Assembly (NCBI GenBank): GCA_009859145.1 | Contig: VRVR01000019.1 | Coordinates: 31,073-95,072 of the forward strand | Origin: Andalucia godoyi And28 | Taxonomy: Eukaryota > Protista > Jakobida | Length of the DNA stretch: 64,000 nucleotides | Direction: 5' to 3' | In this document: in pieces, positions 1 through 64,000 of the stretch | How positions within the stretch are numbered: position 1 is the stretch's first letter | Layout: each line of letters begins with the position of its first letter | Notes under the pieces: model-generated | The model's input: the letters and a program-made list of their open reading frames with translations, nothing else | The model's database searches: none | Told to the model about the DNA's origin: nothing | Program-made: the position numbers and the translations under genes

Positions 1-561
1 CTCAAGGACAGCCGAGATCTCAGAAAGATGCTTCGCTGAGGACCGACAACGAAGCGCTTGCACAAAAGCGTAGAAGTAAACACTCCGTAGTAGCTTGTAC
101 GTTTATGTTGATAGCAGACAGCAGAAGCGTGGATGCATACAGCAAGCAGCCTCCAAGTGACGCTTGAGATCTTCGACTGCATTCAGACAGTGAAGCGAAC
201 GCAGGAGCTGTCAGCCATTTGCGAGGTACCATTTGTGTCTAGCCGCGGTCGTCCGATGATCCGGAGTTCCTGTGCTGGACGAGAGCACACTCACCGCTCA
301 CCCATCACCATGAGCACTGCTCCCAAACATGACCCATGGTGCATGTCGCTGCAACAGCGTCTCTGCGATAAGAAAGGCTTCCCGTCAAAATAACCACTGT
401 AGTTGAAGAGGAATTCATGAATTAGCAGAACGGCGGGCGGCATAACGGCTCTCAGACAAAACCCCCCGGTGCATGCGGCATGCCGTTGCATTCGCGTGAA
501 CGAGCTCTACATACCCCCGGTCTCAGTCTTGGAATTCGTCGGATTGCAAACTCCCTATTTT

Positions 562-1521
562 ATGGCTGGGACACAGGAAATAGATACTTCTTGGCACGAG
601 AGGTTTACTCCTATTTCCTCTTGTTCCAACGAGATTAGCTTCGCCTTACATCGTTTCGTTTCAACGTTTTTGGTAGAGTTTCGATTCGACTCTTTGGTCA
701 GTGCTTGCTTTTTAAGGTCACAAACACCGTCCGACGGCAACGTTGCATGCAACGATACTGCTTTTGCCGAGAAATGGAAAGGCGGTAATTGTGTCACCAT
801 GGCGTTGCTGCTTCGGTCTCGCATAGTAAGTGCTTTTCCCTCGCTGGATATTAAGTTAGTAGTTTCCGCTCCGAACAGATCTCCTCCAAGATACAACCAT
901 GTCGCCTTATTGGGTTGCTTTCGAAATCCTACACATGATATGGACAGGGGATTCTTTCTCATAGACCCTGGAGTACATTTCAATTTTCCAGTGGTCATTA
1001 GAATTGATTCTGCAGTGAGTCGAACTATCCATTGCTTTACTGGATCAAGGATGTTTGATTTTGTTGCCCATCCTCAAGAGGGCTCAGATGAACATAACTA
1101 TCGTTACGACGTTGTTCAAAAAGAGATATCGAGTGATGCCACAAAACCCTATTTACTGAATCGCAAGTATGCTCCTTATGTGGAAGCCACTGCAGATGTG
1201 CTAGACGGAGTAACCAGAAGATTTGTGGAGTCTTGTGACACAATGTCCATTGTTAGCCGAGACATATATGGACGACCAACTGCAATTTTGAAATTAGAAA
1301 AGAGGCCGAACAAACAATCTACGCTATTGTTGGTGGAACAAATTTGTCCTTTATCTTCGCCGGCGTGGGGTATTACTTGTCTTGTTCCATCCGCAAGCAC
1401 GTTACTTCAACTTATCCGAAAACATGCTTCTCGTTTCGGAATTTCGGATCCTGAGCAGTATTGGACCGATGTTGCATGTCCTGTTTTGCAAGAAAGAGTG
1501 CCACACTTGTTTCAGCAATGA
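562..1521 (+). CDS. Uncharacterised Cys-His-Asp triad protein (transglutaminase/arylamine N-acetyltransferase/papain-like fold), 319 aa
   Basis: Open frame from ATG 562; the track start at 469 is GTG. Motifs GGNCVTMA (Cys 790-792), NHVALL (His 898-900) and FLIDPG (Asp 964-966) occur in the order typical of NAT/transglutaminase-like enzymes. Confidence 0.6.
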   Translation: MAGTQEIDTSWHERFTPISSCSNEISFALHRFVSTFLVEFRFDSLVSACFLRSQTPSDGNVACNDTAFAEKWKGGNCVTMALLLRSRIVSAFPSLDIKLVVSAPNRSPPRYNHVALLGCFRNPTHDMDRGFFLIDPGVHFNFPVVIRIDSAVSRTIHCFTGSRMFDFVAHPQEGSDEHNYRYDVVQKEISSDATKPYLLNRKYAPYVEATADVLDGVTRRFVESCDTMSIVSRDIYGRPTAILKLEKRPNKQSTLLLVEQICPLSSPAWGITCLVPSASTLLQLIRKHASRFGISDPEQYWTDVACPVLQERVPHLFQQ

Positions 1522-1610
1522 TCTGATTTCTTTAATAGAGTAAACACCACAAGACTCCCACATCCTCAGCAAGCAACATATGCGCGCATACGAACTCTCA
1601 TTGAGAAACA

Positions 1611-3143
1611 TCAAACAATAACCTTTCCAGTATCATCCTCATCCGCGCTCGAATCATCATTATCCCAATACAGATCCGTGCAATCTTTCAAAAATTCGTC
1701 GACAGTGCAGCGAATAGCTTGGCTTTCAGCTCGAGATGCCAAGTCCTCAGGAATAGGATAACGCTCAATGAGAACCAAACACGCAGACAGAAACGCATTA
1801 TGTTGATTCTTACTCTGCAACCTCAACAGTGCAATTCGATCAGGAGAGAGCTGTTCACGAACAAAGGAAATCGCAGGATGATAATACGGACCCATTTTGG
1901 AAGATATTAACACTGCACAGAAGATGAGAACAAAGTAATTCTCTGTGTCTCTCGTCCTGCGCGAGATGAATGAAGTGAACTCTTCATCCTTAACTTGCAA
2001 CCGCAGATGGCATTCGTACAGCATAGAAAGCGCGTCACGAACCGACGGATTGAGAAGCAACGTCGAATCCTTTGATCGATACGAGTCCCTGAAAATAGAA
2101 TCACAAATAACGAATCCGAGACATGTATGAGGGGTCTGCATCATGCTCTGAAAACTCTCACGAACGTCAAAAACAACCCCCTGGAAAAGTTCAAAACCAA
2201 CGGGAGCGTTCACTGAAAATTTTGCTGAAGAATAGGAATCAACATAGGAATAAAAGGCAACTGTCGCAACCGTTGAGAAAGAATGCTGGAACGCCTTCGG
2301 ATTGACAGTAACAATATTTCGAACATCAACGTGCCAGTCATGGAGATTTGCATATAAATCCACCAATACCGGCATATGCGGAGCAATCAATTCACAAAAC
2401 ATAGGATGTAAAGACGAAAGATCAGAAACCACTGATCGAAAACGTTGTAAAACATTTGATCGATCGTTCGTTGCATGGGTCGTCTCAGCGACTGCGAACC
2501 AAATGGCTTCGACATGATGGGCCTGCTGAAACTCCTGGCACAAATCACGTACCATCGTCTTTATATGCGAGAACTTTGCTGCTTTTTTCTTATGGTTCGC
2601 CGAACGAAGCACAGATTTCCACAGCGAGTCCACGCATTTCAGAATCACCTCCTTGTCAACCGAGGACTGCTTCGCTTCCACCACCACTTTCTTAACGTAC
2701 TCTTGTAGACGATCAAAAGCCACATTTTTGTATCCTGAAACACATGGATATGAAAGGATCCCAAGAATGCAGTGGCTTACGGAAACGGGGGTCATGTGCC
2801 AAACATCATTCCACAAGAGAACTGCTGCCGTAGATTCCATGTTCTCCAGCTGTGTCACAAGGACCGCCGGTCCAAGACACAAAACATCCGCAAGCATAAC
2901 AGGATTTTGACGACTGGACGAATGCTTTTTGCTCACTAAAAGAGAAATCTCATGAGAGGTTTTAGCAATAGACACATGAGAGTTGAGGCTGTGGAAAGAA
3001 GGGTCCTCTCTAATTTTCTGGATGAAAGACGAAAGCTTGGGATAAATCCACTCCAAATTTTGCGGTACAGATGAGGTCAAAGGAGGAAATGGCTCAACTG
3101 GCTTGACAACCAGCACATCCTTCTTCAAATCGACAGCAGACAT
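1611..3143 (-). CDS. Hypothetical protein, 510 aa, probably alpha-helical, with an acidic C-terminal tail
   Basis: Uninterrupted ATG-to-TGA ORF of 510 codons with natural amino-acid composition. No motif recognised. Confidence 0.65.
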   Translation of the reverse strand: MSAVDLKKDVLVVKPVEPFPPLTSSVPQNLEWIYPKLSSFIQKIREDPSFHSLNSHVSIAKTSHEISLLVSKKHSSSRQNPVMLADVLCLGPAVLVTQLENMESTAAVLLWNDVWHMTPVSVSHCILGILSYPCVSGYKNVAFDRLQEYVKKVVVEAKQSSVDKEVILKCVDSLWKSVLRSANHKKKAAKFSHIKTMVRDLCQEFQQAHHVEAIWFAVAETTHATNDRSNVLQRFRSVVSDLSSLHPMFCELIAPHMPVLVDLYANLHDWHVDVRNIVTVNPKAFQHSFSTVATVAFYSYVDSYSSAKFSVNAPVGFELFQGVVFDVRESFQSMMQTPHTCLGFVICDSIFRDSYRSKDSTLLLNPSVRDALSMLYECHLRLQVKDEEFTSFISRRTRDTENYFVLIFCAVLISSKMGPYYHPAISFVREQLSPDRIALLRLQSKNQHNAFLSACLVLIERYPIPEDLASRAESQAIRCTVDEFLKDCTDLYWDNDDSSADEDDTGKVIV

Positions 3144-4071
3144 TTGATCAGACTGTTAAGACTACGCTCTCAAACCCAGAATCCGCTAAAACGGAAATTC
3201 ATCACACAAAAAAGCCCCCATCGACCAGCTGCCAGTTTGTAGAGCGGAGTTGATGCCCTCCAAAAGACACTTGACATCCAGGGTCAGAGCAGTCGAAGCT
3301 TGTAGACAATCGGCTGAAAGCGATGAAAACATCGACCATTGCAATTGATGCAGCTCTTTTCCATCTTCTTTCAAATTTTCGTGTGAAGCAGGATCGCGAC
3401 TTCGCCACTTCGCCAATCGCCAATGCTTGATTCACAACCGTTGCCGTTCATGCGGTTTCTGTTGCGTAATAATTCACCAAACCGGAAATATGTTTTGACA
3501 TCATCGAATACGAATTGTTCTCTGTTTGTCGAAGCTACCCGTTGGGACCGGCTTTTAGAGTTTCGAAAGCGCAAGAAGTCTTTTCATTGTTCAATATGGA
3601 ATCGAACCAATGACGCAGTCCCGAAACTTCTGCAAGTCACTCATGCGGACGGATGTCTTTGACGATGGTTCTCAGAAATTGAGCGTGCTCTTTTACAACA
3701 TAGTCATATGCATGAAAGCAAACATGCTCGTTAGCTGGAATTCATCTGTAAAGAGGGACATGTCTCGACTGCGTTCAGCAACACAGTTGGATTTCATTTC
3801 TGTCAAACAAACTTGATAGCAGCCACTCGGTTAGAAGCTTACTGTCGACAATGCTCATTTCTCGCTGCCTTATCAGCATCTTATTGTGGTGCAGCAGTCA
3901 TCGCAATACCATTATTCTGGCGTTTCTTGTCTCGATGTTTCGAAGTGGCAGCAAGTGACAGAGTTTCCAAGTGACAGAGTTTCTTAAAAATTGATCACAA
4001 GATGTTCAACGCTTCAGTGTCCGACACCGGTTCATTTCGCGGATTGACAGTCCGTCTGATGAGTGAGAAAA

Positions 4072-4315
4072 AGACTTGTACAGTTCCTTCAACAAAAGTC
4101 ACATGACGAAAAATGAGAATTTCCGGCAGAAAAAACATGCCGGATATTCAAAAAAATGCCGGATAAGTTTTTTCGGGGTGGGGAGGGTGAACTCTGCTCC
4201 CAAATTATTTTTTCAGTCATCCTCCTGAAATTTTCAAGAATTCTTTTCCGGCATTTTTCTCTGCCGGGAAATGCCAAAAATGCCGGATATTGGGAGGAAA
4301 GAATTGATCGATTAT
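4072..4315. repeat. Foldback/MITE-like repeat, copy A
   Basis: Shares cagttccttcaa-aaaag, aatttccggcagaaa, catgccgga and aaattttcaagaattcttttccggcattttt with 5491-5740 in direct orientation. It contains internal inverted ATGCCGG/CCGGCAT subrepeats. Confidence 0.85.
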
Positions 4316-4507
4316 CCTCCATGTTTCAAAAGAAGATCTCGCTGCTTCTTGTGATAGTTGGATAGGAAGCATGTTCCCTGTGTTCATCCATTCCTACTCG
4401 GGCGGCTTCATTTGGTGGGATAACAAACAAAAACCGATGAAGAAGATTGGCGCATTTGGCAACCGAACAAAAACATCGTACATATTTTCCGATGATTGAA
4501 ATCGACA

Positions 4508-5334
4508 TCAACCCGGTGTGAGCCCACGCAGCTGCACAATTCCGTTGGCCATTCGTATGAGTGGATCGACTTTCTCTTGGATCGTCGAAATGGAGTCTGT
4601 CAAATGTATGCCACTCAATCGATTTCCGCTGTTCGGGTCGACAATGAGATGCGGAAACTGAAGAAGCGCTACAACAGGAACGCCTTGCGATTGCGCAATC
4701 GCCGCAAACCGATTGAAATTCTGGACGCGGGCCAGAACATAAGGTTGCAATGCAACCGATGCCTGTTCGTTGGCCTCTCTCTCTGTAAGCACAGTCCAAA
4801 GTTCGTCAGAAACGGAATGAAATCCTGCGACAATTGAAGATCAACCATCCTTGAGCCATGCGGTAAAAGGCGCCAGGGACAAAAGGCAGCGCGGGCATGC
4901 GAGATACTTCGATAGAAGCAACAGTCTGCTCATAATCAGAAATGGCCATACTTCCGGCCAAGAGAAGCACACGACCGTCCGAAAGGGGGTGAACAAACGG
5001 AGTCACCAACGGCGGATTCATCGAACGACCCAGTCGAACAGCATTCAATGATTCTCCAATGTTCACAACATTCTGGTGTGCCTCGGAGTACTCGCGAAAA
5101 GCGAAATCAAACACAGTGTTGTCGTCATTCCTCCGCGAGTTTTCCGCTTCAAGAAACACTTGAGTGAGATTGCACTGAGGATCGGCGTCAACGAGTAAAA
5201 CTCGCAGGTCATGTTTGCTTGCCAGCAACCTCGCTAAGTCGAATGTCGTCGCTGTCTTGTTCACGCCCCCTTTGAAGTTTGAACAGAGAAACGAGAGAAA
5301 CGAGAGAAAGAGACGACGAAGATGCAGAAGCCAT
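4508..5334 (-). pseudogene. parA: Bacterial-type ParA/Soj (AAA_31-like) ATPase pseudogene
   Basis: Deviant Walker A FKGGVNKT, RVLLVDADPQCNLT, and C-terminal YVLARVQNFNRFAAIAQSQGVPV. Reading from ATG 5334 to the stop at 4508 needs three frame changes (near 5279, 4847 and the (CT)5 at 4775-4784). The central Walker B region is absent. Confidence 0.75.
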
Positions 5335-5490
5335 CCTGAGCAGCAAGGCCAGTACACGAAAGAGAGAGAAGAGGAGGACACGAAGCAAGCGGGACAAGAA
5401 CCAGAGCGCAATCAAGCTGGGACTGTGGGAGTATTCTAAATTTTAAGAATGAAAAATGTGACGACACAAACCCCCTCCTGAGGATTGGGA

Positions 5491-5740
5491 GAGTCTTGTT
5501 CAGTTCCTTCAAGAAAAGGTAGACGACGGAAAGTGGGGAATTTCCGGCAGAAATTCATGCCGGAAAATCGAAAAATGTCGGGATGAGTTTTCACCCCTTC
5601 GGGGAGGGTCCTCCTCAAAATTTTGCTCGAGCCTTCCTCTTCCCAAGAAATTTTCAAGAATTCTTTTCCGGCATTTTTGGGTATTTCCCGGCATGTTTTT
5701 CTGCCGGAAATTTGAAAGTGTGTGCCTGATCGATTTTTTC
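5491..5740. repeat. Foldback/MITE-like repeat, copy B (best-preserved hairpin)
   Basis: Arms 5539-5583 and 5667-5712 are reverse complements. The outer 15 bp (aatttccggcagaaa) pair perfectly and the rest imperfectly, around a ~85-bp spacer. Confidence 0.85.
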
Positions 5741-6440
5741 CAAAAGTCTCACAAGGTCTTCATGGCACTCGCAAGAATGCTTTTTGTTCTGTATGGATAG
5801 CTTAGGGATCAAGAAAGCACGCCGCGCAATGGGGTCATTTAGATTGGCTGTGCACGTTTCTTGACGAAGGCAGCGCATGGTCAGTGGGGGTTTTCCATTC
5901 AAGACGCACTTCAGCAGTGAGCATTCTTCCTCGAAATTGTCGGGAATTTCCCAATTGAAGATGCGGAAACGCATGTTGCGTGCTCCCAAAAAGTGATCCT
6001 GTGAGTGCCTGCTACTGCACGATAACATGAAATTGCATGCCAAAAGTGACAGTCCGGTTGGAAAGTTTTTTTGAGGGTGCTGTTGGTCAGTTTCTCGACA
6101 TCGTCGAACCGGAAATCGCGATTGCAAAGGCGGCAATGAAAACGAAAGACCTGCCCAAAAAGCGGCAAAGAAGATCATGAAAGATGCTGTCGATTGGATG
6201 AACGAGTTGGACCTTGACGGCGGACAGAAGAAAGCGTTTGTTCAGAATATCCAGAACAAATTACCAAAAGAATTGGAGGTGTGAACGATGCAGCAATGGT
6301 GTTTTTATTGAATGTGTGGATGTGTGCAGCGTTGTGTTGCACTAAGCAAGAGTCGAGAGGTATGCCAACTGTGATCCACATGTTTCCGTGATACCGCCAA
6401 CTTGTTTCCCGGCTGGGCGTTGGTTTCCCATTTCTCGGTT

Positions 6441-6824
6441 TTATGCTGTTTCACTCTTTTCATCCGCTGGTGTGCCCTCCTCCGGTGCAGACGTCAAGTC
6501 GTCATCCTCTTGCCGATCCAGTGGATCAACAACTCCAGCGGTATCGTCTGGAATTTCTTTCTTTTCGATGCTCTTCTTTGGTTTCTCTCGTCCGCCAATG
6601 AACTTTTGCACACGCTCAATGCCGTGAGCACAGGTGCGCAGGAGCAATGGAAGATTTCCAATGATGAGAGCAACGATGATGAGAATCGAAATGAGAACTA
6701 CCCACATTTTTTGGAAGCCTTGACCAACTTTCTGGGTTTGCAGTTTTTTGCGTTCTGTCTCTTTTATGTTTCGGGACAGGCAATCCAAAACCAGACCGGC
6801 TGTTTTATGGATTCCCATGTCCAT
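6441..6824 (-). CDS. Small hypothetical single-pass membrane protein, 127 aa
   Basis: ATG-initiated ORF with one hydrophobic segment (MWVVLISILIIVALIIGNLPLLL) and an acidic tail. An overlapping + strand ORF exists, so the call is uncertain. Confidence 0.35.
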   Translation of the reverse strand: MDMGIHKTAGLVLDCLSRNIKETERKKLQTQKVGQGFQKMWVVLISILIIVALIIGNLPLLLRTCAHGIERVQKFIGGREKPKKSIEKKEIPDDTAGVVDPLDRQEDDDLTSAPEEGTPADEKSETA

Positions 6825-7136
6825 GAGAAATAAGTATGGCTTCTAATCAAAGGAGAGAAACAACCATCCGCCAAGCATTTCTGATTTCGCACTGCCGAAC
6901 TGCCCTCCCAACTTTGCTTGTGGCCGTTTTCTTGCTGTCACTTCTACATCAGTCCTACAGAAATGAAAGCAGGAGGCAGTGCATAGTCATGACTCATGGA
7001 ATCCAAGTCGCGTAAGTCAAGACATGCCCCGCGCTGCAGCGTCTTCGAATGCCTGCAGCTCAACACACTGACAAGTTTCTGTCACTCATTGAGCGATGCA
7101 AAACGCATTCCCGGTTCGCACATGCACCGAGTCAGA

Positions 7137-7285
7137 GGAATTTGCCGACGAACCCCAAACGAAATTTGAAATGCCGGTTATTATTTTCTTCAGAAGAACG
7201 GGGTCAGTCCTCACTAAAATTATTTTCGAAGCAGGTTTTCTTCAGTTTTTGGTTTCGACATTTCTACGTGATACCGGCAAAGGAA
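7137..7285. repeat. Degenerate third copy (C) of the foldback repeat
   Basis: 7199-7229 matches copy B 5600-5630 at 22/31 ungapped. It retains ggaattt-ccg and aaatgccgg, and tttgccg (7141-7147) pairs with cggcaaa (7275-7281). Confidence 0.55.
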
Positions 7286-7924
7286 AACTGCAGATTAACG
7301 AATCTTCCCAAAGCAGCTGCAAGGGAAAATAAAGACCAGTTGTTGCAGTAGCGGTTGCCACTTTATGTTTATTCTCATGATCTCCAATTTAAACTCACAA
7401 ATCTCCTTTTTAAGACATAATTACGAGTGGAAATTCAGAAGCCTGAATCAAAGGCTTCCAACAGTACAATGGAAGAGGATGCATGGACCTTTTGTTCAAA
7501 AGTACTATCCAACATTCTCCCAACGCCATTCGCTTTCACAATACGATTGTTCCTGTGGACAGTCAAAACCAGTTTTCTATCCTCGAGAGCTTTACATTGC
7601 AGATTACGATTCACGGATAGATTTTCTTGCTACGATCCGGTACTCCAAAAAATGCAAAGTGAGATTCATGATGTTTGCCTTCGGGACACAACTCAGTTGA
7701 TTGTTTTTTGTATTCCTTCTGGATCTACGGATAATCATGTGCAACGTCTATTCTGTTAAACACCCATATTATTCAGGGGATGTTGAGACAAATGTTGAAC
7801 CAACTCAAGATTGTGCATCTCGATGAAAAAGAGTTTATTCTTCGAATTACACTGGGGAAAAACACCGAAAAGAAAAAATCACAGACGTTAAAACGGGCAG
7901 TAAGCAATTGCATCAAGTTTGCTT

Positions 7925-8659
7925 TCAACAAACAGAACAACCTTGGACAACCAGTCGATTACTTAGGACTACACGGGATCTTTCTTCTGCGTGAGCTTCG
8001 CCTTCCGTCGAAAGCAAGTCGTCCAGACATTTTGATACGTCTTTGTGAATAATACAGTTATCACGAGATCGTATTTCAATGAGAACTTCAAATACAGGAC
8101 GAACAACACGTTGCTGGATCATTTTCTTCTCCCGCTTCTCTGCAGTGCGTTCATGATGTGAAAGAGTAACAGTTCCCAATTCTCCGACAAGAAGAGAAAG
8201 CTCGGGATTATTCATAATGGACAAAATAGTCTCACCATGCGCACTCGCGATCATCTGCACTCCACGATCGCGGATCGCAGATGCAGCTTGACATTGCTTG
8301 CGAGTACTAATCTCGTCGATGGGAATCGTCTCCACACTATGATTTTCCACAGCTGCTAACATGCATTCATGAAGTAGTTCTGGCTTCTCAACAGGATATC
8401 GACGAGTCCTTTCTCCAATAGATTTATGCGCTTCATGACCGATACCACCAATTTCATTGGTGGTGTCAACCACCATGGTTCGCCGATGCAAGAAATCGCC
8501 CAAAATGCGGGAGAACTCTCGAAGACATGTGGTTTTTCCGAAACCACCCTTAGCAACAAACAAAATACTTTTCCCGCTCAAGATGAGGTCCGGAATAAGG
8601 TCAAGGCATCCGAACTGCAGCTTACTGAAACGCAGAGTCATTCCAACATACTCACCATC
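7925..8659 (-). pseudogene. ycf45: 5'-truncated Ycf45/SpoIIIAA-like AAA ATPase
   Basis: Motifs GKSILF-AKGGFGKTT, VVDTTNEIGG, AVENH, IDEIST, RGVQMIASAHG and NPELSLLVG match the Ycf45 core. The N-terminal part is missing: two in-frame stops precede DGEYVGMTLR. Walker A (G to A) and Walker B (IPIDE) are altered. Confidence 0.7.
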
Positions 8660-9220
8660 TCACTATTGAATAAAAATGTCACCATTACATCACCAAGTCG
8701 TCATCATTTTCTTTTACTCTACCACATGCAGGCATCACCAAAGCGTGCTCCGGGTATACACGGTGACGCCACAATCGCACCAAATAGTGCACTTCTTTCG
8801 CGTGTTCCACATCACCTATGCATCATGCTGAGCAACTTTTTTTAATTATTCTTCCTGATGTACATCCTGTTGGTCCGCTCGTCTCCTACAAATGGTGTCC
8901 ATCTGGCCTTTGCACAAGTACAGGGTTTTCTTCGTTTACCCACGCCGATGGAACCAATCGAATGCAACTGAGCTTGTGCCACTGCATCTCATCGGCGCAC
9001 ATATCGTTCTACAAGAAAGAACGCGCGGGCGGGCTCACCTTGTTCTGGAGCTGTCCCGCCATCCGACCTCTATCGAAGGGGTTGGGTTATACTACTGCAA
9101 ATTTGGCTACTTTTTTTTTACAATTAAAATAATTGTTTTCAAAGGATGTTCTATGATTATTAATGAGACGTCACGAGGGCATCTCGGAAAAAATTCGGTG
9201 ACATTTTTATTCAATAGTGA
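8660..9220. mobile_element. Candidate non-autonomous DNA transposon delimited by a perfect 24-bp inverted repeat with CACTA...TAGTG ends
   Basis: tcactattgaataaaaatgtcacc (8660-8683) is the exact reverse complement of ggtgacatttttattcaatagtga (9197-9220). No target-site duplication and no transposase seen. Confidence 0.5.
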
Positions 9221-9434
9221 CCGGCAGATGAATGACCTGGTGACGATACACGACGCGGTGCTCCACGCGAGCACCGTTGCATCATGTTGCTGCATCTCAG
9301 TCAGCGCTGTTCTTTTCATATATTTACAGAGTACGAAATGGCACAAGGAAAACAAGAACATCGACTCACAGAAGCACATGTGTCGAGAGAGAACAGGGGG
9401 GGGGGGGGGAAGACTAGCACAGCTGGGACATGAC

Positions 9435-9641
9435 TCAGAGCAGCGAGGACTGGCTGCCAGAGGTTGCGGGTGCGGCCTCCCCGTGAACATTCCACATGAG
9501 TATTCCTCCCAAAGACTGCGACTGCACGTAGCTCAGGACAAGCGATGCGTCGGTGTACGAGACAAACGCCTGCGAGTACGACGCCTGGATGCCTGCGGGT
9601 GTCCACTGTCTGTCGTGATACGCTCGCACCCTCGAGACCAT
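9435..9641 (-). pseudogene. Fragment resembling the C-terminal strand of a GH18 chitinase barrel
   Basis: AFVSYTDAS...YVQSQSLGGILMWNVHG resembles the GH18 ISYDD...YV..-LGG.M.W motif, but the spacing is three residues short and no DxxDxDxE motif lies upstream. Confidence 0.4.
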
Positions 9642-9864
9642 GTCACCACCGCACCACTCGTGCTGCTCGAACGTGCCTATTTGTCCGGAAGGGTGACGAT
9701 TCGTTTTGTGCGATTCGGCAACTTGCCATCATTGAATTGGATGTTGGAAAAGAAGAAAAGAAAATATCATGTTAAAGGTGTTCATCGTTATCCGTTGATA
9801 GGGTTGCAGTTCTGTCTCGCGGGAAAATCCCAGATGTGTGCAAGCCGTTCGTGGATTCGGGTAT

Positions 9865-10800
9865 CTAGACAGAAGAAGGGCGAAACGGCGTTCGTAAGGT
9901 CCTGAATGTTGGGCTTCCGTGAGACATACGATTCTGGAGCCACAAAAAGATGCCGACCCCCGTGCTAAAGTACACTCCGAGCATGCGTGTAAACGAAGAC
10001 GCAGCAAGCAGCGTCCTTGGTGCAAAGTACGACGCAACGGCCAGATTGACAAATCGGATGTTGGTAAAGAAAACCGGGGTTGAGAGTGTTGCCACAGACA
10101 GGACGCCTCCGACACCGATCAGAAATGCCAGCCAGTTGAACAACTGGTTGCATCCCTGAGACCCTGACAGGAAGCGGATGACATAGAAAATGGACAAGAT
10201 GAGGAAGAAAGCAGTGCTGAGCGGGAATAACACAACTTGGTCCTGGGCAAGGACGACGTCGACTTTGGGCCCATCAAAAGACGGATAAAACCCACTTGTG
10301 ACAGCGCCCACCAATCCCTCGGTCTCAAAAACCACGCTTCGGAAGTAGCACATTACAATCTTGCAGAATGCAAAGCAGATCTTCAGAAATTTGTGCATGC
10401 CCCCCGATGGGCCTCCGTCGTCAGGGCCATTTGCCATTTCGCCCATCGCCGACACCGCACCGTCGACAGCAAGCGCAATAACGGCGAAGAACAGTGCCGC
10501 ATAGATGTTGAATTTCTGTATCGAGTCTGGGTCCACTTGGATAAAGTGTCCACCGTCCTCGAGGTAGTAAAAGCTCAGTCCGCCGAACTGATCCTTGAAG
10601 TTATCAGGATCATAAGACGAATCAGGATCGAATCCGAGAGTGCACTGAGAGGAAAGGGTCGTTGCGAATTTTGAATCCGGACAATCGACAGTGAACATGG
10701 AACCTTCCTTCACGGTGCCTCCGACAGCAGCGCACAGCAGAATGATGGCCACCAAAGCACTTAGCACGTGCATCACCGCCTTTGCTCCTTTAGTCCCCAT
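9865..10800 (-). CDS. Hypothetical multi-pass membrane protein, 311 aa
   Basis: ATG-initiated ORF with an N-terminal hydrophobic helix, a Cys-containing loop and about five further hydrophobic segments. No family recognised. Confidence 0.65.
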   Translation of the reverse strand: MGTKGAKAVMHVLSALVAIILLCAAVGGTVKEGSMFTVDCPDSKFATTLSSQCTLGFDPDSSYDPDNFKDQFGGLSFYYLEDGGHFIQVDPDSIQKFNIYAALFFAVIALAVDGAVSAMGEMANGPDDGGPSGGMHKFLKICFAFCKIVMCYFRSVVFETEGLVGAVTSGFYPSFDGPKVDVVLAQDQVVLFPLSTAFFLILSIFYVIRFLSGSQGCNQLFNWLAFLIGVGGVLSVATLSTPVFFTNIRFVNLAVASYFAPRTLLAASSFTRMLGVYFSTGVGIFLWLQNRMSHGSPTFRTLRTPFRPSSV

Positions 10801-11638
10801 CTCACGTGCATCCGTTGAATCACGTCATTTGAATACGCAGAGTGAATGAAAGAAGAAGAAAAAGAGTCCACTTCGCGACAAGATGGTGCGCCACCCGCCA
10901 CCCGTCGGCACCTTCGTCCATTGACGTCAGGTGACATAATGTCGCATCGCCCGTGATGCTGTCGATTTGAGCCCTACTCCAATATGAACCATCAATCCAG
11001 CTCCGGTGATGCTTCGGAGAAAACGCGGGAGCGAGTACTGCGGCATTGCAAGCAAAAACTGCTAAGAGACTTCCCGTCTCTTTCTAAATCAGCACCGACC
11101 GGGAAAAATCTGGGCCGAATCGCCAGCACAGCTTCCATTCCAATGATGGATGTGCTCCATTTGGCATTTGCCCTGTCTGCTTTCTGCCTGCTTCTGGCGT
11201 CGCGACAGCCCCGGCACATACCATTTGCCTCGATGCGCCCCACAGAACCCCAGACGCAGAAGCCTCCAAAGCGAAGGGAAGTGAAGCGCGAGAACGTGCT
11301 GTATCGTTCCTGTGCAATGATGGGCACTCAGAAGGACGTCTTTTTTTGCGGACCCCCCTCCCCCGTCCCCCGATCGTTTTAATGTAAACCTTTCTTGTTT
11401 CGTATTCGAGGGCACATGACAAGACAGTGGCTGCGACGAACCAACCCGCTGAGTTTGGCGTCTTCTGAAGCACTCGCAATTTTGCAGATGATTCCAGCAC
11501 GTTTGCTATCCATTTTGCCCACAGCATCTCGCATTCGGGGACATCGACAACGTTCATCCATTGCAACATAGTGCCGACGTCTTTTTCCAATGATCTTTAT
11601 TTCTTCTTTTTTTTTTAAAAAAAAATCGTGTACTACTT

Positions 11639-14600
11639 CTATTGGGTCATCCACGGTGGTATGCACGCCTGTTGTTGGCCCCGCGCTTCCAACATGCCTT
11701 GCACAAACGCAGCAGCGTCAAACTCTTTGAGGTCCTCATAGTCCTCGGTCGTGCATGAATCGCTCTGGACATACTGGAGGGCAGAAATCTTCCCGCTTTG
11801 CGTACCGCGGTGCAAGGCGACTGAGCGAGCCTCCGACTGGATCGCCTTGAGCATCCACACCCGCGCTTGATCAACAGACGAAAATCGCAATGCTTGCGGA
11901 ATCTCGTAGATTGCAAATCCATCCAGTCCGTTGAATCCAAACGAGTTTCCAGCAACGCAGTAGCGCAAACGATCTCCGGTCTGGAGCAAAGTTCCTGCAC
12001 GGAGCCGAGATGGCTGCGTCGCACCGACATGGGTGCTCTTGGTCAGCGTCGCCGAGAACGGAGAGCTCGCCGTGGAGACTTCCAGATTGTTCAAGCCAGG
12101 ATGCGGCAGTGTGCGGCGATGCATGCCGGACATCAGCAGCAAGACGTCCTCGGTAAGCGTGCCTCCCAGGCAGTGACGCAGGTTGTATTTCGGATGCGAC
12201 TCGAATATCCGGACGTTGTCAATTTGCAAAACTCGCTTCATGCCCGCTTCCAAATTTGCAATTTCCGAAATCCACTGTGCCGTGTGAGAAGTTGAGAAGT
12301 TGAGCTGTTCGGCAAGCCGGCTGCTCCTCTCGAGAATGTCGTTGGACGATGCAACACTCGACCGCAGGTCTTCCACCGTCCGGTTGGTGCGCTGCGCAAC
12401 CCACTGCTGCACGGTTTCATTTTCAGCACCCGCACACGATTGCAGCATGCACCAATCAAGGGCTTCCAGGAACGCGCCAATGGCAAAGGACTCGCTCTGA
12501 ATACTATCCCCTCCCGTCCCGGTGCTGTGGCTGCTCATCATGTAAATATCCTTGAGTGTGACGTCTCCAAACAGTCGGGCGTCCCGAAGCCCGTCCACAA
12601 ACACCTTTCGCTGACCAAATCGCCCGACACCAGTCCACGCACGGCTCTTCCCGTCTGGCTCCAACGTTGGACCATCGCTGCAGCATTCAGAAGCGCGGAT
12701 TACAGCAACCGGACGATACCCGTAGCGCTTGACAGCCCATCCTGTAACAAGCATCATGGCACCGGCGCCGACTCCGATCTGGAACTTTGCCACTCGATCG
12801 CGGTCGTGCGGACGACATTGCCGGTGCGGCGGAAACTCCTTTGCATCTGCCTCCGAAGCTTTCAAAAGCGCACCCACTCGATCAAAGGCATTTTGGCATT
12901 CATGGGTACCGCCATCGTCTGAACACGATACGCACATGACCTTTTGCAACGCTGTCGCACGAAGACGATCGACTTCCAACCGCATCGATTCACTGTTGTA
13001 CCGGCCGATCCGCTTTTCCAAGTCCTCTGCTTTCCTCAGTGCAGACCGCATTTGCTGCACTGCGGTCCACAGCGTCTTCTTTGCCGTGGCACACGCTTGC
13101 GGATCATCCGTCGCAGGACCGGTGGCACCAAACTGGTCGCTGGCAGTGCGACCTGCTGCTGCAGATGGGATGGACAGGACGATGCCAAGCTGGCCCACAT
13201 CCATGCCGCGCATGCAATCCTGCTGCTGTCGTCGGATCGTCTCCAGTGCCCCCATTCCGTTCGAAAACAGCACACACACATTCTGAGCGCCGTGTCGCTC
13301 GGTGACTTCGCGGGGCACCAGTCCCATCATTCTGCAGGCCTCTGTGAGCGCAAGCTGTCCCATCAAGATATTGCGGGCATCATGGTCCGCAATCGACAAG
13401 TTGCCCCCGAGTCGTGACCAGTCCAACGGTGGAATATCCGCGACAATTTGCGGTCCAATCGCGTCGATAATCATTCGACTTAATGATGCACCCTCCTTCC
13501 GTGCAAACACTACCTTTTCTCCCAAAACCGAGCGTTCCTCCAGCTGGTATCCACTCTGCAACAGCCGTTCGACGTGGTGGAATACAGAGACATCAAAAGA
13601 ACTGGACGTTTTCTCAAGTTTGCTTGACAATTCAGTGCGAAATCCGAGCAAGATTTCGTCATCTCCAACGTAGTCGTGGTACCTCCTATACTCGTCCGAC
13701 CGCTGACCCGTTCGCACCAGCATGCGAGGGCCAAGATTGGCTCGAATCTGCTTTCCGAACTTGTGCACAACATCATCCAAAGTCATTCCGTCTTCGACCG
13801 CAAGGCCCATAGCGCGAGCAACGTACAAGACACCCAAGAAAGACGGCCAGTCTTCTTCGGAGCGCAGAAAATGGCTCTGCTGCAAGTCCATCACATTGGC
13901 AAAGGACGATATCGCAGAATCTCCCCATGATGACACCATACCCATCCCGACCACGACAATATCCTCGTCGTCAATCATCGGATACGGTGCGTCCGCTCCG
14001 TCCAGTTCATCAATCCAAAAGCCATAATCGACCAGCGATCGAACCTGTCCAACCTCGAAAACATGGCGCTGTTTCTGCACTTCTGGATTGTCTGCCGCAT
14101 TCTCATTGTCCTCCGCATCGTGCATCTCCAAGGCTGCCATGGCATGGGTACGATTCAGAACATGTTGGATGCCTCCTACCACAACCTGGTCAAGACGCAT
14201 GAACCCGCCATCTGCACAGCGACCGATCACATCCTGGTCACCGTACGATGGGTTGAGAAGGGACACCACGATCGCCGCCATATCCGCTCCATCAAACACC
14301 CACAATGGCGTGTCGAACTCTTCCAACGCAACCGATTCGAGCAAGTCAGAGATGTGCTGGAACGATGACATGATGCCTGTTGGTTTGGCAGCCTTGGACG
14401 AACTCACTGCTGCGACACGAGGAACAACTGCTCCCGTGATCAAAGAGATCTCGCGGAGCATCGGGCGTGAAGAGCCATCGCGCGTGTAGTACAGGCCCTC
14501 TGAGTCCCGGCGCATTGCCCATTGACCAGGAGGCATCGATGCCTTTGCAAAAGGGTAGCTGCCGCTGCCTCCAAGCGCAAACTTGTCGTTCGGACTGGAA

Positions 14601-17600
14601 AAGTTCACGACTGTCAGGACTGGCTGGCTGTGCTCGTCCTCGCCTTCACGGTACCATTGGAGGAGCTTTCCAACGGCGTACCGAAATGCCTCCACCAGCG
14701 AGTACATCACGCTGAAAAAGTCCAGGCGCTGGGAGATGGTCCCGTAGTCTTCCGATGCCATTGCATTCATGATAATGTCTGGTTTCCAATCCAGCTGTTG
14801 AAGCGCGCCAACCAGCAAATCGATGTTGGAATAATTCGGTGAAAACGCAGTGGACGCATGGAGAGACGCCCCACACACTGCCCATTCATCCCTCATCTCG
14901 CGCAGTGTGTCCTCCACATCACCAAAGGTCGATCTTGTGGTAATCCAAACATCGGCTCCCAGACTCAGCAACACACAGGCCGTCGGCTTTCCAATCGTGC
15001 CCAAGCCACCCAGCATCAGAACCCTCTTGCCCTTCAGATCCATGCCGCCGGCAACAAGCTTGGATACATCGGACATCGTGTCCGAATCCACGAAATTGGA
15101 ATCCGACCATTGCGACAACACCATCGGCAAAGGCATCGCACGAGGGCGAGATACCCGAGACCCGTCAGACTGCGACTGGATGGTGAACGGCTCCCACCAG
15201 TGAAGATAAACTGCGCAACCATTCTCGAAGTGCTGCAACAAATCACAGCAAACACGCGATCTTGCGACATCCTGACGACTCACGAAAAACTCTCGCAACG
15301 ACGAAAGCCACGCACACCGGGTTTGGTCCATTTGATGGCTTACGTGGCATACCTTGTATCGATATGCATCCGAATCAAACTCAACGTTCTTCGACGATAC
15401 CTCCTCCATCAACCGCAGGGCATTGGCACAGCATGAGTTCAGGTTGGAATGCGACCAGGCTGCGTGAACCCGAGCGGACCATGAATGGGTCATTGCAGAA
15501 ATAAAGCTGGCTGACAACTCGTGGGACAATTTTTCCAACAGCTTCTTGGCATGATGCGCATCAGCAGTGGCGGCATCGTTTCGGATGATGCACCCTGTGG
15601 ACATGTCGAGAATCACAGAGTCTTGTGTGAGCGGCTTGGAAGGAATCGACGAAGCGCCAGCTGCGATTCGCTCCCGGATGGCGTCGTCCACCAGCTTTTT
15701 CAGTGCATCGACATTCACGGCAGAGACAGGAACCGCCGACACCCCATCCTCCGAGATCCCAAGAGGAGCATCCTCCTGGCGTGCGCAATGAACCGTCAGC
15801 TGTTTCCGGAGGCGATCAAAAAGCGCCGTACGAACTTTCCGCAAGTTATCGGATTCCCGTTTGAATTCTGCTTGCGGCTTCCAGTTTTCCACCCGCTTCA
15901 TCAAATAATCCAGATTCTCTGTCGAGGACAACGGATCGACAAGGCGGCAACAGACCTGCTCGTACAGTGTTTGGAAGACTTCGGACTCCACAGTCACCTT
16001 GCCGTCCTTGGCCAAGTCAAAGAATGTCCGTCCACTGACTTGGTGATCATTCATCAAGGACTTATAGCTGCACGAAACATCTTTCCACGGCTGCTCGCCG
16101 TCCTTCGCAGGAGCAGAAGAAAATGCATGATCCCACAAGCGACACATCAGAGAGAAGATTCCGTCCACAGTGCCTCCCTCTAGTTCTTTTGCATCGTGAT
16201 CCGAGGGCGGCACTGCAATGTTCAGGCGATGTCGAATCTGATTGATTAGACCTGTGATTTCCAGCGAGGACAGGTTCAGGTTTGCTAATCGCTTGGAGGA
16301 AACAATGTCCTTCAGTTTGATGGACTCGTTGGTATCCACCAACGACGTGACGATTGCTGCCCACACCAGTGCGGACGGAGAGCCAATCACAGAAAGGTCG
16401 GACAGCAAAGGTGACAACATCGCGGAACCCTTTGCATCGATTCTACAAGTCGACAGCGCCAAATCGATTGCACACCATTGCAGGGGGCTGATGACGGCTA
16501 GGCTTTGCCGGCTTCCTGCTTGGCTTCGCGCGGGAACAGCAGCGGTAGCGGTAGCGGGAGCAGGAGCAGGAGCAGGAGCAAGAGCAGGAGCAAGGGGAGC
16601 AACCAAGTTAGCGGCAACAGTTGCAATGCTCTTCATCTCAGACACAACGGGAACTTCTGAGGGATGCACAGCGTCGGCAGAAGCGGAGATCAGAGTTTTG
16701 ATCAGTGCCTCAAGTCCAATAGACACCGACGCATGCCTGACTTCGGGATCCTGAGAGAAGATTCGGCGCGCCAAGTTGTTCAAGACAGACGATTCACCAA
16801 ACTCTACAAAGCGCAAGACTCCACTTCGTCGAGCTGTCTTCATCACACCGTCCCATTGGACGGACGCAGAATTCATCCCGACAAGCTCTTCAAGAACGTC
16901 TTCTTTCGTGCGCAAAACACGCAAAGATCCGTCTTCATAGCACGGCTTGACAATGGACAGCATTGGAATCTTGGGATTGGAGATGCTTGTGCTGGAAACA
17001 ATGAAGTCCCTCAGTAGCGCTTCCATCGCAACCAACTTTGACGAGTGAAACGCCACATTACCCGGTAGCACCTTCACGATATAATCAAGCGCGCCAAATC
17101 GCTTCACTGCAGCATGCAGAGCGTCCTCATCCCCGGAGATCACCACTTGGGAATAGTCATGCGAAAGACAGTTGATGTTTGCAATTTCCAACACAGAATG
17201 CGCAAACGCGGGCGATGACGCGACGACCTCTTGCAAGGTGTCCAGAACCACCCCAAGATCCATCAGGGACCTCTTGACAACCGAAGCGATTCTGCCTCGA
17301 CAATGTTCCTTCAAGAGCAGCCCCCGCTTGCGAACAATCCGCAAGCTGTCCGTGAGGGACAGCGCGCCACTGATCACAGCCGCTGTGTACTGACCCAAAG
17401 AGTGTCCGACCACATATGCTGGAGGTGGTGCGCCACGCTCTTGCGCGTTCTCAAAGTATGCCACGCATGTCGCAACAATCGCACAAGACGAATTCTCAAC
17501 TTCGTTCAGATACTCCTCATCCGTACGCCGGGACGACTCCTTGTCGCAGACGATCTTGCAAAGACGAGAATCAATCTCATTCAACGCAGATGTAATACGT

Positions 17601-20600
17601 GCTTTCGCGTGGGGAGAAGTTTCACACAGTGAGGAGGCCATGCCGACTCGCTGAGAAGCATTGCCGACAAACATTGCGATACTGGAAAAAGCACGCAGCA
17701 GCAGGGTCCCCTGCACTTTTCGCTTTCCATCAAGCCGAGAAACAACAACGAAGCTGAAGCATTCGATATTATTCTGCAATAAGCGAGAAAATCGGACATC
17801 CAACAACAGCTGCTCTCCGGGTGCCACAGGGCTCACCACAGCGGTCGATTCTCCGAAACCAACAAACCGGTCAATGTGCTCCAATCCGACAAACCCTTCC
17901 AAGAAGAGATGGCCAACGTGCAACAGCAGCAGCCATCCTTGAACAATAACTCCGTCCGCAAGTCCGCATCGATTTGCGAACCGATCGTCAGTGTGCAACC
18001 ACTGACGATCCAGATAATACGACTCCATCATGCTCCGAGAAACAGAAAACTCCTTGCTGAAAACGTGGACATCGAGCGCATCCGACCCTTCCGTGCACAT
18101 GCATTGCTCCAACGAATGCTGCGCGGGCGGCAGATGCTCAAATAACACTTGGCTGCTGCTGAACTGTGAAGGATCCCAACATCTCGATAAGAACTTCGAA
18201 GACAATGTTGCCACCAGCTCTCCTGCGGGCTCCCGGACCACAACGGTCCATATCTGTACTTCGCGCCCTGCTCGGAGGTCCTGTGCCCGAATTACTTGCG
18301 AGAGAACGCGAACCACATCGCCTTCCGCCAACGCAACCCCTGTGCTTTGGAAGGACTGTCCGGAGTGAACGACTCGTGAAAAGTCAATGGCGAACGGGGA
18401 GGTTAGTGCGCATTGTACCAGCGATTTCCAAGCCAGGTGAAGTGCAAAAAATGGATGCACCAGAGCGCTCTTCAAGCGTCGCACAACAAACCTCTTGGAA
18501 GTCGCGCCCATCGACTTGTGAAACCGCAAGACATCGTCCGCAACGACGCGCTCGGTAGTGCCGTCTGCCATATTGCATCCCCAGCACCCCAAGTATGCGG
18601 AGCGCAGATCATCGATCGTCGAGGAGTAGTTGGTGACATCGACGCGCGTGCGGCCCACGATTGAGCGACGCACAGTGTAGGACCATGTTACTGGAAACAG
18701 CCGGCCAGTGGAATCCATAAGATTCCATTGCTCCAGGAAAACGGAACGATGTTCATCAAAGGTAATTTTGATGAGCTCTCGTTTTTCCTTCGAGGAAACA
18801 GAAATTTCGCGGAGAGTACCATCGCTGATCCTAAGGCAGACGACATCGCCGACAAACGTTCGAACAGCAGAGCGCAGCGGATTGCTCACTTTCCTGACTC
18901 CAAACTCAGAAGCAGAGACGCGCTCTTCTGCGATGCCATCTGCGAGATTAAATGTCTTGCGACCTCCAAAGGAGGAGAGGAAGCGAATCCAGTCGTCCGC
19001 TTCAGGCACTGCAACAATCTCGCAAGACCACTCGTGCGCATCGCTGTGAAGAACGCGCACTCCCTGGAGGCGCTTCGCAGCCAGAACAGGATCCCTTCGT
19101 TGGAGCGCATTCTTGGAGAGCTCGATTTCCATCGCCAGTCGATACGATTTCTGCAGAAATTCCAACGCTCGATCGCGAAGGTCCTCTAGAATTTCGTGAG
19201 CCGGCTTCAGCAGGTACTTGAACGGATCCACGCCCTCTGCTGCCAGCGCCAACATCCCCGACCGAATGGATCGGCCTCCAAGAACATAAGACCGCTGAGG
19301 ATCGATGTCCGGCTCCATGATTGCCCATGTTCGGTATGATCGGAAAAGCGAAATGACCTGCTTCCGGCTGAGCCTCGACAGCGCAGCAGCCAGCTTCTCT
19401 TGATCGGAGGACAGCCAGTAAGGCCACACGTCCGTCAACAACGGCTTGTTTCGGCTCTCGTTCCTCTCTGTCAAACTGGCACACCAAAGGCGATGCAGCA
19501 ACTTTCTCTGAGAAACCGGCTCTCTCAAGAACAGCGTCGAAGTGCGCGCCCCAAGCTCCGCCCCAATTGGCTCGTCGCTCCCTTTCGACTCCAGCATGAC
19601 CGTAAGCTCCAGAAGATCTTCAGAGAACGAATTCCGAATCAGATTGATGGACCTGTCGAACTCGCTCTTACACTGCACAAAGGCATCCGCTCCTTCAAAG
19701 GCGGCTTTTGCAAGAAACTCCTTAACTTGGACCGGAGGAGCAGATTCCAAAGCGACTTGCATCAAACTTCCAAGCTGCACACCACCTCGGACAGGCTGGT
19801 TAGCCATTACCAACAACGCATCAGCAATGGCAGAAGGTGTGCTCTGACCGCCAGTCATGAACCACGGATAGGGCGGCGGCGCAGAATCCAGCAGCGACGC
19901 AGCCAGAGAGTGTCCGTATCGAATCGATGGATTCTGTCGATCAATATTGTGGCCGCCCCCTTCCGCACCCTCTGGAGCGAAGGCAAGCAAATGATGCAAG
20001 GAACGGTCCACCTCGGGATAGATCACATTGCAGAAGTGTTCCCATCTCCTTTCGTTCTCACAGAGAGGGAGAATGGCAATGCCGGCACGCAACAACGGTT
20101 CGTACGTCTCCTTCCAATCCGCCAACGTGATCATGGAAAATGCAACAGACACGATCTTGATGGGAATGCCCTCTTGGACCTTGGCTTGGAGTATGCGCTC
20201 CACCTGCAGCTTGTAGAATCCGCTGGGGTCACCGTGGATGACATTCGCTCCAAAGGGACGTCCCTCTGACCACAAAGGATCGCCCCTACTGTGCAGAAGC
20301 TCCTGTGTGCGACGGTGAATCTCTCGAATCTCTGCAGTCAGTGCTTCCAGATCGCTTCCAAGGGTCGTTGCCGCAAGAAAGCACAAGTATCCGCGAGCCG
20401 CCACAGAAGACACAAGTTCCGCGCGATTGTTTCCTGTCATGGCTGCTACGGCAATGGGAAGTCGGCCGTCGAAGCCGAGGTGATGAAGAAACTCGCTCCA
20501 CAGAGACGGGGTCTCTCCGTCTCCGTCATGAAGGTTCAGCACCTTTTCTACTCTGTTGATGAACTCGCGACGTTGCTCGTCGTCTTGCAAAATCACCGAG

Positions 20601-23092
20601 GAAAGATAAGAAATCGGACCGCTGTACTCACCGTGAATTCGCGGTTCGCCGTGCTTCACTTGATCACAGATTGGACGGCATCCAATCCCCAGAATTTTCT
20701 GAGGATGTCTCCTTTGCAAGAACTCCTCTATGATACCCCGATCGGTTTCATGCAGCAGCGAGGTTCCTTCTGTGCTGTCGAAATGGATCATATTCACGAG
20801 GCACCGATTCAAGCCGTCCGTCGTGATGGCTTCGATAAACTTCCCCACCGCCGTTCCCGGACCGCCATTGAGAACCACAATGGGCTTCTCAAGGAAGCTG
20901 GGTCCCAAAGCACGGAGTGCCGACCACACAGCTATGGGCCAGTCTACTCGGTTCACGCACTGCTCTTCCACCACCACTGCCAGCACCGGATCCAGCAACT
21001 TGCCGTCCTTGAGAATCGCAGGACGTCCCTGCAGAGATCGCATGTCCACTCCATTAGAATTGCAAATGGCGGGCATTCGAAGGCGCTTCATTGATTTGCC
21101 TTCAACGTGCCCCCAGATTTGGCGCAGTGCAGGTTCAACAACCGTGGAGTGAAAGGCCACAGTGGTCGGCAGCACCCGGACTCGAATGTCGGATCTTCCG
21201 AGCTGCTTGACACAGCGGAAAAACTGCTTGATTCCTTCGCAGGTTCCAGAGACGACAACGACGGAAGGAATATCCGCGTTTCCGATCCAACCAGGCGGTG
21301 TCAGTGTTTCCTGGTACACAGAAGACGCCTCCACGTTGATCAGCCCAATTTCAATGACCTCCTCCGCATCCAGCAGTCGACGAACTTCCAGCAAGACGTT
21401 TGTCACTTCTGGCACCGATAGGCCCACAATGCTTGCCATCGACATCTTTCCTGTGAACCGCTCAACAAGGTCAAACTGCTCATCGGATCGTGCCTTGGCA
21501 ATCTGACTCAGCGTCAGGTCATCTCCTGATTCTGGATCCCACCAGCTATCGACCTCCTGCATGTACCGGCCGTTTCTGACGAGCAAATCCAAAACATCGT
21601 CGTCCTCCACAGCCCCAACAGCATGGAGAACGAGCATCTGGCCTTGCGAATGTCCAAGAACAACTGCCTTGGACAGATCATACCCCATCGCCGCCAAGTG
21701 CACATTGATCGCAGCCTGTGTTAGCCCAATTAAAGGCTGCGAAAACTCCGCACGAATGAGTGCGTCTCCATCGTTCTGCATCAAGCCGTCGTCTGTCAGG
21801 ACAAACGATGCGTCGAGGTTGTGGAGTTCGAGGAGTCGCCGCATCTGCGTGTCAATGAAGCGACGCGCGGCAGGAGACGACTTGTGGAGTCTGCGCAGCA
21901 CAGGAACAAACTCGGACGCCTGGCCAGGCAGCGCATAGATGAAGTTCACTTTGTGCTCGTCGATGAGCTGCGCCAGTGCCGGTTTCGGTTCGGAGGCAGC
22001 TTGAAACAGCGAGCTGTCCTTTGCGATCAGGACCCAACCAATCACAAACGTTGTTGCATCTGCATTGTCTGAGGAGCACCACGACGCGGCAGCGGCACAC
22101 CCGTTGCCGCCCTCTCTTTCAACAAGGCACTTCATGGCATCTGCAGAAGATCCAGAGACGTCCAAGACTGCCGACGTGGCTGACAAAGACCGTGCAATGC
22201 GCACATGGTCATACACGTTCGCCATGAAATGCGGCTGTTGTCCTCCACCATAGTACGTAGCCTTGTAGAGACACTCTGCCAAACAGTGTTTCCAGACTGC
22301 ATTGTCATGGTCAAGCTGTGACGAACCGCTATGGTGATCTGCAGACGAGCGCACGACATCAATGCCGATACCAGCAAACGGGCATGTCGACGGAGCGACT
22401 GGAACAACCACCACTGCGATTCCCATGTTCCCATCATCTGCAAACGACGCAAGCAAGTCGCGACCACATTGGAGACTGTGGTTTCCGAATCGAACTGCGC
22501 GCTGGTACTGCGGCCTTGCGCTCGCTCCTTTGAATTCTCGTGCGTACTCGATGTCGCTCCAATTCGGGCTCTCTCCCAGCGACGATGCGAACGCCTCTTT
22601 TAACGCCACCTTGATCGACATTAGCCCTGCGATCCGCGAGTACAGCTTTCCATCTAACACCACCCGCACGCCCCCATCATCTCCACCATCATCATCATCA
22701 TCATCATTCTCATCACCCCCATCTTCAGCCTGACCTCGGTCCTGGCGGTCGGCGAGTCTGGAGCAGTACTCGCCGAGGTTGTCGAGGTTGCGCTCGGTGC
22801 GCGAAAACACCCTGCACAGCGACCGTTTGGGAATCGCAGTCCGTGGCGGCACATGTGCAGCCGCGAGTCCAAACCCGCTAAACGCGACTGCAACAACAAT
22901 CCGCGCGATCCCGAGCGCACTGTCCGGCGGCACAAACGACTGTACATGATGCAGCCCATCTCCCGCACTCGCACTCGCACCGTCGTCTCTGGATGCGATG
23001 CGCGGCCACAGAAGCGCAAACAGCGATGACTTCCACATCTTGCAAACCAGCGCTTCGGCAAGATCGGCGTCCTTTTGCGGCTCGAATGTCAT
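11639..23092 (-). CDS. fas: Single-chain microbial/fungal-type type I fatty acid synthase with N-terminal PPTase (PPT-AT-ER-DH-MPT-ACP-KR-KS), 3817 aa
   Basis: Intronless ORF with ordered motifs: GIGIDVV/LAECLYKA (PPT), LPGQ and GHSQG (AT), EGAEGGGH (FMN-type ER), DRQWLHTD...GVIVQG (MaoC DH), GHSLGQY and AFHS (MPT), LNLSSLEI (ACP), GGLGTIG and SPN...GGSGSYPFAK (KR), QACAT, SHSTGT and RHCLGG (KS Cys-His-His). Confidence 0.92.
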   Translation of the reverse strand: MTFEPQKDADLAEALVCKMWKSSLFALLWPRIASRDDGASASAGDGLHHVQSFVPPDSALGIARIVVAVAFSGFGLAAAHVPPRTAIPKRSLCRVFSRTERNLDNLGEYCSRLADRQDRGQAEDGGDENDDDDDDGGDDGGVRVVLDGKLYSRIAGLMSIKVALKEAFASSLGESPNWSDIEYAREFKGASARPQYQRAVRFGNHSLQCGRDLLASFADDGNMGIAVVVVPVAPSTCPFAGIGIDVVRSSADHHSGSSQLDHDNAVWKHCLAECLYKATYYGGGQQPHFMANVYDHVRIARSLSATSAVLDVSGSSADAMKCLVEREGGNGCAAAASWCSSDNADATTFVIGWVLIAKDSSLFQAASEPKPALAQLIDEHKVNFIYALPGQASEFVPVLRRLHKSSPAARRFIDTQMRRLLELHNLDASFVLTDDGLMQNDGDALIRAEFSQPLIGLTQAAINVHLAAMGYDLSKAVVLGHSQGQMLVLHAVGAVEDDDVLDLLVRNGRYMQEVDSWWDPESGDDLTLSQIAKARSDEQFDLVERFTGKMSMASIVGLSVPEVTNVLLEVRRLLDAEEVIEIGLINVEASSVYQETLTPPGWIGNADIPSVVVVSGTCEGIKQFFRCVKQLGRSDIRVRVLPTTVAFHSTVVEPALRQIWGHVEGKSMKRLRMPAICNSNGVDMRSLQGRPAILKDGKLLDPVLAVVVEEQCVNRVDWPIAVWSALRALGPSFLEKPIVVLNGGPGTAVGKFIEAITTDGLNRCLVNMIHFDSTEGTSLLHETDRGIIEEFLQRRHPQKILGIGCRPICDQVKHGEPRIHGEYSGPISYLSSVILQDDEQRREFINRVEKVLNLHDGDGETPSLWSEFLHHLGFDGRLPIAVAAMTGNNRAELVSSVAARGYLCFLAATTLGSDLEALTAEIREIHRRTQELLHSRGDPLWSEGRPFGANVIHGDPSGFYKLQVERILQAKVQEGIPIKIVSVAFSMITLADWKETYEPLLRAGIAILPLCENERRWEHFCNVIYPEVDRSLHHLLAFAPEGAEGGGHNIDRQNPSIRYGHSLAASLLDSAPPPYPWFMTGGQSTPSAIADALLVMANQPVRGGVQLGSLMQVALESAPPVQVKEFLAKAAFEGADAFVQCKSEFDRSINLIRNSFSEDLLELTVMLESKGSDEPIGAELGARTSTLFLREPVSQRKLLHRLWCASLTERNESRNKPLLTDVWPYWLSSDQEKLAAALSRLSRKQVISLFRSYRTWAIMEPDIDPQRSYVLGGRSIRSGMLALAAEGVDPFKYLLKPAHEILEDLRDRALEFLQKSYRLAMEIELSKNALQRRDPVLAAKRLQGVRVLHSDAHEWSCEIVAVPEADDWIRFLSSFGGRKTFNLADGIAEERVSASEFGVRKVSNPLRSAVRTFVGDVVCLRISDGTLREISVSSKEKRELIKITFDEHRSVFLEQWNLMDSTGRLFPVTWSYTVRRSIVGRTRVDVTNYSSTIDDLRSAYLGCWGCNMADGTTERVVADDVLRFHKSMGATSKRFVVRRLKSALVHPFFALHLAWKSLVQCALTSPFAIDFSRVVHSGQSFQSTGVALAEGDVVRVLSQVIRAQDLRAGREVQIWTVVVREPAGELVATLSSKFLSRCWDPSQFSSSQVLFEHLPPAQHSLEQCMCTEGSDALDVHVFSKEFSVSRSMMESYYLDRQWLHTDDRFANRCGLADGVIVQGWLLLLHVGHLFLEGFVGLEHIDRFVGFGESTAVVSPVAPGEQLLLDVRFSRLLQNNIECFSFVVVSRLDGKRKVQGTLLLRAFSSIAMFVGNASQRVGMASSLCETSPHAKARITSALNEIDSRLCKIVCDKESSRRTDEEYLNEVENSSCAIVATCVAYFENAQERGAPPPAYVVGHSLGQYTAAVISGALSLTDSLRIVRKRGLLLKEHCRGRIASVVKRSLMDLGVVLDTLQEVVASSPAFAHSVLEIANINCLSHDYSQVVISGDEDALHAAVKRFGALDYIVKVLPGNVAFHSSKLVAMEALLRDFIVSSTSISNPKIPMLSIVKPCYEDGSLRVLRTKEDVLEELVGMNSASVQWDGVMKTARRSGVLRFVEFGESSVLNNLARRIFSQDPEVRHASVSIGLEALIKTLISASADAVHPSEVPVVSEMKSIATVAANLVAPLAPALAPAPAPAPATATAAVPARSQAGSRQSLAVISPLQWCAIDLALSTCRIDAKGSAMLSPLLSDLSVIGSPSALVWAAIVTSLVDTNESIKLKDIVSSKRLANLNLSSLEITGLINQIRHRLNIAVPPSDHDAKELEGGTVDGIFSLMCRLWDHAFSSAPAKDGEQPWKDVSCSYKSLMNDHQVSGRTFFDLAKDGKVTVESEVFQTLYEQVCCRLVDPLSSTENLDYLMKRVENWKPQAEFKRESDNLRKVRTALFDRLRKQLTVHCARQEDAPLGISEDGVSAVPVSAVNVDALKKLVDDAIRERIAAGASSIPSKPLTQDSVILDMSTGCIIRNDAATADAHHAKKLLEKLSHELSASFISAMTHSWSARVHAAWSHSNLNSCCANALRLMEEVSSKNVEFDSDAYRYKVCHVSHQMDQTRCAWLSSLREFFVSRQDVARSRVCCDLLQHFENGCAVYLHWWEPFTIQSQSDGSRVSRPRAMPLPMVLSQWSDSNFVDSDTMSDVSKLVAGGMDLKGKRVLMLGGLGTIGKPTACVLLSLGADVWITTRSTFGDVEDTLREMRDEWAVCGASLHASTAFSPNYSNIDLLVGALQQLDWKPDIIMNAMASEDYGTISQRLDFFSVMYSLVEAFRYAVGKLLQWYREGEDEHSQPVLTVVNFSSPNDKFALGGSGSYPFAKASMPPGQWAMRRDSEGLYYTRDGSSRPMLREISLITGAVVPRVAAVSSSKAAKPTGIMSSFQHISDLLESVALEEFDTPLWVFDGADMAAIVVSLLNPSYGDQDVIGRCADGGFMRLDQVVVGGIQHVLNRTHAMAALEMHDAEDNENAADNPEVQKQRHVFEVGQVRSLVDYGFWIDELDGADAPYPMIDDEDIVVVGMGMVSSWGDSAISSFANVMDLQQSHFLRSEEDWPSFLGVLYVARAMGLAVEDGMTLDDVVHKFGKQIRANLGPRMLVRTGQRSDEYRRYHDYVGDDEILLGFRTELSSKLEKTSSSFDVSVFHHVERLLQSGYQLEERSVLGEKVVFARKEGASLSRMIIDAIGPQIVADIPPLDWSRLGGNLSIADHDARNILMGQLALTEACRMMGLVPREVTERHGAQNVCVLFSNGMGALETIRRQQQDCMRGMDVGQLGIVLSIPSAAAGRTASDQFGATGPATDDPQACATAKKTLWTAVQQMRSALRKAEDLEKRIGRYNSESMRLEVDRLRATALQKVMCVSCSDDGGTHECQNAFDRVGALLKASEADAKEFPPHRQCRPHDRDRVAKFQIGVGAGAMMLVTGWAVKRYGYRPVAVIRASECCSDGPTLEPDGKSRAWTGVGRFGQRKVFVDGLRDARLFGDVTLKDIYMMSSHSTGTGGDSIQSESFAIGAFLEALDWCMLQSCAGAENETVQQWVAQRTNRTVEDLRSSVASSNDILERSSRLAEQLNFSTSHTAQWISEIANLEAGMKRVLQIDNVRIFESHPKYNLRHCLGGTLTEDVLLLMSGMHRRTLPHPGLNNLEVSTASSPFSATLTKSTHVGATQPSRLRAGTLLQTGDRLRYCVAGNSFGFNGLDGFAIYEIPQALRFSSVDQARVWMLKAIQSEARSVALHRGTQSGKISALQYVQSDSCTTEDYEDLKEFDAAAFVQGMLEARGQQQACIPPWMTQ

Positions 23093-23608
23093 TGTTTAAA
23101 ATTTTAAATAAAATAATAATGAAAGAGTTGGCAAATGAAATGATTATGAAAATGGTATTTATTTTATCATTAATAATATATAAAAAAGAAAAGAAAGGAA
23201 AACGGAAAGGAAAAGAAGCTCACTTCGCTTGCATAATATGTGTGACAGCGGAAATTCAAAAGAGGGAACAATAAGCGGAGGAAGCGGGTCGGGGATTTCG
23301 GGTGATTTTTCGCGATTTCGCCTTGTTTGGTTGCTGATTTTATCCACGTGTTGAGGGTGTTCGGTGCAAAAGGTGCGAGATGCGAGACTCAAGTCGGGAA
23401 TTGAGGATGCGGTCCAAAAACCACTTGGAATCTGTCGTACGGATACGAGCATCGGAGCTGCACATCAATCAAAGCACACGGACGAAGCCCGCCGGCATCC
23501 AAGCAAACCCATCAATACGAACAAATTTGGAAAAACGTTCAGGAGCCATCGGGAAACACGCCACCCAACCCGCCTTCCCCCCCTCTTCTCGAGCATCTAC
23601 TGTACGCA

Positions 23609-24084
23609 TCATCTTTTCGAGTGGGAGCGGACTGCGGAGCCCGTGGGTGCAATGGTGCTTGCGAGTCCGACGGGCGGTTTGGCCGCTCGTACTTCTGCGG
23701 CCCGCGTTCCTCCAGCAGTTCCCATCCCCTTCTTGAGCCCACCATGGACCGGCGCGATCTTTGCAGTCTTGCACGCAGGAATGTGCTTTTCTGCACTGAC
23801 GGCGTTGAACTTGCGGCCGCACGAAGGACATGCAACCCGGTCGTCCTGCGCCTTGATCATCTCGGCAACAGTCACACGCTCCTCGGCTGTCAGTCCGTCG
23901 TTCGCACCGCTTTCCGTCCCCTTTTGCCCGCGAATCATCGACAGGAACTGTGCTCGCTGCGCCTTCCACTTTGGAACAGCCTTCAGAGCCTTGCCTTCGC
24001 CGGATCCACCGCCTCCCGATCCAAAACCAGGTGGAACTTGGCCTCCTGCTGAAGACGATGCCTGCTGCTGCGGTGGTTTCCTGG

Positions 24085-24123
<39 letters not shown>

Positions 24124-25112
24124 GCAGTGCCGACGCTGATCCTGAACCTGATCCTGATCCTGATCCTGATGCGAGTGCTGCCTTTCGCGCTTCGAGACGC
24201 GCCTTCTTTTCTTCGGCCTCCTTTTCCTTTTGAACACGCGCAAGAAACTGTGCGGCTTCATCGCCTGCTGCTCCTGCCACACGGATCGCCGTCATGTCAA
24301 ACGCCTGTCGCTTCGACCCGAACACCTTTTGACACACTTTCTGATGCTTGGCAAGCCGGTCTGCCGCAAACGACCGTCCGCATTGACCACACTGCACAAG
24401 ATCAAGCGGTCCGTCTCCTTCCTCGGCATACTCGGACGGTTGCCCATATGCGTTTGCATTGGTATTGGAGTTGAAACTAGCGTGGGACTGGGAGTTGGAG
24501 TGCGAGTATCCGCCATGTCGACTGGACGATTCTTCTGGCTCCCGGTCATACTCGTCCTCTTCATACCGCGCATACTGCGACTGCGAACGTTGCTGGGGCT
24601 GGGGCTGGGGCTGGGGCTGTGGTTTTGCTTGTGGCTGGGCCCTGGGCTCCACCACCTTGGGCTCCACCTTGGGCTGGGTCTTGGGCTGGGTCTTGGGCTT
24701 TGCAGCAGGAGGCGGTGCGTCGTACGACGGCGGCACATCGTCGACGACATTCGACCACTCGGGCCGCGATGCAAGCCCAGCTGATGGCCCTCTTGCACTT
24801 GCTCGCGACCTTGCCGTCGCACCGGTTGCACTAGTTGTTGCACTGGCTGTTGCATTCGTACTTGTGACAGTGGCGGAGGGGGCGGAGGGGGCGGAGGACC
24901 CGTCATCCGAGTTCCATTCGGGTCGACGCGCCAATCGAGACTGATTCTCCTTGCCACTGGATCTCTTGGCCACGACATTCGGCTTCCTCCGCTCTTCGTA
25001 CGCATCCTCATTCTCGTACCCATTCTCACTCGCATACTCGCTCCCATTCTCGTTCTCGTACCCATATTCTTGCGCATGTCCGCGCCCCGAGTCATGGTAC
25101 TGCGAATGGGTA

Positions 25113-25151
<39 letters not shown>

Positions 25152-25972
25152 GGTGCATACGCCTCGACTTGATGCGGCGTCGGAACCGGCATCGGATACC
25201 CACGAAGCCTCGATGCAGACCTCTCGCTCGCACTGGATGACACCGCACCGCCGTTCCCACTGCCATTCACGCTCCCGTTCGCATTGACATTGACGTTCAG
25301 ATTCAGGACGGAGAGTGGCAACGGCCGGCCAAAAGAGTGCGGCGTCGACAGCAGCAGCCCATTTCCGCCGCCTGTGCTCACAATCGACACGGTCGCCGAG
25401 GAAGACGAGGACTCCCATGGAAGCTTTCCGCCGAGCGTGCGTGGGCGCTGCCGCGACTGGGAGGACGCCGAGGGCCGCTTCACCGCCTCCTGCAGCTCGG
25501 CCAGTCTGCTGCTGCTCCCCATTGCACCCCCAGACCCACCCGCAGACGCGGACGGCGGCAGATGAGATGCGGCATGGTGGCTGTTGCCAACGCTGGTCTG
25601 CGATCGGCTGTAGTCCGAGGCGATCGCATGGTAGTCAATGTCGCCGGGTGTCGAACGCTCTGCCATGTACTCGTGCAGCGCGTCGCGGGGACCCTGCGGG
25701 TGCTGCGATTGATGCTGGGACTGCTGCTTGGCGTGCGCAGGGCGAATGGACGGCGGTTGAGACTGCGCGCGCGGGAAGTGGGAACCCATCAGATCGTCCA
25801 GCGCATCCGCTTCTCTAGCATCACTTGATGCTGCTGCCGCAGCCGGTGGATGGCTCCCGTACGACGGGTCCAGCTTGCGTTGGTCCCGAAGTTCCTTGGC
25901 GCGCTCCAGGGCTTGCCGACGGCGCTCTGCATACTCGGCTGCCTGAGCAGACCCGCGTGTCGACAAGGACAT
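23609..25972 (-). CDS. ZC2HC1: C2HC zinc-finger protein (ZC2HC1/FAM164-like), 787 aa, with long low-complexity N-terminus
   Basis: Two zf-C2HC_2-type motifs: CGQCGRSFAADRLAKHQKVC and CPSCGRKFNAVSAEKHIPAC. Poly-Q and poly-N tracts are present. The first ATG is at 25972; the track start is GTG. Confidence 0.8.
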
Positions 25973-26222
25973 TTCCACACTCTCGAAAGGGGGGAGGGGT
26001 GCTACCTGTATGAAGGGAGAATAAAATAAAATAAATAGATGTACAAAAAAATATATATGTTAAAAGAAGAAATCAGTGAAGTGAATGAAAAATAAAAACA
26101 AAAAAAAACGAGTTCGAAAGAGGGTTTGATTGGTGCCTTTTGTTTTGTGTTTTCTTTTATTTTTTTGATAACGATCGAGAGCACTACAGCTGGCACAAGA
26201 CTGGCGGGGAATTTCTCCTTTT

Positions 26223-29200
26223 TTACAGAACAGAACATGCGGTTGATGCTGGAGCTGCGTTGTGCTCGAGATGCTGGATTCTGGCCTCAAGCGCTTCGAC
26301 TCGGCTTTTGAGGGCCTTGATGGCCTCTGTGAGGAGCGGCACGAGCTCGGGGATGTTTACAGCCGGCAGATCGCGGGACTTCATCACCTCGGCATAGTCG
26401 TTCTTCTCGGCCGTGCGCATATCTCGCTGCGCCTTCATCCGTTGCGCAAACAGCAGCTCCTCCTCCTCCTCCAGCTCCTCCTCCTCCAGCTTCTTCTCCT
26501 CCATCTTCTTCTTCTCGCTTGCTGTGGCCGTGGCCGCAACATTCGCAAACCGATTCTCGTTGGTGGAGCTTGATGGAAGCTTCTTCTTGCGCGAGACGGC
26601 CCAGGGAGCCGCAAGCTCGAGTTCCTCGGCAATGAACCCGACGTGCTGCTCATCAGTATCAGTAAGGCGGTACGTCACGCCTTGCATTTTCGCGACGGTG
26701 TCCAGCGCGTGCTCTGCAGAAATGTCATGAATGTCGTGCTTGATATGGACCGAGGACCAGATTGCCCAGCCTCCACGCGTCCAGATGATGCCGTCTTGAC
26801 CAACTGCGACGCGTGCATCCCAGGTGCTGGTGTCGGCGCGCCAGAGGAAAAAGGAAAAGTCAAGATCAGGGTCAATCGCAGGTGCCCAGATCGTCGGTCC
26901 GTTCGCATCTTCCCACCGCAGCGGCTTCGCGACCCCCGAGTTGTCAAGGCGCAGGACAGATGTCGGCTGGATGTGGTCTGTGGACGACAGGTACAGCACA
27001 GAGTCGCTCGTGGAGATCTGCGAAAGAGAGGACGACGTGATGTTCAGTGTACCAAGCATCAGCGTGTTCAGGCCTCCCGAAAACGAAAACACCGAATTCG
27101 GAGACGTGACGGAGAACGACAGCGCCGGCGCTGCGATGGTCGTCCGAGCACTTGACGGTGAATACGAGAGGAGCAGCGCCGCGGACGAGATCAGTGCAAG
27201 TGTGGACGAGGAGGTGGAAATCGTAGAGGACGCCGCATCCAGGCGCAGCGTGCTCGACGAAGAGGGCGTCCGAACATCCAGCGCACCAGACGTCGTGAAC
27301 ACCGAGACATGCGTGGCATTCAGATACAACGGGTCTGAAGGACTGGCAATCGTCGGGGTGGTGCTGCTCACGGTGCTCGCGGTCAGGAACAGGCGAGAGG
27401 AAACGTACACGCGGTTCGAATCGAGAATGATGTTGTTGGATGCCGTCGAGGTCGCAATGCGCAGGTCGGCAAGGACGGTTCGCGAGCGCAGAGTGTCAAA
27501 CAGCGCAGTCGACCCCATGAGGTACGGCGCGTTGATCAGTACGGCACCGGGAGACTGCAGCGAGATGTTGGAGGATGTCGACTGCAGCGCAAGGTCCAGC
27601 GATGATGAAAACTGCGCAGAAGCCCCGGAAACCTGGAACACGAAACTCCCGCTCACGGGCGCAGCAGAGAAGAGATGCGTCGACGGAGCAAGGCGTACTG
27701 CACCAGTCGACGACGCATCCAGAGTCACGTCGCCCGTCGTTGAAACGAGACGCATCGTCGCCATCGACACTTCGGATGCTTCGAGCGTCAGCACCGAAAG
27801 CGTCGATGTATTGCCAGAGCGGATCGTGAGAGCCTGGTTCGACCGCAGCACGATCGGGCTAGGCAGCGGTGAAGAAGAAGGTGGCACAAGGTCGATGAGC
27901 AGTGCTTGGAGATACAGCGTGCCAGACCCAGGCTCAATGCTCAGCGATGCCGATCCCAGTGGCACAGCAATACGCACAATCGAGTTTGCCGTCGCTGTGG
28001 TGAACGAAAACAGTGTTGCAGACGTGATCAAGGTCCCAGAGACAGGATCAATTGCAATGGGATCCATGGAGGAGTTGGACGCGATCCGCAGGCCATGTGA
28101 TGCCTCCAAAAGCCCTGCGTTTGGCGCAATGCGCACCTGGTGCGACGGGTCTGTGGTGGAGAGAAAGAACGCCGAATCAAGAATGCTGAGTGTCGTGGTG
28201 AAAGGAAGCAAAGACAGGCAAGACCCGGCACCTAGCGCGGTGCACATCGTGAACTGCGAGCGATCGGACGTGATTTGTGATCCTGAAATCGCAGTCTCAA
28301 ATCGAATAAACGATGAAGAACCGGAATCCGATACGAGCGAAAAGTCATTTGCGTACAGCATTGTTGACGAGCCAATCGTGAGCGAAACATCCGGGCTCGA
28401 CGTCGTGACATGGACCTCGGGTTCAGAGGACGCAATCGTCGCCAGGACAGGATCCAGTCCAAGAGTTGCGCCACCAGTCTGGGTCTGTCGGAGCAGCAGC
28501 TTCTGCGAAACCAGCGTCGTCGATCCGTCCAATTCAAGTCGCAGAGTCGAAAACGGGTTGGAAATGACAACGGGAGTGACAGAATCGTGCGAAACAATCG
28601 ATGCATTTCGGTGAATCTGAAGCATTCCCATGTCCAAAACATCTGCCCACACGGAAAACTGGTCCGTCGAACGAAGAATCGATTGCGCTGCCCCAAGGGA
28701 CAAGAAAGGCGACGACACAGAGTCTCCAAACTGCGTAATGAACGCATGCGATGCTTGTATGTACACGCTCGACGATGCATTCGACACATGCAAGTTTTCG
28801 CGAATCCACACATCGGTGGACAGCGCTACGCCTTGCAGCGAGGACAGCACAAGCTGCCGCGGACTCGTCACTTGCTGCACATCGAGAATCAGGGTTCCGG
28901 ACGCTGGAGTGATCTGAATGTCGCCGCCTGCATCCGAGCTTGTGGAAATGTTGAGAACGCCAGCCGTTGCGTTGAAGAGCGGAAACGCCCATTCGTTGCT
29001 TGGGACGTATGGCGCGGTTTCATTGCATGTACACACGTACTGAATGTTGTCTGATGGATCCGGGTCGACCCATGAGGACGATGAGTCGTTGGCGCTGCAC
29101 GACGAGATGTTACACAGCGCAAACGAACCGTTTGTTACATGGCTCCAGAGAGTGGAAGACAGGTTCGCGAGCAACCAGTCATAATCGATGGATCCCGTGC

Positions 29201-30845
29201 AGCTGGCATTGCAGCTCGCCGTGGCGTTACTGGACCCGATATACTGGGAAAAGTCAAGTGAATTGATGTACGCAGTGAGGTTCGCGATCACCGTATCAAG
29301 GTCGACAGGGAGCAGAGGAGACGACCCATTGCCATTGTAGTAATTATTGACGACGGTGACGACAGACTGGTTAACGACTGTCACGACTGTCTGGTTGACG
29401 ATCGACAAGTTGAGCAATCGCAAATTGCTCATGACGTGCTCCGTCACATTGGCCACAATCGCGTCAAACATTGAATCGTCCAATGTGGTGTTGCCCCCGA
29501 TCGTCTGATAAATAATTGTCGTCGTCGAGGACGCACTGCCATTGGCAAAAAAGTTGGAAACCGAGCTGCTGTTGAGACATGCGTATGCCGACGTGTTGAT
29601 CTGTTGAAGCCCGTAATCGCCGAGCTGCGATGTGTCCGAGCCGATCGCTCCGTGCGGCACAAAACACAGCGGGCCGTGGACATAGACACGCGAGCCTGTC
29701 GGACCTGGAACCAGGTGCACATCCGGATTCACCTCGTTGTCCCGGTTATCCAGCAGCACCCCGGACCCTCGCTTTGACGACCGTATCACAAATGCATTGG
29801 AATTGGAATTGGCATTGGCATTCGCGCTATCCCGACGATGCACCCCAGCCGGTCGCAACAGAGACGAAGAAGCAGAAGAAGCAGAAGTCGAGGAGGGCGA
29901 GGAAGCGGAAGAGTTGGAGGATGTCAGAACGAGGTCCTTTGAAGCGACAATGTCGACGTCGAACGATATGGCAAGCGGGTCAAAAGAGAGCGCGCGATGG
30001 CCTGCAATGGCGATGCCCTGTTCGTCGACTTGGATTCGATTGGCGATGGACAGCGCGCTCTGGACCTTAAGCCGCCGCGCAGACACGGTCTCGTCGATCT
30101 GCAAGTTCCCAGCAACTGTCCAGTCCGATGCGAGGATCCGCACAGTCGAAAACGTCACGAGCGCACTCACCAGCAGAAACACAAAGACCGAAAGCGTCGT
30201 TAGCAACAAGCACATTCTCCACCGCTTTCTCGTCTTTGCTGCCGCTGCCGCTGCAGCAGCCGAGGAAGACTGCTTCTCGGCGTCGGTCAGCAAGAATGCG
30301 GAAGAGACACGTCTTGTCAGGTCCATCATAGTATTGGGATCGTGACTGCCGGTGCTGGGCGAGAGAGGGTTGGTGGTGATGGCCGGCACCTGTTGCATGG
30401 GAGCAATGGGCGATTTGAGGGCAGGGTCGCCAAAAGGCACGGTGCGTAATGTGATGCGTCGTCCAAGAGGAGCAAAGCCGGAGAGTCGCGGCAGGTCTGA
30501 CGGACCGTGCCCGGACGTCGCCTTGTGGCTTGCATTTACATTCGCCAGCTGTACAGAATGCAAGAACGACTCGGCGTGATTCTCGGTGGAGGAATGACGG
30601 TGATGGCTGTCCTTGTCCTTGTCCTTGTCCTTGTCCTTGACTTTGTGGAGGTCCGCAGCCACTAGTACCTTGTCTGACTCGGCTTCGGTCTCGGACTGGT
30701 GTTCGGGATCGAGATCGGGATCGGGATCGGAAACGGACATTGAGCGTGACCTTGACTGTGACACTGACTGCAAATGTGTCGGAATTGGACCTTCCGAGTC
30801 GCTTTCGGAGGCCGCAAAGTCCGACGCCGAATGATAGCCGGACAT
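26223..30845 (-). CDS. Type II membrane tail-fibre-like protein with C-terminal peptidase S74 (intramolecular chaperone auto-processing) domain, 1540 aa
   Basis: First ATG at 30845. A disordered N-terminus is followed by KTRKRWR and a TM helix (~30142-30215), then a long Ser/Thr/Leu beta-rich region. The C-terminus has WSSVHIKHDI...GVTY...HVGFIAEEL...VNIPELVPLLTEAIKAL and a coiled coil. Confidence 0.85.
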   Translation of the reverse strand: MSGYHSASDFAASESDSEGPIPTHLQSVSQSRSRSMSVSDPDPDLDPEHQSETEAESDKVLVAADLHKVKDKDKDKDKDSHHRHSSTENHAESFLHSVQLANVNASHKATSGHGPSDLPRLSGFAPLGRRITLRTVPFGDPALKSPIAPMQQVPAITTNPLSPSTGSHDPNTMMDLTRRVSSAFLLTDAEKQSSSAAAAAAAAKTRKRWRMCLLLTTLSVFVFLLVSALVTFSTVRILASDWTVAGNLQIDETVSARRLKVQSALSIANRIQVDEQGIAIAGHRALSFDPLAISFDVDIVASKDLVLTSSNSSASSPSSTSASSASSSLLRPAGVHRRDSANANANSNSNAFVIRSSKRGSGVLLDNRDNEVNPDVHLVPGPTGSRVYVHGPLCFVPHGAIGSDTSQLGDYGLQQINTSAYACLNSSSVSNFFANGSASSTTTIIYQTIGGNTTLDDSMFDAIVANVTEHVMSNLRLLNLSIVNQTVVTVVNQSVVTVVNNYYNGNGSSPLLPVDLDTVIANLTAYINSLDFSQYIGSSNATASCNASCTGSIDYDWLLANLSSTLWSHVTNGSFALCNISSCSANDSSSSWVDPDPSDNIQYVCTCNETAPYVPSNEWAFPLFNATAGVLNISTSSDAGGDIQITPASGTLILDVQQVTSPRQLVLSSLQGVALSTDVWIRENLHVSNASSSVYIQASHAFITQFGDSVSSPFLSLGAAQSILRSTDQFSVWADVLDMGMLQIHRNASIVSHDSVTPVVISNPFSTLRLELDGSTTLVSQKLLLRQTQTGGATLGLDPVLATIASSEPEVHVTTSSPDVSLTIGSSTMLYANDFSLVSDSGSSSFIRFETAISGSQITSDRSQFTMCTALGAGSCLSLLPFTTTLSILDSAFFLSTTDPSHQVRIAPNAGLLEASHGLRIASNSSMDPIAIDPVSGTLITSATLFSFTTATANSIVRIAVPLGSASLSIEPGSGTLYLQALLIDLVPPSSSPLPSPIVLRSNQALTIRSGNTSTLSVLTLEASEVSMATMRLVSTTGDVTLDASSTGAVRLAPSTHLFSAAPVSGSFVFQVSGASAQFSSSLDLALQSTSSNISLQSPGAVLINAPYLMGSTALFDTLRSRTVLADLRIATSTASNNIILDSNRVYVSSRLFLTASTVSSTTPTIASPSDPLYLNATHVSVFTTSGALDVRTPSSSSTLRLDAASSTISTSSSTLALISSAALLLSYSPSSARTTIAAPALSFSVTSPNSVFSFSGGLNTLMLGTLNITSSSLSQISTSDSVLYLSSTDHIQPTSVLRLDNSGVAKPLRWEDANGPTIWAPAIDPDLDFSFFLWRADTSTWDARVAVGQDGIIWTRGGWAIWSSVHIKHDIHDISAEHALDTVAKMQGVTYRLTDTDEQHVGFIAEELELAAPWAVSRKKKLPSSSTNENRFANVAATATASEKKKMEEKKLEEEELEEEEELLFAQRMKAQRDMRTAEKNDYAEVMKSRDLPAVNIPELVPLLTEAIKALKSRVEALEARIQHLEHNAAPASTACSVL

Positions 30846-31167
30846 TTTATCCAACGCCAAATGATAGATGTACTGGTTTTTCCCTCTTCTTTCAAAGGTT
30901 GTTTCCGAAATGGAAAGAGAAATCAGAAACAGAAAGGAATTAGGGGTCAATTGATGGGTTTGAAGGAACTCGGCCACTTCCAAAAGTCGAAAAACCCCCC
31001 CGATTGGCCTTTCCCTCAATAGTCCAAATACCCGCTACGGTTACTGACCCGGATGATCATTGACATCGTCTGATGCCGAGCTGTGTATGAGTTCCGGTAG
31101 ATGCGTAACAGGACCATTCGCTTGATGCTTGAGACTTACGGTGTCGCAAATTCTGAATTTCAATTTT

Positions 31168-31235
31168 TGCTTTTTCTTTTGAATTTTGCTTTTGAATTTT
31201 GCTTTTGAATTTTGCTTTTTGAATTTTGCTTTTGA
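31168..31235. repeat. Short tandem repeat (TTTTGAATTTTGC), about 4 copies
   Basis: Directly visible upstream of the carrier gene. Confidence 0.8.
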
Positions 31236-31278
31236 TTATTCGCATTTACACTTTACTAAAAGTATAGATAGTTGGGCC

Positions 31279-32196
31279 ATGTCGTCGTCCCGAGCACCAG
31301 CGCCCGTGGCAGCGCCCGTGGCAGCGCCTCGTCGTACGCTTACGTTTGCGGAGCAGCTTTTTGCGGGCGGTGTGGCTGGCGTGACGGAGATTGTGTGTGC
31401 GTTTCCATTGGATGTTTTGAAGACGCGTCAGCAGATCAGTGTTGGGAAGGACGTAAACATGTTCCGTGCGCTTGGGGAGATGGTGAAGAAGGAGGGGTTC
31501 AAGATGTACCGGGGGATTGCGGCCCCGATCATGATTGAAGCGCCGAAGCGGGCGATCAAGTTCAGTGCGAATGCGCAGTACAGTCCATTGTGGATGTCTG
31601 TGCTGGGGGTGTCGAAGCCTACGCAGGTGTCATCGGCGCTGGCTGGTGTTTCTGCGGGTCTGACAGAGGCGGTTGTGATTGTTCCTTTTGAGCTTATCAA
31701 GATCCGCATGCAGAACCCGGCGTACCAAGGCATGTACAGCTCGACGACGGACTGCATCCGAAAGGTGGTTGCGCAGGAGGGGCTATCGGCGCTCGTTGTG
31801 GGGATGGAGGCGACGCTGTGGAGGCATGCTGCATGGAATGGAATGTACTTTGGATCGATCTTTGCGGTCAAGGCACGGCTGCCAGAGGCACGGTCAAAGG
31901 GCGCAAAGCTGTGGTGGGACTTTGTCGCTGGATCCGTCGCTGGAACCCTCGGAACAATGCTCAACACTCCTTTTGACGTCGTCAAGTCGCGCAGACAAAA
32001 CGCTCTCAAGGGCGGAGACAAGCTCAAGTACAACTGGACCCTCCCCGCCGTCGCAACCATTGCACAGGAAGAAGGCATCGCTGCCCTCTACAAGGGCTTC
32101 GGCGCAAAAGTCGCGAGACTTGGGCCGGGCGGCGGCGTCCTGCTCCTCGTGTTCAACGTCATCTCGGATTTCCTCACTGCCCCCAAACACCACTGA
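31279..32196 (+). CDS. SLC25A21: Mitochondrial carrier, 2-oxodicarboxylate carrier (ODC/SLC25A21)-like, 305 aa
   Basis: Three PxDxxKxR-type signatures (PLDVLKTR, PFELIKIR, PFDVVKSR), plus ODC-typical EAPKRAIKF, WRHAAWN and RLGPGGG. ATG at 31279. Confidence 0.88.
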   Translation: MSSSRAPAPVAAPVAAPRRTLTFAEQLFAGGVAGVTEIVCAFPLDVLKTRQQISVGKDVNMFRALGEMVKKEGFKMYRGIAAPIMIEAPKRAIKFSANAQYSPLWMSVLGVSKPTQVSSALAGVSAGLTEAVVIVPFELIKIRMQNPAYQGMYSSTTDCIRKVVAQEGLSALVVGMEATLWRHAAWNGMYFGSIFAVKARLPEARSKGAKLWWDFVAGSVAGTLGTMLNTPFDVVKSRRQNALKGGDKLKYNWTLPAVATIAQEEGIAALYKGFGAKVARLGPGGGVLLLVFNVISDFLTAPKHH

Positions 32197-32374
32197 TTGT
32201 CTCCGCTCAGGATTTCAAATCAACTCATGACTCATGACTGAACCATTGCTGTCCTCTTTCTTTATCAAGTACAAATGCAACGATCAAACAAACAAGCAAC
32301 CAAGCAAATGCGACCGAACAACCGAATGCGCGAACGAGCGAACGCAAATACGATATAAGCGCATCTCGACTGCA

Positions 32375-35300
32375 TTAACGAATGACACGCAGCGAATTGG
32401 AGACATTTCGCATGGGAATGATGGGGACTTCGGGCATGGTGGAAGCGTCGGTCCAGCATCGCTCGAGCGTTGGGCCAAAGCAAATGCGCAACGCGACAGC
32501 AGCATGCTGTGTAGGAGACATGACCGGTGCAGAAACGAGGCGCGATCTCGCATCAAACGTGCGGATTGTACCCGCAGACACAATGACCTTGGGGCCAATG
32601 GAAACGAAAACGCCTTCGCTGAGAATCGCAGACGTGGAGTTCACCTGCTGATCGATGCGCATCAGTACGCTGGAGCCGCCAGCAGCAAGAATGCCGTTTG
32701 CAGACAGAGAGAGCACAGACGCAAAATCCACAACCTGGATAAGCGCAGGGGCTGCAGACGCGGCGGTGGATACCGACGGCGAGAGCGCAGATTGCACAAC
32801 AAGCGGTCCGAGCGCTGGCCCGGTAAAGCGGAACAAGCACAGCAGCAGTGCATCAGACACGACGAGAACATCAGTCGTTTGCGGCGGACTGCCAGCTGCA
32901 CTCGATCCGATCTGGCAAAACGAGTCGCCGGATGCCGGAGCAGCAAAGGAGGAAAAGTGCACACCGGAAACTGGTACGAGAAAATGAACAGAGAAGTCGG
33001 CAGTAGGAAACACGGTGCTAGTCAGACCAAGAACCTGCGGCGCAGACCTCAGCTCGATCTGCAGCTGCACGTCTAAATGCTGGTTGTGTCTCCACAGAGA
33101 AAGTCCAACCGGCACGAAACCAGACGAGACCGTAGACAGCGCAGAATAATCGCAGTCCCATCGATCCATCTTGACGAACCGCGAGTCAAATGCCTCCGAG
33201 ACAAGAGACGAAACACAGTACATAGGATGCGACCAGCCAAGAGAACTGGACTCAGAAAAAGACGGAGGCGACAAGATAAACGAGAACGGAACAACAAGCG
33301 GGACAGGCGACGCGCGAACAAGAAGAGGAGAAAACGACGAAACAAATGACACATTGAACACGAAACCCATCGCAGACTGAGATAAAAGAGAGGCACGAGA
33401 TGCAAAGGAGAGAGAAACACCGACTGGATTGAAGGAGGCGTCAGAAAGAACAGTCTCCGAAACACAACACAGTCCTGAAAACGCCATCCGGAACGGGCTC
33501 ATCACCGACCGTCTTGACACCGGGAAGCACTTGCCCGCCCTGTATGACGGACTTACCGCCACCCCAAACCCGTACATTCCTCGTTTTTCAAGAACGTCCA
33601 CATACTCCATGCTGCCGCCATCCAACACACTCCCACCATTCGTGCCGTAAATGTCACGACCATCGCACTCCGACTCCACTCGCACTCGCTTGATCTCAGG
33701 TCGCACATGCGCATCCTTCCGATGCGTCACCCACAAAGACACTTCATCGTCCAGTAAGAAATCCCGTCGCGAAACCACGGCCGTGCACTGCACCAACGCA
33801 CTCGACACAAACAACACCGATGACGAAAACTGCGAGCCCCCTTGTCCGTCCCACCCGTCCCATCCGTGCGAAGCATCCACACTTTCAAATCCGCAAGAGT
33901 CATGCGGTCGGAACTGCGAGCCTTGCACTGTCACCGTGAACGCAGACCCAGTCACAACCATCTCTGGAATCACAGACCACACGCGCGACGCACCCACCAC
34001 CTCCACTGCAGCATCCATCGGCAGCATGTCTACCGCAGAAAACGTCTCCTGGTGGAACTGCACCACGGCAAATCCATGCGCTACGCCGTCGGCTTTGCAA
34101 CCCACAGAACTTGGCAATCGGATCATCGACGCCTGCATCATGCTGCCGCCTCCAAATGTGCAGAAGACATCCCCAGTCGGAATCCCGCGAGCAAGCACGT
34201 CCGCCGAAAACGACACTGAAAAGTACTCCATCTCCGCCGCACTATACAGCGGATCCACAACCGCATACGACGACATGTTCGCCAGCGGCACATACGACCG
34301 AACAACGCCCTGTGGAGACCCCTGCACCGCCGCAAAATACCGGCCACTGTCCACCGACCATGAAATGTCGTAGTCCTGGTTTTCCTGCATCGACGGCACT
34401 CCGAACTCCTCCTCTCCATCCGCGTCGCTCAGTCTCGCCGACACCGTTTTCCCGAACCGCAGCCGCATCCGGACACTCTGCATCGTCGCTGGCACACGTC
34501 GCGCACGAACCCCGCCCGAAGTACCGAAATACGGCACATGCAAATCTGCTGTGTCCAGGTTCACTGCCGATCCCTCAGCTGCATACACGTCCAGCACCGC
34601 AGACTGGCTCCATCCGCCAGAGAAATCGAACCCGTTGACGGACACATCCAACGCACACCGACCCCCCAGCCCCGATCCTCCTGGCTGTCCGTTTCGCCCA
34701 ACAGACCCATCTCCAGCCAGAATATCGTCCACCGAGCCCAGTTGCGACTCCATCGACGCCGGCGACGACAGCGGAGGTGTCACCACCAACCACAGAGACG
34801 AGCACAGAACATACACATCCGATGCCCCTGCCGTCTGCAGACTACCAAACACCGACAGCCTCACTTGCCGCAGAGACGCTCCAATCGCCGTGCTGCTTCC
34901 AGACACTCCCCCCGCGACGCTGTAGTCAACCATCTCGCGCCCGCTGATTGTCACAAGCTGGCCGCCCTCCACTGCGATGCTTTTCGGAAACACCCCCAGC
35001 AGCACCGGTCGCTCTCGCACCAGCACCGACGTACTCTCTGCTTCCCCGGGATTGTCGCGCCCAATCGTCAGACCGATAGGGACAAACCCGCTGCGTCCGG
35101 TAATCGCCCAAAATCCCAGCTGCGATCCCTCAGGACCAGGAAGCACCTGGTCAGACAGAATCCGGTCTCCAAACCACACATACACCCAGCTTCCCGCGAC
35201 GAACTCCGATCCAACGACAAGCAGGCTGTCCCGTGCGTCCGGGTGCAGCACAACTGAAGACGATCCGGAGACCCACGGAGCCGTCGCACGAGCGATGCTC

Positions 35301-38300
35301 GACCCAGTCAAGTTATGCGCTCCAACGAACGTAAACGGCATCACTGCGTCGTTGTACTCGTTAAGAGACGACACCGCCGCAGGAGAGATCCGCACATTCA
35401 TTTGCACGCGCACCGCGACAAGACCCGCCTCACCAGACGGCTGCCTGGGCATGCCGCATTCCAGCACCCCGGCGCCATCCAGACCAAAGTGTGACTGCTT
35501 CCCGTCCGGCCGTCCCGCTGCAACAACAACCTTCCCGACCACACATCCATAGCTTGCCTGCTCCAGCACATTCGGCAGCCCAACAACCAGGCTCGTGCCT
35601 CCCGTCACAACCCCACCACGAGGCTCGAACGACGCGACGCGCACTCCCTTCGTCACCATCAGCTGTCTGCCAGAACTGCCAAAACTGCATCCGCCGTCGT
35701 TGCTCACCTCCAACCTCACTCTCTGCGTCCACCAGGGATTCCGATCTTCGTCCGTGTCCTGCAGCTCTCGCACCTTCGACGCGCCGAAATCCATTGCAAC
35801 ACGCCCCACAGTCGACGACTCCAGCGTCCACAGCACAACCGCACTAGAGACACGCAGCCCAATCGTTGTCGCCGGAACACCCGCTCCAAGGCGCACCAGC
35901 GCAGCGTTGCTCAAGAAGCCGTCTCCAACAATCGTGATTGCGTGCGACGACTCCATCCCAACCACCGACGGATGCAAAAAGCGGACTGTCGGTGCCGCAA
36001 CAACCTCAACAACGTTCCCGTCCGATGTCTGCCAGTCGAACCGCGCCATCGCCGCCTCGACAGGCACAAATCCAGTCTGCCGCATGTTCCACGTCACCGC
36101 CATGTCTGTCTCCAAAGAATCCGCTGCCGCGTCGCTCCACGAGCTCGCCACAGCACCATTCGCCAATCCAACACGGATCTCAAAATAGAAGCCGTCCGGC
36201 CGCCGCAGTCCCGACGTCGCCACGACATGGAACGCACAACTGGCCGAGCCCTGTCGCGGGTACACATCCGTCACGTTCCACGCCTCCACGACCTTGATGT
36301 CCACAACATCTCGTCCAGGATACTGCCCGCCGCTTGCGCCGCCATAGGCCTGCACGCAATCGTACGGTCCTGTGCAAACACCCATCGAAACAGCGGCATT
36401 GTTGGCAGCATCAACCATCGGAGTCGAACACACAAAGCGGCCGTTCTTGCGCTGCATCCGCACCGCCGTCTTGCCACCAAAGAGGCAGTACCACGGCGCA
36501 CGGTAATTCATCGACGAAACCCCCTCGTCCCACTGGACCACAATCTCCGATCCCCCAGGACCCAACACCACATCCCGGCTCGCAGTCACCCCGGACAGCG
36601 AACTCATCACCGCAACCTCCTCAATTTCATTGGCGCTGCGACCACCCTCCTGCTGCGAGAACCCGACCCGCACAATCGACCGCCAAGGATCCGCGGGCGT
36701 ATCTGCGTCCGCCGGCTTCTGCAGCACCGTGACATCGCATCCAGCCACCCTTGACGAAAACATCGCGGCTGTACTTCGGAACACTCCGTTTCCAACACAC
36801 TCCAGTCCCTGCTGCATGTTCACCCCTACAAGAAGAAGAACACCGCCTCCCGGAGACAGCGCAATAACCTCAGACCGGACAACTCTCTCAATCCGCTCGT
36901 CGCCTGCCACCAGCCGCTGGATGCTCGAGAACGACAACGCCGTCGCACTGCCAGTGAACGCGTCGGCAAACCCAACCCCAACTGCTGTGAATCCGTGTGC
37001 TGATCGGGGGAATGTGCACGTAAGAGTGCTGGGTGCCCTGAACTCACCAAGGCTCGGCTGCTCGTTCATCATTGCACACAAAAATCGCAGACCCTGGCTG
37101 TCGACATCTCCACTCCACGAGAACGGAAGAACAAAATCGAGCACCATTGACTCTCGATTCTCAAACGCCCGAGCAGGCTCGACAAGCGTGGCGTTGAACG
37201 AATCCACAACCAAAATCGCAAGGCCCGCCGACGTCCAAGTCCCTTGCACCCCGAAATCGCGAAGGCCAGCAGCCACCACCACACTCTCAATTCCGCTGCT
37301 CTCCAAAACCGCCACTCGCGGCACCGCACAAGACAGGATCTTCGGGTTCTCCACGGCCAGCGCTGCCGCCACAAACGTCCTTCCGGAAAACGCACACATC
37401 AGCTGGTTTCGCAGGTCATGCCGCGTCACGCCATTCACGCCCCTATCGTCGTCGACCAGATCGCGCGACGCAACAAACTGCATCTCCGCCCCCTGCCCAA
37501 CCGCCAGTAGACTCGGATCCGTTCCCGTGAACACCAGCTGTTCGCCCATAACATCAAACTCGCCCATTGCCGCATTGTCCGCGAACCCGCTGCGGTACAC
37601 AAGCACCCGACCAGCTGCCAGAAACGAGCCCCTCCTTCCGCTGTCTGCAGATCGTGCGCACAGACCGACCACCGACGACACCGCTAGGAACGTCGACTCG
37701 GACACTCCGCCAGCCAAGCTATCCTCGCACAGCAAGTCCGACCCTCCTGTCGCGATAAACTCTCTTCCAACCACTCGCAGCAGCCCTTGGCCATACCGAC
37801 TCACAAAAGGCGGCCAAACACTGGTAATCGACACCGGACCCATCGACTCCACTGAGACAACCTGCAGCAGCTCTCTTCGAGCACCGTACATCACGCTCAT
37901 CGCCCGAAATCCCGCAACAAACGTCGAGGCGGAGCACACGGCACGTGCTGCCAGCGACCCGCCGAAAACACCCGAAAACACTGCGCTTTCTGCACCATCC
38001 ATGCTGCACACTACTCCATCTGCTTGTTCAGACGGCCCCGCGTTCCGGAAAACATTCGATGCGCAGACCCCGATTCCGCCCGACGGGCACATGAGCGTCA
38101 CATCTAACGAATGCTGTCTCCCGGAAAGCGTTGTCACAGGCACAGCCCCGGATGTCACATTCACATGCACAAACGACAGCGTGAGCTGTGTGTTTGCTGC
38201 GCGCACCGAAAAGCCCACCGCGCTCTGACCACCCCCGAACACCACAGAAACCGCCGCGTCCACCGCAGCATTGCGCCCAGCGATGCATGAAATCAGCCGC

Positions 38301-41300
38301 GACCCCGTCTTGTGCTGCACGACCGACGCGACCATCAGCGTCTTCCCAAACTTGCAATACATCGGTGTCGTCATCATCCCACCCGCAAGATCCGCGTACG
38401 GATCCTCAATGTACACACGTACCTTCTCCCCGCCAGAGCCGGACACGAACGACGGCTGCACGTTCGTCGACCCATCCAACCGGATCGACGTCGCCACCAG
38501 CTCCGCCCCCGCTCCCGCCCCCGCCTGCGACACCCCTCCGTAGAATCCCGTGTTCACTGAAACATACGATCGCTGCTGGTCTCCCTTCTTTCCACCTCGC
38601 CATCTCCGGCTGTCCACAAGCACCGAGCATCGCACCAGTCTCGACGACACCAGCGACACCCCGCTCGACGACCACTCGTTTGCCCCAAACACACACTTTG
38701 CAACCGGGCTCGATCGTGTGTCGCCCCGCAGATCAAACCCTTCAACCACAATCGATGACGCCACGTTGCTCACAACATGGGTTGGATGCACTGCTTCCAC
38801 GACAGGTGTTGTGCTTTGCTCAACCCCTACAGATCCCAAAACATTGCCCTCGTTGTCGCTGACGCCCATGACTGTGAATCCAAGTGTTTTCTGCAGGAGG
38901 TACACTTGTACCCAGTAACTGGGCCACTTCGATCCCTTCGAATAGATACCAATTTCTCTTGATGGATGCCCATACCAAAAACGGGATGATAAAATGGTGC
39001 TGCTGGAGCTGCTTAGCCGTATGGGCGTATCTGCGTGGACTATTGATTTAGAAGAAAGATTCGCTGGCACTTCCGTCACGGTAACGTTAAGGAAAGACGC
39101 TACTGCGAGTGGAACAGCGAGAGACAGGCGCACTGGACTTTCGATGGCGATGTCAGCGACCGCTATTCCGGCCAGCTGCCCAGTGATCGCTGACGAATAC
39201 ACCAGCAAATGCTCATTCGTCTTGAGCACCATTGTACGACTCGGTAGTGAGCAGAGAAAAATGACGGAAGACAGGGAACGCAGATTGACAGATGTGGCGT
39301 AACTGCCGAACGAGCAGAGTGGTGAAGTGAAAATCAAATCTCGACCTCGCAAGACAACATCTGAGTAGTCCCAAGAATCAACGTCGTAATGCACGGGAGG
39401 TAATGCGTCGTAAACAACAGCTTGTGCTTTAACTTCAATGAAGCCGGCGTATAGCAGTTCTTCTCGACCAAAATCCAGTACCACTGCCAAATATCCATTC
39501 CGTGTGGAGGGCACTGTACATGCCAGCTTAGACAATTCTGCAGGAAGCATTATCGCAGATGACACTACCCTATCCTTGGCGAAGTAGGTGCAAAGTGGAA
39601 ATGGAAACGGCTTTTGTGTTTCGTAAAACACGGACGGCGGGGATGGAGAAAACACAATGAGGCCTTCGGACACTAAGACTGAAGAATTTAGCAGAGCTGT
39701 GTAGAACGACGGTGTCGGCGACGGTGTAGGAATGCACCCGGAATACCAAAGCGAACAGGTCGAAACAGTAATGGGAAGTTCTGGGGATCTGTAAACTCGC
39801 AAAGCAGCCTGCAAGTCTCCAGATCGAGAAGTGTCAAACCAGACCTTGGAAGAATCGATGAAGACAACAGTCTCATGGCTATTGGTAAACGTGTTAATGT
39901 TAAACGTAACCGACGAGGCGCCAGAATGCGACCATCGCAACGGGATGGTCGGCGCTGTGTTCTCTGACAGAACAGAACACAAAACTAAACTTGTGCTCAC
40001 AACGTAAGGAACCGACGTAAACGTTGAGGCCAAACCAACGCAGTTGGACGAAGACAGGACTGATGATGATGACACGAGGTTGTTGCCCTGGAGAACAAGC
40101 CTTGAGATGACAGCGGGTGCAATCCATCCCTGGACAGCAGTTACCTCTGGAGACGGGAAAAACATTACGGACGGAACTATGGTTTGTTGGTCGCCTTCAA
40201 AATACGAAAACGAAAACGTTCGAAATCCGAGGGGCAGCTCTCCCGCTAACACAGTTGTCAAACCGAAAGCTGAATTCACAAATCCAAGACGTTCATTGGA
40301 GTGGTAAACCCACACATCGGAAAGGGCTACTCCAGTCATTGCAAAAGAGAGCGGCGATGGGGAACGGAAGGGAAAGAACAAAGGAGCCACTGTCATGTTG
40401 ACTGCTGACTCTACTGAGATTGTACCATAGAAAACCACGTCTTCAAATGAAAAACCTCGCCGTAAGTCATACGGCGTGGATACTGCCGCAAGAGGAAAAG
40501 AAAAGATCGATTCCGCCATCTGCTGAACAGCACCGGAAATCCATGTCTTTCCGATGCTGAGATACGTGTGCGATACGAGGACGTTGGCCGACAGTTTTTC
40601 GAGCTCCAGTTTCTGGTGTAAGAAGTCTGAGATGCGAAAATCATGCACCGTCGTATTGGAAAACTGGCCCACGTTAACAAAAGAGAGAACTGAGCTTTCA
40701 GATGATGTCCAGTTCGTTTGAGTGGTCGTTATCGCCACTGTTGCCGCACTGCAAAGGACGGAAGGCGCATCTGACAGCCACAGCGCGGAAGACACGAATT
40801 CTGCAGCCATGTTTGACGAATCAACAGCACACGAGACTCTTCCCTGCATCAGTACGGGGTCCAAAAGCAAACTTGAACCGAGTATTGTTATGGCAGAGCC
40901 TCCCGAAGACTTTGTCAAGGAAGGAAGAACATCGGAGAGCCTTGGAGCATCCCGTAGTTCGAAGCAAATGGAATCTGTAGAAAAAATGAAACTGTCGATG
41001 AGTTCGATTTCCAGAAATCCAGCCCGTCGACGACCAGACTCTGGGATCCAGGCAAAAAGACTGTTTGGAGACAAGGCTTCCATTGGAAGACGCATGCTGT
41101 CTATGAGGACGTACATGGAGGTGCTGTAAATCATTAAATCACGGTTTCCGGTTACGTTGACGAGAACCCGTGACATTGCAAGCCCTTTAGCTGGACTCAC
41201 AGAGGCGACCTGCATTCGGGACGAAAGCAACGTTAGTCCTATGGGAGAGCTGAAGATCTGTCCGTCGAAAGAGAATGAAATGTTGATTTTCGAACCGAGA

Positions 41301-43789
41301 GCGGAAGACTGATCTGGCAAGCGAAAACTGAGCATCGTGGAATTCAGCCAGTCAAAAGGAACAACATCATTTCCGACTTTGAGCACAGAAGAGGGCGTCT
41401 TGAACATTCTGAAACCCCTCAAGAAAATCAGAGGGCGATTCTGAAGGGCATGTCCGGCAGCTTGGGGTGCATAAGGCGGTTCCAGCGATACCAGCTGCGG
41501 GAGCTCCGAGAAAATGAGAACAAGCTCGTTCACCGAATAAAGCATGGTGTTACGAACAACCGTCAGGCGCCGTGTGTCGTCATGAGCAATGACGGGGACT
41601 TCGCAATTCAAAAGAGCTGCACTTATGGTTGTGCACATCGAAGAACTGATGCCGGTGGATCCTGTCATATACACTTCAAAGGTACTGTCATAAAACTCGG
41701 ATCCCGTAATATTGACGAACACGCCGGCAAACCCCTTCGTCACGATCTCCGGAAACACGGATTCGAAAACGATCGTATCTTCGAGGACATACTGGATGGA
41801 GTTGCTGAAGAAGCGACCTCCGTCGTTAGAAACCCTTACCGACCACGTCCCAGTGCTCAGCGGTGGAAACTGACACGTTACCGTATTGGCAGCAAGAGAA
41901 ATCGACACCGGTGAACTAATCAAATGACCGATCGAACACATTATACCGTACGGCGTCAAACGAAACGGATAGCTAGCATCGGCTTGAAGTTCCACAGTAA
42001 AATTTCCTTTAGAGCGTCCAGCCAGGGGGGAAATCGAAGTTAGCACGGGAGCGTGGATGTATGTAAACGATGGGTATAGTCTCTGGAACTGCAGCTGTTC
42101 TTCCTCTCCTGCAGAATTCAAAGAGAAGTCTTTGGTTGCAACGACTTGCACATCACTCGAAAACCCGTGTGCATGCACGGGAAAATCGGTGCAGCTCACT
42201 TCGTTTGGATTGATGTACGCGGCAGGGAAGATCTCTCCTGTAGAAGACAATCGGCATCGGAGGGTTGGGTCGTCAGAAGACGTCAGGTTATCGAATCGCT
42301 TCCCAAGAAACACAACAGAAGCTCCGGGTGGACCATAAAACGGCGACTGCGTCTGAGCCTGACTGACGAAAAACAAGACAGCTGGTTTGTACTCGAGCGA
42401 GGCGTCTTTCTGAGCCAGATAGAATGCTGCGATAAAGTCGTCGGGCTGGTAGGATGGCAAGTATGTCATCTCATCCAGCACGCCTGCGAACCGCGTGTCA
42501 ACAGTTTCGTGAGAAGCCAAGTTCAAGGGTGGAAATGTTGTTCGACAATTCGAAGCACCGGTCTGTGTGCCTCCGGTCCTTCCTGCCCCAAGGGAAACTG
42601 TGAGTTGTTCGTTGGCTTCGGATTCAGAGTCTACAGAATCTGCAACCGTTGTGCTGAGCGTCTCTCCGCCGAGGGACGAGCCGCCGTTCACATCCATCAC
42701 AGTCAGGCCGGTGCTGAAATCCCTGCGAACCGACACAAAGTGCCAGCTGCTGTTTGTGTAAGATCTGGCGCTAGTGAGCGTGTAATTACTGCAGGTGTAG
42801 TGCATGTGTTTGTTGGGAAAATACGAAGAAAATGTTCCTCGATCCTTGAAATAGCATATCTCTTCGTCATAGGTCCTGCAAGTTTCCGACACAAATGCAG
42901 TGTTTTTGTGGTAGAAACGCTTGCGGCAGTCAAATCTTCGAAACCTGTAGCATTCTCTGCAGTCATAGAACTTGCGGAAGACGATGTTTCCAGCATCGTT
43001 CAGCGAGAGATCCATGTTGCGAACCGTCCGACAACTCAAAGCGTCTGCAGGATCGGGTCGAAAGTCCTTTGAATAGAGGATTTGTTCGCTGGACCCGCCC
43101 GCAGTCGTTCTGAACCAAAGCATGAAAGTGAAGGACCCAACCATCAGGTGTGCGCCGGATCCAGCTACAGCGTCGTCTGTCAAGCGGACCTCTGCAGACG
43201 TAGTCGAATAGCCGTGTCCGATCATTGCCTTCACGCTGGTCGAGGTCTGGTGCAACTCGTGCAATCCAGACGGCACAGAGTTCTTCACGACCCCGCCGGA
43301 ATTCTGCAAGTTATCGAAATGGTGGGCGTACACAAATCCCGAATACAGACCCGCAAGATCCTGGCTGACCGCTTCTGCTGCTATGTTCTTGTAGTAGATC
43401 CACACGACATCAAAGTCTGTGCTCGCCAGACTGCTTATTCGAAAGAACACGTAGACTTCTTCCTGGTCGCTTTGCGGTGCCGTGTCTCGATAGATTTCAT
43501 GTGGAAGCACCACTCCGGAAGCCACGCTGCGGTGGTCGATCACTCGCAGCACCGATCGATCACTCGAGATGTCGTCCAGCTGGATTCTCCAGTTCGGCAG
43601 TCTCGCAAACCCCGTCAGAAACGGGCCTGTATTACGCCCGGAATTCACATGAAACCGCAGACGGATCCTCCGATCCCAGTTGGAGTCCCACCATGCTGGA
43701 TTCCCCTGGTTTGTGTACGCGCAGTACGCCGCAGAACACAGCAAAATATGCAAATATGCAAAAAGCACAAATCGACTCCATCTGTACAT
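32375..43789 (-). CDS. Giant secreted protein: signal peptide, DUF2341-like, LamG/ConA-like, then many IPT/TIG-like repeats; 3804 aa
   Basis: ATG 43789 gives the signal peptide MYRWSRFVLFAYLHILLCSAAYC. WWDSNWDRR...VWIYY is DUF2341-like and FTFMLWFRT...WHFVSV...FAGVLDEM is LamG-like. About 20 or more repeats of the type SISP..G...G...V.I.G..F follow. No C-terminal TM segment seen. Confidence 0.8.
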   Translation of the reverse strand: MYRWSRFVLFAYLHILLCSAAYCAYTNQGNPAWWDSNWDRRIRLRFHVNSGRNTGPFLTGFARLPNWRIQLDDISSDRSVLRVIDHRSVASGVVLPHEIYRDTAPQSDQEEVYVFFRISSLASTDFDVVWIYYKNIAAEAVSQDLAGLYSGFVYAHHFDNLQNSGGVVKNSVPSGLHELHQTSTSVKAMIGHGYSTTSAEVRLTDDAVAGSGAHLMVGSFTFMLWFRTTAGGSSEQILYSKDFRPDPADALSCRTVRNMDLSLNDAGNIVFRKFYDCRECYRFRRFDCRKRFYHKNTAFVSETCRTYDEEICYFKDRGTFSSYFPNKHMHYTCSNYTLTSARSYTNSSWHFVSVRRDFSTGLTVMDVNGGSSLGGETLSTTVADSVDSESEANEQLTVSLGAGRTGGTQTGASNCRTTFPPLNLASHETVDTRFAGVLDEMTYLPSYQPDDFIAAFYLAQKDASLEYKPAVLFFVSQAQTQSPFYGPPGASVVFLGKRFDNLTSSDDPTLRCRLSSTGEIFPAAYINPNEVSCTDFPVHAHGFSSDVQVVATKDFSLNSAGEEEQLQFQRLYPSFTYIHAPVLTSISPLAGRSKGNFTVELQADASYPFRLTPYGIMCSIGHLISSPVSISLAANTVTCQFPPLSTGTWSVRVSNDGGRFFSNSIQYVLEDTIVFESVFPEIVTKGFAGVFVNITGSEFYDSTFEVYMTGSTGISSSMCTTISAALLNCEVPVIAHDDTRRLTVVRNTMLYSVNELVLIFSELPQLVSLEPPYAPQAAGHALQNRPLIFLRGFRMFKTPSSVLKVGNDVVPFDWLNSTMLSFRLPDQSSALGSKINISFSFDGQIFSSPIGLTLLSSRMQVASVSPAKGLAMSRVLVNVTGNRDLMIYSTSMYVLIDSMRLPMEALSPNSLFAWIPESGRRRAGFLEIELIDSFIFSTDSICFELRDAPRLSDVLPSLTKSSGGSAITILGSSLLLDPVLMQGRVSCAVDSSNMAAEFVSSALWLSDAPSVLCSAATVAITTTQTNWTSSESSVLSFVNVGQFSNTTVHDFRISDFLHQKLELEKLSANVLVSHTYLSIGKTWISGAVQQMAESIFSFPLAAVSTPYDLRRGFSFEDVVFYGTISVESAVNMTVAPLFFPFRSPSPLSFAMTGVALSDVWVYHSNERLGFVNSAFGLTTVLAGELPLGFRTFSFSYFEGDQQTIVPSVMFFPSPEVTAVQGWIAPAVISRLVLQGNNLVSSSSVLSSSNCVGLASTFTSVPYVVSTSLVLCSVLSENTAPTIPLRWSHSGASSVTFNINTFTNSHETVVFIDSSKVWFDTSRSGDLQAALRVYRSPELPITVSTCSLWYSGCIPTPSPTPSFYTALLNSSVLVSEGLIVFSPSPPSVFYETQKPFPFPLCTYFAKDRVVSSAIMLPAELSKLACTVPSTRNGYLAVVLDFGREELLYAGFIEVKAQAVVYDALPPVHYDVDSWDYSDVVLRGRDLIFTSPLCSFGSYATSVNLRSLSSVIFLCSLPSRTMVLKTNEHLLVYSSAITGQLAGIAVADIAIESPVRLSLAVPLAVASFLNVTVTEVPANLSSKSIVHADTPIRLSSSSSTILSSRFWYGHPSREIGIYSKGSKWPSYWVQVYLLQKTLGFTVMGVSDNEGNVLGSVGVEQSTTPVVEAVHPTHVVSNVASSIVVEGFDLRGDTRSSPVAKCVFGANEWSSSGVSLVSSRLVRCSVLVDSRRWRGGKKGDQQRSYVSVNTGFYGGVSQAGAGAGAELVATSIRLDGSTNVQPSFVSGSGGEKVRVYIEDPYADLAGGMMTTPMYCKFGKTLMVASVVQHKTGSRLISCIAGRNAAVDAAVSVVFGGGQSAVGFSVRAANTQLTLSFVHVNVTSGAVPVTTLSGRQHSLDVTLMCPSGGIGVCASNVFRNAGPSEQADGVVCSMDGAESAVFSGVFGGSLAARAVCSASTFVAGFRAMSVMYGARRELLQVVSVESMGPVSITSVWPPFVSRYGQGLLRVVGREFIATGGSDLLCEDSLAGGVSESTFLAVSSVVGLCARSADSGRRGSFLAAGRVLVYRSGFADNAAMGEFDVMGEQLVFTGTDPSLLAVGQGAEMQFVASRDLVDDDRGVNGVTRHDLRNQLMCAFSGRTFVAAALAVENPKILSCAVPRVAVLESSGIESVVVAAGLRDFGVQGTWTSAGLAILVVDSFNATLVEPARAFENRESMVLDFVLPFSWSGDVDSQGLRFLCAMMNEQPSLGEFRAPSTLTCTFPRSAHGFTAVGVGFADAFTGSATALSFSSIQRLVAGDERIERVVRSEVIALSPGGGVLLLVGVNMQQGLECVGNGVFRSTAAMFSSRVAGCDVTVLQKPADADTPADPWRSIVRVGFSQQEGGRSANEIEEVAVMSSLSGVTASRDVVLGPGGSEIVVQWDEGVSSMNYRAPWYCLFGGKTAVRMQRKNGRFVCSTPMVDAANNAAVSMGVCTGPYDCVQAYGGASGGQYPGRDVVDIKVVEAWNVTDVYPRQGSASCAFHVVATSGLRRPDGFYFEIRVGLANGAVASSWSDAAADSLETDMAVTWNMRQTGFVPVEAAMARFDWQTSDGNVVEVVAAPTVRFLHPSVVGMESSHAITIVGDGFLSNAALVRLGAGVPATTIGLRVSSAVVLWTLESSTVGRVAMDFGASKVRELQDTDEDRNPWWTQRVRLEVSNDGGCSFGSSGRQLMVTKGVRVASFEPRGGVVTGGTSLVVGLPNVLEQASYGCVVGKVVVAAGRPDGKQSHFGLDGAGVLECGMPRQPSGEAGLVAVRVQMNVRISPAAVSSLNEYNDAVMPFTFVGAHNLTGSSIARATAPWVSGSSSVVLHPDARDSLLVVGSEFVAGSWVYVWFGDRILSDQVLPGPEGSQLGFWAITGRSGFVPIGLTIGRDNPGEAESTSVLVRERPVLLGVFPKSIAVEGGQLVTISGREMVDYSVAGGVSGSSTAIGASLRQVRLSVFGSLQTAGASDVYVLCSSLWLVVTPPLSSPASMESQLGSVDDILAGDGSVGRNGQPGGSGLGGRCALDVSVNGFDFSGGWSQSAVLDVYAAEGSAVNLDTADLHVPYFGTSGGVRARRVPATMQSVRMRLRFGKTVSARLSDADGEEEFGVPSMQENQDYDISWSVDSGRYFAAVQGSPQGVVRSYVPLANMSSYAVVDPLYSAAEMEYFSVSFSADVLARGIPTGDVFCTFGGGSMMQASMIRLPSSVGCKADGVAHGFAVVQFHQETFSAVDMLPMDAAVEVVGASRVWSVIPEMVVTGSAFTVTVQGSQFRPHDSCGFESVDASHGWDGWDGQGGSQFSSSVLFVSSALVQCTAVVSRRDFLLDDEVSLWVTHRKDAHVRPEIKRVRVESECDGRDIYGTNGGSVLDGGSMEYVDVLEKRGMYGFGVAVSPSYRAGKCFPVSRRSVMSPFRMAFSGLCCVSETVLSDASFNPVGVSLSFASRASLLSQSAMGFVFNVSFVSSFSPLLVRASPVPLVVPFSFILSPPSFSESSSLGWSHPMYCVSSLVSEAFDSRFVKMDRWDCDYSALSTVSSGFVPVGLSLWRHNQHLDVQLQIELRSAPQVLGLTSTVFPTADFSVHFLVPVSGVHFSSFAAPASGDSFCQIGSSAAGSPPQTTDVLVVSDALLLCLFRFTGPALGPLVVQSALSPSVSTAASAAPALIQVVDFASVLSLSANGILAAGGSSVLMRIDQQVNSTSAILSEGVFVSIGPKVIVSAGTIRTFDARSRLVSAPVMSPTQHAAVALRICFGPTLERCWTDASTMPEVPIIPMRNVSNSLRVIR

Positions 43790-44284
43790 TACTGGTATTC
43801 TGCCCAAATCGTGCGGCCCACTCTCTCGATCACTCGCTTAAACTTATGAATCACTCGGCTCCACTATTAATGCTAATAACAGCAACAATCCTTATTAGCT
43901 TTTAAAAATAATAATAATATCAAAAAACAGTAATAACATAAATTGAAGACGAGTCCTTTGGTTTTTGGAAGGATATTGAAAAACGGGGGGGGGGGGAAAT
44001 CTCACGAATTCCGCCTGTCGTATGCGATGCCCATGGAGGCTGAAAACAGGGGCATTGACATGGCTTGAAAGGTCCAGCCTCAAGCACTACTTTTTTTCAG
44101 AATCTACTGTAAGTCAGGGGGGGTGGGGCGGTGAACTACGGTGCGTTTAAAGGTCGAAGCAGCATTTAGTGTTTCTTATTTTCATTATTTCCACAAGGTT
44201 TTTTTCTGTATGTTGTTGTGGTGTAGAAGATAGTAGGAATAGAAAAAGAAGAAGAAACAGCAGTGGTAGTGATTTTGGAGGGAG

Positions 44285-45013
44285 ATGGCATCCTTTGTTA
44301 AGCAGGCGATTGGCGAGGGCTGCTTTGTGTCTCTTTTTGAAAAGTTTGATGTTGCGAATGCGTCGTGTTTGAAGATTCTTCTGTCCAAGATGATTGGCTA
44401 CGGGATCGTTGCAGGATCGGTGATGTTCAAGGTTCCGCAGATCCTGAAGATCCATGGGGCGCGGTCCGTGGAGGGGCTGTCGCTGCTATCGTTCTTCCTG
44501 GAACTGCTGGCGTTCACCATCACCGGTCTGTACAGCTTCTCCAAAGGGTTTGCGGTGTCTACATACGGTGAGTCCGTGTCTGCGTCCGCGCAGAACGTGG
44601 TGATTCTGCTGTTGTTTTTCCGATATGGGCGCGGCTCGGCTCCAGTGGCGGTTGCTGGCTTGCTTGCAGCGTACTTTGGTCTTGTCGCATCCACCCTTGC
44701 AGGGCTCGTTCCGCTGCACGTCCTCGAGAAACTGTTTCAGCTCACGATTCCGCTCGTTATTGTCGGGCGCGTTCCGCAGATCTGGACGTCGTTTGCGCGC
44801 AGGTCAACGGGCCAGCTGTCCATCATCACTACCGCACTACAGTTCGGCGGCTCGCTCGGTCGCATCTTCACAACCATCCAGGAGGTCAACGACCCCCTCG
44901 TGCTTACGGGATATCTCGTCGGACTCACTCTCAATGCAATCATGCTGCTGCAGTTTGTGCTCTTCTGGAAGAACACCTCGACTGAGGCCAAAAAGAAGGC
45001 AAAGGCCGCATAA
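44285..45013 (+). CDS. MPDU1: Mannose-P-dolichol utilization defect 1 (PQ-loop) protein, 242 aa
   Basis: SKMIGYGIVAGSVMFKVPQILKI and RVPQIW PQ-loops, STGQLS, GSLGRIFTTIQEVND. Confidence 0.92.
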   Translation: MASFVKQAIGEGCFVSLFEKFDVANASCLKILLSKMIGYGIVAGSVMFKVPQILKIHGARSVEGLSLLSFFLELLAFTITGLYSFSKGFAVSTYGESVSASAQNVVILLLFFRYGRGSAPVAVAGLLAAYFGLVASTLAGLVPLHVLEKLFQLTIPLVIVGRVPQIWTSFARRSTGQLSIITTALQFGGSLGRIFTTIQEVNDPLVLTGYLVGLTLNAIMLLQFVLFWKNTSTEAKKKAKAA

Positions 45014-45194
45014 AAACATGTTGCTGTGTTATTGGTGTGTATGTGTAAGTTCTGAGATTTGAATACAGAATCTCCCTACCTTTGCGACCAGGAAAACAGA
45101 AGAAGAAGAAGGGGGGAAAGAAGCAAGTGCAGTCGAAATAAAAAAAATAATCAAGAAAAGAACAAGCAAGGGATGCGGAACGCCGTGGATGAGA

Positions 45195-48100
45195 TCAGTA
45201 GGGCTGGTTGCTGAACGACGAGTACTGGTTGAAGCCGCTGGAAGGATACGAGTAGTCGGTGAAACTGGGATCCATGGGCATAGAGGACATTCCCATCGAT
45301 GTCGAGTAGGACGGCGAAATCATGGACGGGCCCATTCCTGAACCGAACGAGGGATCATACATCGGATCCATCGCCATCGGAGAAGAAAGCGACATGCCGG
45401 AAGGAGCAGGCATCGGCATTGGCATCGGCGTCTGTCGCACAGTAAGCTCTGCACGACGCTGCCGAATTGCGTGCTCGAGGTCTTCCAATTCTTTGCGCTT
45501 CTTCTGCACTCGTTCTTCGAACTTGTACTCGCTGATTCGGTTGTTCATCTCTGCCTTTTCCAACGTTTCCTTCTCCTTGACCTTCTCAGCGATCTTCTGC
45601 TGCAGCATGCTGAACTCGCGCCGCTTGTTGTTGAAGGCCTCTTCGAGCTGCTGCATTTCTGCCTGGCGCTTTTTTGCGAGCTCTTGGAACTGTCGATCGC
45701 GATCTGCAAACATCTTTTCTCGTTCTTCCAGCTTCCCGAGCAACTGCACAATGCCCTGCTCCTTCTGCTGCAGCTGCTGGAAGTCCCGCTGCTTTCGCTG
45801 GATGACTTCGTCGGTCGCCATAATCTCGCGTCGCTTCTGCTGGACCATCTGATCCACGTTCCGATGCGCCTTCTCAAGTTCCTGCTTTTGACGCAGCAGC
45901 TCCTCCTTATTCTTATTCAAAGAAGCTGCCATCTGCGCTTGCTGCTGCGCCTGGCTGTCGAGCTTCTGCTTCGCGTCCAGAAGAATCTTCTCTTTTTCGG
46001 CAATGTCTCCATATGTCTGCTGCAGAATCTGGTATCCCTTTTGCATCTCCTCCTTTGCTTGCTTATCACGAGCCTGTTGCGACTCCAACACGCTTAGAAG
46101 ATGCTCCTGCATTGTCTGATTCTCGGCTTCCTTTGTCTTTAGTTCCTGTTCTTTGCTGGCAAGCTCGGCCTCCTTCTCTTCAGCTTCTGCTTCTCGGACG
46201 GCAATCGCCTCTTGCTGCTCAACCATCTTTGAAATCTGGGCACTGATCTGCTGCAGCTCTTTTCCTTTCTCGTGGAACTCCTCCTGCTGCTGCTTCAGCG
46301 TACGCTCAAACATACGGCCGCGGTCTTCCAGTTCTCGTTCTCGCTCATTGAGACGCTCTTGCAAGTTCTTGATTAGGGTCTTGGATGTCTCAATGGACTG
46401 CAGCTCCTCTTGTTTGTTGGCAAGTGATGAACGTGCATCTTCTAGCTGCTGCTGGACCTGATACAGCTGCTCCTCAAGTTCTCTGCGTCGGCTTCGCATC
46501 TCCATTTCCTTTTCCGTCACGAGCTGCTCCCGTTTCTCAATCTCAGCGAGACGGCTTTCGAGCTGCTCGCTGTGAATGGACGGGACTGACAGAGGAGCGC
46601 TGCTGTTGTTCTGCACAGACGCTGCTGTCGAACTGCTGTTATGCGATGGAGAGGTCGACTCGGAGAGGACTCCGTGACGTGGTGGTACGCGCGATGCTCG
46701 GGAGCTCCCGATGCTGCCAGGGGCTCGATTCTTCAATACGAGCTCCATTTCCTGCAGAATAGACAAGATTTTGTCGTCTGTATCTTCAAGCACTTTCGAA
46801 ATTTCAGGCGCAAGAGTGGAGTACTGCTCTCCAGAAAGTCCCAGATAAGGGACCCTCTTGACTTCCGTGATCTCCGCCAGATACGAGCGAATATCTTCAA
46901 GCACGCTCTGCAGACTTTGCGTATCGCGAAGGACAGCATGGTTCGATTTCCGTTCCTCTTCCAACTTCTTGGTCAAGGTCAGAATTTCACCATCGCGCTC
47001 CTTCATATCCTTCTCCAGTTGTGTGACACGAGACTGCAAAATGTCCATCTGTCGGATCTTTGCGGAAAGCTCTCGCTCCTTGTCTTGAAGATCTTTGGAC
47101 GAATCAACTTTTGACTCCTTCACTTTGATTTCCAGCTGCATTTTGTCGCGCTTCAGGTGACTGTTCTCATCGGTCGCTTGTGACAGCTCCTCCTGCAGTT
47201 TCTTCACAGTTGTTTCCAGCAGCTTGTTACGGACAGCAACCTCCTTCAGCTGTCCCTCCTGCATCGGAACAAGCGACATGTGACCCTTGAGCTCGTGCCT
47301 CAAAACGGAGAGCTCGCTCTGCAGACTGTTCTTTTCCGATTCAAGCTCGTGTAACTGTTTCTCGTAATGTTTCGCGGACATGTCCTTCTTTGCCAGCGCC
47401 ATCTTCAGATCTCGCTGCACCTTCTCGGCGCCGTCCAGATTTCCACCAAAGTTTGCGGACATTGGGAGAGGAGATGCTGCCGCGAGAACGGGTGGCCTGG
47501 CGATATCCAGTGAACTTGGACCGAGCAAAGAATCAATCGAAAAACTTGAGATGTTGTGAGAACCGCGCTGCTGCAGCGAGTTCTTGAGAAATTCATAGTC
47601 TTCCGACAGCTTCTTTCCTCGAGATGAACTCTCAAAAACATGCGATTTGAGGTCTTCTACTTGACCGCGCCAGTCCAATGCACTTGGATCACGGCCTGCA
47701 TCTCTTGTGGGAGTTGCACTGAAATTCGGCTGGCGGGGATGGTACAGCGATGCGTCAGACAGGTGGGACGACGACACAGTTGGCCCTCCTCCGTACGAGT
47801 GATTCAGAGGAATTCGAGAGCCCGGAGTCAGAGTTGAATTTGAATTTCCTCTGGTTGCGCCGTGTGCCTTGGAGCGCGGTCCTGCAAGAGAAGAAGGAGC
47901 CGCGGGTTTTTTGGAATGGCGCTGCTTCTCCTCGGAAGAACCGCCATACACTGAACTGTACAACCGCGATTCCACTCGTGAGAGTTTCTTCTTGGGCTTG
48001 GATTCCATGTCCATCGACGAGCTCACCAACCGGTTTTGCTGTGCAAGGCGGGCCTGGAGGATACTTCTACGAGAAGGAGAGGTCGAGCGCGACCGAGTCG

Positions 48101-49439
48101 TTGCCTTGGAGTCCAGGTACGGGTGCGAGCGTTTCGGCTTTGCAGCGTGGGGCTTTGCAATGCCCATGGGTGGCGAATGCCGCGATTTGGCGTATCGAAG
48201 CTCCTGAGAGCCAAATGCAAGCAAGCTTGGATCATCCATGTATGCAGAGGCGCCGCCACCCGAAGCACCAGCAGCTGGTCCTCCCTGTTTTTTCCCCAGG
48301 AACGACGGAGAGATGGATCGTGATCTTTTTGACACTGATCCAGAGGGCCTCGGATCGAAAGTTGCATCGCCGAACCGAAAATCTGCATCCGGGGGTGAGC
48401 CGTCTTGATCGTCGATTGACGATCTACTGATCCACTCGGAATATGGGTTCGAGATGTCTGGGATGGCCGAAACTGCAGGAGATGCGGGAAACCCGAACGT
48501 TGCCGCGCTGTTTGATTGCTGCCGAACATTCCCGTGGGAGGAGGAGTTGTCTGCATACGCGCCGTTTCTGTGCGCTTCCTGCAGCATGGACATCTTTTGC
48601 TGATATGCCTTCTGCAGTGCCTTTTGCTTGTCTGCACTTCGGATAGAAGCCATTCCAACCAAGAATTTAAGATGTTTTGCGATCTCAAGTCCCTTTTTTG
48701 CAATGTATCGACGAAAAGCGTGCTGGATGGTCCGCGAGGATCTCTGTCGAAGGTTCTCGTTTGAAATGCGCTTGAGCCTGTTTCTCTCCTTTTTTGCAAG
48801 ATATGATCTCCAAAAAGACTGGATGCGAACTGCAGATCTCTCTCGAAGGTCTCTGACAAATTCTTGTTTTCGGGAGTCTGCTGCTTTCCTGCCTTGGTGT
48901 CCTCGAAAGAGCCGCTGAATCGCAAGTGTCGATGCCTGCTGGTCTGCGGAAGCCTTTTGTCTTTGGAGCTTTCGGAGTTCCTTTCGCGCGAGTCTTCTTC
49001 GAACTGCGGACTGGATGACGGTAGCTGCTTCGTTCTGCTGGCGATTCGCTTCCCAATCACGCCTCTTTTCCTTCTCTCGTCTCGCAACCCAACCACGAAA
49101 TACGGATTGTAGCCTGAGGACCGCCGCGAGTTCTTGTGCCTTCGATCGCTCGACTGCTGCCTGCGCTGCTACTTTACGTGCCAGGTACCCTCGAACGACT
49201 TTCTGGATGCGAAGTGCTGCTTGTGCCTCGAGTTTCTCACGCTGTAATTTCTTGCCTTTGACGGCTGCTATCTGACCAAGATGACTAAGACCACTGTGTT
49301 ATTCCCCATCAAATTGAATACCATTCATTCATTCATTGATTAAATGCAGTTAGTGAGTCATTTCATGAGGGATGATGGAGCAAAACGCAGAGTTGAGAAG
49401 CGCATACCGAAACTGATTTCCCTTTGCGGCAGAGGCCAT
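45195..49439 (-). CDS. Spliced IQ-motif/coiled-coil protein: join(49408..49439, 45195..49284), 1373 aa
   Basis: The frame of ORF 45195-48662 stays open to ~49284 and encodes six IQ motifs. Exon 1 (MASAAKGNQF-cg, 32 nt) plus a 123-nt GT-AG intron (gtatgc...ggtcttag) keeps the frame, giving 4122 nt. A long Glu/Gln/Lys coiled coil follows. Confidence 0.78.
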
Positions 49440-50029
49440 ACAACGACGTTCCTGCAAAGACCAACAAAAACGAGAGTGGGAAAAAAGGGGGCGATTCCGC
49501 AGTAGCACCAAATACCCAAATACCCAAATACCAAGTCCAAGTCCAAATCGAAGAGCAAAAGCGAACCAGAACCAGAACCAGACGGATTCTTTTCTTTTTC
49601 CGTTTTCCTTTTTCCTTTTGTTTTTAACAGGAAAAAACAAAAAATCAAAAAACAAAAGAACAGAAATAAAGCGACTAAAATACTAATACTAAAACTAACG
49701 AAAGAGAAAGAGAAAGAGAAAGAGAAAAAACACTCTAATCGAGTATAAAGAGCAGCGCAAACGGCTTCCAAACTGTTCAGAGGTTTGAAGAAGACGACTA
49801 TTGGGAAAAGGAAGAGTTTTTGATGAAATTCAAGCCGCTGTAGATTTAAAAAATGTTTCCGTCCTCTTTTTTTCTTTCGTGGAGTTCGACAGCTGTCGAT
49901 CCGTCACTCTCCGATCATAATCAACGTTGGCTGTTTCATTGGGGTATTCAATGAATTGGGTTGTGTGTGTTTCTTGGTTTGGAGAGTTTTCTTGGTTTTT
50001 GTTTTTTGTTTTTGTGGATCTGAGAGAGG

Positions 50030-51649
50030 ATGCTGGTGCGACGGCATGGGATGATTCTCCGATTTCTGACGGATGTCCCCAATTACAGTCGCAGTCACAG
50101 TCACAGTTGCAGTCGAAGTCGCAGTCGTAGTGATGGTGCGGTGATGATGTTTCGCGAGAGTGCGTCGAATGGAGCAGTGACATGGCGTTTCTCATCCTCT
50201 TCGACTTTGACACGGACATCGACGGCGGTCTCAGAGGGACGAATGCAGGATGAAGGTGGACATGAGCGGATGCGAGGTAGAATTCGACAATGGCTCTCGA
50301 GCATGTTTCTTCCGGCAAACTATCCAAAGTCGGTGCACGCATCGTATGCGTCGTTTCACTTTTGGCAGGCAATAGAGACATTCACGACATCGACATCGGG
50401 TGTGCTGTGCAATCAGGCGCTGTTGGTGTCGTTGGGCTTGTCTGCGTCGTCTGGGACTGCGGCTGCGGCTGTGGCGATCCAGTGGGTGCTGAAGGACGGG
50501 CTAGGGGAAATCACAAAGCTGTTCTTCACCCGGCGGTACGCTCCGTCGTTTGACTCGCATCCGCTGCAATGGAAGCTTTCAAGCGAGATCTTGCACGAGG
50601 TAGGCTCGACAATCTTCTTGCTTACTGTCCTTGCGCCGCCGTCGTTTTTTCTCGGCTTGGCTTCCATTGGGAACGTTGCGAGATCGATCTCATGGGTGAC
50701 GTGGGGTTCGACACATATGTGGTTTTCAAAACACTTTGCACTCGGACGCAACATTGGCGATATCAGTGCAAAGGCAGACTCCCAAATGTCGTTTGCACAT
50801 GTGCTTGGCATGATCGTGGGCGCCGGGCTCTTGTCGATCTCACACACGCCCGGATTCCTATTCTCGTGCTTTGCTATCCTCGCCCCGGCCCATTTGCTTG
50901 CTACCGTGTCGCTCATTCGAACTGCTCGGTTCCCATTCTTGAATGAGTCCAGTGGCATGCTGGTCGCATCCGAATTTGCGAGGCTCGGTGCGGTACCAAC
51001 GCCGCTCCAGCTCAACAAGCTGATGTCTTTCACGGGAACGTGCCCGTTGTGGAAGCAGATCACATACGGACACGAAATTGCGTCTCGACCGGACGTTGTG
51101 CCACGAGTCTTGATCGGAGAGTCAATGCGCGGGGAACTCGAGTCAGCGACCCCTGAAGCCATACAGAGTATATCAGACTTGATTGCGGCAAACAATTTCC
51201 TGATATTGCCATACGCGCCAAACGGCCTTCTTGCCGCCGCTTCTCCGGATTCACGCGGACTGGGGTTCCGAGGCTTGTTTGCGCGAATGCGTGCTGCTTG
51301 GGACGGGTTCTGTGCAAGGAAAGTGCCGACGTATCGTGTAATCTTGCAGAAGCATGCATCTCCGGCGGACATTGCGCGGAGTCTGCTTGTGATCTCACAA
51401 CTGCAACATGACGCAAATATTGGGCCGGCGGGTTCTTTCGCAGCGGTGGCTAATGGGGCAACACAGCAGTGGTTGGACCGCTTGCAATCAACTTGCGACG
51501 CGGCGCAGACGTTGTTTTTGGAGTTTGAAAAACAGTTGGAGACTGCTGGCTTCCGCGTGTCTGATATGCATTTTGCGGACCGTGGAAAGCGATACATGAT
51601 CCTTGAAGAGAATGCGCACACCTCCGAAGCGGCAGAGCAAACAAAGTGA
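50030..51649 (+). CDS. RUS1: RUS1/DUF647 (root UVB sensitive, C16orf58-like) protein, 539 aa
   Basis: FLPANYPKSV...Y..F..WQ, AVAIQWVLKDGLGEI, FDSHPLQWKL, HFALGRNIGDISAKADSQ, ARFPFLN. The Arg/Ser-rich N-terminus could be a targeting peptide (inference). Confidence 0.88.
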   Translation: MLVRRHGMILRFLTDVPNYSRSHSHSCSRSRSRSDGAVMMFRESASNGAVTWRFSSSSTLTRTSTAVSEGRMQDEGGHERMRGRIRQWLSSMFLPANYPKSVHASYASFHFWQAIETFTTSTSGVLCNQALLVSLGLSASSGTAAAAVAIQWVLKDGLGEITKLFFTRRYAPSFDSHPLQWKLSSEILHEVGSTIFLLTVLAPPSFFLGLASIGNVARSISWVTWGSTHMWFSKHFALGRNIGDISAKADSQMSFAHVLGMIVGAGLLSISHTPGFLFSCFAILAPAHLLATVSLIRTARFPFLNESSGMLVASEFARLGAVPTPLQLNKLMSFTGTCPLWKQITYGHEIASRPDVVPRVLIGESMRGELESATPEAIQSISDLIAANNFLILPYAPNGLLAAASPDSRGLGFRGLFARMRAAWDGFCARKVPTYRVILQKHASPADIARSLLVISQLQHDANIGPAGSFAAVANGATQQWLDRLQSTCDAAQTLFLEFEKQLETAGFRVSDMHFADRGKRYMILEENAHTSEAAEQTK

Positions 51650-51681
51650 TCACACTTGACTATTTGTGGTGATCTTTTTTT

Positions 51682-51913
51682 TTACCGCTTCTTCTTTCCG
51701 ACTCTTTCCGCTCGTCTTTTGACATGCTTTGGAATCTTCTCTTTTCGCTTGTCTCGTTTGGATTCCTTCACAGCTTTCTTGTTTTGTCGACGCAGCTCCC
51801 GGACTTCCTCGGCGGAAACGGTTTTTTTCTCCTTCCAGGAATCCGCAGCGGCTTCTTCATCGTCATCATCATCATCATCATCATCATCGTCATCATCATC
51901 ATCGTCGTCATTA

Positions 51914-51945
<32 letters not shown>

Positions 51946-53343
51946 AGAATTGGATTTGGAATCGGAACGTCCCACCGCAGCATCGTCTGCTCGACCGGTC
52001 TCGAGAGGGTTGTTATCACAACTGTGTCCGGTTGCCGAAGCAGATTCGGGTGGGTGGCTTTCCGTGGCGACAGAAGCAGCGCTCTCGCCTTCGTCCCTTG
52101 TCGTCTTCACCGTGTGAGATCGAGCGGATGATGCCACAGACGCGACCGCGCCTGCATATTGTTGGAACAAGTGCAGCTGGTTGGATGCTTCATTTTCGAA
52201 ATCCACGAGATCGTCGACTTGACGGGGAATGAAGGTCTGTTCGAAAACGAGCTGCTCGACTGCATCGTCGTCGTCCCGATCCCCCAGACCCGAAAAGTTG
52301 GACGGATCGGATTTCAGGGTTTCGACGGCTGCATAAAACCCCTCCATGAACCCGTCGACATCCGCCTCGACCCAACCTTCGGGGACTGGATGGCGCTGCG
52401 TGAGCAAGTCAAACACGACTCGCATCTTTAGTGTTTGCACTTCATGCCGCTTGAAAAATGAGGATACGTTCCGGATGTCCATGCGCAGAAAATCGAGTGA
52501 CCGGGGATGGTCCATTTCGACCGACTGCGACACGTCGATCCACACAACTTCCAGGGAAGGAGTCAACAGTAAATTATATTCCGACAAGTCCGCATGGACT
52601 AATCGGCACAGATGAAAGAGGCGATACATTCCTGCAATCACAGACAAGTATATGTCGCCCCACTTGGACGATGTTGCGCTGATAAAGTCCACATCCTTCA
52701 GCCTCGGATACGGGATCCCGTCCTCGCCCATAAACGACATGACCAGCACATGCTGTCGAAGTAGCAACGGCTCGGGACACAGAAACCCCGACTGGAATAG
52801 CCTTTTCAAGTTCCGCATTTCCTTCTCGGCCCACGTCCGAACCATCTTGCGCGGGTTGTGTCGCGAGTACCCCGTTCGAAACCGAAACTCGCCGGAAACG
52901 TACTGATCGCGGTCCTTGAACACCAAAATCGATGTCTTGTACACTTTAATCGCGCGTTCTTCCTTCACCCCATCCACTTCGCGGACTGCATAGTACACAT
53001 TGGCCTCCTTTCCTGTTGAAATACACCCGTGCATCGTCGTGATCACCCGTGTGTTGAGCAGTTTGAACAGAATCAAGCGAGTCCGCGGGTCCAAAACCTG
53101 CTCGGAAGTCGCCCGATCCGACTTGTCTACTGCCGAAATCTTTGACTGCCGCTCCATTTGCGCATCCAGCTTCGCAAGACGGTTCTTCAGTGGCTGCAGC
53201 GACGCCGCATTCGACGACGAGGAATGGACCGAGGCCGTCGAACATCCATCCGGTCGAACCATCCGAAGCGCCTCTTCAATTACGTCATAATCATTGTCCA
53301 AGTCATTCTCTGAGTCCGAGCCAGTCGAGTCGGAACCGTCCAT
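51682..53343 (-). CDS. RIO1: RIO1 serine/threonine kinase, 553 aa
   Basis: DRATSEQVLDPRTR, GCISTGKEANVY, AIKVYKTSILVFKDR, WAEKEMRNL, LVHADLSEYN, IDVSQSVE, with an acidic then basic C-tail. First ATG at 53343. Confidence 0.96.
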
Positions 53344-53635
53344 TCTTTCTTCTTTAACCCCTCCCGGCACTGCTGTCGACTGTCTTTCTTGATCAAATCA
53401 AAGGCCAAAGAAGGAAAAACAAAAACAAAAAGGGGAAAATCGGAAAAGAAGAAGAAGAAAGGTCAACAGACTGTAGATGAGCGAATTTCCTGGAGAGAGG
53501 AGAAAGTAGACTCAATTGAGTGTGGGGAAGTGCAAAAGAAAGAGCGAAACGCCACGATCTACGGTTGCGGTAGAAGCGTGCGGGAGTTTTTTTTTCCCCT
53601 TTTGTGTTTTTCATACCGTTTTCATTTTCTTTTTT

Positions 53636-54262
53636 TTACAACAGCTGATCATCGCCGGAGTACGTATGGGACAGGAGCTGGCGAAACTCTGAATAGTCCA
53701 CGAGACCCGACTTGTCCTTGTCGGTGTCGGCATACAGCTTTCGCTCGTCAATCGAGAGTCCGAACTTGCGGATAATGTCTGCGAGCTTCTCAAAGTGCAC
53801 GTGTCCCGTTCGATCCGGCTTCCCGCCAAGCACAACGAACGCATCCACAAGCTCCGAGTCATTGTTGATGTTCAGCACGAATTCTCTCGCAGTCTTCATA
53901 AACGACAAGTACTGCGGAAAATCCAGACCCGCGCTTCGGCTGCTCGACGACGACGACGACGACGACGCCGCCTCGCTATGACCGCCACTGCTGCTTCCAC
54001 TACAGTCGTTTGTGGATTCTCCGAACGAGGAGTCCGAGAGCAGCATGAACAAATCGTCGTCGGCAATATCGAGCCGCAGCGCCTGCAGGATTCCCTTGAT
54101 TTTCCACTGCTCAATGTACCCGCGGTTTTCCGGATCCGCTTCGAAAAACAAACCGCGATACGACTCCACGTCTTCCTGCGTCAGCGTCACAAACTTTAGC
54201 TGCTCTTCTGTGCTGCGGCTGCCCTGCAAGTCCACAGAAACCGCTGTACCACCGCCACTCAT
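53636..54262 (-). CDS. EF-hand protein resembling axonemal outer-arm dynein 18-kDa light chain (LC4), 208 aa
   Basis: ATG 54262. DAFVVLGGKPDRTG...IIRKFGLSID...DTDKDKSGLVDYSEF matches the LC4-type C-lobe. A Ser-rich insertion lies in the N-lobe. Confidence 0.75.
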   Translation of the reverse strand: MSGGGTAVSVDLQGSRSTEEQLKFVTLTQEDVESYRGLFFEADPENRGYIEQWKIKGILQALRLDIADDDLFMLLSDSSFGESTNDCSGSSSGGHSEAASSSSSSSSSRSAGLDFPQYLSFMKTAREFVLNINNDSELVDAFVVLGGKPDRTGHVHFEKLADIIRKFGLSIDERKLYADTDKDKSGLVDYSEFRQLLSHTYSGDDQLL

Positions 54263-54362
54263 TCCAAGCAAAACGAGCCACACCCTTTGATGAGGAACAA
54301 GGATAATAATAATAACAACAATAATAATAATAATAGCAGAACTGGAAAAAGTCAAACAGGCT

Positions 54363-54367
<5 letters not shown>

Positions 54368-54445
<78 letters not shown>
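54368..54445. repeat. (GA)39 microsatellite
   Basis: Perfect dinucleotide run in the divergent intergenic region between the LC4-like gene and RPS18. Confidence 0.97.
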
Positions 54446-54448
<3 letters not shown>

Positions 54449-54633
54449 GCGGTTGGAGAAAAGAAAAGGACGAAGCAAACTGCTGTACGGATTGTTGTCG
54501 GGCACTTTTATTACCCTTTTGTCCCTTTGTGCGTGGGAAATGTCGACCGGATAATTAAGCGTAATTAAGGACCCTCCCGGTTTAAGGGAAGGTCAAGAGG
54601 CAAAGGGAAAACAAGACGGGTCCGGTTCTGTTC

Positions 54634-54660
54634 TAACCCTACAAACCCTACACTAGGGTT
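54634..54660 (+). promoter_or_regulatory. Cluster of three telo-box-like motifs upstream of RPS18
   Basis: TAACCCTA (54634-54641), AAACCCTA (54643-54650) and TAGGGTT (54654-54660), about 150-175 bp before the RPS18 ATG. Confidence 0.55.
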
Positions 54661-54808
54661 CTGGTGCATCAAGCATAATTGCTTTTGGAACTGGTTTTGG
54701 GGATTTTGGGTTTTTATTGATTCTCTGTTTAGTGGGTCTTTTAGTTGTTGTTTTTTGGTTTTGTTGTGATTGTCTTCTCTTGGTGTGAATTCTCATCGTC
54801 GCGTAACA

Positions 54809-55270
54809 ATGTCTCTGTCGCTCCCTGAAGGTCAATTTATCCACATCCGCCGTATCCTCAATACGAACATTGACGGAAAGGCAAAGGTGATGTATGCACT
54901 CACCAAGATCCGTGGTATCGGTCGTCGTTTCTCAAACCTTGTTTGCAAGCGTGCAAAGGTGGACATGGCGAAGCGTGCAGGAGAGCTCTCGAACGAGGAG
55001 ATCGAGCGCCTGGTTGCCGTTATCCAGAACCCGTTGGACTTCAACATTCCCGATTGGTTTGTGAATCGTCGTCGTGACATGAAGGATGGAGCCACCTACC
55101 AGGTTACCTCCAACAACGTCGACACTGTCCTCCGTGACGACTTGGAGCGCCTGAAGAAGATCCGCTGCCACCGTGGTCTCCGCCACTCCTGGAACATCAA
55201 GGTTCGTGGTCAACGCACCGGTACCACTGGTCGTCGTGGACGTCCCGCGCTTCTCCAGGAGCACAAGTAA
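54809..55270 (+). CDS. RPS18: 40S ribosomal protein S18 (uS13), 153 aa
   Basis: [64 protein letters not shown]. Intronless; ATG at 54809. Confidence 0.98.
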
Positions 55271-55415
55271 GGTTGTTTTCTGTCATATTTTTGTTTGTTG
55301 GACATCTTTTTTCTGAAATCTCTGTAGACCTGGACTGTATCATGCGCTAGTAAACACCTTGAAACCAGTAAAGGACCCCCTTTATATGCACAGTAGTTTT
55401 TGTTGTTGTTTTTTC

Positions 55416-58400
55416 CTATGTCCAGTCCGTGTCTGTCTTGCCGCTTATCACCCTTTTTGATCCAGTCATGCGTCCATGTGCGTGTGCGTGTGCGTGTGCG
55501 TGTGCGTGTGCGTGTGCGTGTGCGTGTGCGTGTGCGTGTGCGTGTGCGTGTGCGTGTGCGCGTTGTTTGAGCCGCATAAGGCTGATCCACTCTTGCGCAA
55601 GTGCAAGGGTCGCCGCCGACAGGTTCTGTGCAGCCAGAACCGCTGCTCCGTCTGTTTCTTCCAGCACGTCGTCGCCGTCACCGTCATCGTCGTCGAGCGT
55701 TGCAAGAATGGGGGTGGGGATGGGGGTGGAAGCAGCTGCGGATGCGCGGTCGGCCATGCTGAGCCGTCCCTTGGTGCCGGTGGCAGCCGCAGCAGTCTTT
55801 GTGGATGGCGGCTGGAGCAAGACCGGCTCGGACAGTGAGAAGTCGGCTTGCGAGGGCGCTTTGGGAGCCGCGGGGAAGTCGGTGAGCTTGGAGAGCGATT
55901 GGAAATCGGTCTCCTTGCTGAGCATGTCGACAACGCTCAGAGCCACGTCTGTGGGCGAAGCGTCCAAGGACTCTTGGTCTGCGAGGAACATTGCGATACG
56001 CTCCACGATCCACGGGCGATTGACGCGCAAGAACTCTTCGCGGGTCTCATCGTTCATCATGCGCTCAGAGAGGGAGCCGTCGGCGCCGGTCGGAGCCATG
56101 AGCAAGGCATCATCCACTGCCCAGCGCGTCGCCTCGAACTCAGAACCCAGCTGTCGCCGATATGCCGCTTCCTCTGCATCCGCTCCCTCGGAACCAGTCC
56201 GCAGCCTTTCGAGAGCGTCAATGTCGCTCCGAACTTTCCAGATGCCGAGCTTTTCTCGCAGCCACATCAGCACAGAGGCCACTCCACCGCAAGAAACAAG
56301 CAGCAACGGGACCAGAATCGCAAACAAGGGATCGTCAAACATGACATACTCTTGACGGAACATAATCTCCACGGAAAACACAGTGTAAATCAGGCCAGCT
56401 GCAAACAGGCCGCATTGGAAAAAGTACTGTGGAGAGAAGCACAGGTGATCGATGGAGCGGATTTCTGCTGGAAGCGCTTCGTTCATCTGATCATCCATGC
56501 CTCGCCAGTCCGTTTGGCGGCGATTATATCTGTCGCGCGTAAACTTGATGTACTCGAATGTCTTCCAGCCATAGAAGAGCTCCATGATATTATCCAAGAA
56601 GACGTCCATTACCATTTGAGCAAACATGATCACAAGAGTGAAAACGACATAGAACACAAAATCCTGGTCTCGAATTCCGTACAGCTCACTGATCAGCGTC
56701 TCCTTGCGGAAAACGAACAGGTACGTAATGAAGATCGGAGAGAAAATGAGAGCGCAGTCATCAATCGAGTACACCACCATGGATTCCACCATTGCGGAAA
56801 TCAGATGAAGTTCCTCCTTGAGGTTGAACGCATCCTCCACATCCTCATCGTCATCATCAGACAAGCGCGCAGAAGATGAATCGTCTGTGGCGCCATCACC
56901 ATCTGCATCCGCATTCGAGAGCATGGAATTGTTGTTGGCTTGTCTGGTCGACTGTGACTTCCGTTTCATTCGTTTCAGCAAGTTCTTGAAAAACCGCTTG
57001 ATCAGCCCAATGTATCCAGGAATCTGCGCAAGAAACTTTCCCAGCGCCGGATCAAAATAAAGACGTTGTAAGATGGCAAGAATCAGATCGATGAAAAACC
57101 CAATGACGAAATCCGTAAACGTGGAAGCTCCGAGTGTCATCGTGAACTGCGTAAGCAGCAGTGCTATGCCGTACGGGACAACAAACAGCGCTTCATACAA
57201 AACATCCATCATCAGTTTTTCGTGCAACATTCCAACAACTTTCAAAACAATTACAAAGACGTAGATATTCTCTGCAAACGTTTTGGAATACGAAAATTCC
57301 AAAAGAACCACCAAGAACAAGACGTTGATGAAGCCGATGAAAAGCATGTGGGAGCGCTTCCAGAACAGCGGATACCACAGCTCCTCATCGTCCGGTTTGA
57401 GCAAACGAGGATTGTTGTCCCCGCGGTCCAGGACAAACAAGTTCACACCCTTCAAACACATAAAGACGCCAACGACGAGATTGCACAGTCCAAATCTGCC
57501 AGCACGATACTTCAACAGTGTCTCTTCATCTGCTGCGGCAGCGGCATTCCAGTCGGCTGGAACGCTGTCGAACACGCCTGCGTTCAGAATTGACCAAGCA
57601 ATAGCCAGAACAGCAAACGAAGGAGCCAGTACCAAGAAACTTCCGATGAAAGGAGGAGGCGCCATCAGCGACACGCATGCAAAAAATCTCAATCCGGGGG
57701 GATGCTTCAGTTTGGTGAAGACGCGGTGCACAATCCAGAATGAAAACGTTACTAAGATCGCAAAAAAAGCAATCACAAAGTAGAGAACCAGGTACAACGG
57801 TAACGAAAATGCGAACAAATTCAGCAACTCAAAATATGTCAGTGACCTAAAGCTGATGGTGAAGGGCAGAATAACCTGTGGCTGCGAGGATGTCGATGAC
57901 GATCCCCCTTCTGTGACGTTTCCAATAGATATGGTTTCGGACGAAGCATTTCCGAAAACATATGATTCTGGAGCCGAACTGAAAGAATATACGTACTGAG
58001 CCAACACAATCCGTTTGACATTCGGCGCCATTTGATAATAGCCCACCTCAAATGTGACCGAAGACGGTGTTCCACCAACGACACCAGGAGGTCCTTCAAC
58101 CAGCACGGGAATAAACTGGGTGCCAAGCAGTTGGCTCACATAACTACCGCCTCCTGACGAAGTTGTGGCAGCATCAATTGGATCGGTTGTAATGTAAAAC
58201 AGCGGATCAGACTGAGCTTCTATTTCATACCAACGAGGAGCCTGAGCAGTCCCAGCAATGTTTTCTTCATAGTAACAAGAGATGGAATAAGAACAACTGT
58301 CTCCGTACGGTGACCCGCCGAAGGGGTTGAATTCATTGACTGGGACAGTCTGGCCGGCAGGAACAAGAGAGCAGTATTCTTCGGACTCAAAGAGTGCGGA

Positions 58401-61400
58401 AAACGGAGCCAACGAATCAAACGTATCGCATCGCGACGCATAAGGCAGGTATGGGACCAACAGCGCAGGCTGGCGCTCGACCCAAAAATCGTCTGGTTGA
58501 ACTCGTAAGTCGTCTTCGTTCCGAATAAGAACCTGCTGATGTGCCTTCGAAATGGGAACAATGCCAGTCTGTCCAAGCGCATCCTCTGCTGGGGGAGGAT
58601 TGAGAAGCAGCGAAATATCATCGAAACGCGGAAGAATCGCAAAGAAGGAAGCAGTCGAACCAAGCACACCTCGAGAAGGGGCGATAAACGATGCAGTCGA
58701 AACTCCAAGAAAGCTGTCTTTGAATCCTGACAAAACGCCGTACATAAGTTCTATCGAAACACGAAGATACATTGGGCGCTGGGCAAAGTAGTAAACTACA
58801 AATGGGAAGGAAGCATCAAACTCCTGGCCAGCAGCAAGCAGATACTCGTCATCGGCCAATCTTTCCGGGAATGTGTCCAATTCTCCGTCACCGTCAGCAT
58901 CGGAAGGAAGAATATCTGCCTCTGTCTCCCCTGCAAAGATAGAGATCCTGTAATCATCATTCAGCACAAAATCCGTCAAGTTGCCCAATGAAAATGTCAA
59001 CCGCATATAGCCCAGAGTTGGAAACTTGATGATGGAAAATGACGTAGATTGGGCCCCCGCACTGCGCACACCCCCTGAAGAAGCCGATCTTAGAACTTGT
59101 GCTTCGACAAAGGAAAACCCAAACACTTCTGCCTTTGCCTTTGTTGCAGAATCCAATACAATCGGATTAATCGAGTCTACATAGCCGCCGTGAGACAACA
59201 ACCATTCGAAATCCTTTTGACAATCAGAGTACACTCGAGCAGCCATGCGGGAAGTAGTACCGCGAGGACATCTATATTCGTCGTTTTCGGCCTTGGTGAG
59301 TCCAGGTGGGCAGTAGTAGCCTGGAACACACGGAACACGTCGTCGCCCCGAAAACGAAGTTCCAGGAGGGCAAACATACCCTGCAGGACAAGTAAAGGAT
59401 TCGCTCGAGTCAGCATAAGTTTGGATGGAGCAAGAATGCGTCGCTGGACAAGGATTGTTGCGCTGCAGCGACAATGTGACACGGCTGCCACAGGTAAAGC
59501 CCTCTGGGCACGGATTCGAAGATGACAACTTCGCAAGACCCGGCATTGGACAAACTCGGCCTTCCGGACATTCCTTACATAACGATACTCCAGAAAGACC
59601 CTCGACTTCGGACCACGTACCTGCTGGACAAGAGACGCAAGAAATGCCATCCGATAAATTTCTGAACGTCCCTGGAGGACAAACAACAGGGACTGCAGTT
59701 GCCTGAAAAGGGCAAGTCCTTCCAACTGGACAAGAAATGCAGTCATACATTGACGAGTTTGGCGCGTACGTACCGGGTTGGCAGGGAATCGGTCGAACAG
59801 AACGATATCCTGGGGCAATGAATCCTGGAATCGTCGAGACTGGTTGGCTGGACGCAGGCGGACAATAGAATCCAGGAGTGCATTCGATGCCCACCATCGT
59901 CGGAGTTCCTTCTAAGCAGTACGTGCCAGCAAGGCAGTGCTGGGGATAACCAATCTGCGCAACTCGCACTTCCTTGCTCTTGACTCCAGCCAGACAGTAC
60001 GTTCCGGCATCACACTTCTTAGGCCGCCGAATTCCATCGTCCGGGAATCCGTCTCCAAGCGGTGTATCTGTTGCAATGCCACGACCACAGTAGAATCCTG
60101 CAGGACAAAGGTCCATCGGCGCAGACAAACCTCGGGTTACGCAAACAAAGCCGGCAGGACATAGGTCGGGTTTTCGAGTGCCAAATCCTTGACACAAAAA
60201 ACCAAAAGGGCACTGCTTACACAAAATTGAACCATATCCATCTGCATACGTACCAGGCTTGCACTGTGTCGCATTCACATTCGCAGTACCATTGCAGAAT
60301 GAGCCAGGAGGACATGGCTTCGGTAGGGTAGCTAATCGACCATCGATTTGTACTTCAGGGGCGCAATAAAAACCAGGTGGGCAGGCATAACTGCCACGGG
60401 GATCTGAGGCAGTAGGAAGACAGACGAACCCTCCGAAACATGGCTGTGATGTCCCAAAATCTCCATCGATGGATGGTTGTTCTTGTCGAGTTCCCTCGGA
60501 GCAGTACACACCAGCGCCACAGGGAATCGGCCGGTTTGGAATTGTGGTGTTAGGGGAGTATGAGATCGTTCCCAACGGACAGTAGTGACCAGGGGGACAC
60601 AGTCCACGGGAAATTACAAGACCCGTAACGTTGCACACTCGACCCGCGGGACAGAGAAGGGGCGTTCGCATACCAGAAAAGGGACATATTCGGCCAACAG
60701 GACACGGGAAGCAGTCAAGCTGACCGAGAATGTCCTGATACGTTCCAGGAACACAAAGCGAAAAATTTGATCGAGAAGCCGAGTTCGAAAACGTTCCAAT
60801 TGGAACAGGTAACGCCAACTCGGAGATGCAATACATTCCAGGAGGACATGGGAAATAATGAAAGTTTCTGCCGCTGATCCTGGTAGAGTTAACAAGCGGA
60901 ACGCCCTCCGAAGAAACCAAGGACAGCACAACATGTCTGGTGGACCACAACTGCCTGGAGTCGATCCGCATATACTCATTTGTGTCATGCTGCATATGGG
61001 CTTGAGCGAAGACAGGAGGCGAAACGCAAACAAGCATTGTGTCGGACAAAATCTTCGCAGGACGGCTTGAAAACAAGGTACCAAACCGGCACAGCACTCT
61101 GGTGTGGATACCCGAAAATCCGCTGCCTTGGACGAATACCACAGTTCCGCCCGCGGTAGATCCGGATGAAGGCACTAAAGCAAGAATCTGCACACCATCT
61201 CGGATTCTCAAATGCGAAGGAGGATAAAGACTCCGTTCTGCGGAAGACGAATAGGCAGAAAACGAAACAGAAACATCCGAAAAATGAAAAGGAGCTTGTG
61301 TGATCTGCATTCTGACGAAATCGACGTTTGCTGTTAGCGAAGCACGGCCAGGGACTCCGCACAGAGCAAAAGATGAATTAATATACGAGATTCGAACAAA

Positions 61401-64000
61401 TGTCTTTTGCCCAAAGCGACAAGCAAGTGAGTAAACGGGCTTGAACAATGCATTGGATCGCAGTTGCAACACAGACCGTGTCCTCGACAGGTAAGTGGAC
61501 GGAAATACAGACGCTGCACCAGCAGGCACTTCTGGAATAATATACAATTCGGTGGAGTTTGCAGAAGAGTCCCGTCCTCCCAGAGAAATTTCAATCAGAC
61601 ACCTTGAAGAAGAGGAGCAAGCCACTGCAGTTGGAACGAACAAGCAGCGCACCATTCTAGAAGACGTGAATGCAACTGAAAACGTCACGGACGGCAAGGA
61701 ACAAAACAAACTGTTCGACAAATCAAGAAAATGATCTCCGGTTACGATCAATGTTGTCGGAGAAGTAGAGGAAACAGCGGCAGGGAATACCGACTGGACG
61801 TGGAACAAAGCATGAAAATGTATGTCAACAGGATCGGAAGCAAACCGCAGATTGTGGTTCTGCGACAGGAAGACCGGGACAAATCCATGCACAATGCGAT
61901 GATCTGAGGGTGGTAAACAGTTGATTATATTCACCAGCAGATCTGCAGAAAGGCTTGGGCCGATCATCAGCGTGCTGGAAAACCCGGTCGATCCAAAAAC
62001 GCAACGCAAGTCCGAAAAGAACAGCGAACCAACAGAGAAACTCGTCGTCAAGTGCAGATCAAGAGTTCCAGAGAATTGACTCGACAAGTAACTAGGCTGG
62101 TTTGTAGATGAGAAATTTAGAGGTTTCATCACCGTAAAAGGAGCTTGTGGAATGTCAGAAAATGGAGACAATCGCAGAGATATTGAAGTCCCTTGAGGAG
62201 AGGCGTCGGGAAGCATCAGCGACGTGGAAATAACAGGAGAAAATCCACGAATCGAAATCCACGTTGCACCAAAGACAATCCAGGCATCCAAAAACGTCGA
62301 CGACAATACAATTCTTGACCCACCAGTCCATTCAGAAAAATCAGGAACCAAGGATATTTGTGGAGGGGAATCCAGCAATTGCAGGAGCGCGAGGGAGCTT
62401 GTGGTTCTACGCGCATCAGCTGAAATTGTTCTGAGAAGCACAGCAGAAGTCCCAATGGGATGCTCGACGACGGAAAACGGCACAAGGCCCCAATCTCCAC
62501 AAACAACCAGAGCAGAAGAAAGGAACTGAACACTACCTGTAGCCCACGCGCTTATGAAAGAAGACGGAGACGAAAGAGCACAAACCGCGGAAATAACGTG
62601 CAGGTCTCGGCCTCGAACATAGAAAAACTGGCCATTGAGCTTTGAAAGAGTTTCTACAAAAACGAAATCAGGAAAAGTGGATTCCACTCGAGCTTCCACA
62701 ATAGAACTTCGGAAGACAGCGAGCGTAAAGACGTTACTGTCGTGTACCAACTTCAGAGGTGCGGCAAACGAGGGAGAGATTGTCGAAACGTCACAGTATA
62801 CCACCGAGTGGCTTACGTGCCAAAAAGCAGAAACAAGAACTGAGTCAATATCACAGAAGAATGAAAACCTACCAAATATGCTAGCGAATGGAAACAAGTT
62901 TAGATCATGCAACACTCCAGAAGCATCAGCAGCTGTCACTGCAGAGGAGTTGAATGCAGGAAACATGTCGATCACCGAATCCAGGAATGGTGGAAGCGCC
63001 AAAATGGTCAGGAAGTCGATATGCTTCAATCGAGGTGCAAGGCAAAAGGAAGTCTCAATGCTGCCATCTCCAATTCGAGACTTTGGTGTCTCCAAAACGG
63101 TCCTTGTCTTTCCACCGAAAACACAGCGCAAGGTGTTGCGCAGAAACGATGGAAATACAATGTAAACGGATGAACCTCCGGAGTCCAGCAATAATTGTGA
63201 CGGCTTTGCAATTTGAGGTGTGACGTCACTCCTGAAGACGAGTAAAGTTGCATTGTTGTGCATTGACGTACATACTCCGTCCTGGATACAGATACTCAAT
63301 GAGACCACATAGGGGACCTCATGCCCTCGGTCGCTCGCAGGAAAGCGGCACAAAACAGAGGACGAAGAAACGAACAACGACGAAGTCGGTGGGAAATGAT
63401 TCAATGCCTCAGAAAACCAGTGGCATGATCGCTGAGGTTGGTCAGCGATCATGAAATTGCTTCCGATTACCGTCACTACTGCTTCGGATTTCCCAAGAAC
63501 AACAGAATTCATAACAGAATACAGCATCGGCTGCGAGGCTAGATAGAATGATTGCAGCCCAGAAGAAAACTCAAATTCAAAACCATCCATTGACAAGTAG
63601 ATCGCAGAAAAGCCAGAATCTAACGAAGATAATGGGATACTAACCACTCTTGACCAATCATCTGTTGTGGTTTGGGCTTCGACAAAATCAAAATGAAATC
63701 TTCCAACAGCAATAAACACAGTTCCCGATCGAAAACTCTGTGAGAAAGCATCAGAAGTACGGAGCACCAAACTCCTCTCCGAGGACACTGTAGCCGGAGT
63801 CTCGGTGCTCAGCTGAACAGACGAAACATTGGATAACGGAACGTAAAAGGAGACCAAAAAATGACTGCTCCAAAAACTCCGAACATCTGTGGAGAATTCC
63901 AGCAGCAAGATCCCGTCAAAATGGGTCGGAAACCCGGAGGAACAATTGAAAACAATCCTGCCTACCCGACAGCTTCCAGACACCTCCAAGCTTTCGCTGT
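55416..64000 (-). CDS. Giant IPT/TIG plus Cys-rich (GCC2_GCC3/ephrin-receptor-like) repeat multi-pass membrane protein, over 2860 aa, 5'-truncated by the window edge
   Basis: The frame is open to the window end. IPT-like repeats (e.g. ALVPSSGSTAGGTVVFVQGSGF) are followed by many CP.G.YC repeats (~59200-60850), the segment YLPYASRCDTFD...C.Y...C.YEE, and about 9-11 hydrophobic helices near the C-terminus. Confidence 0.82.
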   Translation of the reverse strand, partial: SESLEVSGSCRVGRIVFNCSSGFPTHFDGILLLEFSTDVRSFWSSHFLVSFYVPLSNVSSVQLSTETPATVSSERSLVLRTSDAFSQSFRSGTVFIAVGRFHFDFVEAQTTTDDWSRVVSIPLSSLDSGFSAIYLSMDGFEFEFSSGLQSFYLASQPMLYSVMNSVVLGKSEAVVTVIGSNFMIADQPQRSCHWFSEALNHFPPTSSLFVSSSSVLCRFPASDRGHEVPYVVSLSICIQDGVCTSMHNNATLLVFRSDVTPQIAKPSQLLLDSGGSSVYIVFPSFLRNTLRCVFGGKTRTVLETPKSRIGDGSIETSFCLAPRLKHIDFLTILALPPFLDSVIDMFPAFNSSAVTAADASGVLHDLNLFPFASIFGRFSFFCDIDSVLVSAFWHVSHSVVYCDVSTISPSFAAPLKLVHDSNVFTLAVFRSSIVEARVESTFPDFVFVETLSKLNGQFFYVRGRDLHVISAVCALSSPSSFISAWATGSVQFLSSALVVCGDWGLVPFSVVEHPIGTSAVLLRTISADARRTTSSLALLQLLDSPPQISLVPDFSEWTGGSRIVLSSTFLDAWIVFGATWISIRGFSPVISTSLMLPDASPQGTSISLRLSPFSDIPQAPFTVMKPLNFSSTNQPSYLSSQFSGTLDLHLTTSFSVGSLFFSDLRCVFGSTGFSSTLMIGPSLSADLLVNIINCLPPSDHRIVHGFVPVFLSQNHNLRFASDPVDIHFHALFHVQSVFPAAVSSTSPTTLIVTGDHFLDLSNSLFCSLPSVTFSVAFTSSRMVRCLFVPTAVACSSSSRCLIEISLGGRDSSANSTELYIIPEVPAGAASVFPSTYLSRTRSVLQLRSNALFKPVYSLACRFGQKTFVRISYINSSFALCGVPGRASLTANVDFVRMQITQAPFHFSDVSVSFSAYSSSAERSLYPPSHLRIRDGVQILALVPSSGSTAGGTVVFVQGSGFSGIHTRVLCRFGTLFSSRPAKILSDTMLVCVSPPVFAQAHMQHDTNEYMRIDSRQLWSTRHVVLSLVSSEGVPLVNSTRISGRNFHYFPCPPGMYCISELALPVPIGTFSNSASRSNFSLCVPGTYQDILGQLDCFPCPVGRICPFSGMRTPLLCPAGRVCNVTGLVISRGLCPPGHYCPLGTISYSPNTTIPNRPIPCGAGVYCSEGTRQEQPSIDGDFGTSQPCFGGFVCLPTASDPRGSYACPPGFYCAPEVQIDGRLATLPKPCPPGSFCNGTANVNATQCKPGTYADGYGSILCKQCPFGFLCQGFGTRKPDLCPAGFVCVTRGLSAPMDLCPAGFYCGRGIATDTPLGDGFPDDGIRRPKKCDAGTYCLAGVKSKEVRVAQIGYPQHCLAGTYCLEGTPTMVGIECTPGFYCPPASSQPVSTIPGFIAPGYRSVRPIPCQPGTYAPNSSMYDCISCPVGRTCPFQATAVPVVCPPGTFRNLSDGISCVSCPAGTWSEVEGLSGVSLCKECPEGRVCPMPGLAKLSSSNPCPEGFTCGSRVTLSLQRNNPCPATHSCSIQTYADSSESFTCPAGYVCPPGTSFSGRRRVPCVPGYYCPPGLTKAENDEYRCPRGTTSRMAARVYSDCQKDFEWLLSHGGYVDSINPIVLDSATKAKAEVFGFSFVEAQVLRSASSGGVRSAGAQSTSFSIIKFPTLGYMRLTFSLGNLTDFVLNDDYRISIFAGETEADILPSDADGDGELDTFPERLADDEYLLAAGQEFDASFPFVVYYFAQRPMYLRVSIELMYGVLSGFKDSFLGVSTASFIAPSRGVLGSTASFFAILPRFDDISLLLNPPPAEDALGQTGIVPISKAHQQVLIRNEDDLRVQPDDFWVERQPALLVPYLPYASRCDTFDSLAPFSALFESEEYCSLVPAGQTVPVNEFNPFGGSPYGDSCSYSISCYYEENIAGTAQAPRWYEIEAQSDPLFYITTDPIDAATTSSGGGSYVSQLLGTQFIPVLVEGPPGVVGGTPSSVTFEVGYYQMAPNVKRIVLAQYVYSFSSAPESYVFGNASSETISIGNVTEGGSSSTSSQPQVILPFTISFRSLTYFELLNLFAFSLPLYLVLYFVIAFFAILVTFSFWIVHRVFTKLKHPPGLRFFACVSLMAPPPFIGSFLVLAPSFAVLAIAWSILNAGVFDSVPADWNAAAAADEETLLKYRAGRFGLCNLVVGVFMCLKGVNLFVLDRGDNNPRLLKPDDEELWYPLFWKRSHMLFIGFINVLFLVVLLEFSYSKTFAENIYVFVIVLKVVGMLHEKLMMDVLYEALFVVPYGIALLLTQFTMTLGASTFTDFVIGFFIDLILAILQRLYFDPALGKFLAQIPGYIGLIKRFFKNLLKRMKRKSQSTRQANNNSMLSNADADGDGATDDSSSARLSDDDDEDVEDAFNLKEELHLISAMVESMVVYSIDDCALIFSPIFITYLFVFRKETLISELYGIRDQDFVFYVVFTLVIMFAQMVMDVFLDNIMELFYGWKTFEYIKFTRDRYNRRQTDWRGMDDQMNEALPAEIRSIDHLCFSPQYFFQCGLFAAGLIYTVFSVEIMFRQEYVMFDDPLFAILVPLLLVSCGGVASVLMWLREKLGIWKVRSDIDALERLRTGSEGADAEEAAYRRQLGSEFEATRWAVDDALLMAPTGADGSLSERMMNDETREEFLRVNRPWIVERIAMFLADQESLDASPTDVALSVVDMLSKETDFQSLSKLTDFPAAPKAPSQADFSLSEPVLLQPPSTKTAAAATGTKGRLSMADRASAAASTPIPTPILATLDDDDGDGDDVLEETDGAAVLAAQNLSAATLALAQEWISLMRLKQRAHAHAHAHAHAHAHAHAHAHAHAHAHAHGRMTGSKRVISGKTDTDWT
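55477..55560. repeat. (TGTGCG)14 hexanucleotide repeat encoding (Ala-His)14
   Basis: Perfect tandem repeat, in frame near the C-terminus of the giant membrane protein. Confidence 0.95.

What the first reader, a model, noticed from the sequence alone, without database searches (positions are those of the whole stretch)
11639..23092. Fungal/mycobacterial-type single-chain FAS I in a probable flagellated protist
Seen: one intronless 3817-aa ORF with the order AT-ER-DH-MPT-ACP-KR-KS and apparently complete catalytic motifs (GHSQG, FMN-type ER GGGH, MaoC-type His, GHSLG, KR Tyr, KS Cys-His-His). Known: this order defines the barrel-forming FAS I of fungi and corynebacteria/mycobacteria and differs from animal FAS/PKS (KS-AT-DH-ER-KR-ACP-TE). 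It has been noted only sporadically elsewhere. The sequence is very divergent (for example GNASQ for GQGSQ in MPT). Inference: a distinct branch informative for the origin of the FAS barrel, possibly laterally acquired, possibly making unusual lipids.
Basis: partly seen in the sequence, partly recalled or inferred. Interest (0 to 1): 0.75.

Follow-up and report, generated by a model that had tools for sequence, protein, structure and literature searches.

The report
Bacterial-type giant fatty acid synthase in jakobid
The flagellate Andalucia godoyi carries one intact 3817-residue gene for a barrel-type (fungal/mycobacterial-style) fatty acid synthase from a very divergent, undescribed family otherwise seen only in a few uncultured bacteria, with an extra activating-enzyme-like domain at its front end.

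Summary
Window 11639-23092 (-) is one uninterrupted 3817-aa ORF. The domain order is AT-ER-DH-MPT-ACP-KR-KS.

The window is nuclear DNA of the jakobid Andalucia godoyi. The gene lies between ordinary eukaryotic genes and uses their codon usage, so it is not contamination.

The protein is too divergent for Pfam. A profile of its few relatives aligns end to end with canonical bacterial FAS I (hhalign E 7.5e-69). Its best PDB matches are fungal and mycobacterial FAS I.

- An additional N-terminal domain of about 300 aa. Two independent AlphaFold models of it match only phosphopantetheinyl transferases, so the layout is PPT-AT-ER-DH-MPT-ACP-KR-KS.
- Among 1.84 billion representative proteins, only 16 match. 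Those with readable genomic context are bacterial MAGs (one classified as candidate phylum UBA10199). The nearest relative is of unresolved origin.
- In a tree, the A. godoyi gene groups inside this bacterial family. This points to an old bacterium-to-eukaryote transfer.

I found no paper describing this family. The product, the oligomeric state and activity of the PPT domain are untested.

The parts
11639..23092 (-). Whole ORF, 3817 aa, single exon: PPT-like - AT - ER - DH - MPT - ACP - KR - KS
   Evidence: end-to-end hhalign to canonical FAS I
21998..22930 (-). N-terminal domain (aa ~55-365), phosphopantetheinyl-transferase-like fold. Conserved motifs: FT..E, SRIAG..K, W.DIEY, F.xFADDG, GIGID (Asp246), AE..YKATY (Glu273/Lys277). 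Holds an A. godoyi-specific poly-Asp insertion at aa ~116-146.
   Evidence: Conserved in all A-type relatives from aa 65 onward. AF2 model of the A. godoyi domain: top 7 Foldseek hits are Sfp-type PPTases. AF2 model of the bacterial homologue: all top 50 hits are AcpS or fungal FAS PPT, E 1.7e-4, target TM 0.56-0.65. No sequence-level support.
20693..21955 (-). AT, starter (acetyl) transferase, aa ~380-800. Ser482 in GHSQG. Asn507 sits where FabD has the carboxylate-binding Arg.
   Evidence: Pfam Acyl_transf_1. Profile hit to fungal FAS beta AT residues 131-480, E 1.2e-13. FabD alignment shows Asn at the Arg position.
19493..20515 (-). ER, FMN-type (FabK/NMO TIM barrel), aa ~860-1200; EGAEGGGHN with His1048
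   Evidence: NMO hit, E 4.6e-4. ER profile best PDB hits are FabK 9pl0 3.7e-7, 4iql 1.9e-6, 7l00 9.8e-5, then NMO and DfnA ER. Motif aligned to EGGKAGGHH of canonical FAS I.
18653..19492 (-). Inter-domain helical region, aa ~1201-1480; its first ~100 residues align with the end of the canonical Fas1-AflB-like helical domain (which spans aa 1040-1302 and overlaps the ER row above); low alignment confidence
   Evidence: hhalign mapping of P0138 571-902 to aa 1040-1302; confidence 2-5 of 9. No Pfam hit in the A. godoyi protein.
17723..18652 (-). DH, FAS1-type multiple hot-dog dehydratase, aa ~1481-1790; Asp1695/His1700
   Evidence: FAS1_DH_region 1508-1606, 22.6 bits against a cut-off of 22; MaoC 1678-1762. 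Fungal FAS beta phmmer hits at colinear positions. Contiguous DH-MPT stretch against fungal and mycobacterial FAS.
16733..17695 (-). MPT, malonyl(/product) transferase, aa ~1800-2120; GNASQ 1810, Ser1898 in GHSLG, Arg1923
   Evidence: Acyl_transf_1 2.8e-31 and fabD model 1.1e-47; FabD 2cuy 3.6e-26; hhalign confidence 9 at the motifs
16100..16468 (-). ACP, aa 2209-2331, with a type-II-like LNLSSLE motif; Ser2276 is the likely phosphopantetheine site
   Evidence: PP-binding E 0.007 in A. godoyi and 2.4e-4 in P0125. The ACP profile's only two best PDB hits are ACPs, with DSL aligned. The unit is tandemly duplicated in bacterial relatives.
15056..16099 (-). Post-ACP region, aa 2332-2679, mostly helical by sequence; function not assigned
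   Evidence: Aligned with low to medium confidence to P0138 ~1941-2311
14093..15055 (-). KR, aa ~2680-3000; GGLGTIG 2695, VWITTRS, Tyr2846-x3-Lys2850
   Evidence: Profile hits to the KR of fungal FAS alpha (7bc4_A 9.1e-8, 4v58_A 3.6e-7, 2uv8_A 1.6e-5) and to FabG; hhalign confidence 9
11933..13975 (-). KS, aa ~3040-3720; Cys3334 (ACAT), His3522 (HSTGT), Lys3635, His3640
   Evidence: ketoacyl-synt and fabF weak hits. Profile top hit is M. smegmatis FAS I residues 2601-2757, E 2.7e-8, then FabF and KasA. Triad invariant in the family.

Best explanation
The ORF encodes an intact, probably active, iterative type I fatty acid synthase of the microbial (fungal/CMN) architecture. It belongs to a deep-branching family that has not been described.

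Inferred mechanism, by analogy with characterised FAS I:
- AT (no carboxylate-binding Arg) loads an acetyl-type starter onto the single ACP.
- MPT (Arg1923 kept) loads malonyl.
- KS (Cys-His-His) condenses.
- KR (Tyr/Lys), the hot-dog DH (Asp/His) and the FabK-type FMN ER fully reduce each round.
- MPT presumably returns the finished acyl chain to CoA.

An added N-terminal PPTase-like domain would convert the ACP to its holo form in cis. The layout is therefore PPT-AT-ER-DH-MPT-ACP-KR-KS.

The gene is a resident nuclear gene of Andalucia godoyi. Its lineage most likely received it long ago from a bacterium of the group that includes candidate phylum UBA10199, where the family sits in a conserved housekeeping neighbourhood.

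Shown here: ORF integrity, domain order, conservation of catalytic residues, full-length colinearity with canonical FAS I, bacterial relatives, and eukaryotic linkage. Inferred: enzymatic activity, product, barrel assembly, PPT activity and the direction of transfer.
For: ORF and motifs.

Domain order from weak Pfam hits.

Family profile against PDB:
- Fungal FAS beta 6.4e-48 and mycobacterial FAS I 2.4e-41, with one stretch spanning DH-MPT.
- The KR-KS profile's top hits are M. smegmatis FAS I (2.7e-8) and fungal FAS alpha (9.1e-8).
- ER matches FabK. AT matches fungal beta AT.

Colinearity: hhalign of the family against canonical FAS I gives prob 100, E 3.5e-50 and 7.5e-69, with aa 351-3806 aligned to 3-3257 of a 3267-aa canonical protein. 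The canonical references are P0138, confirmed by Pfam Fas1-AflB-like_hel at 3e-90, and a Bifidobacterium FAS.

Catalytic residues are invariant across relatives 25-54% identical.

N-terminal PPTase fold.

Host and linkage: the RIO1 gene in the window is 100% identical to A. godoyi RIO1. Neighbours are eukaryotic genes. RSCU correlation with neighbours is 0.94. The genome is known to be intron-poor (PMC7050145).

Relatives:
- Only 16 hits in 1.84 billion representatives.
- P0125, 42% identical over the full length, lies on a plainly bacterial contig.
- Only about 9 MAGs among 185,579 species carry the family.
- One of those MAGs is GTDB UBA10199.
- NJ tree, 100% bootstrap: (Ag,P0124) is sister to bacterial A-type sequences, inside a family with a bacterial B-type clade.
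Against: - No biochemical data exist.
- Identity to canonical FAS I is only about 20%.
- FAS-specific Pfam scaffolding families do not reach threshold in this protein. Alignment confidence is low in several inter-domain regions, so barrel assembly is not shown.
- The ACP is of the DSL/PP-binding type, not the fungal two-lobed type. hhalign does not superpose the two serines.
- MPT has GNASQ instead of GQGSQ.
- The PPT assignment rests on two low-confidence models (pLDDT 50-55) and has no sequence-level support.
- The eukaryotic pair is sister to the bacterial A clade, not nested within it, so the tree alone does not prove the direction of transfer.
- The origin of the closest relative, P0124 (Logan run SRR15116022), is unresolved.
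Confidence: 0.75

Rival explanations
1. Same architecture but a different job. The enzyme would make a specialised lipid (unusual chain length, a polyketide-like or signalling lipid) or act as an elongase. Bulk fatty acids would come from another system.
For: Extreme divergence, including GNASQ in MPT and a DSL-type ACP. The family is very rare. Variants exist with 2-3 ACPs or a relocated ER.
Against: A complete reducing loop with all catalytic residues kept. In bacteria the gene sits among housekeeping genes (thiamine, pABA/folate, queuosine), not in a tailoring cluster. Two family types replace each other at the same locus, which suggests a core function. No thioesterase, methyltransferase or other tailoring domain was found.
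Confidence: 0.17
2. The gene is ancestrally eukaryotic (old vertical inheritance in jakobids or Discoba), and the bacteria obtained it from a eukaryote.
For: The A. godoyi/P0124 pair is sister to the bacterial A-type clade, not nested in it. Codon usage is fully that of the host.
Against: All other branches are bacterial: B-type, P0132 and canonical FAS I. The bacterial copies lie in a conserved syntenic position across several genomes. No other eukaryotic homologue appeared among 1.84 billion representatives apart from P0124.
Confidence: 0.05
3. The ORF is bacterial contamination or a chimeric assembly, not part of the protist genome.
For: The closest relatives of known context are bacterial. 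The gene is intronless.
Against: The ORF is contiguous with eukaryotic genes on both sides: mitochondrial carrier, RIO1 100% identical to A. godoyi, PQ-loop, zf-C2HC. GC3 is 0.60 and RSCU correlates at r 0.94 with neighbours, against GC3 of 0.83-0.85 in the bacterial homologues. It is only 42% identical to the nearest bacterial protein. The same protein is in the EukProt A. godoyi set. The host genome is intron-poor.
Confidence: 0.01
4. The gene is an inactive relic or a pseudo-enzyme kept for a non-catalytic role.
For: High divergence and several non-canonical motifs.
Against: 11.4 kb of open frame. Every catalytic residue of six enzymes plus the carrier serine is retained and shared with relatives 42-54% identical.
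Confidence: 0.02

Closest known systems
Bacterial (CMN-type) FAS I: Mycobacterium tuberculosis/smegmatis Fas, Corynebacterium FAS, Bifidobacterium FAS
   Same: Single chain. Order AT-ER-DH-MPT-ACP-KR-KS. No C-terminal PPT. Similar body length (~3470 vs ~3100-3270 aa). End-to-end colinear profile alignment. Best PDB hit of the KR-KS profile.
   Different: About 20% identity. phmmer of aa 701-1800 finds no canonical FAS I except one marginal hit. Extra N-terminal PPTase-like domain. DSL-type ACP rather than Fas_alpha_ACP. GNASQ in MPT. FAS-specific Pfam scaffold families are not detected. Found in UBA10199-type MAGs and a jakobid rather than in Actinomycetota.
Fungal FAS (Saccharomyces Fas1/Fas2, Thermomyces, Chaetomium)
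   Same: Same order of catalytic domains. FMN ER. FAS1-type DH. Best PDB hits of the full-length profile (7q5s_B 6.4e-48, 2uv8_G 2.4e-42). KR most like the KR of fungal alpha. A PPTase is integrated in the polypeptide.
   Different: Fungal PPT is a C-terminal AcpS-type domain after KS; here the PPT-like domain is N-terminal, before AT. Read as a circle the order is the same (KS-PPT|AT), but the chain ends differ. Fungal FAS is usually two chains with large extra scaffolding. Sequence identity is marginal.
Fungal-type FAS I reported in other protists (Paulinella per PMC11714747; thraustochytrids from my own knowledge)
   Same: A protist carrying a microbial-type FAS I; the thraustochytrid one is a single chain (own knowledge).
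   Different: No such sequence appeared among the 16 hits, so the A. godoyi protein is not close to them. I did not compare them directly.
Animal FAS, iterative type I PKS and PUFA synthases
   Same: Iterative multidomain synthases with KS, AT, DH, ER, KR and ACP. AT domains give cross-hits.
   Different: Their order is KS-AT-DH-ER-KR-ACP with an MDR-type ER. Here KS is last and the ER is FabK/NMO-type. Only the AT domain matches PKS models.
Type II parts: FabD, FabK, FabF/KasA, FabG, AcpS/Sfp
   Same: Each domain's nearest stand-alone structure: FabD for MPT (3.6e-26), FabK for ER, FabF/KasA for KS, AcpS/PptT for the N-terminal domain.
   Different: Here all are fused in one chain in the FAS I order, with FAS I-type inter-domain regions.

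Membership tests
Microbial (fungal/CMN) type I FAS | Domain order AT-ER-DH-MPT-ACP-KR-KS on one chain (or split beta/alpha) | tested here: met
   Ordered Pfam hits; one colinear hhalign alignment, aa 351-3806 to 3-3257 of canonical FAS I, E 7.5e-69
Microbial (fungal/CMN) type I FAS | FMN-dependent FabK/NMO-type TIM-barrel ER (not MDR-type) | tested here: met
   ER profile: FabK 3.7e-7, 1.9e-6; NMO; DfnA ER. NMO Pfam 4.6e-4. GGGH aligned to the canonical GGHH motif.
Microbial (fungal/CMN) type I FAS | FAS1-type hot-dog DH (FAS1_DH_region + MaoC) with Asp/His | tested here: met
   FAS1_DH_region 22.6 bits (cut-off 22) and MaoC; stronger in P0125, 2.2e-10 and 7.1e-10; fungal beta hits
Microbial (fungal/CMN) type I FAS | Two FabD-like transferases: a starter AT without the Arg, and an MPT with the Arg | tested here: met
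   Asn507 at the FabD Arg position in AT (alignment); Arg1923 invariant in MPT. Substrate specificity itself was not tested.
Microbial (fungal/CMN) type I FAS | KS with Cys-His-His(+Lys) and SDR KR with Tyr/Lys, located after the ACP | tested here: met
Microbial (fungal/CMN) type I FAS | FAS-specific scaffold families reach Pfam thresholds (Fas1-AflB-like_hel, FAS_AT_central, Fas_alpha_ACP and others) | tested here: not met
   None reported for the A. godoyi protein, although the canonical P0138 scores 3e-90. The equivalent regions align only with low to medium hhalign confidence.
Microbial (fungal/CMN) type I FAS | Two-lobed fungal/CMN-type ACP (GGKS/GVSA-type serine) | tested here: not met
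   The ACP carries an LNLSSLE (DSL-type) motif and hits PP-binding and stand-alone ACPs. The serines are not superposed by hhalign.
Microbial (fungal/CMN) type I FAS | Hexameric D3 barrel with central wheel | not testable with these tools
   Needs cryo-EM or multimer modelling of a 2.5-MDa assembly
Microbial (fungal/CMN) type I FAS | Product is long-chain saturated acyl-CoA released by MPT | not testable with these tools
   Biochemistry required
4'-phosphopantetheinyl transferases (AcpS/Sfp superfamily), for the N-terminal domain | PPTase alpha/beta fold | tested here: met
   Model of the A. godoyi domain: top 7 PDB hits are PptT/MuPPT, prob 0.97, E 2e-3. Model of the P0125 domain: all top 50 hits are PPTases, E 1.7e-4, target TM 0.56-0.65. 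Caveat: pLDDT is 50-55 and the alignment has 3 sequences.
4'-phosphopantetheinyl transferases (AcpS/Sfp superfamily), for the N-terminal domain | Sequence signature: GxD Mg2+ site and (K)E-x3-K helix; a Pfam ACPS hit | tested here: inconclusive
   GIGID and E273-x3-K277 are conserved in five relatives. There is no Pfam ACPS hit and no PDB profile hit (AcpS E 1.8). hhalign against Sfp aligns only IGIDI.
Animal FAS / iterative PKS / PUFA synthase | KS-AT-DH-(ER)-KR-ACP order with N-terminal KS and an MDR-type ER | tested here: not met
   KS is C-terminal and the ER is FabK-type. PKS and PfaA models match only the AT domain, far below their cut-offs.

The most novel reading that the evidence does not exclude
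This family (A-type, and its B-type and P0132 cousins) would be a third, deep lineage of barrel-type FAS I, alongside the fungal and actinobacterial ones. It would serve as the sole primary FAS of UBA10199-type bacteria. It would show an alternative solution for self-activation: a PPTase fused before AT instead of after KS. That makes it a circular permutation of the fungal order and would date PPT recruitment and the barrel scaffold differently from current models. A jakobid would then have replaced or supplemented its own cytosolic fatty acid synthesis with this bacterial machine.
Probability: 0.35. Interest if true: 0.85.

Novelty: new variant of a known kind. Interest (0 to 1): 0.72.

Why it matters
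Microbial FAS I is a textbook case of how a 2-3 MDa multienzyme arose from stand-alone bacterial enzymes. So far essentially two lineages inform that question: fungi and the Corynebacterium/Mycobacterium group.

This family adds several things:
- A very distant relative, about 20% identical yet colinear end to end.
- Minimal recognisable scaffolding and a type-II-like ACP.
- A PPTase-like domain at the opposite chain end.
- Sister variants with tandem ACPs, with a relocated ER, or apparently without an internal carrier.

That gives comparative material for the order in which scaffolds and domains were fused.

It is also a clean example of a giant (11.4 kb) metabolic gene moved from an uncultured bacterial phylum into a free-living, intron-poor protist that is often used as a proxy for early eukaryotes. 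This bears on how jakobids make fatty acids.

Tried and rejected
- The search for homologous proteins with the full protein timed out.
- The same tool with aa 1465-2131 returned only two weak Streptomyces AT hits and no self hit.
- With the N-terminal alignment it returned nothing. That word index apparently does not hold these giant proteins, so absence there means little.
- Exact look-up of the 3817-aa product found nothing. The public model starts at Met158.
- phmmer of the single sequence against PDB gave no significant fungal alpha hits. Profiles were needed.
- The PDB profile search with the N-terminal domain gave nothing significant.
- I tried to identify the source of SRR15116022 (P0124) through flank comparison, codon usage and a literature search. 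All were inconclusive.
- Literature searches for A. godoyi or jakobid FAS I, and for UBA10199 with fatty acid synthase, found nothing relevant.
- Rejected: PKS or PUFA synthase (domain order and ER type), contamination (linkage, codon usage), pseudogene (intact frame and catalytic residues).
Full report
**The observation.** The window holds one uninterrupted ORF at 11639-23092 on the minus strand. It is 3817 aa long, starts with ATG, and has an in-frame stop directly upstream.

Pfam and NCBIfam on the whole protein recognise only the two acyltransferases with confidence, plus weak MaoC, KS and SDR signals. When the protein is scanned in ten overlapping pieces, the weak hits fall in exactly the claimed order:
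- Acyl_transf_1 (aa ~401-515)
- NMO (879-930)
- FAS1_DH_region (1508-1606; 22.6 bits against a cut-off of 22)
- MaoC (1678-1762)
- Acyl_transf_1 (1808-2048)
- PP-binding (2258-2298)
- Rossmann-type (2679-2730)
- ketoacyl-synt (3248-3350)

**Host and linkage.** The RIO1 kinase ORF at 51682-53370 is 100% identical to the nr protein of Andalucia godoyi. Other neighbours are ordinary eukaryotic genes: a mitochondrial carrier, a PQ-loop protein, a zf-C2HC protein, a RUS/UVB_sens protein, an EF-hand protein and giant TIG-domain proteins. The synthase gene has GC3 of 0.60, and its RSCU correlates at 0.94 with the other genes of the window. The A. godoyi genome is about 20 Mb, compact and mostly intronless (PMC7050145), so a single-exon 11.4-kb gene is normal there. 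Contamination is excluded.

**Relatives.** phmmer of aa 701-1800 against 1.84 billion representative proteins found only 16 hits:
- The A. godoyi protein itself, as an EukProt model of 3660 aa that starts at Met158.
- P0124 (4157 aa, 53-54% identical; Logan run SRR15116022).
- P0125 (4193 aa, 42% identical over the full length; MAG 'bacterium' GCA_035454885.1).
- P0128 and P0141 (about 25%).
- P0132 (4533 aa).
- Several fragments.
- One marginal canonical FAS I, P0138.

The contig of P0125 is plainly bacterial, with a sigma-54 activator, thiamine genes, pabB/pabC-like genes and queG. A pattern scan of one genome per 185,579 prokaryotic species found the family in only about nine MAGs, labelled Deltaproteobacteria, Pseudomonadota or 'bacterium'. 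One of them, the closed 2.7-Mb genome CP064976, is GTDB p__UBA10199 (SILVA: Myxococcota bacteriap25) according to the supplement of PMC8012365.

Pairwise scores and an NJ tree (2601 columns, 300 bootstraps) give 100% support for several groupings:
- An A-type clade made of (A. godoyi, P0124) plus (P0125, L007p, L005p).
- A B-type clade (P0128, L009p, L008p, P0141).
- A canonical FAS I clade (P0138, L011p, Bifidobacterium L012p, L016p).

**Homology to FAS I.** A five-sequence family profile searched against all PDB sequences puts FAS I at the top. Fungal FAS beta scores 6.4e-48 (7q5s_B) and 2.4e-42 (2uv8_G). Mycobacterial FAS I scores 2.4e-41 (4v8v) and 1.1e-38 (6gjc). A single stretch runs through DH and MPT.

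Domain-wise profiles give:
- AT against fungal beta AT residues 131-480, 1.2e-13.
- ER against FabK, 3.7e-7 and 1.9e-6, then NMO and DfnA ER.
- KR-KS against M. smegmatis FAS I residues 2601-2757, 2.7e-8, and against the KR of fungal alpha, 9.1e-8 (weaker with four sequences).
- ACP: the only two near-hits are ACPs, with the DSL serine aligned.

P0138 is a canonical FAS I by Pfam (Fas1-AflB-like_hel 3e-90, FAS_AT_central, Fas_alpha_ACP). hhalign of the family against it gives probability 100 and E 3.5e-50. Seven family members against three canonical proteins give E 7.5e-69, with one colinear alignment from aa 351 to 3806 onto residues 3-3257 of 3267. Transferring the canonical Pfam coordinates through this alignment reproduces the independent weak Pfam hits.

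Posterior confidence is 8-9 at every catalytic motif. It is low (2-3) in parts of the inter-domain regions: aa 1200-1400 and 2000-2500.

**Catalytic competence.** The following residues are invariant or conserved across relatives 25-54% identical:
- AT: Ser482.
- ER: His1048.
- DH: Asp1695 and His1700.
- MPT: Ser1898 and Arg1923.
- KR: Tyr2846 and Lys2850.
- KS: Cys3334, His3522, Lys3635 and His3640.

In AT, the position of the FabD carboxylate-binding Arg is Asn507 and is never Arg in the family. MPT keeps the Arg. This pattern is expected for an acetyl loader and a malonyl loader. The ACP carries LNLSSLE, with Ser2276 as the likely attachment site. This is a type-II/PKS-like motif rather than the fungal/CMN one.

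**The extra N-terminal domain.** Canonical FAS I aligns only from aa ~351, but aa 65-370 are conserved in all A-type relatives. The motifs are FT..E.N.DNLG.Y, SRIAG..S.KAA, W.DIEYAR, F.xFADDG..G.A.V, GIGID and AE..YKATY.GG. Their order resembles an Sfp-type PPTase, and the Glu-x3-Lys spacing matches the PPTase KE..K helix.

Sequence methods give no support. Two AlphaFold models do:
- A. godoyi aa 40-385: pLDDT 55, pTM 0.58. The seven best PDB matches are all Sfp-type PPTases (MuPPT, PptT; prob 0.97, E 2e-3), followed by AcpS and the yeast FAS PPT.
- The homologous region of P0125: pLDDT 50, pTM 0.58. All fifty best matches are PPTases. These include AcpS of E. coli, S. coelicolor and V. cholerae, and the PPT domains of Chaetomium and yeast FAS alpha (E from 1.7e-4, prob 1.0, target TM 0.56-0.65).

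I take the fold assignment as probable and the activity as open. The architecture is then PPT-AT-ER-DH-MPT-ACP-KR-KS. Fungal FAS has its PPT after KS, and CMN FAS has none. The public gene model starting at Met158 would cut this domain. A. godoyi also has a private poly-Asp insertion at aa ~116-146.

**Bacterial context.** In L001, L006+L007 and L018 (A-type) and in L004 and L009 (B-type), the synthase lies between the same genes. Upstream are thiD, an Aminotran_4 gene, a chorismate-binding enzyme, a metallo-beta-lactamase-fold protein and a PALP enzyme. Downstream is a 481-aa protein. The flanking proteins are 58-89% identical between genomes, while the A-type and B-type synthases are only about 25% identical. 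So one type has replaced the other in situ in fairly close relatives. The neighbourhood is housekeeping rather than a tailoring cluster. I read this as support for a core fatty-acid function, but it is an inference.

**Direction of transfer.** All other branches of the family, and canonical FAS I, are bacterial. The only eukaryotic lineage is A. godoyi, plus P0124 if that is eukaryotic. P0124's contig has 0.5-kb and 1.2-kb flanks without bacterial-style gene packing, and GC3 of 0.70 against 0.83-0.85 in the bacterial genes. The eukaryotic pair is sister to the bacterial A-type clade, not nested in it. At 42% identity with fully ameliorated codon usage, the event is old. Bacterium-to-eukaryote transfer is the parsimonious reading but is not proven.

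**Comparison with what is known, and novelty.** By architecture this is a microbial type I FAS. It fails two membership features tested here: the Pfam FAS scaffold families are not detected, and the ACP is not the fungal/CMN type. Barrel assembly and the product cannot be tested here.

I found no paper linking A. godoyi or jakobids to FAS I, nor UBA10199 to a fatty acid synthase. Fungal-type FAS I in other protists is mentioned for Paulinella (PMC11714747). I therefore rate this as a new variant of a known kind: a third deep lineage of FAS I-like megasynthases, with an N-terminal PPTase-like domain, present in a jakobid through an ancient lateral transfer.

Noticed in passing
L001 10001-22582 vs L004 5360-16855 and L009 9245-20836 (related loci): A-type and B-type synthases are only ~25% identical, yet they occupy the same slot between the same flanking genes in genomes whose flanking proteins are 58-89% identical. 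One FAS I-like type has replaced the other in situ.
   Followed up: partly
P0128, P0141, L008 9251-20887, L009 9245-20836: B-type proteins lack the N-terminal PPT-like domain and carry a ~250-aa C-terminal extension. They show no ACP detectable with the A-type ACP HMM, and no conserved serine in the aligned region. The carrier may be elsewhere or in trans.
   Followed up: partly
L001 16946-18133; L007 4903-6120: Bacterial A-type proteins have two tandem, nearly identical ACP-containing units (~270-280 aa period). A. godoyi and P0124 have one.
   Followed up: partly
P0132 (JGI metagenome protein, 4533 aa): A variant layout, AT-DH-MPT-3xACP-KR-KS, with the NMO-type ER moved to the C terminus (NMO 4.2e-20 at 4163-4388).
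   Followed up: no
L016 1-9027; L017 2-5416: Two other 'Deltaproteobacteria' MAGs (OFTM172, LakeFargette) carry partial giant ORFs that score nearer to canonical FAS I than to the A or B types. The group seems to hold several FAS I lineages.
   Followed up: no
window 22619-23092 (aa 1-158): The public EukProt model (P0123, 3660 aa) starts at Met158. Homology to bacterial relatives starts at aa ~65, so the model probably truncates the N-terminal domain.
   Followed up: partly
window 22655-22747 (aa ~116-146): An Asp/Gly-rich insertion (…EDGGDENDDDDDDGGDDGG…) that is absent from all relatives. It sits in a loop of the N-terminal domain.
   Followed up: no
window 32375-43807 (-), 55416-63989 (-): Two giant ORFs (3810 aa and more than 2857 aa) with IPT/TIG domains; the second also has an ephrin-receptor-like repeat. 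The region 34-38 kb has strong GC skew (-0.28) and 60% GC.
   Followed up: no
window 26223-31019 (-): A 1598-aa ORF ending in a Peptidase_S74 domain (the intramolecular chaperone of endosialidase), which is best known from phage tailspikes.
   Followed up: no
window 1-11000: Lower GC (0.44-0.48) and only short ORFs, including a ParA/MinD-like P-loop fragment (4806-5411) and a SpoIIIAA-like ATPase fragment (7925-8641). These are possibly intron-containing genes.
   Followed up: no
L003 10001-21718 (CP064976): In the closed UBA10199 genome the B-type synthase is called as four consecutive ORFs (1842+1100+559+391 aa), while a Logan assembly has it as one 3905-aa protein (P0141). The split is probably due to long-read frameshift errors. 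L018 is similarly fragmented.
   Followed up: partly

Follow-up and report, generated by a model that had tools for sequence, protein, structure and literature searches.

Two AcpS-like half-domains form a predicted phosphopantetheinyl transferase at the N-terminus of a fungal/CMN-type FAS from Andalucia godoyi

Phosphopantetheinyl transferases (PPTs, or PPTases) of the Sfp type (group II), such as Sfp, EntD, PcpS, PptT/PptAb and human AASDHPPT, are free-standing, two-lobed and pseudo-symmetric, whereas AcpS (group I) is a protein of ~120 aa that assembles into homotrimers with three interface active sites, and in which the helices between the Asp and the Glu help to bind ACP. The FAS of Corynebacterium, Mycobacterium and Nocardia (CMN) is dependent on a separate AcpS protein, and the PPTase of the enediyne PKSE is C-terminal, in an animal-FAS/PKS-type architecture and not a fungal-type barrel FAS. 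A built-in PPTase has been described in ‘some PKSs in Streptomyces’ (PMC4103896), and the PPT of fungal FAS, positioned on the barrel perimeter and acting before barrel formation, is active in yeast only as a multimer, either a dimer or a trimer (PMC6972935).

The locus described here lies in a 64,000-nucleotide stretch of Andalucia godoyi DNA (the window). The ORF list and its translation contain a megasynthase ORF of 3,817 aa (11639..23092, minus strand), in which a PPT-like domain is followed by AT-ER-DH-MPT-ACP-KR-KS, the order of a fungal/CMN-type FAS. The part from AT to KS, proposed in this order by a sequence-only reading of the window, is borne out by the Pfam order that the window protein shares with its orthologues (AT, NMO (ER), FAS_meander, FAS1_DH_region, MaoC, AT (MPT), PP-binding, KR, KS), and by the family profile, which matches fungal FAS beta (6e-48) and mycobacterial FAS-I (2e-41). 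The first AT (20693..21940, minus strand) adjoins the PPT-like domain, with PGQASEF at aa 389 and GHSQG at aa 480-484, and was matched at aa ~370-515 in an exhaustive search and as two Acyl_transf_1 stretches in Pfam. The ACP domain (16103..16495, minus strand) gave a weak PP-binding match at aa 2258-2298, and its predicted phosphopantetheine site, S2276 (motif LNLSSLEI, codon 16265-16267), falls where orthologue P0003, itself matched by PP-binding, has the canonical L-D-M-D-S-L in the alignment. The last KS motif (GNSFGFNG, ~3715-3722) is followed by ~95 mostly helical residues, a tail too short to leave room for a PPT, and no PPT-like sequence was found after KS in the chain, as the sequence-only reading had held. 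Since the ACP serine is conserved and nothing PPT-like lies past KS, a PPT is needed, and the chain holds no other than the N-terminal candidate. The reading put forward here, to which we assign a probability of roughly 0.6, is that aa ~60-365 constitute an integrated 4'-phosphopantetheinyl transferase, with two AcpS-like half-domains joined in a single chain, that binds CoA and Mg2+ and modifies S2276.

The two consecutive half-domains (21,998-22,915, minus strand) are located upstream of the first acyltransferase. The span first singled out, 22010-23092, corresponds to aa 1-361, and all of the strings quoted from it are present in the ORF: RVFSRTER (aa 94-101), RIAGLMSIKVALKEA (aa 153-167), WSDIE (aa 178-182), LASFADD (aa 214-220), IAVVVV (aa 225-230), GIGIDVV (aa 241-247) and WKHCLAECLYKA (aa 267-278). 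The PPT-like block is kept in five orthologues (three come from bacterial contigs) at identities of 36-52%, about the same as for the catalytic domains; its fusion to FAS is thus also present in bacterial metagenome-assembled genomes, and not in Andalucia godoyi alone. Within this FAS family, a sister clade (P0006, P0153) is without the block, and no stand-alone relative turned up when 1.84 billion representatives were searched exhaustively, the domain being known here only as a fusion to this FAS clade. These data bear on whether an active enzyme, fused to FAS, might be a general PPTase of the cell that acts in trans mainly on other carrier proteins rather than on its own ACP. Sfp-type enzymes are often promiscuous (PMC4103896), and the domain, at the free N-terminal end, is separated from the ACP by ~2,000 residues, but the exclusive occurrence of FAS-fused copies, together with the joint inheritance of domain and ACP in both bacteria and a eukaryote, points to a dedicated pair and makes a general role improbable.

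Pfam gave no match to the block of any member, even at E<=10. Single-sequence searches returned only noise-level matches, as would be expected if short motifs within a linker or a docking region resembled PPTases by chance. Profile-profile comparison and the Foldseek matches described below refute this, and we give it almost no credence. Aligned by hhalign with an AcpS alignment, the block profile scored Prob 94.8% and P=5.3e-8 over 103 columns, spanning the N-half; all 300 shuffled AcpS sequences scored below the real one; seven of the eight sub-threshold PDB profile matches were AcpS; and conservation extends across six orthologues. The PPT-like pattern is well beyond chance. Against a 13-member Sfp-family alignment the block profile gave P=0.095 and, as judged by sequence, the domain is AcpS-like and not Sfp/EntD-like.

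Structural modelling adds a second view. The domain of an orthologue, ~33% identical to the window protein in this region, was modelled confidently by AlphaFold (pLDDT 83.5, pTM 0.85), and the window sequence itself poorly (pLDDT 48.9). Foldseek searches of the PDB with the orthologue model returned PPTases exclusively among the best 50 matches, headed by the Sfp-type PptAb, MuPPT, PcpS and PptT (E 1.4e-6 to 1e-5, prob 1.00). Alignments to Sfp-type enzymes covered ~290 columns, and so both halves, whereas AcpS matched a single half (TM 0.6-0.7). With the poor window-sequence model, the best 33 matches were likewise all PPTases. Together, these models predict that aa ~60-365 adopt a two-lobed PPTase fold of Sfp-like topology. 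The sequence-only reading had expected such a fold, with a degenerate first lobe, and in this it agrees with the hhalign result, the orthologue model and Foldseek; its description of the domain as Sfp/EntD-like survives as a statement of topology and not of family membership, given P=5e-8 against AcpS but P=0.095 against Sfp.

The EukProt public model P0001 is identical to aa 158-3817 of the window protein and starts at M158 (22619..22621, minus strand), which would place much of the domain outside the protein if translation began there or later and the upstream frame were fortuitous. This we consider very improbable. M158 lies mid-helix within the conserved SRIAGLMSIK, and the public gene model is therefore N-terminally truncated. 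The preceding aa 60-157 are as conserved as the catalytic domains (52% identical to P0002, 42% to P0003), match the remainder of the CDS in GC by codon position, and carry the motif F(S/T)xRE..DNLGxY, invariant except in L001 (NNLG) and L002 (DNLGM); on these sequence features the stretch upstream of M158 is coding. The non-coding region further upstream (23093..23290, minus strand), whose GC by codon position is unlike that of the CDS, comprises polypyrimidine tracts and then ~120 nt of AT-rich sequence to the first ATG. The first AG past the proximal polypyrimidine tract is just inside the ORF. Trans-splicing at this AG could shift the start to M19 instead of M1, which would favour a later start, but both methionines precede the PPT-like domain.

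The N-half (aa ~60-232; 22397..22915, minus strand) is a complete AcpS-like half-domain that is catalytically degenerate, with the motifs FSRTER..DNLGEY, SRIAGLMSIK, WSDIEYAR and SFADDG. In the hhalign alignment the positions of AcpS Asp8 and Glu58 are not kept. The Glu of ‘ALKEA’ in the first half is out of register with the PPTase Glu position, which is V165 in the window protein and Ala in the orthologues; E166 of the window protein is Arg in the orthologues. The first half is consequently more degenerate than had been supposed, which leaves the observation itself undiminished. An acidic low-complexity insert in an N-half loop (aa 120-141; 22670..22735, minus strand) is found in the window protein only, being missing from every orthologue in alignments A1 and A2, and has low pLDDT in the window model. 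The strand motif S-F-A-D-D-G (aa 216-221; 22430..22447, minus strand), in which D219 is invariant, has counterparts in the ‘(S/T)-L-(T/A)-(H/D)-(E/D)’ of AcpS and the ‘N-x-S-H-S-G’ of Sfp, and was aligned by HMMER and hhalign with SLTHEG of M. tuberculosis AcpS and LSHsG of the Sfp family. Proteobacterial AcpS also has Asp at this position (TLADE, SLSDD, TLTDE), and by this comparison the Asp of F-A-D-D-G is a natural variant.

The C-half (aa ~233-365; 21998..22396, minus strand) is a shortened AcpS-like half-domain containing the putative active site. Its invariant columns in five orthologues, G-x-D and H-x-x-x-E-x-x-Y-K-x-T-Y-x-G-G, are concentrated at the G-x-D and E-x-x-x-K motifs, both of which are invariant in six orthologues though C-half identity is only 22-40%. 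D245, in GIGID (22358..22360, minus strand), is predicted to bind Mg2+, as D8 does in AcpS and D107 in Sfp; it is invariant in all orthologues, and GIGxDI aligns with the AcpS N-terminus and with Sfp GIDIE. The predicted catalytic Glu and Lys are provided by E273-C-L-Y-K277 (22262..22276, minus strand; compare AcpS E58/K62 and Sfp E151/K155), an equivalence predicted from motif and topology, as significant alignment of the C-half to PPTases is confined to G-I-G-x-D. The C-half of the orthologue model consists of a strand, a long helix, two strands, a helix and two strands, with the E273 and K277 positions on the long helix, which follows the G-x-D strand immediately. The second lobe thus keeps the acidic residues credited to it, and the Lys besides.

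The spacing of Asp and Glu in the C-half is 20-28 residues, against ~44-50 in Sfp and AcpS, implying that two to three helices are absent. The C-half has neither the Lys that normally precedes the Glu (K-E-A/S) nor the Sfp-motif Trp/Phe, and it also lacks the second Mg ligand of Asp-Xxx-Glu (D-x-E), a loss that may be tolerable because this ligand is dispensable in group II enzymes, in which Val occurs there naturally (PMC4103896). Such shortening and divergence, the lack of a Pfam match, and the sister clade P0006 and P0153, where a trans-acting PPTase suffices, would suit a pseudoenzyme, a relic with the PPTase fold that serves for scaffolding, for assembly or oligomerisation, or for docking the ACP, which a separate PPTase encoded elsewhere in the genome would activate. 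We judge this unlikely, if deserving of serious consideration: what is invariant in the C-half is precisely the catalytic pair of motifs, G-x-D and E-x-x-x-K, which a structural role alone is unlikely to keep at such low identity, and it is the N-half, with both acidic residues gone, that gives this family's picture of lost function.

If the domain is instead an active integrated PPT, it probably lets the FAS attach its own cofactor arm, as sequence and models suggest. The half-domains would form a pseudo-dimer with the overall topology of the Sfp-type enzymes. The N-half, its metal-binding Asp and Glu lost, would probably line the CoA pocket with a complementary wall that takes in the invariant F-A-D-D-G strand; from the C-half would come D245 and E273 for Mg2+ and catalysis, plus K277, so that a complete active site would be contained in one polypeptide. 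With CoA and Mg2+ bound, phosphopantetheine would be passed, either in cis or from one nascent chain to another and prior to barrel closure, to S2276, which lies ~2,000 residues downstream. No multimerisation would be needed, unlike the C-terminal PPT of yeast FAS. The literature searched yielded no description of a FAS architecture with PPT before AT.

Comparison with known systems places this domain between several of them. AcpS is the sequence homologue of the N-half (P=5.3e-8); its G-I-G-x-D-I-x-E-x-x-R-I is mirrored by G-I-G-x-D-I-x-x-x-R-R-F in the C-half of bacterial orthologues, and its proteobacterial T-L-A-D-E shares the Asp of F-A-D-D-G in the N-half. In place of a homotrimer with three active sites, however, there are here two diverged, fused copies, only one of which is possibly active. 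Over the whole domain, the closest structural matches are the Sfp-type enzymes, which also have a catalytically silent first lobe with G-x-D and E-x-x-x-K in the second, but they are free-standing and show no significant sequence relationship (P=0.095), and in contrast to them the PPT-like domain is without D-x-E and W-x-x-K-E and has a C-lobe ~20 residues shorter between Asp and Glu. Some type I PKSs, such as the enediyne PKSE, likewise house a self-contained PPTase for carrier-protein activation inside the megasynthase. CMN-type FAS-I shares the single-chain AT-ER-DH-MPT-ACP-KR-KS order and the absence of a C-terminal PPT, the family profile being collinear with FAS-I of M. tuberculosis and M. 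smegmatis (2e-41), whereas this clade has the N-terminally fused predicted PPTase and is very divergent, with weak Pfam matches for most domains. Fungal FAS alpha, whose C. thermophilum chain is itself among the Foldseek matches (7q5s_A), has a group III PPT that is also of AcpS-like fold, is built into a barrel-type FAS and primes its own ACP; there, a single AcpS-like unit occupies the extreme C-terminus past KS, whereas here tandem half-domains in one chain stand at the N-terminus, before AT.

The FAS gene occupies an uninterrupted reading frame of 3,817 codons (11639..23092, minus strand), of which the span 22010-23092 is the 5′ end, and all the peptide strings quoted from it by the sequence-only reading are present, between aa 94 and 278 of the protein. 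The first AT starts at ~aa 385, with PGQASEF at 389 and GHSQG at 480. In the window protein, Pfam gives a strong Acyl_transf_1 match (aa 1808-2048) and weak NMO, MaoC, PP-binding and KS matches; in the orthologues FAS_meander, FAS1_DH_region, KR and adh_short appear as well, with the order unchanged. Taken together, the window protein and its orthologues display the fungal/CMN-type succession, including its FMN-type ER and double-hotdog DH, of NMO, FAS_meander, FAS1_DH_region, MaoC, two AT, PP-binding, KR and KS. Because the matches of a five-member family profile include fungal FAS beta subunits, at 6e-48 to 2e-42, as well as mycobacterial type I FAS, at 2e-41 to 1e-38, all collinear over DH-MPT, the protein is, by homology, a divergent fungal/CMN-type FAS of the order AT-ER-DH-MPT-ACP-KR-KS. 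The enzyme is presumably hexameric. The serine motif of the ACP is canonical, the window L-N-L-S-S2276-L-E-I aligning with L-D-M-D-S-L-A-I in the bacterial orthologue P0003. After the last KS motif the chain continues for only ~95 residues, which leave no room for a PPT and contain no PPT motifs; the orthologues end at the same place. The order PPT-AT-ER-DH-MPT-ACP-KR-KS, with no PPT after KS, had been proposed from the sequence and is borne out by the ordered Pfam hits and the profile matches. Within the MPT (16733-17695, minus strand; aa 1800-2120), bacterial free-standing FabD (2cuy, 3.6e-26) outscores the fungal MPT, in keeping with a deep or bacterial placement of this FAS clade.

The exhaustive phmmer search for relatives used window aa 1-1200 as query against 1.84 billion representatives; word-indexed homologue searches with window aa 1-400 and aa 1-1100 gave no matches, and with a profile returned solely the fragment P0015. 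This fragment, together with P0009 and P0004, comes from a single frameshifted ENA contig (L003) and represents an orthologue in pieces. The exhaustive search also gave P0002 (4,157 aa, Logan; 54% overall identity to the window protein) and P0003 (4,193 aa, NCBI HSA60421.1, from a MAG labelled ‘bacterium’; 43%), and pattern scans added two loci, L001 from an uncultured Pseudomonadota MAG and L002 from a JGI metagenome. P0002, P0003, L001 and L002 all carry the PPT-FAS fusion. More distant proteins of ~25% identity, namely P0006 (3,831 aa, NCBI), P0008 (1,842 aa, Deltaproteobacteria MAG, QQR81718.1) and P0153 (3,905 aa, Logan), are without the N-terminal block. This PPT-less sister clade (P0006, P0008/P0153) continues C-terminally past KS for ~200 residues that appear to be helical. 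An extra N-terminal region precedes the PPT in P0003 (aa 1-190), P0002 (aa 1-215), L001 and L002; this extension of ~190-215 residues is partly common to the sister clade and corresponds to only ~60 residues in the window protein.

Across the N-terminal block, identity to P0002 and P0003 is 52% and 42% at aa 60-157, 44% and 43% at aa 158-232, and 39% and 36% at aa 233-365, compared with 46-63% and 39-48% in the catalytic domains. Motifs common to six orthologues are F-(S/T)-x-R-E..D-N-L-G-x-Y, S-R-(I/L/V)-A-G..K, W-x-(D/E)-(I/V)-E-(Y/F)-x-R, F-(A/T)-D-(D/E)-G..G-x-A, G-x-D and H-x-x-x-E-x-x-Y-K-x-T-Y-x-G-G. An acidic low-complexity insert, GQAEDGGDENDDDDDDGGDDGG (aa 120-141; 22670-22735, minus strand), is found in the window protein only, in a loop of the N-terminal half. 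This conservation bears on the gene model, as the EukProt entry P0001 (3,660 aa) is identical to window aa 158-3817 and so begins at M158 (22619-22621), which lies within the conserved helix S-R-I-A-G-L-M-S-I-K. GC content by codon position in the stretch 5′ of M158 is that of the remaining CDS, and the DNA further upstream differs. Since the stretch 5′ of M158 is conserved and coding-like, and a start there would cut a conserved helix, the EukProt model is, from these comparisons, N-terminally truncated and lacks at least ~100 conserved residues; M1 and M19 both lie upstream of the PPT domain, and the public gene model of this FAS needs correction.

Sequence homology of the block to PPTases emerges from profile comparison. 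Against an 11-member AcpS alignment, nine of whose members come from annotated plasmid genes, hhalign of the family profile gave a probability of 94.8% (P=5.3e-8) over 103 columns, pairing window aa ~89-236 with AcpS residues 23-121; against B. subtilis AcpS alone the values were P=1.7e-4 over 94 columns, and 300 shuffled AcpS sequences all scored far below B. subtilis AcpS itself. A PDB search with a six-member profile produced eight sub-threshold matches, of which seven were AcpS, and in these alignments one AcpS-like unit ends (..F-A-D-D-G..A-V-V-V-E) just where the next begins (G-I-V-S-I-G-x-D-I). Pfam gave no PPTase family, ACPS included, even at E<=10, whether for the N-terminal 400 aa, for four sub-segments with and without the acidic insert, or for six orthologue domains, and a phmmer search of the PDB with aa 1-400 returned noise only, with AcpS at E=1.3. 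The two halves have no mutual BLASTP similarity, so that any duplication must be ancient.

The fold itself was assessed by AlphaFold, in answer to the proposal of a PPTase at the FAS N-terminus. The P0003 model (pLDDT 83.5, pTM 0.85) had PPTases for all of its best 50 Foldseek PDB matches, with E down to 1.4e-6. Sfp-type PptAb, MuPPT, PcpS and PptT matched at E 1.4e-6 to 1e-5 with probability 1.00 over ~290 columns, spanning both halves, and TM was 0.44-0.53 in the alignments to PptAb, PcpS and PptT; AcpS matched one half at TM 0.6-0.7, and a fungal FAS alpha chain stood at rank 47. The model of the window sequence is poor (pLDDT 48.9), and its best 33 Foldseek matches, all PPTases, are of low confidence. 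On predicted fold and profile homology together, the N-terminal domain is placed in the PPTase superfamily, as had been proposed.

The further proposal, that the domain is Sfp/EntD-like, stands for topology, given the ~290 columns over both halves, and fails for family membership. Against a 13-member Sfp alignment hhalign gave P=0.095 over 34 columns, and against Sfp alone only eight columns, and the Sfp motifs N-x-S-H-S-G, G-x-D-x-E and W-x-x-K-E-S/A-x-x-K are not found. Membership of the Sfp/EntD family was therefore rejected, on the lack of a significant hhalign match, the valine V247 in the second motif, and the missing W and Lys before Glu; the lineage signal is instead AcpS-like (P=5.3e-8). 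The domain is thus best described, from profiles and model, as a tandem AcpS-like, pseudo-dimeric PPTase that is Sfp-like in topology only.

The N-terminal half (aa ~60-232) is, by alignment, a complete AcpS-like unit and is demonstrably AcpS-related. It does not keep the AcpS Asp8 position, and that of Glu58 is Val in the window protein and Ala in the orthologues. The sequence-only reading had likewise called this half AcpS-like and degenerate, correctly, but the Glu of its ‘ALKEA’ string misses the register by four residues, and its counterpart in the orthologues is Arg. Its statement that the second half keeps its acidic residues agrees with the invariance of D245, E273 and K277 in six orthologues. 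D245 ends the first strand of the C-terminal half, and E273 and K277, spaced i/i+4 as are E58/K62 of AcpS and E151/K155 of Sfp, lie in the long helix that follows, ahead of a G-G turn resembling K-A-x-G-x-G of AcpS. A predicted Mg2+-binding Asp, a predicted catalytic Glu and a Lys four residues on are thus in place, their equivalence being drawn from motif and predicted topology, with no significant alignment of this half. Past G-I-G-x-D its alignment to PPTases is by topology only; a forced global hhalign against AcpS gave a probability of 1% and an unreliable register. The half is without the K-E and W/F parts of the PPTase motif, and the Asp-Glu distance is 20-28 residues versus ~44-50 in Sfp and AcpS. 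In the model, the arrangement is that of group II, with a silent first lobe, a catalytic second lobe and a single predicted active site between them.

Two further departures turn out, as far as comparison with natural enzymes indicates, to be variants and only apparent defects. The second Mg ligand of D-x-E is replaced by V247, at a position that is dispensable and occupied by Val in plant and fungal group II enzymes (PMC4103896). The Asp of F-A-D-D-G stands where Bacillus AcpS and Sfp have His, and matches proteobacterial AcpS, such as T-L-A-D-E in E. coli and S-L-S-D-D in Bradyrhizobium; as Asp is natural there, the His-to-Asp change was rejected as a sign of inactivity. The domain is predicted to bind CoA and Mg2+ and to phosphopantetheinylate S2276 of the ACP. 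In fungal-type FAS, phosphopantetheinylation is required before barrel closure. In yeast the C-terminal PPT has activity only in multimeric form, and priming is thereby tied to assembly (PMC6972935). Because the domain is a pseudo-dimer within one chain, such multimerisation would not be needed here.

The gene content around the FAS is eukaryotic, with RIO1 kinase, EF-hand, UVB_sens_prot and C2HC zinc-finger domains along with giant TIG-domain proteins. The large reading frames, all on the minus strand and intronless, lie at 11639-23092, 23609-25978, 26223-31019, 32375-43807, 45195-48662, 51682-53370, 53636-54505 and 55416-63989; those at 32375-43807 (3,810 aa) and 55416-63989 (at least 2,857 aa) carry IPT/TIG domains, and that at 26223-31019 (1,598 aa) a Peptidase_S74 (endosialidase chaperone) domain. 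The intergenic region 5′ of the FAS (23093-23608) contains polypyrimidine tracts and, after them, AT-rich sequence, and the layout looks like that of a polycistronic, trans-splicing-type (kinetoplastid-like) eukaryote. Strong GC and AT skew at 34-38 kb is probably due to repetitive surface-protein coding sequence. An Rfam scan of the 64-kb window gave no matches.

The neighbours at L001 are ordinary bacterial genes (a chorismate-binding enzyme, class IV aminotransferase, ThiE and a ZIP transporter). At two independent bacterial loci (L001 6248-7810 and L002 618-2624, both plus strand), a gene for a PALP (pyridoxal-phosphate-dependent) enzyme lies immediately 5′ of the FAS, and PlsC-type acyltransferase genes lie upstream of the FAS in L003 (736-3018). 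This conserved gene order is a possible clue to the product or pathway. The FAS could make a specialised lipid instead of ordinary fatty acids.

As judged from these homologues, the PPT-FAS fusion is a clade character common to uncultured Proteobacteria and the window gene, so that horizontal transfer, in either direction, probably lies behind the latter. An origin of the N-terminal PPT by circular permutation of the fungal KS-PPT/AT junction is disfavoured by the tandem build of the domain, which makes an independent AcpS-derived fusion more likely. The profile matches suggest that the tandem derives from AcpS and not from the Sfp family, and so represents a second route to a two-lobed PPTase. 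The boldest reading, to which we would give roughly two chances in five, is that self-priming arose twice in barrel-type FAS: in this clade of Pseudomonadota MAGs and a protist, a proteobacterial-type AcpS would have been tandem-duplicated and fused N-terminally, giving rise, separately from the Sfp family, to a line of pseudo-dimeric PPTases with a complete single-chain active site and hence independent of assembly, and the whole gene would later have moved between bacteria and eukaryote.

If the N-terminal PPT is a single-chain pseudo-dimer, it would leave the ribosome ahead of the other domains and need no partner chain to be complete; which of priming and assembly comes first could then be tested in a new system. 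A self-priming single-chain FAS, if real, would be handy for heterologous expression. The clade links fungal/CMN-type FAS with uncultured Proteobacteria and a protist, and so bears on the bacterial origin of fungal FAS and on the horizontal transfer of a 12-kb gene.

A full-text literature search of open-access papers returned no description of an ‘N-terminal PPT domain’, an ‘N-terminal PPTase domain’ or such an architecture. Among known systems, group I AcpS has one ~120-aa domain and assembles into homotrimers whose active sites lie at the interfaces, whereas here two diverged copies stand in tandem in one chain, the first without Asp8 and Glu58. Group II is characterised by pseudo-twofold symmetry within ~220-240 aa, and the P0003 model has its layout of two consecutive half-domains in a single chain. 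The present domain is built into the FAS chain, as is the group III PPT of fungal FAS, but the group III PPT is a single AcpS-like unit placed C-terminally after KS, and the present one is N-terminal and tandem. The nearest single-chain relatives, the CMN-type FAS, employ a separate AcpS, and this clade has its PPT domain fused N-terminally.

What the first reader, a model, noticed from the sequence alone, without database searches (positions are those of the whole stretch)
26223..30845. Membrane-anchored phage-tail-fibre-like protein with a self-cleaving S74 chaperone: a possible prey-capture fibre
Seen: cytosolic-type N-terminus, basic patch plus a single TM, about 1,150 aa of short beta-strand-like Ser/Thr/Leu repeats with many N-x-S/T sequons. 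Then WSSVHIK (Ser 26754-26756, Lys 26739-26741, the S-x4-K dyad spacing), GFIAEE and a terminal coiled coil. Known: S74/ICA domains trimerise phage tail spikes from the C-terminus and cleave themselves off. Bdellovibrio uses S74-containing trimeric fibres for prey recognition. The familiar eukaryotic S74 protein MYRF has the ICA before its TM, the opposite topology. Inference: a eukaryotic cell-surface trimeric fibre assembled like a phage tail fibre, perhaps an adhesin for bacterial prey.
Basis: partly seen in the sequence, partly recalled or inferred. Interest (0 to 1): 0.78.

Follow-up and report, generated by a model that had tools for sequence, protein, structure and literature searches.

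The report
Membrane-anchored phage-tail-fibre-like protein in a jakobid
A bacteria-eating flagellate, Andalucia godoyi, has its own gene for a membrane-anchored surface protein that looks built and matured like a phage tail fibre, with the self-cleaving S74 chaperone at its outer end; what it binds is unknown.

Summary
Window 26223-30845(-) is one uninterrupted 1540-aa ORF. It has a hydrophilic N-terminus, a basic patch plus a single TM helix (aa 204-235), and a Ser/Thr/Leu-rich all-beta ectodomain. A Pfam Peptidase_S74 domain (E 4e-9) carries the Ser1364/Lys1369 dyad at the stated coordinates, followed by a heptad helix.

The neighbouring gene is letter-identical to published AgMC22, so the window is Andalucia godoyi nuclear DNA.

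The whole architecture recurs in three other sequences: a Stygiella incarcerata transcript, a 1702-aa protein from run SRR15116022, and a metagenome fragment. The gene has host-like codon usage, ordinary cellular neighbours and no viral relatives, so it is a cellular gene family.

The modelled C-terminus matches the MyRF and endoNF chaperone structures and 196 viral, mostly phage, fibre proteins. Phage tail-fibre profiles also match about 150 aa upstream of the cleavage site.

Best reading: a type II, N-in/C-out trimeric surface fibre. The S74 domain would nucleate folding, then cut itself off at W1363|S1364 and expose the distal tip.

Not shown:
- trimerisation
- cleavage
- localisation
- any link to prey

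The stalk model was uninformative (pLDDT 39).

I rate it a new variant of a known kind, with moderate to high interest.

The parts
26223..30845 (-). Complete intron-less CDS, 1540 aa plus stop, of the S74 fibre-like protein
   Evidence: RSCU correlation with neighbouring genes is 0.85-0.89.
30225..30845 (-). Cytosolic N-terminal region, aa 1-207. It is hydrophilic and acidic/Ser-rich, has no signal peptide, and holds only 1 of the 28 sequons.
30432..30512 (-). Invariant cytosolic family motif GHGPSDLPRLSGFAPLGRRITLRTVPF (aa 112-138)
   Evidence: Alignment A1. Also present in P0047 and twice in P0002. It occurs only once in the window and has no Pfam match.
30141..30236 (-). Basic patch KTRKRWR (aa 204-210) plus a single TM helix (aa 211-235); signal-anchor, N-in
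   Evidence: The only Kyte-Doolittle peak. Flank charge is positive on the N-side in all three full-length family members.
29661..29726 (-). Conserved proximal ectodomain block PDVHLVPGPTGSRVYVHGPLCF (aa 374-395)
   Evidence: A1. The same block is on metagenome contig L002.
28944..29597 (-). Lineage-specific insert rich in N-x-S/T sequons and Cys (aa 417-634). It is largely absent from the Stygiella homologue.
26757..28928 (-). Ser/Thr/Leu-rich all-beta shaft (aa 640-1363). The last ~150 aa (aa 1214-1363, 26757-27206) fall within the match to phage tail-fibre family phrog_1980 (aa 1214-1431).
26754..26759 (-). Predicted scissile bond W1363|S1364. Ser1364 is the nucleophile.
   Evidence: S1364 aligns with the invariant Ser of SDxxxK. 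In endoNF and MrfA, cleavage is N-terminal to that Ser.
26739..26741 (-). Lys1369, general base of the Ser-Lys dyad (S-x4-K)
   Evidence: Invariant column in A3; role as described
26583..26756 (-). S74/ICA core (aa 1364-1421), including GFIAEELELAAP
   Evidence: Pfam. AF2 pLDDT is 86-98 here. Foldseek: 7dc3 at E 1.4e-4 with probability 1.0 and 3gw6 at E 0.04; 196 viral hits.
26379..26582 (-). Charged, low-complexity insert (aa 1422-1489) between the S74 core and the last helix. Only the three eukaryotic proteins have such an insert, 60-150 aa long against 5-20 aa in phage and bacterial relatives.
26265..26378 (-). Terminal heptad helix of the chaperone domain (aa 1490-1527)
   Evidence: Aligns with the last helix of phage ICA domains; pLDDT 97-98

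Best explanation
This is a native nuclear gene of the jakobid Andalucia godoyi. It encodes a type II (N-in, C-out) single-pass membrane protein whose roughly 1,300-aa outside part is built like a phage tail fibre.

Proposed mechanism:
1. [quoted passage not shown]
2. Three chains are brought into register by the C-terminal S74/ICA domain. That domain trimerises and nucleates folding of the beta-stranded shaft from the C-terminal end.
3. Once the shaft is folded, Ser1364, activated by Lys1369, cuts the chain between W1363 and S1364. This releases a 177-aa chaperone fragment.
4. The mature fibre stays anchored in the membrane by three TM helices. Its newly exposed C-terminal tip, the part homologous to phage fibre tips, points away from the cell. 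Phage fibres have the same geometry: their N-terminus is fixed to the tail and their C-terminus binds the receptor.
5. The three cytoplasmic tails present the invariant GxGPxDLP...RRITLRTVPF motif to an unknown intracellular partner. The fibre is therefore probably a receptor or sorted surface appendage, not an inert coat.

Status of the steps:
- Shown: the domain content, the intact dyad, the family conservation, and the cellular origin.
- Inferred: orientation (positive-inside rule, sequon distribution), trimerisation, cleavage, surface display.
- Unknown: the ligand.
For: - Domain identity: Pfam S74 is above its curated cut-off. The Ser/Lys dyad is invariant across 32 homologues. The modelled C-terminus matches the MyRF ICA (7dc3, probability 1.0), the endoNF ICA (3gw6) and 196 viral, mostly phage, ICA-bearing proteins. 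Profile searches against PDB hit the T5 L-shaped fibre, the S16 long tail fibre tip and MyRF.
- Fibre homology: eight PHROG tail-fibre families match. phrog_1980 covers aa 1214-1431. In the Stygiella homologue the matches reach about 250 aa upstream of the cleavage site.
- Topology: there is a single TM helix, with charge bias positive on the N-side in all three full-length members. 27 of 28 sequons lie on the C-side.
- Shaft: only beta strands are predicted, with a lag-9 hydrophobic periodicity in all three proteins.
- Cellular, conserved gene: the neighbour is A. godoyi AgMC22. Codon usage is host-like. The same architecture occurs in Stygiella transcripts, so it is expressed there, and in two other sequences.
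- Mechanism in known relatives: S74 trimerisation and self-cleavage are documented for endoNF, MrfA/MYRF and Bd3182.
Against: - There is no direct evidence here for trimer formation, cleavage or surface location.
- The AF2 monomer model of the ectodomain is of no use (mean pLDDT 38.8). The shaft could therefore be something other than a trimeric beta-helix.
- The second motif residue is Ser, not the usual Asp (SSxxxK against SDxxxK). A 68-aa charged insert interrupts the chaperone domain. Either could affect activity.
- The orientation rests on rules of thumb.
- Only four family members were found among billions of proteins, so conservation statistics are thin.
Confidence: 0.6

Rival explanations
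1. One reading: the fibre is an adhesin that captures bacterial prey, with the distal tip binding bacterial surface glycans as in phage fibres and Bdellovibrio MAT proteins. This is a more specific form of the best explanation, not an alternative structure.
For: - A. godoyi is cultured on live bacteria as food, and Stygiella is also a free-living jakobid.
- S74 fibres of phages and of Bdellovibrio bind bacterial surfaces.
- The tip region is homologous to phage fibre tips.
- The conserved cytosolic motif would suit a receptor coupled to uptake.
Against: - There are no binding, localisation or expression data.
- The MAT capping-loop motif is absent.
- There is no family expansion or tip diversification of the kind seen in Bdellovibrio (21 MATs). 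Only one copy was detected for A. godoyi in the window and in the protein collection.
- The family was not found in other bacterivores.
Confidence: 0.22
2. A structural surface element rather than a prey receptor: a protease-resistant trimeric coat, a flagellar vane or hair component, a substrate-attachment fibre or a cyst-surface protein. The cytosolic motif would serve sorting or anchorage to the cytoskeleton.
For: - S74-matured trimers are known for extreme stability.
- The A. godoyi copy has a heavy sequon load.
- The family is single-copy with little tip diversification.
- The invariant cytosolic motif is compatible with a targeting signal.
Against: There is nothing specific. The motif does not fit the ciliary RVxP/VxPx signals (own reading, note 5). 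No localisation data exist.
Confidence: 0.2
3. The S74 domain is retained only as a trimerisation or folding module and no longer cleaves, so the chaperone stays attached at the fibre tip.
For: - The motif is SSxxxK instead of SDxxxK in all three members.
- A large eukaryote-specific insert lies inside the chaperone domain.
- Non-cleaving fibre ends exist in Bdellovibrio (NS74 MATs), although those lack the S74 domain altogether.
Against: - Ser and Lys are invariant across proteins that are only 27-30% identical overall, which argues for selection on catalysis.
- The residue before the Ser varies (W, P, T), just as it does between endoNF (T) and MRFs (P).
Confidence: 0.1
4. The gene is a fibre gene of an integrated virus (polinton-like virus, virophage or giant virus), or a bacterial or phage contaminant, not a cellular gene.
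For: S74-terminated fibre genes are common in polinton-like viruses inserted in protist genomes, and one giant-virus protein is among the fold matches.
Against: - The flanking genes are ordinary cellular genes: a zf-C2HC protein and the published mitochondrial carrier AgMC22 431 bp away. No viral hallmark genes appear among the window's large ORFs.
- Codon usage is host-like.
- The scan of IMG/VR found no relative.
- Homologues in other organisms share the TM anchor and cytosolic motif, which a virion fibre would not need.
Confidence: 0.04
5. A MYRF-like membrane-tethered regulator, in which S74 cleavage releases a signalling fragment.
For: MYRF and MrfA are the only characterised cellular eukaryotic S74 proteins and are also type II membrane proteins.
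Against: - No Ndt80-type DNA-binding domain and no MRF C-terminal domains were found.
- The S74 domain is at the extreme C-terminus, on the other side of the membrane from the cytosolic tail. Cleavage therefore cannot free the cytosolic part.
Confidence: 0.03

Closest known systems
Phage tail fibres and tailspikes with a C-terminal intramolecular chaperone (K1F endosialidase endoNF, PDB 3gw6; T5 L-shaped fibre pb1, PDB 4uw8/8hqz; S16 long tail fibre, PDB 6f45)
   Same: - A C-terminal S74/ICA domain with a Ser-x4-Lys dyad, and a terminal heptad helix.
- A beta-stranded shaft immediately upstream that shares sequence homology (PHROG tail-fibre families, E down to 1e-13).
- The N-terminus is the attachment end and the C-terminus is the distal end.
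   Different: - Encoded by a eukaryotic nuclear gene.
- The N-terminal attachment is a TM helix with a ~200-aa cytosolic tail, not a tail or baseplate adaptor.
- The motif is SSxxxK rather than SDxxxK.
- A 68-aa charged insert lies inside the chaperone domain.
- The protein must fold in the secretory pathway.
Bdellovibrio bacteriovorus MAT (mosaic adhesive trimeric) fibres of the S74 subgroup, e.g. Bd3182 (PMC10769870)
   Same: A cellular (non-viral) organism that preys on bacteria displays a long (~1000 aa), S74-terminated fibre on its own surface, anchored at the N-terminal end.
   Different: - MATs have a signal peptide and a conserved ~130-aa beta-rich N-terminal domain. Here there is a eukaryotic signal-anchor with a conserved cytosolic motif.
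- The MAT/MYRF capping-loop motif VG(G/N)-pi-xxPxxxL is absent.
- MATs form a 21-member family with diverse tips. Here only one copy was seen.
MYRF / Dictyostelium MrfA membrane-bound transcription factors
   Same: A eukaryotic, type II membrane protein with an ICA domain. The best solved-structure match of the model is the MyRF ICA (7dc3). Its profile E-value (1.9e-4) is similar to that of the phage T5 fibre (5e-5).
   Different: - In MYRF the ICA lies before the TM, on the cytosolic side, and releases an Ndt80-type DNA-binding trimer.
- Here the ICA is the extreme C-terminus on the extracytoplasmic side.
- There is no DNA-binding domain.
- The upstream partner of the ICA is still a fibre shaft.
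S74-terminated fibre proteins of polinton-like viruses and giant viruses in protist genomes (PMC12220804)
   Same: Large modular proteins found in protist genome assemblies, ending in Peptidase_S74.
   Different: - Those sit in viral elements. They combine laminin-G, collagen or adenovirus-fibre modules and have no TM anchor.
- This gene has cellular neighbours, host-like codon usage, a TM anchor and a cytosolic motif conserved between species.

Membership tests
[quoted passage not shown] | Sequence match to PF13884 above the curated threshold | tested here: met
   37 bits against a cut-off of 22, E 4.1e-9, aa 1367-1414. Homologues P0002 and P0012 also pass.
[quoted passage not shown] | Catalytic Ser and Lys five residues apart (S-x4-K) | tested here: met
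   S1364 and K1369 are invariant columns in 32 aligned homologues. The second residue is Ser rather than the common Asp.
[quoted passage not shown] | ICA fold (beta-hairpin core plus C-terminal helix) | tested here: met
   The AF2 core has pLDDT 86-98. Foldseek gives 7dc3 at probability 1.0 and TMt 0.67, and 3gw6 at E 0.04. There are 196 viral ICA proteins at E<=1e-3. This is a monomer model only.
[quoted passage not shown] | Homotrimerisation | not testable with these tools
   No multimer prediction was available. The terminal helix has heptad spacing (direct reading).
[quoted passage not shown] | Autoproteolysis N-terminal to the Ser | not testable with these tools
   Needs protein chemistry. 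The predicted site is W1363|S1364.
Phage tail fibre / tailspike | Shaft homologous to phage fibre families | tested here: met
   Eight PHROG tail-fibre families match. phrog_1980 covers aa 1214-1431. tblastn hits fall on annotated tail-fibre genes.
Phage tail fibre / tailspike | Encoded in a viral genome next to tail or virion genes | tested here: not met
   Neighbours are a zf-C2HC protein, mitochondrial carrier AgMC22, RIO1 kinase and others. There is no relative in IMG/VR.
MYRF / MrfA membrane-bound transcription factors | Ndt80-type DNA-binding domain N-terminal to the ICA | tested here: not met
   The Pfam scan of the whole protein at E<=1 finds only S74 and a sub-threshold TM-region hit.
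MYRF / MrfA membrane-bound transcription factors | ICA upstream of the TM helix (cytosolic side), with MRF C-terminal domains after it | tested here: not met
   The TM is at aa 211-235 and the ICA at aa 1364-1540. No MRF_C domains were found.
Bdellovibrio MAT fibres | Capping-loop motif V-G-G/N-pi-x-x-P-x-x-x-L near the tip | tested here: not met
   A regex search of the window protein, P0002 and P0012 found none.
Bdellovibrio MAT fibres | Signal peptide followed by a conserved ~130-aa beta-rich N-terminal domain | tested here: inconclusive
   There is no N-terminal signal peptide. A ~207-aa hydrophilic tail and a signal-anchor stand in its place. No MAT sequence was compared directly with the juxtamembrane region.
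Polinton-like-virus / giant-virus fibre proteins | Located inside a viral element, with modular laminin-G, collagen or adenovirus-fibre domains | tested here: not met
   No such Pfam domains, cellular neighbours, host-like codon usage.

The most novel reading that the evidence does not exclude
The protein is a phagocytic prey receptor made from a captured phage receptor-binding protein. The trimeric tip, exposed by S74 self-cleavage, would bind bacterial surface polysaccharide. The three clustered cytosolic RRITLRTVPF motifs would couple binding to engulfment in the feeding groove. It would also be a second use of the phage ICA domain by eukaryotes. Whether it was acquired independently of MYRF was not resolved here. 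Unlike MYRF, it is still in its original fibre context.
Probability: 0.15. Interest if true: 0.9.

Novelty: new variant of a known kind. Interest (0 to 1): 0.62.

Why it matters
S74/ICA domains are known in four settings:
- phage fibres
- bacterial fibres (Bdellovibrio MATs, contractile injection systems)
- viral elements in protists
- eukaryotic cells, but only in the heavily repurposed MYRF transcription factors

In the papers searched, I found no cellular eukaryotic protein that keeps the whole phage logic (shaft plus C-terminal self-cleaving chaperone) and hangs it from a eukaryotic membrane anchor with a conserved cytoplasmic tail.

If confirmed, it would matter in three ways:
- It would show that a eukaryote can fold a phage-type interdigitated fibre in its secretory pathway.
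- It would offer a comparison point, not yet placed phylogenetically, for how MYRF came by its ICA domain.
- It would give a concrete candidate for the almost unknown molecular basis of surface recognition in excavate bacterivores.

It also defines a small new protein family with an unexplained invariant cytosolic motif.

Tried and rejected
1. Word-indexed homology searches:
   - The full-length query returned only the query itself.
   - The 141-aa C-terminal query returned nothing.
   - The low-complexity shaft saturates the candidate list. The profile search A2 also failed to return P0002 and P0012, but it did add fragment P0047.
2. phmmer of the whole protein against PDB found nothing. Profiles were needed.
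3. Exact-sequence look-ups of the window protein and of its neighbour found nothing.
4. The organism was identified instead by finding the neighbour's protein sequence in a paper's supplement.
5. The scan of metagenome contigs with A2 gave one S74-only locus (L003) and no new family member. The IMG/VR scan gave none.
6. Self-BLASTP for internal repeats found none, so the 'repeats' wording was rejected.
7. tblastn of the ectodomain against the window found no paralogue.
8. AF2 of aa 238-1425 with a 3-sequence alignment gave pLDDT 38.8 and was unusable. It was not sent to fold search.
9. tblastx of the window against L001/L002 for synteny was uninformative because the flanks are too short.
10. 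Codon usage of the P0002 gene resembles A. godoyi (r 0.82), but this does not decide whether it is a paralogue or another species.
11. A literature search for SRR15116022 found nothing.
12. Rfam and tRNA scans of the window found nothing.
13. Known short motifs for the cytosolic block were considered and rejected: PP1 RVxF (Pro at an excluded position), calcineurin LxVP, ciliary RVxP/VxPx, and 14-3-3 modes I and II. RRITL fits the textbook basophilic-kinase pattern, but this is only a reading from memory.

Full report
**What is in the sequence**

The minus strand from 30845 to 26223 is one uninterrupted reading frame of 1540 codons. The frame stays open upstream to 31019, but the first ATG is at 30845.
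- WSSVHIK is aa 1363-1369.
- Ser1364 is at 26754-26756 and Lys1369 at 26739-26741.
- GFIAEE begins at aa 1403.

The protein begins with about 200 hydrophilic, acidic/Ser-rich residues and has no signal peptide. The basic run KTRKRWR (aa 204-210) follows, then the only strongly hydrophobic stretch (aa 211-235). After the helix the composition changes to S 18%, L 11%, T 9%, A 9% and V 8%, with almost no Lys or Glu.

Self-BLASTP finds no internal sequence repeats, so the 'repeats' are a compositional and structural regularity. Hydrophobic autocorrelation is negative at lags 3-4 and positive at lag 9. The two full-length homologues show the same pattern.

There are 28 N-x-S/T sequons against 16.6 +/- 3.4 in shuffles, and 27 of them lie on the C-terminal side of the helix. 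They cluster in aa 417-634, an insert that the Stygiella homologue largely lacks. The enrichment is weak in P0002 (20 against 15.0 +/- 3.3) and absent in Stygiella.

**The S74 domain is real**

- Pfam Peptidase_S74 matches aa 1367-1414 at E 4.1e-9, with 37 bits against a curated cut-off of 22.
- In an alignment of 32 S74 C-termini, three eukaryotic and 29 phage- or bacteria-like sequences from the exhaustive search, the only invariant columns are S1364, K1369, G1403, A1406 and P1414. The catalytic dyad described for endoNF (S911/K916), MrfA (S767/K772) and Bd3182 (SDxxxK) is therefore intact.
- An AF2 model of aa 1240-1540 built on that alignment is confident exactly over the S74 core and the last helix (pLDDT 86-98) and poor elsewhere.
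- In the PDB its best matches are the MyRF ICA domain (7dc3, E 1.4e-4, probability 1.0, TM 0.67 on the target) and then the endoNF chaperone (3gw6, E 0.04).
- In BFVD it matches 196 viral proteins at E <= 1e-3. Nearly all of those that carry a name are ICA-bearing tail fibres of tailed phages, and one is a giant-virus protein.
- The terminal 'coiled coil' is the canonical last helix of the chaperone domain. Phage relatives align to both the core and this helix with only 5-20 residues between them. The three eukaryotic proteins carry a charged insert of 60-150 residues there.

**Homology to phage fibres goes beyond the chaperone**

Eight PHROG families, all annotated as tail fibre, match. phrog_1980 covers aa 1214-1431, which reaches about 150 residues upstream of the predicted cleavage site. 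In the Stygiella homologue the matches reach about 250 residues upstream. tblastn against phage genomes gives weak hits (E down to 1e-4), all but one on annotated tail-fibre genes.

**Whose gene it is**

The window is eukaryotic. It holds a mitochondrial carrier, a RIO1 kinase, a UVB_sens protein, EF-hand and zf-C2HC proteins, and several very large intron-less ORFs.

The carrier gene at 31276-32196(+) lies 431 bp from the start of the fibre gene. It is letter-identical to AgMC22 (gene model _00712.mRNA.1) in Additional file 1 of the Andalucia godoyi genome paper (PMC7050145). The window is therefore nuclear DNA of the jakobid flagellate A. godoyi. That genome is about 20 Mb, compact and largely intron-free. 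The organism is grown on live bacteria as food.

The fibre gene's codon usage correlates with its neighbours (RSCU r 0.85-0.89). There are no viral genes around it. A scan of IMG/VR found no relative. It is not a polinton-like-virus fibre of the kind reported in other protists.

An exhaustive HMMER search of 1.84 billion representative proteins gave only 35 hits at E <= 1e-3. Most are S74-only matches. Two share the whole architecture:
- P0012 and its isoforms, transcripts of Stygiella incarcerata, an anaerobic jakobid.
- P0002, a 1702-aa protein on a 6.7-kb contig from run SRR15116022, organism unknown.

A profile search added a metagenome fragment, P0047, with the same N-terminal module. The next ORF on its contig holds the next conserved block.

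Overall identity is only 27-30%, yet these blocks are conserved:
- a cytosolic motif GxGPxDLP-x(5-8)-(A/L)Px(G/S)RRITLRTVPF (window aa 112-138; two copies in P0002)
- a basic patch plus TM helix
- a juxtamembrane block W..(V/T).G.L....TV
- a block P.(V/I)(H/N)(L/V)VP..G......G..C(F/Y)
- a shaft of variable length
- SSxxxK...G(F/Y)IAEEL.L..P
- the terminal helix

The cytosolic motif has no Pfam match and fits none of the short linear motifs I checked (note 5). Outside the S74 core it is the best-conserved stretch of the protein.

**Topology**

In all three full-length members the N-side flank of the helix is net positive (+3 to +4 over the 15-residue flanks scored). The C-side flank is neutral or negative. 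With no signal peptide and a helix more than 200 residues from the start, this is a signal-anchor with the N-terminus in the cytosol and the C-terminus outside. The sequon distribution in the A. godoyi protein agrees. The orientation is an inference from rules, not a measurement.

**How it most likely works**

S74 domains documented elsewhere trimerise, act as a folding nucleus and folding sensor for the upstream beta-structure, and then cut N-terminal to the Ser. Applied here:
1. Three chains inserted in the ER are registered by their C-terminal ICA domains.
2. The shaft folds.
3. The chain is cut at W1363|S1364, and a 177-aa fragment leaves.
4. The mature trimer remains anchored by three TM helices, with the phage-like tip distal.

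Type II orientation is exactly what a phage fibre needs in order to be displayed from a eukaryotic membrane, because phage fibres are attached by their N-terminus and bind by their C-terminus. The three clustered cytoplasmic tails would present the invariant motif to a partner.

I put 0.6 on this structural and mechanistic picture. The ligand is unknown.

**What could not be settled**

- The monomer AF2 model of aa 238-1425, built on three sequences, has mean pLDDT 38.8 and shows essentially only short strands. It neither supports nor refutes a trimeric beta-helix, and no multimer tool was available.
- Cleavage, trimerisation, localisation and expression in A. godoyi are untested. Expression is shown only for the Stygiella homologue, as transcripts.
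- The prey-capture idea rests on lifestyle and analogy. The MAT/MYRF capping-loop motif is absent. No paralogue was found in the window or in the protein collection, unlike the 21 MAT genes of Bdellovibrio.
- A structural or sorting role (coat, vane or hair, attachment, cyst) is about as likely as a prey-capture role.

**Comparison with what is known**

The protein works like a phage tail fibre or a Bdellovibrio S74 MAT fibre. It is a member of the S74/ICA domain family by sequence, dyad and fold.

It is not a member of the MYRF family: it has no Ndt80 domain, and its ICA lies on the other side of the membrane at the extreme C-terminus. It is not a viral fibre by context.

A family-only profile is about equally distant from the T5 fibre (5e-5) and from MyRF (1.9e-4) in the PDB. 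The origin relative to MYRF therefore remains open.

In the held literature, S74 is discussed for phages, Bdellovibrio, contractile injection systems, polinton-like viruses and MYRF/MrfA. No paper links it to jakobids or to a TM-anchored cellular fibre.

**Verdict**

- Observation: confirmed.
- Novelty: a new variant of a known kind, namely a phage-type S74 fibre adopted as a eukaryotic type II membrane protein with its own conserved cytoplasmic motif.
- Interest: 0.62.
- Most novel reading not excluded: a phage-derived phagocytic prey receptor, probability about 0.15.

Noticed in passing
window 30432-30512 (-), aa 112-138 of the fibre protein; also P0002 (two copies), P0012, P0047 / L002 270-980: An invariant cytosolic motif GxGPxDLP...RRITLRTVPF is shared by all four family members. 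It has no Pfam match and its partner is unknown. RRITL resembles a basophilic-kinase site (my reading, untested).
   Followed up: partly
window 31276-32196 (+): This mitochondrial carrier gene is identical to published AgMC22 (2-oxodicarboxylate-type carrier, model _00712.mRNA.1) of Andalucia godoyi. This identifies the organism of the window.
   Followed up: yes
window 32378-43807 (-) and 55419-63989 (-): Two giant intron-less ORFs (3810 and 2857 aa) have IPT/TIG domains. The second also has a weak ephrin-receptor-like match. They are probably further very large surface proteins close to the fibre gene.
   Followed up: no
window 11642-23092 (-): A 3817-aa intron-less ORF in which Pfam recognises only an acyltransferase (Acyl_transf_1) domain at aa 1808-2048. 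It may be a divergent PKS/FAS-like megasynthase.
   Followed up: no
window 23612-25978 (-): A 789-aa protein with two zf-C2HC_2 fingers and long poly-Q, poly-N and GS tracts lies directly downstream of the fibre gene, with a 245-bp spacer.
   Followed up: no
window 26824-28614 (+): A 596-aa antisense ORF lies wholly inside the fibre CDS. It is most likely a by-product of the Ser/Thr-rich codon composition, not a gene.
   Followed up: no
P0002 aa ~600-790 (L001 479-5587): The homologue from SRR15116022 has three tandem ~55-aa shaft repeats (…SPHINASGTISFSTGASFA…). The A. godoyi protein has none, so shaft length evolves by repeat gain and loss.
   Followed up: no
window 1-10000: The first 10 kb are lower in G+C (44-48%) than the rest (50-61%). 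The ORFs there (1614-3143, 8892-9902) have no Pfam match and atypical codon usage (RSCU r 0.42-0.46).
   Followed up: no
L002 (JGI metagenome 3300043542, contig Ga0485819_017939) 270-1273: The family member on this contig is split into two overlapping called genes (270-980 and 977-1273). This may be a frameshift or assembly error, or a much shorter juxtamembrane region than in A. godoyi.
   Followed up: partly
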